This document shows, piece after piece, positions 1-54,904 of a stretch of DNA of 54,904 nt (within the stretch, counting starts at the first letter, position 1; each line of letters opens with the position of its first letter). The notes below the pieces were generated by a model that was not told the DNA's origin, made no database searches, and worked only from the letters and a program-made list of their open reading frames with translations. The DNA comes from Candidatus Altimarinota bacterium (lineage in GTDB: Bacteria > Patescibacteriota > Gracilibacteria > BD1-5 > UBA2023), in contig JANNYQ010000067.1 in the NCBI GenBank assembly GCA_031410215.1, forward strand, positions 1 through 54,904, given 5' to 3'. The position numbers and the translations under genes are program-made.

Positions 1-393
1 GCTCAAAAGAATGCAACCAAATCTATGGCACTGAGTGCTCTCTGCAAAGTTGATACTACAGTCGCATGAACCATTCAAATCGAAAAGCGAATTAGGATTT
101 CATGAATAGATTGCGAATTAGGATCAATAGAATTAAATGATAAACGGCTCTACAAAGAAGTGGAAGCCATTCTGAAAGAAAATTGAAAATATAAAAATGC
201 CAATATAATTGTTCTTGGCAGAGAAATGAAACCTAATTATCAATATACGGAAAATTTTATCCTAAAAATTGATTTCAATCATAAAGATTGATCATCAAGT
301 ACAACAATATTTTATATATATACCGAGAAACAGTGACTCATCAAAACCAATAATAGTGATGCGAATACAAGATTAAATAGCAATCAAAAATAA
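1..393 (+). CDS. hypothetical protein, 3' end (5' end outside window)
   Basis: Frame 1 is open from base 1 to TAA 391-393 if five in-frame TGAs are read as Gly. The region is AT-rich and I recognised no family. A hairpin terminator follows. Confidence 0.4.
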
Positions 394-395
394 AT

Positions 396-441
396 AAAAA
401 AATCTCTTCTCCCAATTTATCAGGAGAAGAGATTTTTTTAT
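396..441. terminator. bidirectional rho-independent terminator
   Basis: Stem ATCTCTTCTCC (402-412) pairs with GGAGAAGAGAT (423-433). It is flanked by an A-run 5' and a T-run 3', between two convergent genes. Confidence 0.8.
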
Positions 442-453
442 TTGAGTATTATA

Positions 454-798
454 TTATTTGACGAACTCGACTACCTTAGCAAATACCTCTGGATGACTGA
501 TAGCCATATTAGAGAGTACTTTACGGTTGAGTGCAACACGACGAGTATACATAGAATGTATGAGGGTCGAGTAGTTCATACCATTGAGGCGAGCAGCGTT
601 ATTGAGACGAACTGTCCAAAGTTGACGAAACTGTCTCTTCTTGAGTTTACGAGAAATATATGCATTGGATCATGCCTTCATAATGGCATTCTTTGCACGA
701 GAATAGACATTACCATTCATACGGCGAAACCCCTTAGCGAGAGCAAGGATATTTTTATGTCTTTTGTGTGTCATCACACCGCGTTTTACACGAGTCAT
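454..798 (-). CDS. rplT: 50S ribosomal protein L20
   Basis: ATG 798 to TAA 454 reads [24 protein letters not shown]...[12 protein letters not shown]. The single in-frame TGA (670-672) aligns with the Gly of the conserved KAG position of L20. The listed + ORF 442-876 is its antisense shadow. Confidence 0.95.
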
Positions 799-836
799 AG
801 GAGAGAGATTAGGATATTTAGATTGATACTGAGAGA

Positions 837-1034
837 TTATCTACCATATGGGAGAGAGAGTCGAGCCTCAAGTTGATTCGTAGCATGGAGGACATGTCCA
901 TATGCGTCACGACCCTTTGCTTTGCTACTTTTATCTTTAAGAAGATGTCGTTTTGCAGTTTTTGCAACGATATATTTGCCAGTTCCAGTGATTTTGACAC
1001 GTTTTTTGGCTCCTGAGTGGGTCTTGAGTTTCAT
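837..1034 (-). CDS. rpmI: 50S ribosomal protein L35
   Basis: [20 protein letters not shown]... is a typical L35 N-terminus. It sits between infC and rplT in the canonical operon order. Confidence 0.9.
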
Positions 1035-1051
1035 AAGAGAGAGGTTAGGTA

Positions 1052-1549
1052 TTATTTTTTAGGATAGAGAATGATATTGAATGTGTTTCCCTGTTTGAGT
1101 ATTTTAGATTTCTCATCCTTACGGTAGAATCATTCCATAGATGCAATGAATTCATTGATCTTCGCTGTTGCGAGATCCTCATATTGATTTTCTCTTCCAC
1201 GGAGCTGGAGAAAAATTTTAATCGGATTGCCATCTTTTGCCCATTTTTCTGCTTGATTACGTCTGACATCAAGATCGTGATCTCCTATTTTATAGGTCAG
1301 CTTCATTGTCTTGAGCTCTGTCTTCTTCGTATTACTTTTATTCTGTGATTGTTGTTTCTGTTGTTTGAATACCATTTTGCCATAATCGATGATTTTAGCA
1401 AGTGGTATACCATCCTGCATACCGATTTCTACGAGATCCAGATCTTGCTCTCAGGCGAGAGTGAGGGCTGCATCACGAGTCATCTTGCCGAGTGATTCAC
1501 CAGTAGCAGTTATCACCATGAGCTCACGAGCTATGATTGTATCATTCAT
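1052..1549 (-). CDS. infC: translation initiation factor IF-3
   Basis: MNDTIIARELMVITATGESLGKMTRDAALTLA[G]EQDLDLVEIG...DYGK...LRGRE...ILYPKK. Two in-frame TGAs join the 1130-1420 ORF to its N- and C-terminal parts. The CDS ends at TAA 1052-1054. Confidence 0.9.
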
Positions 1550-1598
1550 TCGTTTCTCATTTTTTTTTGCAGTAAATGCTCTTTTTTGCATAGTTGAT

Positions 1599-1871
1599 TT
1601 ACGCTGTTATAGATTTGAGGGCTTTTGCGTACGCACTTTTCTTTCGAGCAGCGTTATTTTTGTGGAGTACATTCTTTTTTTCAAGAGTATCGATACGAGA
1701 ATAAACGAGTGAGAGTGCTTCATTGATCTTTTTCATATCTTTTTTTTCTTCTCCCAAGAGAGCAACGAATGCTTTGGTACTTTCTTTCAGGAGAGCAGAG
1801 AAGTGACGATTACGAGATCGTTTTTTTTCGCTGACTTTGAGGGCTTTTTTAGCTGAACTAGTGATAGGCAT
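1599..1871 (-). CDS. rpsT: 30S ribosomal protein S20
   Basis: MPITSSAKKALKVSEKKRSRNR... is a basic 90-aa protein with a typical S20 N-terminus and no TGA. Confidence 0.9.
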   Translation of the reverse strand: MPITSSAKKALKVSEKKRSRNRHFSALLKESTKAFVALLGEEKKDMKKINEALSLVYSRIDTLEKKNVLHKNNAARKKSAYAKALKSITA

Positions 1872-1918
1872 AGGGAATATAGCAGATTAAAATATTGGCG
1901 TACTGGAAAAGTGGGTGT

Positions 1919-1946
1919 ATTGTATAAAAAACAGTTCTCTTGTCAA
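1919..1946 (-). promoter_or_regulatory. sigma70-like promoter of rpsT
   Basis: On the minus strand: TTGACA (1946-1941), a 16-nt spacer, then TACAAT (1924-1919), about 50 nt upstream of the rpsT ATG. Confidence 0.5.
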
Positions 1947-1956
1947 ACAAAAATGA

Positions 1957-3627
1957 CTAAATAAAGCGTCTTTGCATCAGCAAAGCCCCAAAGATAGCAG
2001 AAATAATCACGATGATCGCGACCATACCGGGACCTGATTGCACACGAGACATCGATGAATACTCTTTTGACTCAGTAGAGTCATCACAGAGTGCCTTGAC
2101 GACAAAGTTCTCATATGTCACAGCTCCTGAGGAGAGATAGAGGGTATAGTTGGACTCTTTCGTATTTTGGAATATAGAATAATCTCCCGCTGCTGAAACT
2201 TTGTAGAGATTGTATGATGTAGCCCCTGTGAGGATCGTCCATGAGATGATACTCTTGGATGCGTCAGTGGCAACAGTGAGCCCTGCAACATTCCCAATAG
2301 TACATGAATCCTTACCTACTGTAGCAACGATGGGCTCAGAAACAAGACCAGATATGAGAGTTCCTGATGCAGTACGTCCAAATATCTTGAAAGTATAGGT
2401 ATCAGTAGGAACTTTGTCAATATACCATGTATAGCTTCCTGAGTTTACTTTGGATGCTATTTTATCCATCGTGAGCGTAGTAACCTCTTGTGTGAGACTA
2501 TCGGCATTTTTGCCATAGGCGATTTTAAAACTAGTCATATCACTCGGGGCATTTTCTATGGCAAAATCAAATACGACTCGTGATCCCTCCGTTGTGGTTT
2601 TCACATTTTTGAAAGTTGGGATAGGTACCGAAATTGGTGATGGTGTAGGCGTTATGATACTTTCTGTGACGGTAAGGCTGGTAGGAGAATCGAATGTTTT
2701 AGATTGCCCAAGAGAATCTTTCTGAGTGATCATGAGCTTGTATGTACCTCATTTTTGAGGAGCTACGGTTTTGATCGAGTACTTACCAGTAGTGTCTTCT
2801 GAAGTAGTAAGAACAGAACCATCTAGAGACACTGTGACCTCACTCAGATCAGGGGTCGCATCGACAATTATCTCAATAGGAGAGCTCGGCTCAACCGTAG
2901 CAGAAGGCAATATGACAACACCGTATATACTTGTAGTATTCGCTATACGACCAAATCGTATCTCCGGAGAACTTGCTACAATAGTATTTGTACCATCGAT
3001 GAGATTGGCTACGAGGATATTATTCTCCTGAGTGAGTCCTGTAAGGTTTTTGGTGAATATACCACTATCATCAGATACAACTGTCCCAACATCTTGACCA
3101 TTCAATATGAGGGTAATCTTGCTATTTTTTCGAGTTTTACCACTTACCATCAACATATCACCAGTGATCTTCGTGTCATTTTCTGGAGTTATGATAGTAA
3201 CATTCTGATCTAGAATAGGGGTCATGACAGCTGCAGGATCTACTGATATAGTTGCTTCTCCGATAATATCATCTGATACATCTGATACATAAATCTTCTG
3301 TTTACCAGATTTTTTGAATATAAGTGCTTTAGAGAATTTTTTTTCTCCATTATCATCAGCGGTGAATGCTACAGTTTTACCAGGTGCTGGTACTGTATCT
3401 CAGATATTATCTGTATTGAATATGACAGATCCTCGGTATCCAGTCACGGTTTTTTTATCCTTGTCGACGGCCCTCACGGTGATATCCATTGCCTCGCCAA
3501 CTCGACCAGTTGTATTGGCTGTAATTTCGAGAGCCACAGTATCTCAAGTCGCAGCTGAGAGAGAAAGCGGAGCAAATATACTCGAGAAAATAGCAAGAAG
3601 TGCTATTTGAGAGATGATTTTTGACAT
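1957..3627 (-). CDS. membrane-anchored surface protein with Ig-like/FN3-like repeats
   Basis: One frame runs from ATG 3627 to 1957 and joins ORFs 2749-3225 and 1957-2733 through 3 TGAs. The N-terminal signal peptide is MSKIISQIALLAIFSSIFAPLSLSAA. The body is a beta-rich, T/S/V-rich repeat region. The C-terminal TM anchor is MVAIIVIISAIFGALLM followed by QRRFI. Confidence 0.75.
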
Positions 3628-3663
3628 AGAGAAATAGGTAAAATACGATACTTGGAATGTATT

Positions 3664-4764
3664 CTAGTCATTCCCGAGATTTATGCAAGCGAAATCATGG
3701 TATTTTTCGTGATTTGGGAGCGGCTTCTGACTTGTCAAAATAACTTGATATTGCATAAGAGAATTGATAAAAATATCAGAATTGATATCATCGAGTTCTG
3801 CAAAAATATCATCAATGAGAAGTATCACCCTTAGTCCTAGTGTGGTAGAGATAAACTGCCTTTCAATCATCTTGAGTCCAAGTAGTAACATCTTCATCTC
3901 ACCACGAGAGAGATAGGACTCGACAGGGATGGATTGTATTCAATTTTGCATGAGGCGAAATCCCCAATCATCCCGATGCGGACCAATATGTGTATGTCCC
4001 GTGAGGATATCTCGTTCTCTATTTGTTCTAAGATATTTGATAATACTCTCAGTATCCGTTTTTTGATCTCATTGATCTCAGATATCTGATCACTGCTTAC
4101 TATTCTCTATACTACTCTCATAGTGAAACTCAGGATCATATTTTGCAAAAAATGTCGGAAACGTAGGCATCGTCTCACGAACATAGGTCATGTAGCGAGC
4201 CCGATAGAGTCCATATGATTCAGCTATCTCAGCAAATTTCTGATCCCAATAGTCGATATCTTCACGCCTGGAGAGTCCATCTCGAATACTTTTGAGCATC
4301 GCATTGCGTTGACGCATCGCGATATCATAGTCTCTTTTTATTCCTGGGAACTGAGCATATGTCCGAGAAAGAATCAAATCGATATAGTCACGCCGCATAG
4401 CGGGAGCGAAGTAGAGTAAGTTCATATCAAATGGGGAAATATGCACCGTCCGCCATGGTAGAGTGACCATATATTTGGGCTTCGTGATTTTTGCTCCTTG
4501 TATCGCATAATATTCACGACTATCATCTCGCACCATACGGTAGACCTTGCGGAGGTCTCCCTCTGAAAAAACTCCCTCAAATTCACTTCCAACATCGAGT
4601 GTCACATCACCATAAAGTGGACGAGAGCCTGAAAGCATATGGATCGCATCAAGAATATGTGTCTTTCCTGATCAGTTCGCTCCCATGATATATGTACGCA
4701 TCGCAAGCTCTATGGTAAGAGTATCGATACCTCGCCAAGATGTGAGAGAAAAAGAAGAAAGCAT
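3664..4764 (-). CDS. recF: DNA replication and repair protein RecF
   Basis: Three listed ORFs plus short pieces join in one frame. The Walker A motif reads GAN[G]SGKT with the Gly at TGA 4672-4674. Also present: GPHRDD, the signature SRGEMKMLLLGLK and Walker B LLIDDIFAELD. The CDS ends at TAG 3664. Confidence 0.9.
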
Positions 4765-4769
4765 AGATA

Positions 4770-5048
4770 TTATTCCCCCATCATAATCCCCCCGAGTACA
4801 ATCTGATGAGCTGCTTTTTTTTGTCCTGAGCAAGCGAGGAGATCGTTTGCTATACTCGCATCGATGACGACATCGGGACGCAGATCGAGTGATCACTTAC
4901 CACTACGTGAGATACTCGATATATGAGATGTATCTGTCGCTGCGAGCGAGCTGAAAGAGTCGAGTACACTCGATATCTCTAGTCACTCCTGAGATCTGAG
5001 GGCTGTGAGCTTCGCGAGATGAGCAATTTGAGCTTGTGTGAGTGACAT
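4770..5048 (-). CDS. gatC: Asp/Glu-tRNA amidotransferase subunit C
   Basis: This gene is absent from the ORF track because 2 TGAs split it. It reads MSLTQAQIAHLAKLTALRSQE[G]LE...LRPDVVIDAS...VLGGIMMGE, a GatC-like 92 aa. Its TAA lies 5 nt before the recF ATG. Confidence 0.75.
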
Positions 5049-5083
5049 TTTTGTATATAATTGCCTCAAAGTATATAAAAAAT

Positions 5084-5440
5084 ATGTCGAAAATCAAGGA
5101 AATCCTCGAAAAAATGAAAGCGAGCCCTAGAGAGTATCATGATCTCTCACTCCTCGTAGCAAAGCGAGTATGGCTCTTCGTGGCGAGTCTCTACTATCTT
5201 GCATTCCTATTTACAGTAGGTGGGTTTTATTATGGTCCTATTACTCTCGATAATTTCTCGATGGGTACCTTTCATCTCTACTCCGTGCTTGTGATAGCAA
5301 CTGCCTGGTTCGGGTATGCACTCTGCGAATACGCTATTGCAATATATATACCAAAAAAAGATTGGCTCAAATGGATCTGACTCGGTATTGCAGTGGTATT
5401 TGCTGTAGTCGCGCTACTCGCTCATCTTGCTCTTATTTAG
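5084..5440 (+). CDS. small membrane protein
   Basis: It starts at ATG 5084 (MSKIKEILEK...) and has three hydrophobic helices. It reads through TGA 5378-5380 to TAG 5438-5440. Confidence 0.55.
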
Positions 5441-5453
5441 TATCATCACTTCT

Positions 5454-5996
5454 ATGATCTCTCGTCTGTTCATCTCACTACTACTCCTCAGCTCATGTTC
5501 ACTCCTCCCTGGTACACAGATAGAGATACAAGAAAATGCGAGTATCTCTAGTGGCTCCTGATTTTCTATGCAGACTCCTGCTCTATGGATATCCAATACT
5601 GGCGTATCAGTACCCAGTCCTCGCTCCGGTACCCTCGAACTCGCTCTCGTGTCTCCTGACACAAGATATGGATTCTCCAACAACCTTGTCATCATGCGAG
5701 ATAGTCTGAATGGGATAATCACATCGAGCCGATACGCAGAGCTCTCGAGTGTACAATCATCGAAGAATTATCTCGAATATACTAAGTTGCAAGATGATCC
5801 AATCATTTTCTCAGACACGGATAGCTCTCGAGTATCTGTATTCGAAGCCAAATACAATCCATCGACTCCACGACTCAAGTTCATCCAGACGGCCAAAGTG
5901 TGTGGAACCAATGTATACCTAATCCACTTCTCGATTGCACTCGACAAGTCACCCGAGGCTTATATCGCTCTTGCCAAGACCTTCTCATGCAAATAG
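5454..5996 (+). CDS. putative lipoprotein
   Basis: ATG 5454 gives MISRLFISLLLLSSC with lipobox LSSC. An in-frame TGA (5559-5561) links it to the listed ORF 5568-5996. Confidence 0.65.
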
Positions 5997-6002
5997 AAAA
6001 AC

Positions 6003-6029
6003 TTGCTTTTTGTGACATTTGTCTATAAT
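6003..6029 (+). promoter_or_regulatory. sigma70-like promoter of tRNA-Cys
   Basis: TTGCTT (6003-6008), a 15-nt spacer, then TATAAT (6024-6029), 12 nt before the tRNA 5' end. Confidence 0.45.
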
Positions 6030-6041
6030 GCACGTGTCTAT

Positions 6042-6119
6042 GACACCATGGCAGAGTGGTCAATTGCAAGAGCCTGCAAAGCTCTAAAATCGTCGGTTCA
6101 AATCCGACTGGTGTCTCCA
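6042..6119 (+). tRNA. tRNA-Cys (anticodon GCA), CCA encoded
   Basis: Perfect 7-bp acceptor stem GACACCA/TGGTGTC. Anticodon arm AGAGC-CTGCAAA-GCTCT. T arm GTCGG-TTCAAAT-CCGAC. Discriminator T followed by CCA. Confidence 0.8.
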
Positions 6120-6191
6120 CAATACATCTATCATTCGTATCATACTAGCGAGTATCTCAAAGAGCTTTACCATAAGCTTTTTTTGTGTATA

Positions 6192-6836
6192 TTACGACGC
6201 CACCTTGCTGATGACGATACCTGATTTTCTCGTTGTATCAATCGGGGAACCTGCGTCAGTCGCACTGGTGACATAGTATCCGATAGCTGAGAATAGTAGA
6301 TCTTCATTGTATCGATATGAGGCACCATTTTTGGTACCAGAATCATTGGTGATGAATTCACTTTTGGCTGGATCATATCCAATGATGAGGATGATATGAT
6401 TGCGAGGTCCTGGTGGGGTATAATAGGTATTTTTGAGAGCTCTTCCCGAGGTAGGAACCATGACAATGTGTCAATCTCTGAGATACTCGATGAGCTCAGC
6501 TTTAGACACATTCTCCACGATTGTATGACTATAGAATCAGAGATGATTACTCATTGTTGTAGCTATATCATGTATCGATGCATGCATATGGGTTCAGAAC
6601 TCTTTTTGTTCGAAATCAGCAATTGCGAGAATCTGTGTATTGGCATCTGTGGGTAATATCCCCGTCTTGCCCGTAGCCCAGGCAATCGCCATGATTGTAG
6701 CCGCATCTTCACAGCCCTCTTGATATATGATATTTCACCATTCTGAGAATGGTGCCTGAGATGTAAATGGAACATCCTGCAAAATCAACCCCGTGGATGT
6801 AGTGTTAATATCCTCAATGGGATTCAACGCTTCCAT
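6192..6836 (-). CDS. peptidase C39-like domain protein (possibly truncated)
   Basis: ATG 6836 to TAA 6192 with 4 in-frame TGAs. It reads ...QAPFSEW[G]NIIYQEGCEDAATIMA...HIILIIGYD..., a papain-like C39_2-type pattern. A TM-anchor coding segment lies upstream in the same frame but is separated by a TAA (see findings). Confidence 0.6.
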
Positions 6837-7155
6837 CTCTGATCAGGAGATATCTCAACTTCATACGGAGTTTTCATTTGTATCAGAATTTTACATAATA
6901 ACCAATACGCTGAGTCCAATAATAACTAAAAAAATATAGCCCAGATAGATGTATCGTCTTTTTTGATTCAAAGTATATATAATTAGTAATGAGCGAGTTA
7001 TTTTACCTATTTTTGGAATTCTGTAAAATAAAAAAAGGATACTTTTTTAGATATATTTGTCTCTATTTTTTCTTTTTTATTTGAGAATATTTTCCTATTA
7101 TTATATTTTAGTATTTTTGCTATGGTTGGGCGAATATCCAATAATCAATCTCTCT

Positions 7156-7446
7156 ATGGATAAAAACATCAAGCTCCTTTTGCAGGAAATACGGGATAAG
7201 GATACGAGAGAACTCGTAGAAGACCATATCCGAAATATCAGTCTTAATGAAGAAAAAAAAGAAACTATTGTGCTTATCGACAAGCAATATGTGATAAACA
7301 TTCTCCACTCAACTCAGTATGTCGAGCACTTTATCGGAGCTATCAAAAAATGCTTCGGAGACAATATGCACATAATCATCCGCCTCGATCATCCTCACCA
7401 GACACATGATCGTGAGATGCTCATTCCATACTCTATACACTACTAA
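7156..7446 (+). CDS. hypothetical protein
   Basis: ATG 7156 (MDKNIKLLLQEIRDK...) is the first plausible start in the 7057-7446 ORF. I recognised no family. Confidence 0.5.
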   Translation: MDKNIKLLLQEIRDKDTRELVEDHIRNISLNEEKKETIVLIDKQYVINILHSTQYVEHFIGAIKKCFGDNMHIIIRLDHPHQTHDREMLIPYSIHY

Positions 7447-7509
7447 AATTTCGATATTTTCGCTTTATGCGTATACTCGGGTCATATAGCACAAATAATT
7501 CATAAATAT

Positions 7510-7923
7510 ATGATCGAAAACACTCTCAAGTGGAAAAAACCTGAACGACAATGAGCGAGATCGACCGTCAGATTCAATGGAGACTATAGAGCTGAGCTCC
7601 AAAAAACAATCGATATCCTTGAGCTCTATTTTGAAGCTGAATTACCGAAATCATTTTTTATTGATTCTGTGATCGCTGGAGGCTATGAGATCAAAATCCG
7701 TATCAATGATGAAGAACAGGATATACGCCGAGTCATCAATTGTATATTCCGCTACCATCACGATGAGCAGAAGTTCGGTAATATCAATATCGAGCTGGGC
7801 TCATACGAACTCTCGAAAAAAACCATGGTACACTTTGTAGGCACATTCTCGATCACGGATCGAGAGCGGATCAAGCGAGTACTCCTCGAAGATGTGATCG
7901 GATGTGCAAAAGCGATATACTAA
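7510..7923 (+). CDS. hypothetical protein
   Basis: ATG 7510 joins ORF 7669-7923 through one TGA (7552-7554). A hairpin follows. Confidence 0.55.
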
Positions 7924-7959
7924 CGAAATACTCATTCTTCAGTGAATGAGTATTTCGTT
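7922..7959 (+). terminator. hairpin terminator
   Basis: A 16-bp perfect stem AACGAAATACTCATTC/GAATGAGTATTTCGTT with a 6-nt loop. The T-tail is weak. Confidence 0.55.
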
Positions 7960-8051
7960 AGAAGGGCGATATTTTTTCGTCTTGGATTTTTCTTTGATTT
8001 ACGTCAAAATACGGTAAAATGCAATTACTCTATCTATTAACCTATTTACCT

Positions 8052-8426
8052 ATGAACTTTCTTCTGAATATCCTCATCTCGGCTCTCGCTGTGGCTATTG
8101 CGGCCTATATCACTCCTGGTGCGACTGTGGATGGGTATCTCACGGCAATCATAGTGGCCATTGTACTAGCAATAGTCAACTCTACGATCGGTCCACTTCT
8201 GAAGACTCTAACTCTTCCATTGAATATACTCACTCTCGGGCTCATATCTCTCATCATCAACGTACTCATGGTACTTTTGGTCGCAAGAATAGTTCCAGGA
8301 TTCGGGCTCGATGGATTCTGGACCGCTCTGGTATTCGCTGTGATACTGGCTCTCGTGAATATGGTTCTGGGTAGTGGAATCATAAAAGGAAATAATGGGA
8401 TTATAGATACTAATTCTCGACGATAA
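8052..8426 (+). CDS. 4-TM membrane protein, phage-holin-4_2/YvlD-like
   Basis: MNFLLNILISALAVAIAAYITPG... has four hydrophobic helices and the ...LVARIVPGF... pattern typical of the DUF360/holin_4_2 family. Confidence 0.55.
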   Translation: MNFLLNILISALAVAIAAYITPGATVDGYLTAIIVAIVLAIVNSTIGPLLKTLTLPLNILTLGLISLIINVLMVLLVARIVPGFGLDGFWTALVFAVILALVNMVLGSGIIKGNNGIIDTNSRR

Positions 8427-8435
8427 TCAATTTTT

Positions 8436-8473
8436 AAAAATCCTCTGGCTATCTAAATAGTCTGAGGATTTTT
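8436..8473. terminator. hairpin between convergent genes
   Basis: AAAAATCCTC (8436-8445) pairs with GAGGATTTTT (8464-8473). It overlaps the tlyA stop codon. Confidence 0.5.
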
Positions 8474-9223
8474 TTGTAACATATATATCCATTCTTGATT
8501 ACCTGCCTCGCCTATCAGAGAGGATTTTTGTTTTTTGAGGACTCGCATGTTTTTGAGACTGAGCAAGTTCTCGAATTCTTTCATTTTGAATTCGACTATT
8601 TGCATATTCTTTGGAACTCCTGTTTTCTTGAGATGAATTCTACCGACCTCGAACTGTGGCTTGTAGAGGAGGAGGATAGCCGTACGACTATGTGCGAGAG
8701 TGATCATTGCATCGAGAATCAGCGTGAGTGAAATGAAGGAGGCATCACAGACGATGATATCGTATGATTTGTGATTCATGCGAGCAAAGTCTCGAATATC
8801 GGTCTGCTCGTAGGAGTCCACCCGACTATCAACCCGCAGTGATGGATGGAGTTGTTTCGTCCCGACATCGACGGCATCAATATGCGTTGCTCAGTATTGT
8901 AATAGAACCTGAGAAAACCCCCCAGTAGAGGATCCAACATCGAGACAATTGGTGCCTGATATTTGCAACTTGCATATACCCATTACGGGTACTCAATTCT
9001 CAATGCTCAATTGTTCGAGAAATCCTGCCAGTTTCTCTGCACTCCGCGAAACCCACTCGACTCGTCGGTCTGCCACGATCGATACAATAGTAGTATCTGA
9101 AACATGGGAAGATGATTTATTGTATATTTTACCGTTCACAAGAACGAGACCCATAGCAATGAGTTGTTGAGCCTTGTTGCGAGTGATCTCATGATGTATA
9201 GTGAGATAGATATCTAGTCTCAT
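8453..9223 (-). CDS. tlyA: TlyA-family rRNA 2'-O-methyltransferase (S4 domain + FtsJ-like)
   Basis: MRLDIYLT...NKAQQLIAMGLVLVNGK is an S4-like domain. ...LDVGSSTGGFSQVLLQY[G]A... is the SAM motif, followed by ...VCDASFISL. Three ORF pieces join through 2 TGAs. Confidence 0.85.
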
Positions 9224-9744
9224 AACCACTTGGTGATATATTCTTCTACTTTAATCTTGATATCTGTTTCTATAACTTCTTTTTCTTCTGCTGTGAACCG
9301 TGAGAGTACCCAGTCACTCACTTCATAGTGGTCATCTCTCCCAATCCCGATCTTGATACGAGCGAATTGATTGGTACCGATTTTGGTGATAATATCTCGG
9401 AGTCAGTTTTGCCCACCGTGACTCCCCTCGCTGCGATATCTGACCTTGCCGAACTCCATATCAATGTCATCTGAGATGATGAGAATATCTTTTTTGGGAT
9501 CGAGTTTATAAAAAGAAATAAGAGCTGATACAGCATCGCCTGATAGGTTCATAAAAGTCTGAGGTTTGATACCGAGAATTTGCAAACCAACGATTGATAA
9601 TTGAGTATCTGTAGAAATCAATGATTTGAATTTTTTTTCTTCTCGCCAATCAATGAAAAGCAAATCCACCATCATAAAACCCACATTGTGACGAGTGTGG
9701 TGATACGCGGATCCAGGATTACCGAGCCCGATGATAAGCTTCAT
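9214..9744 (-). CDS. pth: peptidyl-tRNA hydrolase
   Basis: MKLIIGLGNPGSAYHHTRHNVGF...MNLSG...GSHGGQN[G]LRDI. The CDS reads through TGA 9220-9222 to TAG 9214-9216 and overlaps the tlyA start. Confidence 0.9.
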
Positions 9745-9853
9745 GGGCTATAGAATATGCAAATTATCTTATTTGTAAAATAGAAATGTAGTGTCAGGAT
9801 TTGCTTTTTTAGGGTAGAATATGATAGAGTACTCGTGTTACTAATTCTATCAT

Positions 9854-10711
9854 ATGAAACAATATATCTCGTTCCTCATGCTCATGGTACTCCTCGGATC
9901 ACAGAATGTACACGCTGAGAGTGGTGATATCACCAATGAAATCGCTCTCATCAATGCGAGTATCTCAAGTGAGCTAGAGCTCGACTCCGCTCCAGTACCC
10001 ATCGCAAATCCCAATATCTACACACCATGGGAACTCGTCCATCGCAGTGCGATGCTATCAGGATTTCAGTGGGGTGGTGAGATAGCCAAATTCATCACGC
10101 CCAATATGTATATCGGGACTCCATTCGATATGGATCAGTCCACTCCTCTATGAGAGTTCCTCGTAGAGGACGCCACTACATATAGTGAGTGTCTGACAAA
10201 TGAGTCATATCTCTCCTACGGGCTCGGTGAGCGAATTGAGAAAACTGATATCCTCGAACTCAAGGCTATTGCCAAAACTTGTGCTCAGCAATTCTATGGT
10301 ACCTATTTCGATGGTAAACCATATACGACTCGTGAAGAATACCTGATGATGCTCATGACGATGTTCGGTGAAGACATCTCAGTAGCTGGAGAATTCACCA
10401 ATGATGGCAAATATATAGCAGCAGGACCTGGGGTTGAAAGCGGATTCGAGAATGTAAGTCCAACTGCATGGTACAGTCCCTATCTCGCCTATGCTGATGA
10501 GATTGGAATACTCTCGACTGATGAGATCAAGTGGCAAATGGCTAAGGCTATCACAGACATAGAGGCAATCGATATGCTCTCACTATATACGGCGTATCGT
10601 ATGGGATATACGGGTGATGATATTCTCGATAGTGGAATGATTATGACTGATAGTTTGAAATATAATATCGCATTCCCATCTGAGAATGAGGTCACGATAC
10701 GTGTACAATAA
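9854..10711 (+). CDS. secreted hypothetical protein
   Basis: The signal peptide is MKQYISFLMLMVLLGSQNVHA. Two ORFs join through TGA 10151-10153. Confidence 0.6.
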
Positions 10712-10751
10712 ACATACAGATAAAAATCATACTACATATCACCAGCATATA

Positions 10752-11792
10752 ATGGAAAATACCAAATTCATAGCGCTCATCGATGAAGTCATCAAGATGA
10801 ATATATCTGATCTCCATCTCACCGGGGAATCAGTGCCACATATCCGCAATCATATCGGTGATATTGCCCCTGTAGACAAATATGGGGTGATCACCTGATT
10901 CGATATAGAGGAGATCTGTGAATTCTTGCTCGGGAGACGGTTCGATGAGCGGACTCTCGATATCTCATATGCTCAGGGGGTTGCTCGGTTCCGTGTGAAT
11001 ATGAGTCGTACAATCAAGGGGATCACGATCGCCATGCGAATGATCCCGTCTATCATACCGACTCCAACTGAGATATCACTCCCAGCATCTATCCTCAAGG
11101 CTGCTACCGCAGATAAATGAATCATCCTTATCACTGGACCAACTGGATCAGGGAAATCCACCACCATGGCAACGATACTCGACTATATCAACTCGAACAG
11201 CTCCAAACATATAATCACGCTCGAGGATCCAGTCGAGTTCGTCTATCAGAATAGAAAATCCCTCATCCATCAGCGAGAGCTCGGGAAACAATTCCATACT
11301 TTCGGTGAGGGTATCAGATCGATACTACGTGAAGATCCTGATATCATCGTGATCGGCGAGATGCGAGATCTCGAGACCATGGAGGCTGCGATCACGCTCG
11401 CCGAGACAGGACATCTCGTCTTCTCGACGCTTCATACCAATGATACCGTCCAGACTGTCGATCGTATCATCCAGTCATTCCCAGCAACATCACAGAATCA
11501 GATCCGCATGCAATTCGCACTCTCTATGCGAGCGATCATATCTCAGTTACTCCTTCCAAAAAGCGATACCACGGGTATGATCGTAGCTCGTGAACTCATG
11601 TTCAACAATGACTCTGTCCGCAATCTCATCATCCGAGGTGAGACACAAAATCTTTACTCCGTACTTGAACTCGGCAAGCAAGATGGGATGATCCTCATGG
11701 ATGAATCACTCATGAATCTCGTGAGAGAACATAAAATTTATACCAAAACGGCTCAACTTTTTATGCGAGATCCATCAAAACTTGATATTTAG
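10752..11792 (+). CDS. pilT: type IV pilus retraction ATPase PilT
   Basis: Walker A GPTGSGKST, EDPVEF, Walker B DPDIIVIGEMRD, His box GHLVFSTLHT and the PilT-type SVRNLII motif. Three ORFs join through 2 TGAs. Confidence 0.9.
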
Positions 11793-11880
11793 ACACGAAC
11801 TCTATATTTGCCAATACCAAATCTACCAATAATTGTGGTAGATTTTGTATTTTTGTATGGAGATATGCTAGACTGGTGGT

Positions 11881-14800
11881 ATGTCAGTACTCAGGTACAT
11901 CTCGATCATCCTACTCAATTTACTTCTCATACTGGAATCGAGTACTTTTTCTGTGGTTGCTCTGACAGATGCAGATATTGCTGTGAACTCACTCGAGGCA
12001 CTCTCACTCCCTGTAGAGACGATAGACCAAGAAATAGCGAGTACGACGGTCCAAGCTATATCAAAAGAAATCAAACCAGAGCTCAGAGTCGATATCCAAT
12101 CACTCCTCGACGCCAACCGAGCATATGCGGTAGAGAAGATATTCACACCCGAGGAGATCATACCTCTCGTAGATACACTATCACCCACACTCGACACCCT
12201 CTCGTCACTCAATGAAGGAGATATGTTCGGGGATTTTCTCATCGCATCTAGCGCAAGACTCCTAGAGTGAGTCAAATGAAGCAAAATAAAGCTCGATCAC
12301 CGAGCTAGAGCGGAGCAAAAAGTCGATGGAATACGAGGTACTATAGCGGTTAACATGGCGACTGGTACGATCATATCGACGCTCTCTGGGGCGATTATCG
12401 ATCCTACAAATATCGGAATATATGACGTCACTCCTGATGTCAGGATCAAGGCTGATAGCTATCATACCAAAAAAATCAAACCAATCAAACCAAAAAAATG
12501 AATAACTCCAAAGGATAATGGTGCTGAAGTATTTGAGTTCGGTATCCCAGGAACCCATCTCATATTCTCATCACCTGTCACGATATCGATCCGTACTCCG
12601 ATGCTCAGTGATGGCAATGTCGTAGATCTTGCAGTACTCCATGCGGGTAATAGTATATTCAACACAAGTGGACTCTCACTCTCGAGCAATACTCTCTGTA
12701 ATATCAGTGGATCTGCATCCAAGCCAGGATCACAAGCAGTCGTCAAAAATGGAAAAATCACATTCTACACCTGTGGGGCATCAAGTTTTACGATGAATCT
12801 ATCTGGTGGTACCGCTGGATCCAACGACCTGCGTATCGTCATAGGTGACTGTGCACAACTACAAGTATACTACAACAATCTCGCACAGATCTATACTGGT
12901 AACCCAGCAGCAACAGGATGTGGTCTCCCCGGTATGTGGGCGGCACTCCGGATCGGAGGTGTGACATACGGCAATGGTGTGGATGGTGTCACTGCGACCG
13001 CATGGTCAACCCAGACTACTACTGGATCCACAAGTGGCAATACGTATACCGCGAGATCGACGATGACCAGAGTAGTTGGTACACTTACATATACACTGAT
13101 TATCGATTGGGCCCATACGGCTCCGAACAAATACTTTACCTGGTCATATCAAGTCATCGTACCTCCTACCAATACAGCGAATGTCCGTTTCTATTTCGCC
13201 AATGATAGTATGGTGGCTGGAGCTGATACAGCTGATGTCGGATATCTCTCACTCACGGGTGGTACCACTGTAGGAGTCTATGATAATGTTGCCAACGTGA
13301 TATCTGCCTATCGATACATCTCAGGACCAGTATGGACTGGATATGAGGTGGGGCCATATGCTACCGTCGCTGGTCGCATCACGGGTGGTACTGATTTTGT
13401 CAACACAATTCAGGGTACTGCAGGAGATCTAGGATTTTGAGTCAATTGGAATTTTGGAACTGGAGCCAACGTGACCTACAGTGGATCATCTGAGTGGAGA
13501 TTTTTCCCATATATCGCAACAAATGTGGTAGATCTCATCCCTGGTGTTGGACAACCAGAGGGCCCACTCACAACAGGATATCTCTCTCAGATACCCATCA
13601 CGCTGACCAATGCTGGTAATCTCACCTCATCAGGGGTTCATACGGCCATACTCACTCTACCCGCAAATATTTCATGACCGACGATTGCTTTTGTGGACAA
13701 TGGATGGTCATGTGGTGCTACTGTCGGAGTGACGGTGACTTGTACCAAGACGACAAGTATAATAGCATTTGCCACAGATACTCTCCGAATACCAGTGATC
13801 CCTCTACCAGCTGCAGGAGGGACGAATGTCACATTCAATGTATCGATCTCCAATCCTGGTGACTCCAACACAACCAATAATACCGCATTCGCAACGAACT
13901 CTGTCGTATCTGCGACTATCGCATACTCACCAGGAGGCGTCACGGGGGCCAATCTCTGGCTCAAGGCTGACGGCAACAAAAACTGTAGTACCAATGGTTG
14001 TACGATTACAACTTGGAATAATAGTGGTGCTATCGCAATCAATGCCGTCACAGGACTTGGGACGGTGACATATAGTACTGGTGTCACAATGAACTACAAT
14101 CCTACTCTCTATTTTAACAATGCATCGCTGAATGTTGCGAATAATCTCGGTGTGACGACCGCTGCGGTATCAATTTTTACGACATCTCTTATCGGTACTG
14201 GTGGATCGTTCCTGATAGGCCCTCAGGCAGTAGTCGCCAATAGTCTAAACTGGAGTACCACACCAACCACTGATCTATTCGGACTCTATCCAGCGACCAA
14301 TATATATAACGGTGCCAATGGGCGTGCAGCAGGTACAGCAGATATCACGACTACCTCTCGTGCCACAGGAGGATCAGCGACCAATCGTACTGATGGTCTC
14401 CAGAAGCTCACTAACGCAGCGGTTGTCACGGCTTTTGTCGGAACCAATATTGGTATCGGACGCAGCAATGTGACTAACTCGACTCTCGCGAATGTGGGTG
14501 AAGTCATCATCTATCCGACGGAGATCATCGGAGTAAGTAGAAACAAGGTCGAGTCATATCTTGCAATCAAATATGGTATCACGCTCGATCAGAGTATAGC
14601 ACAGAACTATACCCTCTCGAACAATGCTATTGCCTGGAATAGTGCAAGTATTGGATTATTTAAAAATGATATCGCTGGTATCGCTCGTGACGATGTCTCA
14701 GCACTCTCTCAGACGAAGTCCCAATCCGTCAATAATTTATGAGATATCATCGTTGCTACAGTAGGTGCTATCGGGATCAACTACCAGTCACTCCTCTGGG

Positions 14801-15840
14801 CCAATGATGGGGCTGGAATAAGTAGTTTTTCAGTGTTGGATTCCCCACCAGGATACCAACATATAGCTCGTGAGTGGCAGTTCCAAAAGAAAAATGGAAA
14901 TATCGGCGATGTAAAGATAGCCTATCCGGTAGCATCCGTCCCTGCAGGATTCACGGGGACTCTCATGATGCTCGTGGATACTGATGGAGTATTCACAACT
15001 GGAGCAAGTGCCTATACAGGAACACTGAATCTTGGCAATTGGGAGTTCACACTCAATATTGCCGATATGCAGTATATAACTTTTGCGAAGTCGGTATTCA
15101 CGGATACAGTAGCTCCAGTGATCAACTCTATATCTATAGCATCTGGAGTACTCCTCCCGATCGGCAACTTCCCTCTCACTGTCACCTATAGTGATACGGG
15201 TTCTGCGATCAGTGCTGGATCATTCACCGGAAAGATCTATGCCTGGGATGGAGTGAGTGCCTGGGGAGTGACCGATCTCTCACCGACCTATATGACTCTC
15301 TCGGGAGCAGCGACGACCTCGACTGGTCGACTCACGGTATCGGGACTCCCATTTGGCAGATATCGATTCGACATCTCAGTTGCCGATACAGTCGGAAATA
15401 TAGCAACACAGAGTATCATCTACTATATCGATGCGATCGACTGGAGTATCTCATCCGATACCTACGATATCGGTACACTCTCACCTGGGCCACAGATATT
15501 CGGAACTGGAGAGATGATAGTCACAGTACGGACGGTGGGGGCTGCGTTCAATCTGAGTATGATAGGGACGAGTACTCTGACGCGATCAGCCGAGACCATC
15601 AACTACTGGAATGGTACCCTCGGATGGGGATATGACCAGTGGACTGGATCAGCATACCTCGGGACGATCATCTCAACTGGTACAGCAGGTACTCTCGCGA
15701 ATCAGGCAGTGAGTATCAATACGAACGGTCTCAAGAACACCTATACCTACCGTATCAAATACGGCAGTAAGATCAGTGCCGAGCAAGCAGCAGGGCTCTA
15801 CAATGGGAGTATGAAAATGGATCTGGTAGCGAGTTATTAA
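11881..15840 (+). CDS. giant secreted surface protein (1319 aa)
   Basis: Five listed ORFs (11881, 12601, 13471, 13693, 14833) share one frame, and every junction was checked to contain only TGA. It has an N-terminal signal anchor. The body is G/T/S/N-rich beta-type sequence with CARDB/DUF11-like and LamG-like looking segments (family call is inference). Confidence 0.75.
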
Positions 15841-15868
15841 AAAATCCCAACTAAGTTGGGATTTTTTC
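15841..15868 (+). terminator. rho-independent terminator
   Basis: AATCCCAAC-TAA-GTTGGGATT followed by a T-run. Confidence 0.8.
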
Positions 15869-16022
15869 TGTATTCTGTTTTTTTCGTTCACTCTCATTGT
15901 CTGTCTTGATCTTTGAACATCAGTAATTTGTGACTTCATATATTATTCGAGAGGTTTCTATTTTCTTTCAGTCCCCTTCTTTGCTTTCAGTCCGAAACAT
16001 CAGGGATCGTTGATCCCAGACA

Positions 16023-18500
16023 TTAAGCAACTGGCTTTTCCTTGCTTTCAGCTTGTTTATCATTTTTCATCTTCGAAACATTAGGAGTATGTGACTCCAC
16101 ACTCTCTCCTAGAGAGTTCTGTTTTCTTTCCATATCTTTTTTTGTCTTTAATCCCTCTTTATATTCCTCTTTTTCTTTGCGATATTTTTTCTCATCATCA
16201 GAGATCTTGGCTGCATATTCGAATATCTTTTTCTCTACATAGTCTCGCTTCTTGGTATACTTCTCACGAGAGACCTTCAGGAGGACATCACGAGACTGCT
16301 GTGGAGGGGTGTCAATCTGCTCATGGAGTGGGGCATAGGTCGTGGCTGAGAAAACGGGCGATGGCATACCATCGATGAGGAGCTTGGTATAGATATCGTA
16401 TTTGCGTAGATTGGTCAGATCGTGAGGAGTGATCACATCTTCACCGCCGAACACCTCAGCGAATTTCATCGCATCATCATGTCCGACCTGGAACGAGATC
16501 AGTGATCCCACATTCCCGAATACTGCTCCCTGTACGGTCTCCGGCATTTGAGCGATATACTGATTTGCCATCGTGAGGGAGAGCTTGTATTTGCGAGCCT
16601 CGGAGAGGATGGTAGCGAACGAGTCCGTGGCGAAGTTCTGAAACTCATCGACATAGAGACCAAAATCCCTGCGATTCGCCTCAGGCGTGTCCGCTCGGGT
16701 CATCGCCTCGATCTGGAACTTGGTCACCATCATCGCTCAGAGGAGTGCGGATGCATCTTCTCCGATTTTACCCTTCGACAGATTCACGATGAATATCTTC
16801 CCATTATCCATTATCCAACGGAGTGAGAACGGATTTTTTGGCTGTCCGAGAATATTGCGGAGGATAGGGGATGAGAGGAACTGTCCGACTTTATTCAATA
16901 TCGGATTAATCGCCTCGCTCATCTGTGCTGGTGCCATCTTCTCGAACTCATTTGTCCAGAATTGTATGAGAATTGGGTCTGTGATCTTCGATACTACCTT
17001 GCGTCTATATGACTCATGGGTCAGCATCAGCGGGATGGAGATCAGCGTAGTATCTGGGATCAGCAGGAGCGTGAGGATCGTATTGCGGAGGATATACTCG
17101 AGCCTGGGCCCCCAGCTCTCGGCGAACATCTTTTTGAAAATAGAAACGAGTCCCGACGCTACAATCGGACGCAGTTCAGGGTTGGGATTATCAAGCATAT
17201 TGAACGCAATCGGATACTCCGTATCAGACGGGTCGAATAGTACGATATCGTTGGTTCGAGACTTCGGGATATTAGCGAGGATCGTATCAGCGAGATCTCC
17301 ATGCGGATCGATGAGGGCAATACCTCGTCCTGACATGATATCAGAGTAGAGCATATTTTCCAGAAGTGTGGATTTTCACATTCCAGTTTTTCCTATGATA
17401 TAGGTATGACGAGCTCGGTCGATCGGCTGGATAGCGAATGCCTCGGTCGATCCTCGGAAATTCGACAGTCCAATCGGAGTATTGGGTGCTCAGGTATGAG
17501 GCAGGTTGTGGGGTGGTTCGAACCGGCGAGTTGTGACCCAGTTGACGCCTGGAGTCCGTACATAAATCGTCGGCATATGTACGAGTCCTGCGAGCTCCGT
17601 CACAGACAATATGCTCCGATATTTGGAGTATTTTTTGAGAGTTTTAGCGTAGATCGTCTGATATGGCCTCCCCGTGATCAGCTTGGCTCCGTTGGGCTGA
17701 GAAAATATATGGAGACTCGATGCAAGTTCCCGAGTTGTGGTACTCGTCTGCCCGAGCGAAGCCAGGATGATCTGCGTCGAGTAGCCATAGCTATCGAACT
17801 TGCTCTCATTCGTTTCTCGTTTTTCTTTTTTATCACTCATACTATGTTCATCCTCAATGTGAGATCCTCATGTGAGGAACGAGGCCAGATGCGCCAGTAG
17901 ACTAAAGGGGAATGCAATCACTCGAATCCACCACCAATTCGCGAGGAGGAACACCTTGGCAAAGTCAGGAATATGCATCTCTATGATCGATCTGGAGGTA
18001 TGTTCACGCCAGTCATGATCAGAGAGCGGAGAGAAATCAACACGAAGAAATACCGTCTCCGTTTTCGCCGATTTCGCGAGAACCGAGGTAATTCCTGAGA
18101 GTGGATCGATTCCCTCTTTTTCTGTACGGTCCTTGAGATTGGCATAGATCTTGATCGTATCGCCCGAGATATGAGGGAGTCGAGCTTCTTGCACTGAAAT
18201 CTGAGCATCGATGGCAAAAGGGAGTACCGCCTCAGTGATCTCGATATCACTATAGTGAGCATAGAGCTGACTCTCGAGGAACTGTCTATGATTAACCCGG
18301 GTCTCGAGAAAAAATCTGATACGACTCTGGTGATGCACCACAAAAAACCGAAACTGTGGACGGTTATGGGGGAGAATATCCCACCAAGCAGCGTGTGAGT
18401 CATGAAGGGTATCATGGAGGGTCGAGAGCATCTCACGAGCGACGAACACTCACTTCTCATTGGCTCTATCCACCGCGATTTCGAGGATCACTGTATTCAT
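16023..18500 (-). CDS. type-IV-coupling-protein-like P-loop ATPase (VirD4/TraD/TraG-like), paralogue 1
   Basis: 825 aa in one frame from ATG 18500, joining 4 ORFs through TGA. Walker A reads GKTGM[G]KST (TGA 17376-17378). Also IDPHGDL, Walker B LYVDEFQNFAT and ANQYIAQ. It has a lysine/glutamate-rich C-terminal tail. Confidence 0.8.
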
Positions 18501-18570
18501 AAGGAATATTTTATAGAAAACCCTTGAAAAAGCCAATTGCATTTTTGCATATTTTTCCTATAGTGCATCT

Positions 18571-19260
18571 ATGAAAACTATTGAGATAAATAATGCAAAT
18601 ATTTGCATCAATGAAAACTGTCATATATACGACAGAGGCCTTGTAGATAGTGTCGATATCGTCATTGGCGAGTGATTACAGGTCGAGTATTGTTTCGTTG
18701 CTCCTGCTCGGATGCTACTCACTGAGGGGGAATCAAAGGGGGAGTTGGTCCCTGTATATAAAAAATATTACCGCCATATCGCCATCGGAGCAGATACGAC
18801 ATTCACAGGTACTGGTGTGATGATGGATCAGGTAGACATCGAGATCATCACTGAGATATGTGGCGATAGTGCTCGGTCTACACTCGATCTCCTCGCTCTT
18901 GCAACTGATGATGCTCGCATCTCTGTCGAAGGAGTGGCGAGAGTCGCATCGCCATATCGCCAGGTGTCGACTCGTGTCGATCAGACCAATATCCTCATCG
19001 GGACTGGAGCCCGAGTCCGTGGAGTCCCACGACTTGAGATTGCCACTGATGATATCGAGTGAGGGCACTCATGTCGAATGCATCGTCTCGGCGGAGAGTC
19101 ACTGTTTTATCTCACCTCTCGTGGTCTCACTCACCAACATGCAGAGACACTCCTACTCAACTCGGAGATCCTGAGACATCTCAGAACTATCGAAGAAGAT
19201 CACAGAGAAAATGCCTGTTATGAGATACATATGCGACTGATCAAAAAAACCACCATTTAG
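18571..19260 (+). CDS. SufB/SufD-family (UPF0051) domain protein, short
   Basis: The C-terminal part ...PRLEIATDDIE[G]GHSCRMHRLGGESLFYLTSRGLTHQHAETLLL resembles the SufBD signature. ATG 18571 joins the pieces through 2 TGAs. Confidence 0.55.
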
Positions 19261-19270
19261 GTGGTTTTTT
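19245..19270 (+). terminator. rho-independent terminator
   Basis: AAACCACC-ATTTA-GGTGGTTT followed by a T-run. It overlaps the stop codon. Confidence 0.7.
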
Positions 19271-19398
19271 AATTATATACCATTTGGTTTTTCCAATATG
19301 GGTATATGCCCTATTGGATATTTATTAAAGATTTATTTGTTTCATAGATCGAAAGACATATAATATACGAGATTACTTGTATTAATTTGCTCTCTATG

Positions 19399-20100
19399 AA
19401 AAAAATAAACCAAGAAGAATCTTATAAAAGAAAAGCAGTAAAACCACTCACTGCTATAGTGCTTCTCGCTACGCTAAAGTCAAAAAATCAATTATCACAC
19501 ACAGCAGTTTTATCAAAGCTACTTATAGAAAAATTGGAAAAATTGAATGTCCAAAGTGAGATGATACGCCTCATCGACTATGATATCAAACCTGGTACCC
19601 GAGAAAATATGGGCAAAGGTGATGAATGGCCAAATATACTCAAAAAAATACTCGCAGCTGATATCATCATATTCGCAACACCGATCTGGTGGGGACTCCA
19701 CTCATCTCTCATGCAACGAGTTGTCGAGCGTATGGATACTCTGAATGACTCATTACTCGAAACGGGCACTTCGCCACTTGCCAACAAAGTTGCGAGTGTG
19801 GTGATAACTGGTGCAGAGGATGGCGCCCAACATATTACGGGCAATCTTTTGAGTTTTATCACATACAATGGGCTGACCATCCCACCAGGCAGCTCTGTAT
19901 CATGGCTCGGTGACGCGGAAGGAAAGAGTGAAGAGCAATTGACGAAGTTGTTTAGCAAGGAACCTACCAAATCGATGATAGAGGTGGCTGGAGATAATAT
20001 TGTTCATATGGCTTCATTCCTCGAAGAAAATCCCTACCCCATAGCAAGTCAAGGTATCAGAGGGAGCATCAAATCTGGTACTGTTGGCATTAAGAACTAA
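19399..20100 (+). CDS. flavodoxin-fold NAD(P)H-dependent FMN reductase-like protein
   Basis: ...ADIIIFATPIWWGLHSSLMQRVVERMD... is a typical FMN_red/flavodoxin_2 pattern. ATG 19399 (MKKINQ). No TGA. Confidence 0.6.
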   Translation, partial: KKINQEESYKRKAVKPLTAIVLLATLKSKNQLSHTAVLSKLLIEKLEKLNVQSEMIRLIDYDIKPGTRENMGKGDEWPNILKKILAADIIIFATPIWWGLHSSLMQRVVERMDTLNDSLLETGTSPLANKVASVVITGAEDGAQHITGNLLSFITYNGLTIPPGSSVSWLGDAEGKSEEQLTKLFSKEPTKSMIEVAGDNIVHMASFLEENPYPIASQGIRGSIKSGTVGIKN

Positions 20101-20157
20101 CAGTAGTATCGATCCATTGCTCTTTCATTATTGGTACCATCGTACCTTGTGGAGATG

Positions 20158-21756
20158 TTATCAATTTTTATTTGCGATCATCGCTCTTACGAGTCCCATG
20201 AAGAGTGGGTGAGGTCGGGATGGACGAGAGATGAGCTCAGGATGAGCCTGTGTCGCAATCATATATGGATGATCAGCTATCTCCACGATCTCGGCGAGCA
20301 TCCCATCTGGTGATGTGGCTGATACGATGAATCCTGATTGTTCCATCTGCTCGCGATAGAGAGGATCGAACTCGAATCGGTGGCGATGTCGCTCAGTCAC
20401 GGGTAGTCATCCATATACCTTCTCTGCCAGACTTCATTTTCTGATCACACACTCATAGCTCCCGAGTCGCATATTCCCTCACTTCGATGTCAGTCATCTC
20501 TGATGATCCATGATATGGATGATATTATGGGCTCATTCTGGAGTGAACTCTTCACTCGATGCATCAGATATACCCAGTACATTACGTGCATACTCGATCG
20601 CCATGATCTGAGATCCGAGACAGATCCCGAGGTATGGGATTTTATTCACTCTTGCGTATCTCGAGGTCTCGATCATCCCCTCGGTTCCCCGAGTACCGAA
20701 TCCTCCAGGGATACAGATCCCATCGAGATTCTCAAGGATGGCTGTACCTGATTTTTCTACATCCTCCGCATCGATGAATTGGAGTTTTATTTTTTTCGAG
20801 TGAGCGAATCCGGCACACCGAAGTCACTCATTGACAGAGTAGTAGGCGTCTTCGAGATCCGTGTATTTGCCGACCATACCGATCGTGAGGATATCGGTCG
20901 AATTCTCGATATGTCCGACGAGCTGTTCCCATTTTTGCATATTAGGTATCACGCTATCGAGTCTGAGTTTGGAGAAGATCTTGGTACTCACGAGTTGCGT
21001 AGCAAATGAAAGTGGAACCTTATAGATCGAGTCGAGTGTCGGTGCGGCGATAATATCATCTCGATGGAGTCCTGATGTCGATGCGATCTTTGCGAACATC
21101 TCCTCAGGAACAACTTCATCAGAGCGGACCACGAGGAAATCAGGTGATATCCCATATCCCATCAGCGTACGAACTGAGTGCTGTATGGGCTTGGACTTGA
21201 ACTCTTTCGATGCTCAGAGAAATGGGAGGAGCACTACATGAACAAATATTACATTATCCCGACCGAGACGATGCTGAAGCTGTCGAGCAGACTCGAGAAG
21301 ATATTCGTTTTCCATATCTCAGACAGTTCCCCCGATTTCGATGATCGAGATATCTGCATTCGCAGTCTCATATCCTGCCTTGATTTTCTCCTGGACGAGA
21401 TCCGTGAGGTGCGGGACGATCTGGACAGTTCCACCGAGAAAATCCCCACGACGCTCTCGAGCAATGAGTTCCTCATACAACTTACCCGATGTGAATGATG
21501 AGAATCGATTCATATCCGTATCGAGAAATCTCTCATAGTGACCTATATCGAGATCTGTCTCAGCTCCATCAGCCGTGACGAATACTTCTCCATGTTGCGT
21601 TGGGTTCATCGTTCCTGGATCAACATTGAGATAACCGTCGAATTTTTGACAGTAGACTCGTTTATGTGAGGCCGTGAGGAGTGCACCGATCGATGCGGCG
21701 GCTATACCTTTTCCTATGCCTGAGAGGACACCTCATGTGACGAATATTATTTTCAA
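20158..21756 (-). CDS. pyrG: CTP synthase
   Basis: The TTG start gives MKIIFVT[G][16 protein letters not shown]. Also ...GICLGSQ... (glutaminase Cys) and ...ERHRHRFEF. All junctions were translated: a single frame broken only by TGAs. The CDS ends TGA-TAA. Confidence 0.92.
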
Positions 21757-21885
21757 GAGAGAAGAAAGTTAGAAATATAAAAAAAGAGGGGTCATAAAAA
21801 CCTCTCTCTAATATGAGATGATACGGGTTGTATATCTCTGCAATTGCATATCATGATTATAGAGAAAAATCCATAATTGCAAGAC

Positions 21886-21914
21886 ATTATAGTGAGAATA
21901 ATTCTCACTATAAT
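21886..21914. promoter_or_regulatory. perfect 29-nt palindrome, putative operator upstream of dps
   Basis: ATTATAGTGAGAAT-A-ATTCTCACTATAAT is a perfect 14-1-14 palindrome. It abuts a TTGATT(-35)/TATAAT(-10) promoter (21915-21941). Confidence 0.55.
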
Positions 21915-21969
21915 TTGATTTCCATGAAAAAAGAATATAATGGAAATCCTAATTATTAATATAACACTT

Positions 21970-22407
21970 ATGGAAAACAACCCATCTCTCACAGCCCTCA
22001 ACCATCTCATCGCCCTCTATACCGTCACAGCTCAGAATGCGAGGTTCTGCCACTGGAATGTAGTCGGTCCTCACTTCGAGGATGATCATGAGTTCTTCGG
22101 TGATATCTATAGTGAGCTCTCGGACGAGACTGATCTCTTCGCAGAGCGGATCCGAGCTCTCCGGATGAATCCTATATCCGCTATATCAGATCTCCTCGGA
22201 GAGGCTCAGCTCATAGAATATGCCCTCCCGATGACAGCCCGAAATATGCAAAAAAATATGCTCGCCGACTATGAGAAAATATCAGCAAAAATGACACAAT
22301 TCGCAACATCTACTGAGGATGATGCCGTCACTCAGGATATCATTGTTGGATCGCTGCGACAGATCGACAAGCGAGCTTGGATGCTGCGATCGATGCTCGG
22401 TGAATAG
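21970..22407 (+). CDS. dps: Dps-family DNA-protection/ferritin-like protein
   Basis: ...ARFCHWNVVGPHFEDDHEFFGDIYSEL... is the Dps ferroxidase-site pattern. ATG 21970. Confidence 0.8.
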   Translation: MENNPSLTALNHLIALYTVTAQNARFCHWNVVGPHFEDDHEFFGDIYSELSDETDLFAERIRALRMNPISAISDLLGEAQLIEYALPMTARNMQKNMLADYEKISAKMTQFATSTEDDAVTQDIIVGSLRQIDKRAWMLRSMLGE

Positions 22408-22414
22408 ATTTATT

Positions 22415-22431
22415 ATGAGAATAATTCTCAT
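22415..22431. promoter_or_regulatory. 17-nt palindrome, putative operator upstream of the peroxiredoxin gene
   Basis: ATGAGAAT-A-ATTCTCAT contains the same 15-mer, TGAGAATAATTCTCA, as 21893-21907. It lies 6 nt upstream of a TTGATT/TATACT promoter. Confidence 0.5.
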
Positions 22432-22516
22432 TTTATCTTGATTTTTTGATTGAATTCCCTATACTGTTACCGTGGTTTTCTATAACCCAATTACTAATTA
22501 CTAATCTACCATTATT

Positions 22517-23149
22517 ATGTCATGCTGACACGACCACAGTACACACGAAGAGTACTCTTACGAACAAGTAAAAATCGACACTCTTGCTCCTGGATTTGAC
22601 CTCCCAGCCTACGATCCAATCAAGGATGATACAACGAATATATCGACACACGATCTCCACGGTAAGTGGACGGTACTCTTTTTCTACCCGGCTGATTTTA
22701 CATTTGTCTGTCCTACAGAACTCAAGGATATGGCAGGAGCAAAGGCTAAGTTCGACGAACTCGGAGTCATAGTACTCGCGGCCTCTACTGATACAGTATT
22801 CTCTCATAGAGCATGGGTCAAGCACGAGGGTCTTATGAAGGGATTTCCATACCTCATGCTCGCTGATCACAATACGGAGATCGCAGCCGCATACAATATC
22901 CTCGATGAAGAATCAGGGATTGCTGGACGTGGAACATTTATCATAGATCCAGAGGGGATCTGCCGAGGTATCGAGGTCACATCTGGTCCACTCGGACGCA
23001 ACTCAGATGAACTCATTCGCAAGATCGAGGCTCTCCAGTTCATGGCAGCTCATCCGGGGACTGCATGTCCTGCGAAATGGGCAGTTGGATCCAAGACCCT
23101 CACTCCATCTATCAAGATCTCTGGTGAAGTCGAGGCACAACTCAATTAA
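22517..23149 (+). CDS. 2-Cys peroxiredoxin (AhpC/Prx1 type)
   Basis: GKWTVLFFYPADFTFVCPTE is the peroxidatic Cys motif. ...GTACPAKW is the resolving Cys. ATG 22517, with one TGA at codon 4. Confidence 0.88.
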
Positions 23150-23163
23150 TCTTAGTTCAATTT

Positions 23164-23196
23164 AAAATAATCCCTGAATAATCAGGGATTATTTTA
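23164..23196 (+). terminator. rho-independent terminator
   Basis: ATAATCCCTGA-ATAA-TCAGGGATTAT followed by a T-run. Confidence 0.8.
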
Positions 23197-23297
23197 TGAT
23201 GCAATATTCCTCTATCTCATACCTTGTCTTTAATTTGTCTTTGTTATATCGACAGAATACGATATGCTCATATTGAATTATTTCTTAACTAGATAAT

Positions 23298-23489
23298 ATG
23301 GATAATCATAATGGTGATTCAGGTGTGAATACACTTCTCATAGTGGTGATACTATTGATCATAGTTGGTACGGCGGTATGGTTCTATTCTAGAGGCTGAA
23401 TCACTCCGACTCAACAAGGCACACCAAAAATCAATGTAGATCTCAATATGCCTACAGTTCCAAGCAGTCCCTCTGGTACTGGGCTCTAA
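23298..23489 (+). CDS. small single-TM protein (63 aa)
   Basis: MDNHNGDSGVNTLLIVVILLIIVGTAVWFYSRG[G]ITP... has one TGA and is followed by a terminator. It is absent from the ORF track. Confidence 0.4.
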
Positions 23490-23494
23490 AGAAT

Positions 23495-23526
23495 CAAAAA
23501 ATCCCCCACTTTCGTAGGGGATTTTT
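23495..23526. terminator. bidirectional terminator (small ORF / fusA)
   Basis: AAATCCCC...GGGGATTT with an A-run 5' and a T-run 3'. Confidence 0.7.
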
Positions 23527-23538
23527 GTATTCATATTT

Positions 23539-25683
23539 CTACTCTTCATCATCTTCTTCGAACTTCACTCCGCGTTCTGCTCGGATTTTTTCTGTGATGT
23601 TGTTCGGAACCTGAGCATAGTGAGCAAACTCCATAGCGTAGGTAGCTCGACCCTGAGATGATGATCGGAGATCTGTTGAGTACCCGAACATCTCAGAGAG
23701 AGGGACGTGAGCTCGGATGATCTTCGCCATACCTCGCTCTGTCATCTCGATGATCTGTCCTCGTTTTGAGTTGAGATTGCCGAGGACATCACCCATATAC
23801 TCTTCTGGAGTATTGACCTCTACGAGCATGATTGGCTCGAGAAGTGCAGGTTTTGCCTTGCGAGCCGCCTGACGGAATGCTTTGATCGCCGCCATACGGA
23901 ACGCGAGCTCATTGGAATCGACATCATGGTACGAACCGAATGTGAGTGTAGCCTTCACATCAACGATAGGATATCCAGCGATGATACCACGAGTGTAGGC
24001 GGTCTTGAGACCCTTCTCGACTCCTGGGATGAACTCTCGAGGGATGACACCACCGACGACCTTGTTGAGGAATACTGTCTCCTCAGCGAGAGCCTCTGGA
24101 TCTGCGGCTCGCATCTCTGGAGTGATCGGCTCGAACGTGATGACAACATCACCGAACTGACCACGACCTCCTGATTGCTTCTTGTGTGTACCTCGCTCAT
24201 CAGTCACTGTAGCAGTGATCGTCTCACGATAGGCAACTTGAGGAGCACCGACATTGGCCTCGACTTTGAACTCACGTTTCATACGATCTACGAGGATCTC
24301 GAGGTGGAGCTCACCCATACCCGCCATGATCGTCTGTCCTGTTTCAGGATTCGATGATACACGGAACGATGGATCTTCTTCGGCGAGCTTGTTGAGGGCC
24401 ATACCCATCTTTTCCTGATCTGCTTTAGTTTTTGGCTCTACAGAGATCGAGATTACTGGCTCAGGGAACACCATACGTTCGAGGAGGATCGGATGGTTGA
24501 TATCACAGAGGGTATCTCCAGTCTTTGTAGCCTTGAGTCCGATGATGGCACCGATATTACCTGCTGGGATCTCATCGATCTCAGTTCGAGTATTGGCGTG
24601 CATCTGGAGGAGTCGACCGATACGCTCCTTTTCTCCGGTGACAGAGTTGAGGACGTATGATCCTGACTTGAGAGTACCAGCGTAAACTCGGACGAATGTG
24701 ATACGACCGACAAATGGATCAGTCATGATCTTGAATGCTATAGCACCAAGAGTCTCGTTTGGATCCTGTTTGAGAGTGATCACCTTTTCGATATCATCAG
24801 GGTCAACTCCCGTTGCCATACCACCCTTGACGTCAAGAGGAGATGGAAGGAGGTTGACAACCGCGTCGAGGACGAGCTGTACACCCTTGTTCATAAGGGC
24901 CGATCCACACATAAGTGGGTAGACCATATCTGCGATGACACCCTTTCGGAGTCCCGCTATGATCTCAGCCTCTGTCAGTGTACCATTCTCGAAGAACTTG
25001 TTCATGAGCTCATCATCTTGCTCTGCTGCCTTCTCGACGAGAGCGGCATGCCACTTGTCTGCATCAGCCTGATGTGATGCTGGGATCTCCATCTCGATGA
25101 CCTTCTCACCCATCTTCCCATCAAAAGTATACGCCTTCATATTGATGAGATTGATGATACCAGAGAATTCGTTCTCCTGACCGATTGGGAGCTGGATTGG
25201 GATGACCTTATTACCGGCAAGTCGCTTGATGATAGACTCGTATGTCATCATGAAGTTACCACCCGTCTTGTCCATCTTGTTCGCGAATGCGATACGAGGC
25301 ACTCCATATTTGTCAGCCTGTTTCCATACTGTCTCTGACTGAGGCTCGACACCCTGAGAGGCATCGAATACCGCAACCGCTCCATCAAGTACTCGCATAG
25401 AGCGCTCTACCTCGATTGTGAAGTCCACGTGACCTGGAGTATCGATCAGGTTGAGTTGTACCCCATTCCATGTAGTAGTAGTAGCCGCAGAAGTAATAGT
25501 AATACCTCGCTCCTTCTCCTGCTCCATCCAGTCCATCGTCGCACCACCATCATGTACCTCACCGATCTTGTGGGTGATACCAGTATAGAACAGGACACGC
25601 TCAGAAGTGGTAGTTTTACCAGCATCGATGTGGGCACAGATACCGAAGTTTCGGATATTTTTGAGATCTTTGGAAATTGCCAT
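23539..25683 (-). CDS. fusA: elongation factor G
   Basis: An intact 714-aa ORF with [21 protein letters not shown] and full EF-G domain order. It contains no TGA codon. Confidence 0.97.
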
Positions 25684-25840
25684 AGAAAATAAGTTAAAAG
25701 ATAAAAGATAAAAATTAATGGAATGTATACCTTAAGGTATAATAGTGGAAACTTCCAAAAACTCCCAAATTTCGCGAACATAATATGGAAAAGAGGGCGA
25801 ATGTCAAAACAAGTTTTTTGAGATTTTTTCTACGAGAAAT

Positions 25841-25868
25841 TTGCTTTCTGTTCTCTTTTTTCTATAAT
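25841..25868 (+). promoter_or_regulatory. sigma70-like promoter of the tRNA-Leu cluster
   Basis: TTGCTT (25841-25846), a 16-nt spacer, then TATAAT (25863-25868). Confidence 0.5.
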
Positions 25869-25903
25869 CGGCTCATCCCGAATAGGGTGGTGGAATTGTA
25901 GAT

Positions 25904-25988
25904 GCTCGGGTGGTGGAATGGTAGACACGTACGTTTCAGATGCGTATGCCCTATGGGTGTGTGGGTTCAAATCCCATCTCGAGCACCA
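25904..25988 (+). tRNA. tRNA-Leu (anticodon CAG), class II, CCA encoded
   Basis: Acceptor GCTCGGG/CTCGAGC. Anticodon arm TACGT-TTCAGAT-GCGTA. Long variable arm. T arm GTGGG-TTCAAAT-CCCAT. Discriminator A followed by CCA. Confidence 0.85.
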
Positions 25989-25998
25989 TAGATATTTT

Positions 25999-26122
25999 GC
26001 CCAAGTGATGGAATGGTAGATGTGCGACCATAGGGAGCCATACTCCCGAGAACGAGCATCCGTGAAACGGTGCGACATTCGAGAGGGGTGCATGACGGAG
26101 GTTGATAGATCCAGATAAATTC
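25999..26122 (+). other. tRNA-Leu-like 5' fragment plus structured spacer (pseudo-tRNA or unknown small RNA)
   Basis: It starts GCCCAAGTGATGGAATGGTAGA, which is 21/22 identical to the 5' end of the downstream tRNA-Leu. It has no T arm and no 3' acceptor. It contains the hairpins GGGAG-CCATA-CTCCC and CCGT-GAAA-ACGG. Confidence 0.3.
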
Positions 26123-26206
26123 GCCCAGGTGATGGAATGGTAGACATGACGGTCTTAGAAGCCGTTGCCGCGAGGTGTAGGAGTTCAAGTCTCCTCCTGG
26201 GCACCA
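26123..26206 (+). tRNA. tRNA-Leu (anticodon UAG), class II, CCA encoded
   Basis: Acceptor GCCCAGG/CCTGGGC. Anticodon arm ACGGT-CTTAGAA-GCCGT. Long variable arm. T arm AGGAG-TTCAAGT-CTCCT. Discriminator A followed by CCA. Confidence 0.88.
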
Positions 26207-26212
26207 GTATAG

Positions 26213-26244
26213 AAAAAAAATCCTCAATAATTGAGGATTTTTCT
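26213..26244. terminator. bidirectional terminator (tRNAs / glycosyltransferase)
   Basis: AAAATCCTCAA-TAA-TTGAGGATTTT with an A-run 5' and a T-run 3'. Confidence 0.8.
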
Positions 26245-27154
26245 ATCGTATATCTCTAAATGTTGCTGGTTTATCAACAATAAATATCTTATTATTCATC
26301 CAGTTTGAATACAAAAAGTTATTCCAATATGCAAGTAAGACCTTACATCCATTATCAAATCTTCTATTACTCGTAATAACTGTAGTATTTCTAGTGCTTT
26401 CCATGAGTACTTTTCCTTTTCATTGCATCTTTTGAGTAATCAAATTATCTTCTCCAAGATCAAATCCTGGTATATAACCACCAATTGAATTAGCTATACT
26501 CTTTCTAAAAAACGTATTTGCTCAACCAAATGAGTTCTGAGATTTAGGAAAATATCCATGTCATGAAATAAAACGAATAGTTCTTGGAATAATACGAATT
26601 ATATGTTGCACGGGATGTATTCAGATCATTTTTGATCATCCGGAAAAACATACCAATTCTGGATCTTGATTAAAATACTTCATACTGTCATCAATCCAGT
26701 TCTCAGGTACTTGCGTATCTGCATCAGTTGTAGCTACAATATCTCATTTTGTTGCCTCGAGTCATGCTTGACGAGCATATGATACTCACTTTCGTGACTC
26801 ATCTATTCGACCTATTCATGATTGCGTCATGATTTCTCATGTACGATCATTACTTGCGTTATTGACACCGATGATCTCTACAGCTACTGAGGTCTTTAGT
26901 TTTGAAAGCGTCCAGAGCATCAGTGGTAAATACATCTCTTCATTGTATGCAGGAAATACGACGGAAACTCTGGGTTGTTCTGAGATAATATCAATCATAC
27001 GTGAACGAATAATATTACATACATCTTGTAGTTGTTCATCTGTAGGTATATTTGATAATTTGAAGTCGTGTGAATGAAGATACGGAAAGTCTTCTAAAAA
27101 TTTCATAAAATTAATTAATATAATGTCAATATACTCAAATTTTGTGTAAATCAA
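26243..27154 (-). CDS. family 2 glycosyltransferase
   Basis: The whole gene was translated. ...VSVVFPAYNEEMYL... and the ...TDADT... DxD motif are present. There are 11 in-frame TGAs and the CDS ends at TAG 26243. It is visibly AT-rich. The start could be 27106 instead. Confidence 0.75.
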
Positions 27155-27197
27155 GTGCTTTTTTTACATTTTCTAGATTTTTCTTACAATATCCCTC

Positions 27198-28406
27198 ATG
27201 CAATCCCTTTTCTCTTCATCCATCACTCCACTCGCATCACTTCTCAGGCCTGAGCAAATCGGCGATCTCGTAGGACAGTCACATTTGATCGGCGAATGAA
27301 GAGCAATCCGCAAGTTCATCGAGGCAGGCAGACTCCCATCGATCCTACTCTGGTGACCTCCAGGATGCGGCAAGACCTCGCTCGCTCGAGTCATCGCGAA
27401 CTCGCTGGATGCTGAGTTTTTTCATCTGTCTGGTGTACTCTCGAAGAAGGAAGATGTCGTGAAAATCATAGCCAGAGCACAGAAGAACTACGAAGATGGG
27501 AGACAGACGATATTATTCCTCGATGAGATACACAGGTGGTCGAAGTCACAACAAGATGTCCTCCTCCCATGGGTTGAGAAAGGGATCATCACGCTCATCG
27601 GGGCCACCACTGAGAATCCGAGCTTCACCGTGATCAATGCTCTACTCTCTCGCTGTCGCACCTATATCCTCGAACCGATCAGCGAAACAGAGATCACCCG
27701 ATTCATGGAGAAAAACATGAGCCGAATACAGGAGAGGTATGCAAATATTGAGTTCACACAAAGCATCCTCCCTCTCATCGCCAAGCTCTGAAATGGTGAT
27801 CTCCGCAATACTCTCAACCTCCTCGAAACGGCTTGTATATTGCAATGAGAGTGAGTGCTCACTCGTGAGACGATCCTCGAGGCTGGGAGCAAGTCGCTCA
27901 ACTATGATAGCGATGGTGAAGAGCACTACAATCTGATATCAGCCATGCACAAGTCACTACGAGACTCTGATGGTGATGCTGCCATCTACTGGATAGGGCG
28001 TATGCTCGCAGGGGGCGAGGATCCGAGGTATATCATGCGCCGTATGATGAACTTTGCGTCTGAGGACATATATGATCCTCAGGCAATAATGCTGACCAAT
28101 ACCGTCTACGATATCTGCGAGAAGATGGGCATGCCCGAGTGCGAGCTCCCGATACTGAACGCAGCATACTATCTCGCAAACACTCCAAAAAATAACTCGA
28201 TCTATAAAGCGATGCATGCAATGCATAAGGATATTCGAGAATTCTGAAATCTCTGAGTCCCACTCCACCTCCGTAACGCACCGACAGCACTCATGAAAGA
28301 AGCTGGTAATGGATCCGGATATGAATACGCCCATGATCTAGAGGAGAAAAAAAGTGAGCAAGAGCACTTTCCTGAAGAATTAAGAGGAAAGAAGTACAGA
28401 ATATAA
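27198..28406 (+). CDS. rarA: replication-associated recombination protein A (AAA+ ATPase)
   Basis: LLW[G]PPGCGKTSLA (Walker A, TGA 27354-27356), FLDEIHRW, IGATTENPSF and the MgsA C-terminal part ...AMHKSLRDSD.DAA.YW..RML..GEDP. ATG 27198 to TAA 28404-28406. Confidence 0.9.
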
Positions 28407-28407
28407 C

Positions 28408-28434
28408 TTGCTTTTTCCTGATTTTTCTTATAAT
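28408..28434 (+). promoter_or_regulatory. sigma70-like promoter of nusA
   Basis: ACTTGCTTTTT, with TTGCTT at 28408-28413, and TATAAT at 28429-28434. Confidence 0.45.
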
Positions 28435-28511
28435 ACTAAAAGTGAAATAGGACCTGCCAAATTGGCGAGTCTTTTTTTTGACTCAATTTATCCTATAATA
28501 TCTGAAATACT

Positions 28512-29618
28512 ATGTTCGATATAACAAAAATCAAGGCTGCCATAGAGCAGATCGCCGCAGAGAAAAAAATCGGTAAAGAAAAACTCGTCGAGATCATCGA
28601 ATCAGCGATCAAGACTGCCTACAAGCGTGACTATGCGAGTAAGGATACTAATGTAAATGTCAAGCTCGATATGGTTACGGGCAAACTCGATGTCTCTGTC
28701 GAGAAGACAATCGTCGAGACTGTTGAAGATGAGGATATCGAGATCAGCTACGAAGATGTTGGTGGCGAGGAGTCAGGATTTGTTATTGGTGATACAGTCG
28801 AGATCGATGTGAGTGAAGAATTCATGAATAGTGAAGGATTCGGTCGTATTGCCTCTCAGGCAGCCAAGCAGGTCATCGTCCAGAAGATCGGAGAGACTGA
28901 GAAAGAGAAACTCTATCACCTCTTCAAGGACAAAGTCGATACGATTGTAAATATGCGAGTCGAGCTAGTCGAGAAGAATCGCGTAGTATTCGACTACAAC
29001 GGACACCAAGTTGTCCTCCCTCGCTCAGAGCAAAACTCCGCAGACAAGTATGTCCCTGGTCAGCGTATGAATCTCTATATCCGTGGATGCGAGATTGATC
29101 CAGTGACTGGTCCTCGTGTTATCTTGTCTCGAAAGGATAAAGAGCTCGTGGTGAAGTTATTCGAGATGTCGACTCCAGAGCTCGAGGAGGGAGTAGTCGA
29201 GATCGTCTCTATCGCTCGTCTCCCAGGAGTCAAGACCAAGATCATCGTCGCCTCTGATGACGAAGATGTAGATCCAGCAGGATGTCTCATCGGACCAAAA
29301 GGAATGCGAGTACGCACCATCGTCGATGAGCTCTTCGGTGAGAAGATCGATATATTGAACTATACAACTAATCAGAAAGAGATGGTACGTCGAGCACTCG
29401 TCCCAGGTATCGTCGAGGACATCGAGATAGATGAGGAAACGACGACCATCCGGGCAACTGTGAAGGACGAAGAGAAAGCCAAGGTACTCGGTCGAGGCGG
29501 AACCAACATCAATATCGCAGGGGAGCTTCTCGGATACCGTATCTCACTCACGACACTGCCTCCAGCTGAGGTAGTCCCAGGAACTGAGACAAGCGAGTCA
29601 GAGTCTCCAACAGCATAA
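28512..29618 (+). CDS. nusA: transcription termination/antitermination factor NusA
   Basis: An intact 368-aa ORF with the NusA N-terminal domain, S1 and two KH regions (...GPKGMRVR..., ...GRGGTNI...). No TGA. Confidence 0.93.
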   Translation: MFDITKIKAAIEQIAAEKKIGKEKLVEIIESAIKTAYKRDYASKDTNVNVKLDMVTGKLDVSVEKTIVETVEDEDIEISYEDVGGEESGFVIGDTVEIDVSEEFMNSEGFGRIASQAAKQVIVQKIGETEKEKLYHLFKDKVDTIVNMRVELVEKNRVVFDYNGHQVVLPRSEQNSADKYVPGQRMNLYIRGCEIDPVTGPRVILSRKDKELVVKLFEMSTPELEEGVVEIVSIARLPGVKTKIIVASDDEDVDPAGCLIGPKGMRVRTIVDELFGEKIDILNYTTNQKEMVRRALVPGIVEDIEIDEETTTIRATVKDEEKAKVLGRGGTNINIAGELLGYRISLTTLPPAEVVPGTETSESESPTA

Positions 29619-29627
29619 GTATAACAC

Positions 29628-29664
29628 AAAAAATCTGCCTCTCAACTAAGAAGCAGATTTTTTT
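29628..29664. terminator. bidirectional terminator (nusA / CNNM gene)
   Basis: AAATCTGC...GCAGATTT with an A-run 5' and a T-run 3'. Confidence 0.7.
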
Positions 29665-29669
29665 GTGAA

Positions 29670-30992
29670 CTATTTTTGCTTGCACTCGACTCGCTCGATC
29701 ACATTGTCATGTACTGCGAGTACCCGTAATATAAGACGATTCTCATCTCCAAACGATACTATATCTCCAACCTTCGGGAATCATTCCTCCTCAGCCAAGA
29801 GAACATACGAGAGCGTCTCAGACATATAATCCTCTGGGAGCTCAATCATCTCAGGGGTAAGATTATACTGTTCGAGGATATCATCGATGAGCACCGATCC
29901 GATTGCCTCGATAGATCCATTTTTTCATTTTTTCATATAGATCTCTTCTTTATCTTTTTCATCTTTGATATCACCGAATACTTCTTCGAGTACATCTTCC
30001 ATCGTCACTACTCCTGCAGTACCGCCATGCTCATCGAGTACGAGGGCGATATGTCGACGCGATCTCTGGAACTTCTCGAAGAGATCATCGAGTGCTTGTG
30101 TGAGGGATACCTTCATGATTTTCTCGAGATCGAGTGACGAAAGATGAGCAGTACCATGTCACTCACGCTGGAGACGAAATGCTTCGCGAAAAGTAATCAC
30201 TGAGTCCACATCATCCGTGGTATCTCCATAGACAGGAAGCCGTGAGTGAGAAGACTCCATCATGAAGTCGCAGACCTGATCGACCGTCATATCGAGTGAG
30301 AGGAATTCCACATTGACTCGTGGTGTCATAACTGCATCAGCTGTCATATCTGAGAGACCCAAGAGATTTTTTATCTGACGCTTTTCATCTTCTTCTACAG
30401 CTCCCCCCGCATGGGACATGTCGATGAATGCATCGAGTTCTTCTTCGCTCACTGTTGTTCCATGCATATCGAGCTTGCCTCCTGTAACCCAACCGAGAAC
30501 TTTGACGAATTGCTCGACAATCCATGTCAGAGGGAGCAGCAACCAGACAAATACTTGATACACTGGTGCCGAGGCGAGAGCAATCCTATCGTTGAATCTG
30601 ACTCCGACTACCTTCGAGGTGATCTCTCAGAAAAGCAGTACAATCATAAATGCTACCAGATACACCACGAGTGATGCTGTCTGTGGAGAAGCGAAAAAAT
30701 GAGATACTTCTGGAGTAATATACTTCTCAGCGATTATCATCGGAGCACTCGTAACAAATAACGTTGCTATAAGATTGGTAATAAGGAGGCGCTCATTTTT
30801 TTTCTTGAGCTTGGCAAGCGTACGGGCTCCCCAACGCTTTTGTCGGATGAATCCCTCGAGCTTGTGTCCGCCTACAGACATGAGTGGGATCTCTGTACCA
30901 GCAAAGAAGGCAAGAGAAAAAACAAAAACAATAAAAACCAATATGGGAAGAGGGTCCAATGTATGAGAAAATAGGGATAAAAATCGTAGCAA
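29670..30992 (-). CDS. HlyC/CorC (CNNM) family transporter: DUF21 TM domain + CBS pair + CorC_HlyC
   Basis: 440 aa in one frame with all junctions checked (4 TGAs). It has TM helices at the N-terminus, then ...MTPRVNV... and ...ALVLDEHGGTAGVVTMEDVLEEVFGDI... CBS motifs. The CDS ends at TAG 29670. Confidence 0.8.
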
Positions 30993-31110
30993 AACTACTA
31001 ATTGATAGGTATTATATAGATATAATCAGAAAAGCAAATCTGCCCAATTCCGGAGTTGCGATTTTGGATTTCTCGAATATACTCACTCCCATATATCTCA
31101 TCCTATACCT

Positions 31111-31545
31111 ATGGAAAAAATAGAAAAATCTATCCAAGAAGAACAACAGATCAAAAAAATGCCAACCAAAAAGGCAGCAGTGATCAAAAAAATGCCAAAA
31201 GAACAACAAGAAGAAGTAGAGTGACTCATCGATGCTATTGGAGCAGTCTGACTGGAGGAGTTCATCGACTATATCAGATCACCCTGGAAGATGCTCTGGC
31301 CCAACTTCATCGCCTGAGTTGCGAGAGGATTCGGGGCACTTGTCGGTGCGACGATCGTGATCGGTCTTATCGGATGGTCACTCGCTATTATCATAGATCT
31401 CCCACTTATCGGCCAGCGTCTCGAGCCATATGTGAACCGAGTTCAAGCCGAGTTCAAAAAATATACCGAAGCTACCAACTATAATGCCAAGTTCGATAAT
31501 ATGGAAAAAGTACTGATTGAAATCCGAGATAGTCTCAAAAAATAA
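31111..31545 (+). CDS. small membrane protein
   Basis: ATG 31111. A lysine/glutamate-rich N-terminus and one or two TM helices (GFGALVGATIVIGLIGWSLAIII). Three in-frame TGAs. Confidence 0.5.
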
Positions 31546-31564
31546 AAATGGTATATCGTCTGAA

Positions 31565-31594
31565 TAAAAATCCCTCAAATTTGAGGGATTTTTA
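31565..31594. terminator. bidirectional terminator
   Basis: AAAAATCCCTCAAATTTGAGGGATTTTT is a perfect palindrome between convergent genes. Confidence 0.8.
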
Positions 31595-31597
31595 TTT

Positions 31598-32791
31598 TTA
31601 TTTCATATCCTTTTTGTTATTGACGTACCACTGCTGAGCAATCACAAAGAGAGTACCAATAAACCAATAGAGACCAACACCAAGTGGGAAAAAATATGAT
31701 GATACCGCGAGCATCACTGGAAGCATATAAAGCATCATTTTTTGCATCAATTCTGGATCGAGCACTGCCTCTATAGAGCCAGGTTCAATTTCTTTTTTTG
31801 GTTCATTCGTTTCTTTTTTAGTTTTTGTAGTATATTGAAACGACATATACGCCTGGACCCACTGGGTTCCTCAGAGTATCAAACCAAATATGATTGCCGT
31901 AATTCCTCCAACCTGAGACAGATTGAGTCCAAAAAAAGTAGTCACAATACTCGATGGTTGGAATGACCCGAAGATAGAATAGAGATGATATAGATTCGAT
32001 GGATCAGTGATCCCAGATATGACCCAATAGAGACCAATAAGTATCGGCATCTGGATAAGGAGCGGGAGGCATGATCCCATTGGATTGACTCACTCCGTCT
32101 TGTAGAGTTCCATCATCTTCTGTCCGAGCACAGCCTGATCAGCCTTATATTCCTTTTGGATGGCTTTTATTTTTGGTTGGATTTTCTGGAGTTTTTTCTG
32201 ACTCTCGAGCATATGTTGCTGTGGCACGAGGAGGATGAGACGGATGATAAGTGTGATGATAATGATGGCCCAACCGAGAGAGTGTCCAGGCACCCAAGTG
32301 AGGAGTGCGACAAACAGATTGTAGATGGGTTCATATACAAAAGTCGATGCCATAGAGCGAAATGAACCAGGCATCGCCAGAGAAAATGCAATACTACGAT
32401 CTCATAGGGGAGTACTCAATGTCACTATATATTTACCTGGTTGTGTGGCGAATACTCGATAGAGTGGCTCAAATGAGATGAGATGGATTTGAGATGGGGC
32501 AACGACAATAGGAGTACAAAAGCCACTCGCTGTCTCTGGAATTCCTGTGAGTGACTTGGAATCAAGTGATAGAGTGATATCATCACACGGATTGACTATG
32601 ATAGCACCCGCTGTAGTATTGTGAATAGTGACTTTGGGAATATTGGGTACTACGATACTCTCGGATTCTACTGATATATATACGTCAGAGAGTATAGGAG
32701 TAGTTGCTGGTTTTGGGAAAAACCAGTACTGTACGAGGAGCGATACGAGGAATGCTATTGCAAAGAGGTTGAGAATACGGAGTTTGTCCAT
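31598..32791 (-). CDS. yidC: membrane protein insertase YidC
   Basis: Four ORFs join in one frame through 3 TGAs. ...QKIQPKIKAIQKEYK.D......ELYK.E[G]VNPMGSCLPLLIQMPILIGLY... is the YidC/Oxa1 core. Confidence 0.85.
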
Positions 32792-32818
32792 GTTGTAGAG
32801 GAAAATGAGTGGATAAAA

Positions 32819-33184
32819 TTATTTTTTTATTTTCGATTTGTATTCTTCCTGTATTTTTCGGTACAAGAATTGTATATTTTTTTCGAATTCTCGTATATGT
32901 TCTGGATTTTTATAGTCGAGTATGGTTCATTTTTTTGGTACCAATACTACATCTACATTGAGTGTAGTAAGTGAAGAGAGAGATATATCATAAAACTTGC
33001 GTCTCCAGTAATTACGATTCACGCTCCCCTTGGTACACTTGGATGAGAGGAGGATGCCACACCTACCATGTAAGGATTTATTTTCCATAGTGTTGGCGAT
33101 CCAGACAAACGAAAAGAAAGGCTTTTTTCGATTTAAAACCTTTCTCAATTCATGTTCTGTGAGACGATATTCTTTGGAGATCAT
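32819..33184 (-). CDS. rnpA: RNase P protein component
   Basis: A basic 121-aa protein directly downstream of rpmH and upstream of yidC. One TGA (32927-32929). The CDS ends at TAA 32819. Confidence 0.8.
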
Positions 33185-33243
33185 ACGTTGCAGTGCAGAT
33201 GCGGATGCAGTTATACTATACTCCCAGACGACATCCGACGAGA

Positions 33244-33501
33244 TTATTTGGCTGTCTTGTTCGATGCTCGGAATCTCTCTGTGAGTCCCGGAACCGTGAC
33301 AATACGAGCACTACCACCAGCAACATTGTGGTGCTTACTTTTACCTCGGATATTTTTGTATCGATTGAGGTAGCTGACAGTGAGGACATGACGACCCTTG
33401 CGGCGTCGTGCACGTAGGACTTTTTGTCCGTCTACTGTGTTCTTGCGAGCGAGGAATCCGTGTACACGGAGTCGTTTTCTCTTCTTGAGTTTTCCTATCA
33501 T
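33244..33501 (-). CDS. rpmH: 50S ribosomal protein L34 with C-terminal extension
   Basis: ...[36 protein letters not shown] is the L34 core (first 44 aa). The frame stays open for 41 more codons to TAA 33244. Confidence 0.8.
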
Positions 33502-33575
33502 ATGAGATTATTTTTTATGAAAAAAGCTTCGGGATTGTATAGAAAAGTGATATCTTGTCAACCAAATTGTGTAAT

Positions 33576-34781
33576 TTACTCAAAGTCAGCGAGTGAAATA
33601 CTCGTTGATATTGATATGGTTGGATCTTCATTTCGCAGTGTGCGCCTCTTACCCGCTGAGAATCCCATCTCAAGATTCATCCGTACATAGGGATGAATGA
33701 AAGGGCTGATTTGAGTGGTCCCCTGAATGGCATCAGGTGCGGACCAAGACAGCCAAGGATCTTTTATGGGATACGCTTGGAATGAGAGATATTTTACATT
33801 GATTGTATTTGGAAACATATTGACCCACTCTACGCCAGATCCAGTTGCGATATCATCGATACTGGGTGATGTGAGTTGTGGTCATATACATTGACCATCC
33901 TCCACACATACCCAAGTATCGATGAGTCCATCATAGGCACTACGATCTGTAGTGAGTCAAGAGTGGGTATATCCGACGTCAAGTCATTTGAGCTTGAGCA
34001 CTTGGACATTACCGATACATCCACTCCCTGTGAGCAATTTACCACTTGCTGTTGTAGGAATCGGAAAACAAGGAATAGTTATATTATTCAGATCTTGTTG
34101 TATATTCCAACGAAAATAGGTCCTCTTTTTGGCTCACTTATTGATGAGATAGAGCTCCACTACTGATCCCGTGAATACAGCTGGTACATCTCCTGTAAGT
34201 CGATCATCATCATCTCAGATGATACTCCCACTGGCATCACTATCCTCATCTCCCAGATCATCATCGATATTGCCATTGTAGTCAGTGAACTGAGCAATAT
34301 ATTCACCGTATCGCTGATATGATCAGCTGAAATCAGAAAAAGATCCAGTGAGATATCAAGCTCATCCGTTATTATGATTTTGTAAACATCATCCAGTTCC
34401 CATACTAGCCCCACTATTCGATCGACAGAGATATACTCCTATGCCATATGTTGCTGAAAGATTTCCATTTTTCCCATAGTTGCCCACTCCAGTTGGGAAC
34501 TGGTATTGTCCACTCTGCGTAGTGACTCCTACTGCCTTACGATTCCAATATTCCTCATAGTCGAGAGTTCCTCAGTCTTTGATACCCGTGAAGAGCTGCT
34601 CAGAGAAGAAATAGAGCTCCTCCAGAAGTGCTACTCGATTAAGTGTCTTGGTACGAGCTATCATGAGGCTCTGTACGGCCAAAATAACGCTCGTGATGAT
34701 CATAGCAAAGAGAGTCATCGATATCATGAGCTCAAGAATAGTGAATCCTTTTTTATTTTTGGTTGACAATATTGCGATCAT
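33576..34781 (-). CDS. large type IV pilin-like protein (prepilin N-terminal methylation motif)
   Basis: MIAILSTKNKKG/FTILELMISMTLFAMIITSVILAV is a class III signal. I translated codon by codon to TAA 33576: 401 aa with 10 in-frame TGAs. The listed ORFs 33830-34045 and 34160-34414 are in a different frame. Confidence 0.75.
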
Positions 34782-35013
34782 AGAGTTGAGAGATGAGGAG
34801 GAGTGGTACAAATAGAGCTCTTCAGAGTCGGATGGCTCGAGGATATCGAGCAAATGACTCGGGGCCTACAGAGATGAGCTCATGAGTGATGTGATGGTCT
34901 TTAGAGTTTTTTGGGAATTTTGCGTAAACAAAAATAGAAACAAGACCCCGTATACTAATACCAATATACCCAAATAAGAGCTGGGCAGTATGGATCCATA
35001 TATTTTTTGGCAT
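34753..35013 (-). CDS. small hypothetical protein (doubtful)
   Basis: ORF 34822-35013 extends through a TGA to TAA 34753 and overlaps the pilin start. One hydrophobic segment. No family recognised. Confidence 0.25.
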
Positions 35014-35053
35014 ATCTATTGAAAAAATAAAAAATATCTATATCCTACCATCT

Positions 35054-35692
35054 ATGCACGATTATATTACAAATTCCAAAAATCGAAAATTAAAAACGAA
35101 AATTCTTTTGTTTTTGTCACGAGTTAATATCTGAGCAGGCAAACTTCCCCTTTCGGGACGAGTGATTTTATTGATGGAGCTGATTTTGCTCGGATCTCTT
35201 TTTTTTCCATGGATACACATGGTATACCTTGATGGATCTATTCGTGATCTCTATGCTTTTTCACAATTCTCTCTCTATATAGGATATTTAACACTATTTG
35301 TCCTCGCTCTTGTTCCTTTTTGCCTCCTTTCTCATACAAAAAAAGAACGACTGAGGGCACTACTCCCATTCAGGCTTTCAGATACTCAAGCAATTATTTT
35401 TGCATTCACTATACTCCTCGTGAGTATGATGAATCTCATAGTGATCAATAGTATCTTCTATACCGCTCAGATTGCTGCTCAAGGATCTACACTTGGCGGA
35501 TGATTCCGCACGGCATTTGCGAGCATTATTTCAATTTTTGTGGCGACTTATTACTTCTCGAGATCTAGCAAAGTAGCTAATACAGATATGTATTACCTCG
35601 ATCATCAGACAGATGATGAGTTATCAAAATATCAAAACATACTTTCAGGTAATGAAGAAAATAAGAAAAAGAATATGAGTCTCCCAATTTAA
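35054..35692 (+). CDS. polytopic membrane protein
   Basis: ATG 35054. Two TGAs. Several hydrophobic helices. The CDS ends at TAA 35690-35692. Confidence 0.5.
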
Positions 35693-35779
35693 ACTTGACT
35701 TTGATGAAAAAACTATATTATTAGTCAAGTAAGTGTCTTCTGAAAAAGAAGACATAATTATATCTAAAATTCTCAATTT

Positions 35780-36820
35780 ATGTCCACTGTAGCAACGGAA
35801 ATCCAGGGTACATTCGAGACGATACTTGCGTCTCTCGCTGAGAAAGAGAGATCAGTCATCACTCGTCGTATCGGACTCAAGTGAGAACGTGAAACTCTCC
35901 AGGAGATCGGAGATACATATGGGATCACCCGTGAACGAGTACGACAAATCGAGGATGTTGGTATCAAAAAAATCGGTCGTATCATGCGTACGAGTACTCT
36001 CATGAAGATACAAGAGTCTGGAGAAAGGATCCTCCAAATGCATGGTGGTATTATGACTCGTGATCGACTCATATCTGCGATTATCGCAGATATCGGTATC
36101 GAATGAGCAATCAACAACAATATCATCGATGTGCTACTCCAGGCTGACTACAATCTCCAAAGATCTAAACCACAGCTCGGTACAAATACATATTTCCACT
36201 TCGCAGAAGTGACCAAAAAGATGGTAGAATCTGTACACAAAGAAGGACTCAAGTTGCTAAAGAAAAAGGGGGATATTATGGAAACTGTAGTCCTCTATGA
36301 TATGATTCATCTAGCGCTCTTTGCTCAATTTGGGAATCTTTCGAACATCATCCTCGATTCTATCATGGATATATTCCTAGATATCGTGAAAGGAGAAGAA
36401 AAATTCATCGGTCTCGAAAAATGGAAAATCCTCAATCCAGCTACCCTCAAAGATAAGGCTATATATGTCCTCAAAAAGAAAAAAGAGCCTCTACACTTTC
36501 TCGATATCGCGACTGCTATTACAGAGCGATTCGGGGAGCCAGTCAAGACCTCTACTATCCACAATGAACTCATCCGGAATGGAGAGTTCGTCCTCATCGG
36601 TCGTGGGATCTACGTTCTCAAAGACTGGGGATATAAAGATGGTACTGTTCTCGATGTAATTCTCGAAATATTCAAAAAGGCTTGAGCACCCCTTTCAACA
36701 GAGGATATCACTGATCGTGTACTCAAAGTTCGTCAAGTTAAGATCACAACCATATATATGAATCTCCAAAATAAGAAACATGTAGAACGAGTTGGTCGCA
36801 ATCTCTATACTGCAAAATAA
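35780..36820 (+). CDS. sigma-70 region-4-like HTH protein with C-terminal HARE-HTH-like domain
   Basis: ...EKERSVITRRIGLK[G]ERETLQEIGDTYGITRERVRQIEDVGIKKI is a sigma70 region 4 pattern. The C-terminus ...PLHFLDIATAITERFG....STIHNELIRNGEFVLIGRGIYVLKDWGY resembles the RNAP-delta/HARE-HTH fold. No region 2 was recognised. Confidence 0.6.
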
Positions 36821-36823
36821 TAT

Positions 36824-36856
36824 AAAAATCTCCTCAATATATTCGAGGAGATTTTT
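36824..36856. terminator. bidirectional terminator
   Basis: AAAATCTCCTC...GAGGAGATTTT between convergent genes. Confidence 0.8.
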
Positions 36857-36872
36857 TGAGCGAAATAGCGAC

Positions 36873-38048
36873 TTATGCTCGTTTATTACTCGCGTATGAT
36901 ACCACCAGTAGAGCAAATACCACGATATGTGTCACAATGAGTACATTGAGTGCGAGGAAAATCCCACCAAGAAGAATTGCAATCTGCAGTTCTTCTATTT
37001 TATTTCTCCAAATAGTAACCAGAGCATGTCCGATCATCAATATCGGCAATATTCCATACTGAAAAAGTATATCGATGAACATATTGTGAGATGAATCGAT
37101 GCTCATGCTGCTCGGAAAATAAGAATTCACTAGGATCGAGCGATCCAGAGAAAAATGAGTTAGAATCGAGTCTGGACCAAATCATATAAGAAAAGAAATC
37201 GGATCTTTGGTCATCAAGAAAATACTCTCACGCATGAGAACGAATCGACTCGTGAGCGATAATAGCTTCTCAGGATCGAAATATATACTCGTAATATAGA
37301 GAGCAAAGAAAGTGATACTCACTATGAGTAAAAGTGATGCCAGAGGCTGCAAACGCATATATCGAAATCACTTATACAAATAGTATAATCAAGTCAGTCC
37401 TATGGCAATATAGCTCCCTGTAGTCAGGATAGCAAGACTCCAGAGTCCGAGAGCAAGCCACCTCTCAGGAGCACGAATCTGAGAGAAAAGTGGTAGGAAA
37501 AGCAATAAGTATCCTGCCACATAGTTCGGATTGCCAAGAGTACTCACAGATCGTCCTGGATATGCCGATAGCATCTCACCTCGATGATAGATATCCCATA
37601 TACCTCCCATACATTCTCCTATAGCAAGGAGAGAAACTATCACAGAAGCATATATACTCCATCTCAGGTATGATTTGAGATGATCTCTGGGACTGCCCAG
37701 CAAGAGAAGAACAAGTGAAATCACACCAAGATAAAAGAGATATCCATGATGTTTCTCGTGACTGCCCATAAGCCAATCGAGATCGAGAAAAGTAGAAAAA
37801 TATAAAGCCGATGCTATAGGAATAACAAGTAGGGCAACGATATAGGGGATATATTTGCGGAAAATATCCCAAATACGATGTGGATATCGAATCAAAATCT
37901 CGAAGTATGCAACGACGAGTAAGGTCAGGAAAAAATATACCTTGTATCGCTCAAATGAATAACTCTCTCATATAGTCACGCCAAGTGGTGAGAATGCATG
38001 AGAGAAGTAGAGTGGGAGAATAAAAAAAAGAATACGAAGTGAATACAT
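36873..38048 (-). CDS. O-antigen ligase (Wzy_C)-like polytopic membrane protein
   Basis: 391 aa in one checked frame (4 TGAs). It has many TM helices. ...SSHNMFIDILFQYGILP... resembles the O-antigen ligase loop motif. Confidence 0.65.
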
Positions 38049-38080
38049 AAATCCCACTATTATAGGTTATTAGTGGGATT
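38049..38080 (-). terminator. hairpin after the long minus-strand gene string
   Basis: AATCCCACTA...TAGTGGGATT with an 11-nt loop. It lies between the stop at 38113 and the next start at 38048. The T-tail is weak. Confidence 0.45.
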
Positions 38081-38112
38081 ATAGGGATTTTAAGATGGAA
38101 GCCAAGAAAAAG

Positions 38113-38319
38113 TTATTTCCCCATAAATTTCTGTATAATCATCAATGGGATCTTCTCAAACTCTGATACATAGCTGACAACACGATCAGCAAAACCAAGA
38201 ATTCCCTCTACTCGATCCATCATCCTATACACTCGGTAGAGTACCATAGAAAGGAGTGTTCCGATAGGGAGGAGGATGATCGCGAGGACCATATAGAGGA
38301 TATCGAGTGCGTTGAACAT
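38113..38319 (-). CDS. small membrane protein (68 aa)
   Basis: An intact ORF with an N-terminal TM helix (ILYMVLAIILLPIGTLLSMVL). Confidence 0.5.
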   Translation of the reverse strand: MFNALDILYMVLAIILLPIGTLLSMVLYRVYRMMDRVEGILGFADRVVSYVSEFEKIPLMIIQKFMGK

Positions 38320-38337
38320 AGGAGAGAAGATTATATA

Positions 38338-38823
38338 TTATTTCCCAGCAAGTGGATCGGTGATTGGTTGATTTTTTGGTTCGATTTTACTATAGATGGG
38401 AGTCTGCCACCAGGTCTTGATACTCAGTATATCTGTGAGATGTGCCGTCTCTTGTCATTCGAATCGGACTCGCATATCGAGTGGACTCGTGAGCCCGAGG
38501 TTGCTCGCGAGATCACGAGACTCGATGAGTGAAATATATCTCAGACGAGTCGTATCCATAAATGCTCGGGTGAGCCACACAGGAGAGAGGATTCTGATTT
38601 CCTGTGCTACAATATCCGTCTCATCATAGGCGATGATGATAGCTCGCTTCTCCGTGATGAGGGCATCATACTCTGCCTGAGACCTGATAAAAAGAGGCGT
38701 TGCCTGTACTTGATCTTCTGCGAATTCTGTGGCTTTTTGTCCATATTCCCGAGCGGTCTTGAGATATGGATCCATCTTTATGATATAGGGATTGAGTTTG
38801 TCAGTGATATTTTTCCAGTTCAT
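38338..38823 (-). CDS. hypothetical protein (161 aa)
   Basis: ORF 38455-38823 extends through a TGA to TAA 38338. No family recognised. Confidence 0.5.
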
Positions 38824-38835
38824 AGTATTGAATGA

Positions 38836-39879
38836 TTATGCATGTATTATATCAGGAGAGACTATTTGTTGCAAATCTTTTTTGGATAAATTAAGGATAC
38901 TTAGGAAATCGGATGGATATGGTGCCTCTACCGTGAGTTTTTTTCAAGTTTTTGGATGGACAAATGTCAGAGACCGAGCATGAAGAAGTTGCCTAGTGAT
39001 ACCGAGATTACGGCGGACATAGGAATTGATGCTCTTATCGCCGTAGGCACGATCGGCAAGTACTGGATGTCCGATATACGCCATATGCACACGAATCTGA
39101 TGGGTACGACCCGTATCGATGCGACACTCAAGGAGAGAAAAAGGTTGGTGGGCTGTGAATGTTTGTGATACTACATAATGAGTTATAGCACTTTGCCCTG
39201 CCGCATCGACTTGGACTTTTGCCTCATTTTTGGCATCAGGGATCCTGAGAAGTCGAGCCTTGATTGTGTCTTGTCTCTTGGTAGGGATTCAGGCTACAAT
39301 TGTATGATATATTTTTTCCATATCATGAGCCTGGAGCTCTGATAGGAGTGTCTCAAGAGCTCATTTGTCCTTAGCAATCAGCAGACATCCACTTGTATCA
39401 CGATCGATACGATGTACGAGTGCTGGGCGGAACGTGAGACTATCGTATCGTCCCTGCAGATAGTCCTGTACTTGATCGATGGTATTGGACTCTGTCGTCT
39501 TATGATCTCCTGCATGGACATTGATCCCTGGTGGCTTGTTCACTACCATGAGATATTCATCTTCGTAGAGGATGGCGAGCTTTATTCACTCTTTTTCTTG
39601 AGATAGATCCTTCGCGGCTCAGGATAAAAAAATATGAGGGTTTTTTGATTTTGTATCCTGTGCAAACTCCTGCATCTCAGTATCTGTAAGCCAAAAAGAC
39701 ACCTCATCTCAAAGTTCGAGTTTATAAGTCTGGTCTTTCTTTTTTGCATTCACCTTGATCTTGCCAGTGCGAAGCATCTTGAATATAGCACCAAGTGGAG
39801 CACCAGGGAGATATTTGCGGACGAACCTGTCGAGTCGTTGTCCAGCATCAGCAGGATGAGAGATTGGGACAGAGATCAT
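38836..39879 (-). CDS. rluD: RluA-family pseudouridine synthase with S4 domain (RluD/RluC type)
   Basis: ...RLDRFV...GKIKVN... is an S4 domain. The catalytic motif is HRIDRDTSGCLLIAK, followed by ...GRTHQIRVHM. The ATG immediately follows the TAA of the upstream pilin-like gene. Six TGAs. Confidence 0.85.
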
Positions 39880-40785
39880 TTATTGTAATACAGCGAAGTC
39901 AGTAGCTGTGTTGCTGGTAATCTGTGGGATACGAATTTGACGTGAGCGGATGTAGCCATATATCGATGAGCTTGAGTCGATGATCATATACTGACTTGGG
40001 ATACGAGTCGGTCAGAAATCAATCTGATATTCAAGAAATGGATATGATTGTCAGCCAAGTGTTACAAATGGGCGAATCATCGAGAGCTTGAGAGTACACT
40101 GGAATCCACTGCATTTTGCTCAGCTTGTACCAACTCCACTCACGAGATCTCAATAAAAATTATCAAATCTAAAGCTAGATCCAGTATTTGTAAATCCATT
40201 AAATGATGCTATTGATCTATTTAACCCTGTTATATCACTTCATCTGAAAACCTCTAATTCACCGCTCGCATAGAGCGATGCTCACGATGATCCAAATGTC
40301 CAAAGAATAATACCAGAATTACTCATCGAACTGCCGGTATTACTACTTCATGGTATATTTGCGACCCGGAAACGAAAATTCACAACTCACCATGAGATAT
40401 TCTGAGGAATCACAATCTGTACTGGCTCACCGAGAGCAATAATATTCCAATTTTTATCGAATTCACTATTTCATTTTAAAATATCGGGTACCATATTGCC
40501 ACCAGTATAGGCCGTAAGAGTCCGTCATGTCGAAGTAGTGCCTCACTCTGATCTAGTTGGTATATTCCATGGTTCTGTCCTAGTCATGGCACCATTCATC
40601 AGTTGTTCCTCGATGAGTCCTGTCGCAAGGGTATATGCCTGAGCGGAATTACCGATAGCACCGCTCGTACGCCCGAGCCCGAGTACTTTCTCGAGAAAAC
40701 TAGTCGTCAAAATAGTGAGAAGCACTACTATGATGAGTCCGACGAGGAGGGCAGAGCCCCTCTGTGAACGATTTGGATTATACAT
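39880..40785 (-). CDS. PilX-like minor pilin / pseudopilin-like protein
   Basis: The N-terminus is MYNPNRSQRGSALLVGLIIVVLLTILTTSFL (PilX_N-like hydrophobic segment). The full 301-aa frame was translated with 11 in-frame TGAs and ends at TAA 39880. The start overlaps the VirB4-like gene by 8 nt. Confidence 0.6.
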
Positions 40786-42724
40786 TTGGCTTGGTGGTGA
40801 TGATTTTCTCTTCGAAATAAGAGGACAATATCTCTATCCCGACATGTTCTCCTCAGGCAAAGAATAGACCCGTACCGACCGAGGCATTGAGGAGAATATA
40901 TTTCTCTTGTTCGGTGAGCTTGAATACATTCTGTAGTACATCGATCGATGCAGGAGACTGTTTGAGGAGGAGCTGAATAGAGGAATTCGTGACTATCGCC
41001 TTGCCATAGGATGACCCCATGAAGTCCTCGACATCCTGTGTGATTGTCGTGACCCCGAGTCCGTACTTGCGGGCTCGCTTGACCAGACCAAAAAGGAACT
41101 TCGCAGAATCTTCATATTGCATGATATTCCACGCTTCATCGACGACGAGGAATCGTTTTTTTTCACTCGATCTTGCTACGTTCCATACATAGCTGAGGAG
41201 GATATACATCGCAATGGGACGAAGGATATCATCGAGATCTCGTACTGAGAATACGACGAGACCTCACTTGAGATCGACATTGGTCGGTCGTGAAAATACT
41301 CCAGCAAATACTCCCGTCACATATTTATCTAGTCGATTGACGAGCCCTGATGCTCCATCCATTGTCTCAAGGACTGATGCAAGATCCTTGAGAAGGGGTA
41401 TCTCTTTGCCGTCGATAGAGTCATCATCCATCGTAATACCCTTAAGTGAGTAGGTCGTGATGATCGCTTTCTCGAGGAGAGCCTCTTCGTTTGGAGTGAT
41501 GACGCCGAGCATCAGACGCAGGAGTCCGATCATATTGACTATAGCACCTCTCAGGAGATCTCCGACATGAGTCTCTGAGTCCTTGAGAGAACGTGGGAGG
41601 TCAAAGGGGTTGATCTTCTCGTTGGAGTTGAGTGAAATATTGAGATATGTCCCACCTACTGTATCAACGAGTGCCTTATACTCATTCTCAGGATCGAGTA
41701 CGATCACATCTGTTCACATCATGAGGGCCCTGAGGATCTCGAGTTTCACGGCGAATGATTTTCATCCTCCTGACTTGGCAAATACACACATATTCGCATT
41801 CTCAGAGCGGAACCTATCGAATATGATCAGTGACTTGTTATGGGTATTGATCCCGTAGAATATACCATCATCCTGTGAGAGCGAGTTCGAGGAAAATGGA
41901 AATGTCGTCGAGAGTCCTTTTGTAGAAATATTACGAAACACGTTGACCTCGTCACGAGCGAATGGCCCTGTCGCAATGAATCCTTGTTCAGCCCTCAAAA
42001 ATGTCTGCTTCGTCAGAATATTGCGACCTGCAAGCATCATATCAAGCATATTTGTGAGTTTTTTCATCTCATCTTCACTCTCCGCATAGGTAGTGATATA
42101 GAGCGAGAAGTGAAAATACTTCTCTTGACCACGAGTGAGGTATTGTTGGAGCTCTTCGACATCTTGAATCTGGGCATCCAGATGCGGATCCCCAATGAGT
42201 CATTTCCCATTGTTCATCGCTCTCTGTGAGCCGAGTTGCGTGAGCCGTTTGCGGAGAAACTTCATCACACGAGCTGAGTCAACTGGATAGACGTACATCG
42301 ATATATCAAACTTCACATCCCAGTTGATAAGTGGTGAGAGCCAATTCCCCTCCAATACATCTGGATAGGCATAGGTGAATATCGTCCGAATATAAGTATC
42401 ACCGATCTGGAGCTTGGTGGCATCAATCCGCATCATAGCGGGTGCGATCGCATCCTTGATAAATGCAAGTGACTCGTTATATTCTCGCTCTGTATCCTTG
42501 AGCTCCATTGCTTCTTCTCGTGTTAGCTTGTGATCACTATCTGCAATATATGCTGGAACCACTTGAGTATTCGCCACTGGAGTCGAGATTGGCGAAAGTG
42601 TCGATACTGGCGATACTGGTACCCTCGGAACCTGAGAAGATGAGATTGACACAATAGTCTCGAGTCACTCTACGTCTCAGGTGTAATTTTTGGTGATGAG
42701 TTCTGCGAGAGTAGGAACAGGCAT
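40778..42724 (-). CDS. VirB4/TraC-like secretion ATPase
   Basis: 648 aa in one checked frame. Walker A reads AKSGG[G]KS (TGA 41762-41764). Also VLDPENEY and Walker B FLVVDEAWNI, with a P/S/V-rich linker near the N-terminus. ATG 42724 is preceded by an in-frame TAA. Confidence 0.8.
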
Positions 42725-42771
42725 ATGGTGAATATATTAGACTCGGAGGAGAAGTAGAGTTTTGTTGGATA

Positions 42772-43971
42772 TTAAATTTTCTTTTTTCAGACTCACCAGT
42801 TCCACTCCGTGATATTGCTATAGTCGATACGGTCTTGAAGATCAAGGAGTGTTTGTGGTGCTTTACTCATAGTGTTATACTCCACTACTATGAGTGTGAT
42901 ATCGTCATATTGTTTGTATTTATATCACATCCATGCGGAGAGATCGATCGTGATTTTACGAAATACATTCTCAGCAGACTTGATATCCAATCTGATAATT
43001 GATTCAATGATACGGTCAACTGAGAAAAGGAGTCAGTTTTGTTCAGATCTGTATCTCGCCTCACTGATACCGTCCGTATAGAGGATGATCAGGTCTCCGG
43101 GATCAAAGGCTATACGTTGTTCTTTGAGAATTTTGGACGAATCCTTGACCATACCGATTGCGACACCTCCACTTTTAAGTTTATAGATTTTATTCTCTTT
43201 AAGCTTGTAGACGAGGATGAATTCATGTCCAGCACCGGTATAGTACATCCTCTGTGAGGCGGCATCCCAACGCAGCATGACGGCAGTCATCATCATATTC
43301 TGTTTGATCCGAGGCTTGAGGATCGCATTGGTCTGAGCGAGGATACTCGCACCATTGGACTCAGATAATGCAAATGCTGATATCAGCGCATTGACCATCA
43401 TCATGACAAATCCTGATGGTACCCCATGTCCTGTCACATCACCAACATAGATATAGTGATTATTATCATGTCCTGCTATGATATCGAGTGAGTCACCTCC
43501 AACCTCCGTAGCGGGAGTGGTAGCCATGGCGATAGTGAGTCATGGAACAATTACATTATCTTGATTGAGGGTCTGTGCCTGGATCTCGCTTGCGATATCT
43601 ACCTCAGATCTGAGTTTGCGACCATCTCGGAGTTCTTGTTTGAATACCTTCAGAATCTGAAGTGATTTAATGAAGAATCGGATTACACTATTCATTCATT
43701 CACTCCATGAATTTGCCTGGATCTGTGGTTCTTCGGTTATACCAGTCATGAACCGAGCAATATCCTGGATCAACATCTGGATTGGACCGATATACGCCTT
43801 ATAAAGAACGAAGTAGAGTACAGGAAATTGCACAACAATAAATCAGGCAGTAAGTATCGTATTCCAATGTGCAAATCACTCCAATGGTCCACGCCCGCCC
43901 AATCCGAATAGTATAAAACTATCCAGAATAACCAGGAATATGACGATGATGAATATAATTCGATGAAGCAT
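42772..43971 (-). CDS. membrane-bound PP2C (SpoIIE/RsbU-type) Ser/Thr phosphatase with HAMP-like linker
   Basis: Two N-terminal TM helices and a HAMP-like segment. PP2C motifs GGDSLDI, YIYVGDVTGHGVPSG, LYTDGISEA and DDITLIVVE. The 399-aa frame was checked (6 TGAs). Confidence 0.85.
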
Positions 43972-43980
43972 ATATGTATT

Positions 43981-46959
43981 TTATTGAGCTATTGATGGAT
44001 CTGAAAGAATCGGGGAGAGATTGGGCTCTTCTTCGCGGACGATACCCATACGAGCTTCGAGTTCCATATCGACGTATTCCTTTTTTCGGCCATACATCTT
44101 TCGTGAGTATTCTTTGATGATTTTCGAGACTTCAGCGTTCTTGTAGGTATTGTCCCACATGGTCTTCATATCGAATGGTCTCGTTGTCGCATTGTCGATA
44201 TTGAGCTTGCAATAGGTGGTGAAGTTGGCGATACCGATGATATCTTGCTGGGAGAGGAGCGGTGCGTATTCTTTTTCCAGATACTCCGCGTCATCAGCCC
44301 CCACCTTGAACGACATGATAGTACCAGCATTGCCGAACACCGCATCCTTGATCGATGGTTTATCTCACTTTTTGCTACCATTGCCACCGATCTGGGCGAT
44401 GAACTGGTGAGCCATGATGAGGGCGAGTCTATACTTGCGGGCCTCTGAGAGGATCTCACCGAATGTATCAGTCGCGAAGTTCTGGAACTCATCCACATAA
44501 AGATAAAAATCCTTGCGTTGATCTTCGGGCATATCCGCTCGACTCATCGCCGCCATATTGATTTTTGATACCATTATGAGACCGAGGAGCTGAGCATTGA
44601 GATCTCCGATTTTTCCCTTCGAGAGATTCACCATGAGTACTTTTTGATCATCCATCACTTTTCGCAGGTTGAACGCTGATTTGGTCTGACCGATGATATT
44701 TCGCATCGTCGTGTTAGTGATGAATGGTCCGAATTTTGCTGAGAAAAACGGAATCATCTCTTGCTTTTCACGATCACCTGTCTGAGCATACTCATGTTCC
44801 CAAAAAGCTTTCACCATCACATTCTTGATTTTGGATACCTTGTATTTCATGAATGCTTCATCTACAAAAAGGCGTGGCACGTCGATGAGCGTACCCCCAT
44901 CCTCTGCATCGTCCATCAGAGTGAGACATCCATTGCGGAAATAATGCTGAATACGGGGGCCAAATATCTCATCTCCATACATCTTGATGAAAATAGAGGT
45001 AGCGTCCAGTGCAGCTCGATCCTTTTCTATAGCCTGGAGAGCGGGTTCTGTAGCGATCAGATCGAGCATATTGAGTCCGAGTGGTCGCTCATAGTCTGAT
45101 GGATCGAATATGATCATATCTTGAGCTCGTTCTTTTGGGGTGAATGCGAGTATATCCTCCACGAGATCTCCATGCGGATCGATCACACAGAGTCCATTGC
45201 CATTCCAGAGATCCTGACGAGCCAGATATCCTATGAGGACTGATTTTCACCCTCCTGATTTACCGATGATATAGTGATGTCTGCCTCGATCCTTGCGATC
45301 AAAATATATCGGTGTCTTCATATTACGATATTCATTCCATCCCATGAGCACCGCCTCCTTGTAGAGTGGAAATCATCCAAGAGTCCGTTGCGAGTCGACC
45401 TGTACTGGAGTTTTTCCAGCATCGATCGGCTTGCCCATATCGGCTCATTCTGAGAATACAGAGACCGGCATGCCCCCTATGAGTTGGAGACTTTTGTTCT
45501 CGTCACGCCATAGGTTTTTATTTTTATCGACCCTGAGGAGCGATCCATCCGTGGTGAAAATGGAACCCGTAGCATCACGCTTGTAGTCCTTGAGAATAAG
45601 AGGGATTTTCGGAAACTTGAGATTTTGAGGGATCGAGAGCATCTTGTAGTCAAGCCAGGCGATTATTGGTGACTTATTATACTTGATATCCGGGAAATGG
45701 AATATAGTTGACATCTCATCGGATGAGAACCGAGAAATCTTCTGGAAAATACCGATCAAGCGATATGAGAAGGCAAAATAACGAAGCGGCGTGAAGAGAA
45801 TACGCAACATATCCTCGATCATCTGTGGATTGTCGAGTTGATTGTTGTATTCATCGGTGAATATAGATGTCGCAGCAACGAGAGACTGGAGCCCCTGATG
45901 AGCAGACTCACGAGTATCAGATGAGACGAGGATACGAATCGACGCCTCGAACCCTGGTTGTCCCGCTGACTCCCCTACCATCTTCTGTGACTCGGTTTCT
46001 GCTTGGTTAAATATCTTGTAAGAGTCTCCACTACTGGCTCCTGGGGCATTGGATGCTGTTTCTTCATTTGATATAAAACGAGAAAAAAACCAAGAAATTG
46101 GTAGAAGTATAAAGTTGAGTCCCGACATGAGGAGTCCTCATTTGAGTCATTTTTTATATTCTCACTTTGCAACGAGTCAGGCGGCTTTTTTTGCCTTGCG
46201 ATTCCAGCTGTGGCCGAGTGGCTTCATCACTATCTGGATGGCCGCGACATCAGTTTTTTTGAGGGAACCAAAATTGTTGGTAAACGATGAGAGTGGATCA
46301 TCTTCGAAATACTTATAGGTCTTGAGCGGATAGATATCGTCGTTTCGTTTGCTGATCGATGCGGCCTCAAGAGCGTACCCAAGTGGCTTAATCTCTGGGA
46401 GATCTTCTCGGGATACCAGTTTTACCTCAGCATCTGGATAGTTCGAGGTGACCTGTTGAGTTATCAGTGTCATGTGCTCTTGATATGCCGCGAGATAAAA
46501 ATGCACTTGACCTCCAGAATATATCATCTCGAGTGATATTTTCGCATGGCAAAATATGAAGTTGAGGATGGTATTCCATGCACTAATTGTCGCGATTTTA
46601 TGGACACTTTTATAAAAAAGGGTCATGATACCAATTTTCTCTTTGAAGTCCTTCTTCGTGTCTTGTTCTTTATCGAGCTTGGAGTCAGCTCGTGGGAGTG
46701 TCACTTTCATATATCGCATTCGTGGTGTCATCATCACCTCATAGGTGAGTCGCATCAATCGGATACAGATCCAGACGATGATAATGGCAAGGAAGATATT
46801 GAGCACATTATCAAAAACCCATACTAATGAGTCCCAGAAAGAAGACCAAGGAGAAATAATTGCCTGTTCCGATCGGGTAGCGGTCCGTACGCTGATAGCG
46901 AGGACGGAGTTATAGGATGTAGGCAATATCGCAAGGATAGTGAGCAATAGTCGATTCAT
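43981..46959 (-). CDS. type-IV-coupling-protein-like P-loop ATPase, paralogue 2 (992 aa)
   Basis: ATG 46959 (MNRLLLTILAILP...) with TM segments and a roughly 450-aa region I could not assign. Walker A reads GKSGG[G]KS (TGA 45247-45249). Also IDPHGDL and Walker B LYVDEFQNFATD. All junctions were checked. The CDS ends at TAA 43981. Confidence 0.8.
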
Positions 46960-47097
46960 TGATCCATAATACCATATAGAGACTATTTCACAAAATAAAA
47001 CAGAACTTTTTGCTTTACAATAGGACAAAATCGTGCAAAAAAAGATGGTACAAAAATACACCAAATAAAAAAGTCTAATTCTTTCCAAAGTTGATAC

Positions 47098-47125
47098 TTG
47101 CATTTGATGGCTGGATATCTACAAT
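47098..47125 (+). promoter_or_regulatory. sigma70-like promoter of comM
   Basis: TTGCAT (47098-47103), a 16-nt spacer, then TACAAT (47120-47125). Confidence 0.4.
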
Positions 47126-47152
47126 ACGATCAAATCGTAATCCATCCAGTCT

Positions 47153-48667
47153 ATGCAAAAACTCTTCTCTTCATCTATCTATGGGATATCTGGTCATCTC
47201 GTGGAGGTCGAGGTCGATGTGATCACGGGTATGGGACAATTCACTATCGTTGGACTCGGAGATGCAGCGATACAGGAGTCGAGAGAGCGAGTACGGAGTG
47301 CGGTGAAGAACTCTGGATATGCGTTCCCAGGTGGAGCTCGTATCACGGTCAATCTCGCTCCCGCAGATCTGAGAAAAAAGTGACCCGTCTATGATCTCCC
47401 TATAGCACTATGAATACTCGGCAAGGATATCGATTTTCGGACAGATATTGTTTGAGAATCGCTCTTTCTGTGAGAACTGGCACTCGATGGACTCGTGAGA
47501 CCGATCCAGTGAGCCCTCCCTGCGACCATACTTGCACGAGAGCTAGGCATGAAACGGATATTCGTCCCGATGGATAACGCCCTCGAGGCATCCGTGATCC
47601 CAGATATCGATGTGATCGGGATCGCGAGTCTCTCCGATGTAGTCGGTATCCTCACAGGAGATACACCTATCCCCACATGAGCCATCAGACCAGAACCGAT
47701 AGCGAGTGAGATGCGAGTCTACTCTCCTGACTTCTCCGATATCATCGGGCAGGAGCACGCGAAGCGAGCTCTCCTTATCGCCGCTGCTGGTGGACACAAT
47801 ATCCTGATGCAGTGACCTCCAGGATCAGGCAAAACCATGCTCGCCAAAGCAATGGCAGGTATCCTTCCTGATATGCAACTTGAGGAGCAGATAGAGTTAT
47901 CAAAGATCTACTCCGTAGCGGGACTCCTCACGAGAGATCTCCCACTCATCGTGGATCGACCATTCCGAGTAATACACCATACAGCGAGTGAGGCATCGAT
48001 CATCGGAGGTGGACGAGATGCGAGACCAGGTGAAATATCACTCGCCCACAAGGGAGTACTATTCCTCGATGAGTTCCTCGAGTTCAGCAAATCCATACTT
48101 GAGACACTTCGCCAACCCCTCGAAGATGGCGAGATCACGATCAACCGTGTCAATCAGTCATGCAGATATCCTGCCAGATTCGCACTCGTGGGTGCGATGA
48201 ATCCGTGTCCATGTGGCTATATGGGAGATACTGAGAAACCCTGTATCTGCTCACCGATGGCGATCGACAAATATAGATCTCGTCTTTCTGGGCCGATCCT
48301 CGACCGTGTCGATATATTCATCCAGGTGCCTCGGGTCAAGACAGGCGAGCTCGGAGAAAAACGATCTGGTCAGACCAGTCGAGAACTCAAGGATACGGTC
48401 ATGCGAGCTCGAGAGATGCAATATATCCGGTTCGCTGGTAAGCGACTCCACTCCAATGCTGAGATGAGCAATGTCGAGATCGAATCACTGGCGAACATCA
48501 GCGAAGATGGTATCAAGATCGCCATATCATCGACAGAGAAGCTCAAGCTATCAACTCGAGTATATTACCGTATACTCCGTGTCGGTCGTACGATCGCGGA
48601 TATCGATGGCTCGCCAACTGTCGAAGTTCGCCATATTCTCGAGGCACTCTCCTATCGTGGTAGCTAA
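47153..48667 (+). CDS. comM: Mg-chelatase-like ATPase ComM/YifB
   Basis: An N-terminal Lon-like domain ([14 protein letters not shown]; FL[G]ELALDG). Walker A reads MQ[G]PPGSGKT (TGA 47813-47815). Also LFLDEF and the [10 protein letters not shown] zinc-ribbon. The frame is open through 7 TGAs. Confidence 0.9.
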
Positions 48668-48670
48668 TAT

Positions 48671-49222
48671 ATGAACACTATTCTCTACATCAATCCACTC
48701 ACTCCAGAGATCACCTTCCTGATTTTTCATTGAGATCAGACTATAGTAAAAACTCTCGCGAAGAATCTGGATACTTCTTCAACATTTCCAAAATTTCTTG
48801 TCGATATTGTCGATGAATACCATATCGATGCTGTCTGGTGTATTACTGGTCCTGGGCCATTTACCCTTATGCGTGTCGTCACGCTGGCGATCAATGCGAT
48901 CTCCTATACGAGACGCCTTAGTATAAAGTCCTGTCATTTTTTTGATCTCATCACAAGTGGGAATCAGGCAATCATCGAGGCCAATCCACGAGAATATCTC
49001 ATCAAATCTAGTACTGAGGTCGTCAGTATAGCGAAGGTGCTCTTAACAGCAGGAACCTATGAAGGGATAATATCAGAGATCAATTCGACAGGAGATATAA
49101 AATATATACAATATAGTGAAGATAGGGCGAATATCCATCGTGTATTCCTCATAAAAACACCAGAAACTCGCATCTATCCTCTCTACTTCAAGCCACCCCA
49201 TATCACATGCCCACAACCATAA
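48671..49222 (+). CDS. tsaB: tRNA t6A biosynthesis protein TsaB-like
   Basis: ...AVWCITGPGPFTLMRVVTLAINAISY... is the TsaB/YeaZ motif. One TGA. Confidence 0.7.
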
Positions 49223-49755
49223 AAGCTGCATCACAAATGCGACCCGGTGAGCACATCATCATGATTCTTCATCGACATTGGATTGTTTTTGCATTCAAGA
49301 TCGGATACATACTCGGGCTCATTGTCACTACACTCATAATCCTCTCTATGATGAATCCACTTATTACTATATTTGGAACTGGGATATTCTGGGGAGGCCT
49401 CAGTATCTATTGGATGTTTTTTCTCACATTTATCCTGCTCTCATGGATGAATGACGAGCTCGATCTGTTCATCATCACAGATCAGCGGATCATCGGAATC
49501 GATCAACTATCATCACTCTCCCGTCGTGTCACGGAATGTGGTCTGGATCGTGTCCAAGAGGTCAATGCTGAGGTCACCGGCATACTCCAGACCGTTCTCA
49601 GGTACTGACATGTCCATATCCATACTGCGAGTGAGAACTCAGATATGATCGTCAGATTTGCTCCGAATCCAGTAGAAAATGGGAATCGCATCAATACAAT
49701 CATCAGTGAGTATCGAGCCCACCATAATGTCCCAGCAAAATCGCCCACCATCTAA
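49207..49755 (+). CDS. bacterial PH-domain (YdbS/YdbT-like) membrane protein
   Basis: Two TM helices followed by ...ELDLFIITDQRIIGI..., a bPH_2-like pattern. One TGA. It overlaps the tsaB end by 16 nt. Confidence 0.5.
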
Positions 49756-49781
49756 AAACTTGTCTTTTTTTACTTTTTCAT

Positions 49782-49804
49782 ATAATGAGATCGATTCTCA
49801 TTAT
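49782..49804. promoter_or_regulatory. 23-nt imperfect palindrome, putative operator overlapping the trxB -10 box
   Basis: ATAATGAGA-TCGAT-TCTCATTAT has 9-bp perfect arms. It has the same TGAGA..TCTCA core as the dps and prx palindromes. TATAAT lies at 49781-49786. Confidence 0.5.
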
Positions 49805-49822
49805 TTTTAATATTCAAAACCT

Positions 49823-50746
49823 ATGTCTCCAGTATTCGATACAATCATCATCGGTGCCTGATCTGCCTGACTCCCAGCTGGGATGTACGCAAGCAGGTAT
49901 AAGCTCTCCAACATCATCATCGGTGAACTCCCAGGTGGAGCCCTTGCAACCAGTCATTGTGTGGAGAATTGGCCAGGAGTACTATCCGAGACTGGCAAAA
50001 CCATCATGGATGACTTCGCTGAACACGCTATAGTAGCAGGATCGACCATACTCCAAGAGCGTGTCGAAACATTGGCGAAGGATGGCGAATATGCATATAC
50101 TGTGACAACCAGTACGGGTAAGATATACCAGTCTCGAACTGTGATACTCGCGACAGGTAACAAGTACAAAAAACTCGGTGTACCTGGCGAAATAGAACTC
50201 ATAGGACAGGGGGTATCATACTGTGCGACCTGTGATGGCAACTTCTTCTGAGGACTCAAGGTGGCAGTCGTCGGTGGTGGTAATACCGCTATCACTGAGG
50301 CACTCTATCTCGCTGAGATCTGTAGTGAGGTACATATACTGATACGAACAGACAAAATCAGGGCTGAGGACATCTGGGTAGAAAAGGCGAAAAAACACTC
50401 GAATATCATATTCCACTACTTCACTGAGGTGGCTGAGATCCAATGAGGGATGATGGGAATGACGGGGATACTCTGCAAGGATGGATCGACACTACCTGTC
50501 GATGGGATATTCATCGCGGTTGGTAACGAGCCGTTCACGGGACTCGTGGATCATCTCTCTCCAGAGAAGGATACAGAGGGATGTCTCGTGGTCGATAAGC
50601 GTCAAGAGACAACTGTGAAATGACTCTATGCAGCAGGAGATGTGACGACCAACAGTAACAAGTTCCGACAGACGATCATGTCAGCAGCAGAGGGATGTCT
50701 CGCTGCGAACTCAGTACATGAGGATATATTGAGGATTGGGGAGTAA
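49823..50746 (+). CDS. trxB: thioredoxin reductase
   Basis: IIIGA[G]SA[G]L is the FAD GxGxxG motif, with both later glycines as TGA (49859-49861 and 49868-49870). The redox motif is CATCDG. The NADPH motif is VVGGGNTA, followed by ...AAGDV. 307 aa. Confidence 0.92.
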
Positions 50747-50751
50747 TAGTT

Positions 50752-51660
50752 TTAGCCCTTTATCTTTATTTTGAATTGTAGTAGTTTTCTCGGAAGAATA
50801 TCATCCAAATTTTGGATATCTTCATCTGATAATTCGATCAATGCAAGTTCATTTTTCTTATAAATATCCTGTTTCTGTTTTTTTCTAGCAAGATATTTTT
50901 CATCGTTTTCAAGTCCCCAATATTCAATATATACTGATTGTGGAACGCCATCTCAAGAAGGAATATAGAAATCTGAATATACATCTTCTTCTACTGGAAG
51001 TTTTCTTTCATAGGCATGGACAATTCTATACTGATAGAGTAAATTATCAATTATTACTTCTGCCTTTGAGCGAACGTAGTGTCAATCAAGTGTTCTTAAT
51101 TTTGCCTCAAACTTTTCACGAAAACCATTATTAGGAGTTTTTACTATTTCCTGAAGATTTTCTGTTTCATGTCATTGTACATTTAATTCATGATTGAAAA
51201 CCTCAACTAATCGTGAGTATGTAAGTATATTTTCTGGCCATAGTACATAATGGGCTCAAGAAATATCGTGAGTATGTTCACTTCAGCCTAGAGATTTTCC
51301 GAGTTTCGTAATTCTCCAGCCAGCAACATCTTTTTCAGCAAGTCCTAGTTCGGAAAGAATGAGATTTAGTCTTTGTGAAGAAGCCTTAAAGTGGTCACCT
51401 ATAGCTGTAGCATTGAGAAGTTTTTTTGAGAAGTTTATCTTTTTGGTATCTTTCTCAATCTTCATATCCATAGGCCATACTATATATTCTCCATATTTAT
51501 CACTTTTTTGGGTTTCTCCTCATACCTTCTTTCCGAAATCCGTAAGCTCCCATCACTCTTTATTTCTTACTATATAACCAGCTTCTTGTAATACTTCAAA
51601 AAGTTTTGCTGGAACAATTTTTCTCTCTTTAGCGAGAGATGAGGTAGATATTTTTTGCAT
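50752..51660 (-). CDS. PD-(D/E)XK-type nuclease-fold protein with two N-terminal repeat modules
   Basis: The whole gene was translated (302 aa, 8 TGAs). There are two repeats of the pattern W.(L/I)T..G...GG......Y.(V/L)WP. The C-terminal part is ...RSKAEVIIDNLL...YERKL....DFYIPS....YIEYWGL... (restriction-endonuclease-like core). The segment is visibly AT-rich. Confidence 0.55.
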
Positions 51661-51713
51661 ATATATTTTGATTTATATAAGACTATCATAAATCAACCAT
51701 TTTTGCAAATCCT

Positions 51714-54545
51714 CTACTTCCCTCTTTTCTCCATATATTTCCTGAGTGCCTTGGCAGTATAGCTATGCTCGACCGTGAGGATCTTGTCACGAGGTCATGC
51801 GAATACCAGATTGCCTCACTTGTCGCCACCCTCTGGACCGATGTCGATGATGGCGTCAGCATTGGCGATGATGTCGAGATTGTGCTCGATGACGAGTACT
51901 GAGTTCCCTTTCTCGACGAGTCTATCGAGGATATCGAGCAGCTTCTGCACATCAGAGAAGTGGAGGCCTGTCGTCGGCTCATCGAGGATATAGAGAGTCT
52001 GACCAGTTGACCGCTTGGCGAGGTCGAACGCGAGTTTGATACGCTGAGACTCTCCACCCGAGAGTGTCGGTGCGGATTGCCCGAGTGTGATATATCCGAG
52101 ACCAACATCGATGAGGACATCGAGAACCCGCTTGATACGAGGGAAGCTGACAAAGAAGGTACTGGCATCCTCGATTGTCATGCCCAGAACTTCTGAGATA
52201 TTTTTACCCTTGAATTGTACCTGGAGGGTCTCGTTGTTGTATCTCGACCCCATACATGATTCACACTCGACATAGACATCCGGGAGGAAGTGCATCTCGA
52301 TCTTCTTGGTTCCGCTCCCCTCACAGATCTCACAACGACCTCACTTCGTATTGAATGAGAATCTCCCAGGCCCAAATCCTCGCTTCTGAGCGTCGAGCGA
52401 TGCCGCGAATACCTCACGAACATGCGTGAAGAGCCCGGTATAGGTGGCGATATTGGAGTGTGGAGTTTTGCCTATAGGCGACTGGTCGATGATGATCGTC
52501 TTGTCGATGTGATTGACTCACTCGATGCGGTCATGGCGACCGATATGGCGAGCACTCGGATAGAAGTGGTTCATGAGGTAGTTCGACAAGATGTCGATGA
52601 TGAGAGATGACTTCCCGGATCCAGAGACTCCCGTGACGACTGTCATGCACTCGAGAGGGACTCGGACATTGATATTCTTGAGATTGTTCTCGACTGCCCC
52701 ATATATTTCTATGAATTTTTTTGGCGATTTTGTCACTGGATTACGTCTGACAACATTTTTGCGGAGCGAGAGATAGTCAGCCGTATGTGTGTCTGATTTG
52801 AGGAGATCATCATATTTTCCAGAGAAGAGAACCTCGCCACCATGGACTCAGGCACCCGGCCCGATGTCGATGATATAGTCACTCTCTCGCATGATATCCT
52901 CATCGTGTTCGACGACGACGACCGTATTGCCGATGTTCGCCAAGCGTTTGAGATTGGCGATCAACATATCATTGTCACGAGGATGGAGACCGATCGATGG
53001 CTCATCGAGGACATAGATAATCCCCTCGAGCCGAGTCCCTATCTGTGTAGCGAGCCTGATTCTCTGAGACTCACCTCCCGAGAGAGTACCTGCTCGACGA
53101 GCGAGGGTCATATACTCGAGTCCAACACCAGAGAGGAACTCGAGTCGTTCGACAATATTCTTGAGTATCGGCTTGGCGATGTGTTCTTCTGATTTTGTGA
53201 GAGAGAGTTGTGAGAAAAATATAAGCGAATCTTCGACACTTTTCATCGTCAGTTCGCCAATATTTTTGTCTGAGATTCGGATATTGAGATAGGGTCGCTG
53301 GAGCCTATACCCCTCACACGTTCGACAAATCTGTTCCGTGGCGAAATTCGCAATCCGCTTGAAATATGCATCATGAGCACTATCTGCCTCACTATGTCGA
53401 CGCTCGAGATTGGGGATGAGCCCCTCATATCTTGACTTGTGTACTTTGCCATCCTGATGTTTGCCAAGATAGGCGAGCTCAAACGATCCAGGTACACCAT
53501 AGAGAATTTTTTGTCGATCTCGAGGCTTCATGAGTGACCAGGAGGTATTGAGTGGGATATCTTCTTTGGTACACACAGCCTCGAGGAGAAGAGTATAGAA
53601 GGGGTGCTCTTGCCAAGGGAGGAGAGCTCATTCTGCGATCGTGAGCTCAGACTTGACGATATCAGCCTCGAGAAATGTCGTCGATGCACCGAGTCCATGA
53701 CAACTCGTACAGGCACCACGATGCGAGTTGAATGAAAAATTCGATATAGAGAGGTTGTCGATCTGATAGTCACAGATCGGGCAACTCGCATGGAGTGAAA
53801 AGTGATGATAGGTATCTCAGCGAGATATAGAGACTCGCCCTCCTCACTTCTCGAGAGCAATACGGAGGGAGTCGACGAGCCGAGTATCGAAGTTGTCATC
53901 GATCTTGCGGATGAGGCGATCGACAACCACATAAACTCGATCATCTTCGTTCACGGTGATATCGAGCGGATCAGCTACCGAGTAGGTAACCTCCCCAATC
54001 TGGAATCTGACAAATCCTATATCAGTGACTCTCTTCGCCAGTTGATCGCCAGTCATCTCATCACTATCGAGCACTAGAGGCATCAGGATATGGAACCGAT
54101 CACCTTCGCCAAACTTCGACACATAGTCGACAATATGCTTGAGGCTGTCTTTTTTGAGTGGGATATCTCCGTGGTTGATACAATATGATGTCCCGATGCT
54201 CGTATAGAGCAGTCTGAAGAAATCATATATCTCTGTGATGGTTCCAACAGTCGATCGGGGATTGTTCGACACTGTCTTCTGATGTATGGCGATCGTCGGA
54301 GAGAGTCACTTGATCTCACGGACATGGGTCGCCTCAGAGATATCTGAGATGATAGTACGAGCATAGGTCGAGAGTGACTCGAGATACCGGCGTTGCCCCT
54401 CGGCATAGAGGGTATCGAACGCGAGTGATGACTTGCCTGATCCAGATACTCCCGTGATGACGGTAAGGGTATTTTTTGGGATGGAGACGGAGATATTTTT
54501 GAGATTGTGGGTCTCCGCTCCGATGATCTCGATGGTTTCTGACAT
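51714..54545 (-). CDS. uvrA: excinuclease ABC subunit A
   Basis: Five listed ORFs plus a short tail join into 943 aa in one frame, with every junction translated (9 TGAs). There are two [10 protein letters not shown] Walker A motifs, two LSGGESQRI signatures, CxxC zinc modules, and [11 protein letters not shown] and [11 protein letters not shown]. Confidence 0.95.
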
Positions 54546-54618
54546 AACAAAATGGGCTAACGATACAATCGCCCTATTCTACTCAATAGACATGAGAATA
54601 CAATTATTTTTCAAAATA

Positions 54619-54904
54619 TTACTGATTTGAGGCAATAAATATTCCATACACTTTCTCTACTCCAGCTGCTTTGAGGATTTTTGCACACGTATTCGCCGTC
54701 GATCCTGTCGATATAATGTCGTCGATGAGGACTACGGTTTTTGGGAGGATAAACCCTGGTCTCAGAGCAAAGGCGTGTTCCCTATTTTTTAGCCGTTTCA
54801 CTTTCGTCAGTTTGGATTGTCTTCGAGTCCATGAGGCTCGTATTAGTTTTATTTTGGCTACTCCAGTTCTCTGAGAGAGTCAGGTCGTGAGGAGATCGAT
54901 ATGA
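54619..54904 (-). CDS. comFC: ComF-family phosphoribosyltransferase-fold protein (ComFC), 3' part; 5' end outside window
   Basis: ...VVLIDDIISTGSTANTCAKILKAAG... is a PRTase motif at the C-terminus. The frame is open to the window edge through one TGA. Confidence 0.7.

Follow-up and report, generated by a model that had tools for sequence, protein, structure and literature searches.

Which machine, if any, is encoded by a compact minus-strand gene string that brings together two motor ATPases, a membrane phosphatase and a prepilin-like protein? The string lies in a contig of Candidatus Altimarinota (assembly GCA_031410215.1, contig JANNYQ010000067.1, positions 1 to 54,904), and this whole stretch of 54,904 nt is referred to below as the window. 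The reading we favor, at a probability of about 0.6, is that this code-25 Gracilibacteria string has at its core the ATPase module of a chromosomal Patescibacteria-type T4SS, with the PP2C phosphatase as a putative switch on VirB4.

Genetic code and layout of the string

Translated with table 11, region 38113-46959 is fragmented; with TAA and TAG as the sole stops, it yields long ORFs. The recoded reading adopted in the preliminary description is borne out at two glycines. In the 992-aa protein, the codon for Walker-A Gly571 is UGA, and 18 standard-code homologues have G at the aligned position; the single remaining match in the alignment is itself recoded. Orthologues of VirB4 write the Gly of the 'YTGD' motif either as GGN or as TGA. 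These observations directly demonstrate that UGA encodes glycine (code 25) in the window.

Seven tightly packed minus-strand ORFs were counted in the region (Table 1), not nine as first claimed. The junctions given earlier are exact: 9 nt separate the stop of the T4CP-like gene (43981) from the PP2C start (43971), 47 nt lie between PP2C and virB4, virB4 and the 301-aa gene overlap by 8 nt, the rluD ATG (39879) abuts the 301-aa stop codon at 39880, and gaps of 12 and 18 nt follow downstream of rluD. The predicted hairpin is also present (10-bp stem, dG -13 kcal/mol, z = -2.45); it has a poor T-tail and was not called by the terminator scan. Of the 25 same-strand gaps in the window (median 53 nt), the eight smallest include all five that were tabulated for the string. 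Since the window as a whole is ~91% coding, tight packing is weak evidence for an operon, and promoter and terminator scans of the string gave background levels. Neither of the two small proteins at the end of the string matched Pfam or NCBIfam.

Table 1. Coordinates of the features discussed, with strand and basis of assignment
Feature	Position	Strand	Basis
PilT-like T2SSE ATPase	10614..11792	+	
839-aa paralogue of the T4CP-like ATPase, DUF8128 + VirD4/TraG, without N-terminal TM anchor	16023..18542	-	
N-methyl prepilin-like protein, 'KKG↓FTILE'	33576..34853	-	Pfam N_methyl 6.5e-7
Hairpin with weak T-tail, after last gene of string	about 38049..38080	-	stem/energy calculation
68-aa single-TM protein	38113..38319	-	one hydrophobic segment
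161-aa protein, function unassigned	38338..38823	-	orthologues in loci L008, L009, L013, L016
RluD-family pseudouridine synthase, housekeeping	38836..39879	-	PseudoU_synth_2 112 bits (Pfam), S4 domain
301-aa prepilin-like protein (minor-pilin-like); leader of GspK/PilX type lacking Glu5	39880..40785	-	
648-aa VirB4 ATPase, monoderm (MPF-FATA, CD1110) type	40778..42724	-	NCBIfam, PDB, Pfam
399-aa membrane PP2C (SpoIIE/RsbU/SiaA family)	42772..43971	-	Pfam, PDB, motifs
992-aa membrane-anchored ATPase: signal/TM + one TM, ~450-aa DUF8128, VirD4/TraG-type P-loop ATPase	43981..46959	-	
Divergent intergenic region comM / T4CP-like gene	46960..47152	.	promoter scan, alignment
ComM/YifB (Mg-chelatase-like AAA+)	47153..48667	+	Pfam Mg_chelatase 306 bits

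Two motor ATPases and a membrane phosphatase

The 648-aa protein, earlier called VirB4-like, is firmly identified as a genuine monoderm-type VirB4: it scores 349 bits on NCBIfam NF045971 (CD1110; cut-off 325), its C-domain matches the Thermoanaerobacter VirB4 structure PDB 4AG5 (2.2e-44), and Pfam P-loop_TraG and AAA_10 match too. Near its N-terminus it carries a clade-specific peptide, 'LAELITKNYTGDVEG', followed by a variable S/P/V-rich linker. In some orthologues, N or D stands in for the Thr of the NYTGD peptide, so this peptide is not an obligate phospho-site.

The VirD4/TraG-type half of the 992-aa protein is divergent yet above the Pfam threshold (T4SS-DNA_transf, residues 560-897, 38.2 bits against a cut-off of 20.1), with an additional DUF87 match; the CD1115 and TraD models both score the protein below their cut-offs. 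Across 52 homologues Walker A and B do not vary, and two hydrophobic segments lie at the N-terminus. Profile searches reassigned neither ATPase to an unrelated or defence NTPase family, and the PADLOC matches were weak and at superfamily level only. The assignment of the ~450-aa N-domain derives from DUF8128 (PF26449), which homologues of the protein carry. In a Foldseek search with a weak model of this domain (pLDDT 60, built on 13 sequences), the top 14 matches were all TrwK/VirB4 chains (7o41-7o43, 8rtb, 8rtd), with probability 0.99-1.00, E 3e-5 to 2e-3, ~440 aligned columns and TM ~0.3. Profile-profile comparison of DUF8128 with the VirB4 N-domain gave no signal, and a TrsD-VirB4 positive control also failed. 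As modeled, the front half of the 992-aa ATPase resembles only the VirB4 N-domain.

The 839-aa paralogue has an ATPase half 40% identical to that of the 992-aa protein and a related N-domain (hhalign probability 100), and Pfam TrwB_AAD_bind, TraG-D_C and T4SS-DNA_transf all exceed their cut-offs. Together with the PilT-like ATPase and the N-methyl prepilin gene, it overturns the earlier statement that nothing related occurs elsewhere in the window. The companion statement on missing components stands within the ORFs scanned, a part of those in the window: no relaxase, VirB6/PrgH, VirB8/PrgL, VirB10 or VirB1 hydrolase was found among them. PrgI/VirB3, TrsD/TraC-like proteins and VirB2-like pilins are encoded elsewhere in the genomes of relatives; the self-contained minimal apparatus of two motors and a pseudopilin once envisaged gives way to membership in the described Patescibacteria T4SS.

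The 399-aa protein is likewise securely a membrane PP2C, as first described. It reaches 137 bits on Pfam SpoIIE, its best PDB match is the SiaA PP2C 6k4e, and the motifs GGDS.D, GD.TGHGV, LYTDG.EA and DDITL are invariant in 26 PP2C orthologues; the protein is RsbU/SiaA-like, with an intact catalytic site. Its two TM helices lead through a conserved linker into the PP2C domain, and an 'ITEWNW' peptide lies at the C-terminus. The HAMP domain announced earlier was not found by Pfam; only the linker pattern 'Y..PI..L...I..F..G' is conserved. The terminal peptides of VirB4 (N) and PP2C (C) are conserved at the protein level, with synonymous change free. The window yielded neither a kinase nor a STAS/SiaC-like substrate nor an FHA protein.

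Gene order in relatives

In a synteny survey of 160 related loci, PP2C-VirB4 was the sole stable pair, limited to one Gracilibacteria subclade. PP2C lies directly upstream of virB4 in every virB4-holding locus of the T4CP-centred scan, and also in 12 VirB4-centred metagenome loci, with at least three flank contexts (T4CP, RadA, or divergent ftsA-ftsZ). Where VirB4 identity is 57% or lower, PrgI-TrsD genes take the upstream position in place of PP2C; within the subclade, PP2C occupies this usual PrgI-TrsD place. Loci L092 and L095 have a degenerate VirB4 N-peptide and no adjacent PP2C. It is this conserved adjacency that suggests phosphorylation control of the string.

The earlier expectation of a conserved gene order holds only in part: for PP2C-VirB4 in the subclade, and for the full order T4CP-PP2C-VirB4-301aa-RluD only in the window's close clade. 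Among 72 informative species loci, T4CP-PP2C-VirB4 was present in 11 and T4CP followed by T4SS_pilin in 40, VirB2-like pilin genes being the usual neighbors of the T4CP-like gene. Adjacency of genes within one clade, as for PP2C and virB4, is not separable from shared ancestry.

Synteny without function is an unlikely account of these data. It would explain the string by compact packing, place PP2C in an unrelated pathway (partner switching, or a SpoIIE-FtsZ-like division role) and let the ATPases act independently of PP2C and of each other. The coding density and median gap of the window are in line with it, as is the minority status of T4CP-VirB4 adjacency: T4CP homologues number ~2 per genome, and 148 of 5,713 lie near virB4 (PMC12102498). 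In group C, 140-500 nt lie between PP2C and virB4, and ftsA-ftsZ runs divergently from the pair, so a separate promoter or a division-related phosphatase role is possible there. In S. epibionticum the T4CP homologue is non-essential and other T4SS genes are essential (PMC12102498), and the DUF8128 ATPase of Peregrinibacteria is a lone gene in housekeeping surroundings. However, the PP2C-virB4 pair persists in three flank contexts while its surroundings change, PP2C is confined to the clade in which the place upstream of virB4 is no longer held by PrgI-TrsD, and both proteins bear clade-specific conserved terminal peptides.

For the 301-aa protein, the most likely identity is that of a minor pilin in a type IV pilus. 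The pilin-like claim remains plausible for the prepilin-like N-terminus; at the level of family models it does not reach threshold (PilX_N, best E 0.007; GspK, 18.8 bits against a cut-off of 130), and the globular domain matched no solved pilin. What it shares with GspK/PilX is a short basic leader with G or A as its last residue ('MKKNNK(G/A)↓FSL...' across the family), a length of ~300 aa, an N-terminal helix that is hydrophobic but lacks Glu5, a beta domain alongside a long helix (56-residue N-terminal helix in the AF2 model, pLDDT 82) and an adjoining N-methyl prepilin gene in relatives. The 301-aa gene is always accompanied by rluD; in HHAS10 and in groups B and C, its partners are an N_methyl prepilin gene and rluD. 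Because these are its older neighbors, the overlap with virB4 is derived; the N-methyl prepilin gene at 33576-34853 is the ancestral neighbor. We infer that the prepilin-like block was moved beside virB4 by rearrangement in the window's close clade, and that neither the 301-aa gene nor rluD nor the two small ORFs belong to the T4SS machine; rluD and the small ORFs have no evident secretion link. In several diverged genomes, no more than ~13 kb separates the block from the DUF8128 ATPase genes, and the two may be functionally linked.

Proposed function and comparison with known systems

We hypothesize that the motors of a pilus-bearing T4SS are VirB4 and the DUF8128 ATPase; the VirB3/PrgI, TrsD and VirB2-like pilin genes of this system would lie outside the window, and it would serve host contact or uptake, not conjugation. 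PP2C would be a switch peculiar to the lineage that controls VirB4-dependent assembly or activity post-translationally, removing Ser/Thr phosphate from a putative T4SS-associated substrate in a manner comparable to PppA in T6SS, and may dock via its C-terminal ITEWNW and the VirB4 N-terminal NYTGD peptide.

A ComB/Ced-like import of host DNA by the two ATPases, feeding neighboring recombination helpers, seems a rather improbable reading. ComM is a branch-migration helicase of natural transformation, and in 21 of the 72 species loci comM and the T4CP-like gene form a divergent pair; this link is missing in more distant Gracilibacteria and Peregrinibacteria. The shared intergenic region contains promoter-like boxes (46993-46966, promoter scan) and a TGTAAAG-N2-AAAA element (about 47009-47019) invariant in nine aligned sequences (the window and eight orthologous loci). 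In group B, radA lies between the pilin gene and PP2C, a link restricted to one small clade, and the VirB4 matches to the archaeal DNA importers CedB and CedD are weak and far below cut-offs. The lack of a relaxase in the scanned ORFs and the co-localization of ABY1-class T4SS loci with comF, recG and radA (PMC12102498) would also fit DNA uptake; in the Saccharibacterium S. epibionticum, however, the T4SS is essential, whereas loss of ComEC-dependent transformation is not lethal (PMC12857230). That the string is a remnant of a conjugative or integrative mobile element is highly improbable: VirB4 and a VirD4-like ATPase together form a conjugation signature and the best VirB4 family match is the ICE/CTn-type CD1110, but the scanned ORFs gave no relaxase, integrase or repeat boundary, the flanks are housekeeping (EF-G, NusA, PyrG, UvrA, RecF and YidC are in the window), GC (0.43-0.46) is inside the window's range, and the ATPases are the best conserved proteins of the neighborhood (69-74% identity across species vs 32-62% for neighbors), at a syntenic chromosomal locus in many species.

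The favored T4SS module has its closest counterpart in the chromosomal, relaxase-less T4SS of Patescibacteria (Quinonero-Coronel et al. 2025, PMC12102498; review PMC12857230; also Wang et al. 2023, as cited in both). There, VirB4 occurs in 2,417 of 3,035 genomes, relaxases are seldom encountered, arrays of VirB2-like pilins exist, and Gracilibacteria have TrsD and VirB3 genes unlinked to virB4 (PMC12102498). The locus shares the monoderm-type VirB4, VirD4-like T4CP homologues and a chromosomal setting without relaxase, and relatives of the window have VirB2-like pilin genes and the dispersed components of Gracilibacteria. Unlike the usual arrangement, T4CP and virB4 are adjacent here, PP2C is directly upstream of virB4, and the T4CP-like protein carries the 450-aa DUF8128. 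The words 'phosphatase', 'SpoIIE' and 'DUF8128' are absent from the main text and two supplement files of PMC12102498, and the name DUF8128 from the literature searched. The T4SS itself is thus already known (described 2023-2025); new are the membrane PP2C conserved beside the VirB4 motor in one Gracilibacteria lineage and the odd VirB4-like front half on the second motor ATPase.

With the Gram-positive CTn2/CD1110 (MPF-FATA) T4SS, the string shares a VirB4 above the CD1110 equivalog cut-off and a VirD4-like partner; relaxase, VirB6/PrgH, VirB8/PrgL, VirB1 and a mobile-element context set that system apart. TrwK/VirB4 of R388 (cryo-EM) provided the sole significant Foldseek matches to the DUF8128 model; in TrwK this domain precedes a VirB4 ATPase, and here DUF8128 precedes a VirD4/TraG-type one. 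The T6SS threonine-phosphorylation pathway of Pseudomonas aeruginosa comprises the kinase PpkA, the PP2C PppA and Fha1. That pathway acts on another type of secretion system, neither a Hanks kinase nor an FHA protein turned up here, and the PP2C of the string is membrane-anchored and RsbU/SiaA-like; the analogy would be functional only. Both loci combine secretion-system ATPases with a PP2C gene in their midst, an arrangement that points to a post-translational gate on assembly.

Genetic code and organization of the gene string

Translation of the region with table 11 gave short, broken ORFs, and restricting the stops to TAA and TAG gave long minus-strand ORFs. UGA is read as glycine: the UGA codon at the Walker A Gly571 of the 992-aa protein aligns with glycine in 18 standard-code homologues, the sole remaining aligned match being itself recoded, and VirB4 orthologues differ in how they write one motif glycine that is conserved among them, some using GGN and others TGA. 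All named homologues belong to Candidatus Gracilibacteria/Altimarinota.

The stretch 38113-46959 holds seven genes, where the preliminary description had counted nine. The junction distances it listed are all exact (9 nt between the T4CP-like and PP2C genes, 47 nt between PP2C and virB4, an 8-nt overlap of virB4 with the pilin-like gene, abutment of the latter with rluD, then 12 and 18 nt), and a 10-bp hairpin is present 3' of the last gene, as described. These gaps are among the tightest of the window; since coding sequence takes up ~91% of the window and its same-strand gaps have a median of 53 nt, compactness alone says little. Rfam and tRNA scans detected no RNA genes in the string region, and promoter and terminator scans remained at background level. 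The same description recognized no VirB6/VirB8/VirB10-like channel component, relaxase or PilB/PilC/PilD anywhere in the window, which does encode, outside the string, a paralogue of the T4CP-like ATPase, a PilT-like ATPase and an N-methyl prepilin; as an observation it is partly confirmed, with the junctions standing and the gene count and surroundings corrected.

Coordinates of the string genes, the conserved terminal peptides and related genes of the window
Feature	Position	Strand	Remark
T4CP-like ATPase, 992 aa	43981-46959	-	
PP2C, 399 aa	42772-43971	-	
PP2C C-terminal clade-specific peptide ITEWNW	42772-42790	-	protein-level conservation
VirB4, 648 aa	40778-42724	-	
VirB4 N-terminal clade-specific peptide LAELITKNYTGDVEG	42675-42724	-	protein-level conservation
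Pilin-like protein, 301 aa	39880-40785	-	
RluD-type pseudouridine synthase, 347 aa	38836-39879	-	domain search
161-aa protein	38338-38823	-	no family assignment
68-aa protein	38113-38319	-	no family assignment
Paralogue of the T4CP-like ATPase, 839 aa, DUF8128 + VirD4/TraG-type	16023-18542	-	no N-terminal TM anchor
PilT-like T2SSE ATPase, 392 aa	10614-11792	+	
N-methyl prepilin gene, canonical	33576-34853	-	

The window is chromosomal, encoding EF-G, NusA, CTP synthase, UvrA, RecF, YidC, a CNNM transporter and tRNAs. The PilT-like gene is directly followed by that of a 1319-aa signal-peptide protein without a Pfam match (together 10614-15840, plus strand), which may be a pilus-associated adhesin. 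Directly after the string lies the gene of a 394-aa polytopic membrane protein (36873-38057, minus strand; ~9 hydrophobic segments, no Pfam match), which is kept in two comparison loci from relatives (L008, L009) and has a weak homologue after virB4 in a third (L101). Another protein, of 346 aa (35780-36820, plus strand), combines Sigma70_r4 and HARE-HTH domains and may regulate this neighbourhood; many Gracilibacteria loci keep its gene, at 62-92% identity, next to comM or to the prepilin block. The comM gene is divergent from the T4CP-like gene, and their intergenic region carries the motif TGTAAAG-N2-AAAA (minus strand, ~47009-47019), which precedes the T4CP-like gene's -35-like box by ~20 nt and is invariant in nine aligned sequences (the window, L008, L009, L011-L013, L019, L020 and L032). 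In several loci it is followed by an AAATAT...ATATTT inverted repeat, and it may represent an operator.

The PP2C phosphatase and VirB4

VirB4 scored 349.3 bits against the NCBIfam model NF045971 ('VirB4-like conjugal transfer ATPase, CD1110 family'; cut-off 325) over residues 69-630, and its residues 298-643 match the solved VirB4 C-domain 4AG5 (E = 2.2e-44). The Walker A (AKSGGGKS) and Walker B (VVDEAW) motifs are invariant in 12 homologues, and the close homologues that carry a name are all from Gracilibacteria. No PrgI or TraC-like/TrsD homologue was detected in the window by tblastn, its scanned ORFs gave no Pfam match for VirB3/PrgI, VirB6 or VirB8-type partners, and it contains no VirB2-like pilin gene; the relative HHAS10 has PrgI and a TraC-like gene ~5 kb from its virB4.

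The string codes for two P-loop ATPases and a PP2C, all of them intact enzymes; the last, the 399-aa protein, matches the SpoIIE-type PP2C family PF07228 with 137 bits (cut-off 25). In 26 orthologues at 38-77% identity its metal-binding motifs (GGDS.D, GD.TGHGV, TDG and DDITL) are retained, as are a linker motif, Y..PI..L...I..F..G, after TM2 and the C-terminal ITEWNW. Two hydrophobic helices joined by a short loop form the N-terminus, and the HAMP domain named in the preliminary description was not matched by Pfam at E <= 0.01. The nearest solved relatives are the phosphatase domains of SiaA, Rv1364c and RssB; orthology to sporulation SpoIIE (TIGR02865, 32 bits vs 490.8) and to SiaA (NF038263, 44 bits vs 700) was rejected.

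Gene neighbourhoods were compared in two sets, one of 80 species-representative loci centred on the T4CP-like gene and one of 80 metagenome loci centred on virB4, with neighbours identified by tblastn or HMM. The gene after T4CP is PP2C, followed by virB4, in 11 of 72 informative loci, a VirB2-like PF18895 T4SS_pilin gene in 40 (often in arrays of two or three), and neither in 21, which are mostly from Peregrinibacteria and Peribacteria; in L077, the one inspected of these 21, the DUF8128 ATPase gene lies among housekeeping genes. Wherever a T4CP-centred locus includes virB4, PP2C lies next to it, and the two are likewise neighbours in 12 VirB4-centred loci with a VirB4 at least 65% identical to that of the window; the pair is the stable unit. 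Its flanks differ: T4CP lies directly upstream in the window's clade, T4CP, T4SS_pilin and RadA lie upstream in a second context, and a divergent ftsA-ftsZ adjoins it in a third (group C). Of the gene order, whose conservation was proposed earlier as a check, the PP2C-virB4 pair is kept in one Gracilibacteria subclade, T4CP-PP2C-virB4 is seen in 11 of the 72 loci, and the complete order on to the 301-aa gene and rluD is found only in the window's close clade.

In the second context, radA/sms lies between the T4SS_pilin gene and PP2C (L021, L045, L057, L088-L090), and with the divergent comM it places two recombination/transformation helpers at one T4SS locus. The divergence of PP2C-virB4 from ftsA-ftsZ is seen in L096, L099, L101 and L106 (about 3.2-6.3 kb).

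About 60 loci with a VirB4 at most 57% identical have no PP2C; most carry a TrsD/TraC-like gene directly upstream of virB4, often preceded by PrgI (VirB3), a pattern in keeping with a published statement, in which linkage of TrsD and VirB3 to virB4 is general but does not extend to Gracilibacteria (PMC12102498, a 2025 survey of Patescibacteria T4SS). These TrsD-linked VirB4s lack the N-terminal peptide of the PP2C-clade VirB4s, L(A/I)ELIxK(N/R)(Y/I)(T/S/N/D)GD, after which a variable linker follows; the P/S/V-rich N-terminus previously left without assignment is this linker, and the peptide ahead of it is clade-specific. Both terminal peptides, ITEWNW of PP2C and LAELITKNYTGDVEG of VirB4, are conserved in 22 distinct sequences (the window plus 21 loci), with the glycine codon alternating between GGN and TGA. 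A nucleotide-level element behind the conserved peptides at the PP2C/VirB4 junction was rejected because synonymous sites vary freely.

The DUF8128 ATPase and the prepilin-like protein

The 992-aa ATPase matches PF02534 (T4SS-DNA_transf, VirD4/TraG) over residues 560-897 with 38.2 bits (gathering score 20.1), and hydrophobic segments at residues 4-22 (signal/TM) and 48-66 form an N-terminal anchor. In the coupling-protein layout the anchor directly precedes the nucleotide-binding domain, whereas here a DUF8128 domain of ~450 aa intervenes. The protein falls far under the curated TraD and VirD4 cut-offs (TraD model TIGR03743, 31.6 bits vs 366), and its similarity to TrwB is limited to the P-loop, residues 555-601 (E = 3e-4 with a single sequence, 6e-3 with a profile). 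None of the window's scanned ORFs was identified as a relaxase. PADLOC returned weak mad8/HerA superfamily matches only, and a reassignment of the ATPases to a defence system was rejected.

The front half of the protein had been described as lacking any assignment; in every close homologue its precomputed annotation is Pfam DUF8128 (PF26449). No mention of DUF8128 was found in the literature searched. Structure models were made on database orthologues 92-96% identical to the window proteins, and the one for DUF8128 covers residues 1-530 of an orthologue at 92% identity and, with a pLDDT of 60, is weak. In a Foldseek search against the PDB, its only significant matches were 14 TrwK/VirB4 chains of the R388 T4SS (probability 0.99-1.0, E 3e-5 to 2e-3; next match E = 0.03), and as the query lacks the ATPase domain, only the N-terminal domain of VirB4 can account for them. 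The model thus provides a lead that DUF8128 may resemble the VirB4 N-domain. Alignment of DUF8128 with the VirB4 N-domain and with TrsD by hhalign gave no signal; as the positive control, TrsD against the VirB4 N-domain, failed too, this null result carries no information and is no refutation of the likeness.

Identity of the DUF8128 ATPase is 58-96% across Gracilibacteria and ~67% to the standard-code homologues of Peregrinibacteria and Peribacteria, whereas neighbour proteins fall to 26-60%; among L008-L087, those loci with a ~70% identical T4CP have ComM, RluD and 301-aa proteins that are just 26-59% identical. These values reflect unusually strong purifying selection on the ATPase and, together with its VirB2-like pilin neighbours in 40 of 72 species, argue for a core, strongly constrained machine part rather than a dispensable coupling protein. 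The 839-aa paralogue shares 40% identity with it in the ATPase half, has an N-domain that aligns with DUF8128 at an hhalign probability of 100, and exceeds the PF10412 and PF12696 cut-offs. Its gene stands alone between those of the 1319-aa secreted protein and SufBD, and its orthologues lie near the RluD/301-aa/prepilin block in L022, L027 and L035.

The 301-aa protein received no family assignment; its homologues form 385 clusters among 1.84 billion representatives, and 51 family representatives display a class III signal, i.e., a short basic leader, G or A at -1 and a hydrophobic helix. The leader ends in G or A (SQRG ahead of SALLVGLIIVVLL in the window) and leads into FSL... and a hydrophobic stretch in which Glu5 is absent. 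AF2 modeling (pLDDT 82) yielded a 56-residue N-terminal helix (7-62) and a beta-rich head for which Foldseek found no significant PDB match. None of the N_methyl, PilX_N and GspK models exceeded its threshold for the protein (GspK, 18.8 bits vs 130); Pfam PilX_N matched 14 of 57 close members at E <= 1 (best 0.0071; cut-off 25.5 bits) and 1 of 51 wider-family members, all sub-threshold. 'Prepilin-like, GspK/PilX-style' describes the protein fairly, as a likeness rather than a membership. A diverged VirB2-like T4SS_pilin, suggested by the equal size of the pilin genes beside T4CP in relatives, was rejected by the lack of phmmer similarity and the different architecture. No PilD gene is present in the window.

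The 301-aa gene is always accompanied by rluD, and it overlaps virB4 only in the clade closest to the window (L003, L008-L012, L016, L019). HHAS10 and more distant groups place it directly after an N-methyl prepilin gene, beyond comM or 160 kb off, and the overlap is therefore derived. In several diverged genomes (L022, L027, L035), the prepilin block and both DUF8128 ATPase genes lie within ~13 kb, and a looser functional link between them is conceivable.

A possible T4SS switch and the known Patescibacteria T4SS

VirB4 and the DUF8128 ATPase probably serve one pilus-bearing T4SS with membrane and pilin parts encoded elsewhere. PP2C, predicted to be anchored in the same membrane with almost no extracytoplasmic loop, could dephosphorylate a T4SS-associated protein and thereby gate assembly or activity; the nearest functional analogue of this role is PppA of the T6SS threonine-phosphorylation pathway. 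The modelled likeness of DUF8128 to the VirB4 N-domain and the VirB2-like pilins adjoining in most species suggest for the 992-aa 'T4CP' a possible role in handling pilins instead of receiving substrates. The complete reading, to which we assign a probability of roughly 0.2, is that the membrane PP2C is a dedicated post-translational T4SS switch that replaced PrgI-TrsD upstream of virB4 in one Gracilibacteria lineage and docks on VirB4 through the co-evolved C-terminal ITEWNW and N-terminal NYTGD, and that the DUF8128 'coupling protein' is a hybrid of a VirB4 N-domain and a VirD4 ATPase handling VirB2-like pilins. Several points count against a PP2C switch: the search for a kinase or substrate in the window found none, the VirB4 peptide varies at its Thr position, and the PP2C-virB4 spacers of group C are larger.

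A division-related role of PP2C is conceivable as an alternative, given the location of the pair beside ftsA-ftsZ in group C; SpoIIE of B. subtilis binds FtsZ. The links to comM and radA speak for another, less likely rival, in which the string is a DNA-uptake machine, and the conserved order might also be synteny without function. Given the syntenic chromosomal position and the strong conservation, a mobile-element remnant can effectively be discounted. A PP2C switch, if true, would be the first phospho-regulated T4SS, and a phosphatase gene kept beside virB4 gives a concrete, testable handle on T4SS regulation.

Chromosomal T4SS were reported in 2,417 of 3,035 Patescibacteria genomes, with VirB4 proteins that form a clade inside the monoderm MPF-FATA class, VirD4-type homologues at about two per genome (only 148 of 5,713 near virB4), VirB2-like pilin arrays, almost no relaxases, and components dispersed in Gracilibacteria (PMC12102498). 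In a Saccharibacterium this potentially pilus-forming system is essential, the only T4SS known to be so for its bearer, and the loss of ComEC-dependent transformation is not lethal (PMC12857230, a 2025 T4SS review). The window's core is likewise chromosomal and without a relaxase among the scanned ORFs and probably belongs to this known system. The preliminary interpretation is partly supported, by the VirB4, PP2C and VirD4/TraG-type profile matches; its new minimal apparatus gives way to a probable member of a described T4SS.

The main text and two supplement files of PMC12102498 contain none of the terms 'phosphatase', 'SpoIIE' and 'DUF8128', the supplements also lack PF07228, the 170,000-character PMC12857230 has neither 'phosphatase' nor 'phosphorylation', and literature on VirB4 plus PP2C yielded incidental co-mentions only. 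The PP2C-virB4 pairing and the constraint on the DUF8128 ATPase refine the current picture without overturning it; the string is of value for this pairing and for its DUF8128 architecture rather than as a new apparatus type. Absent from both publications are the PP2C beside virB4, the DUF8128 domain on the ATPase, and the strong tie of the DUF8128 ATPase to VirB2-like pilin genes.
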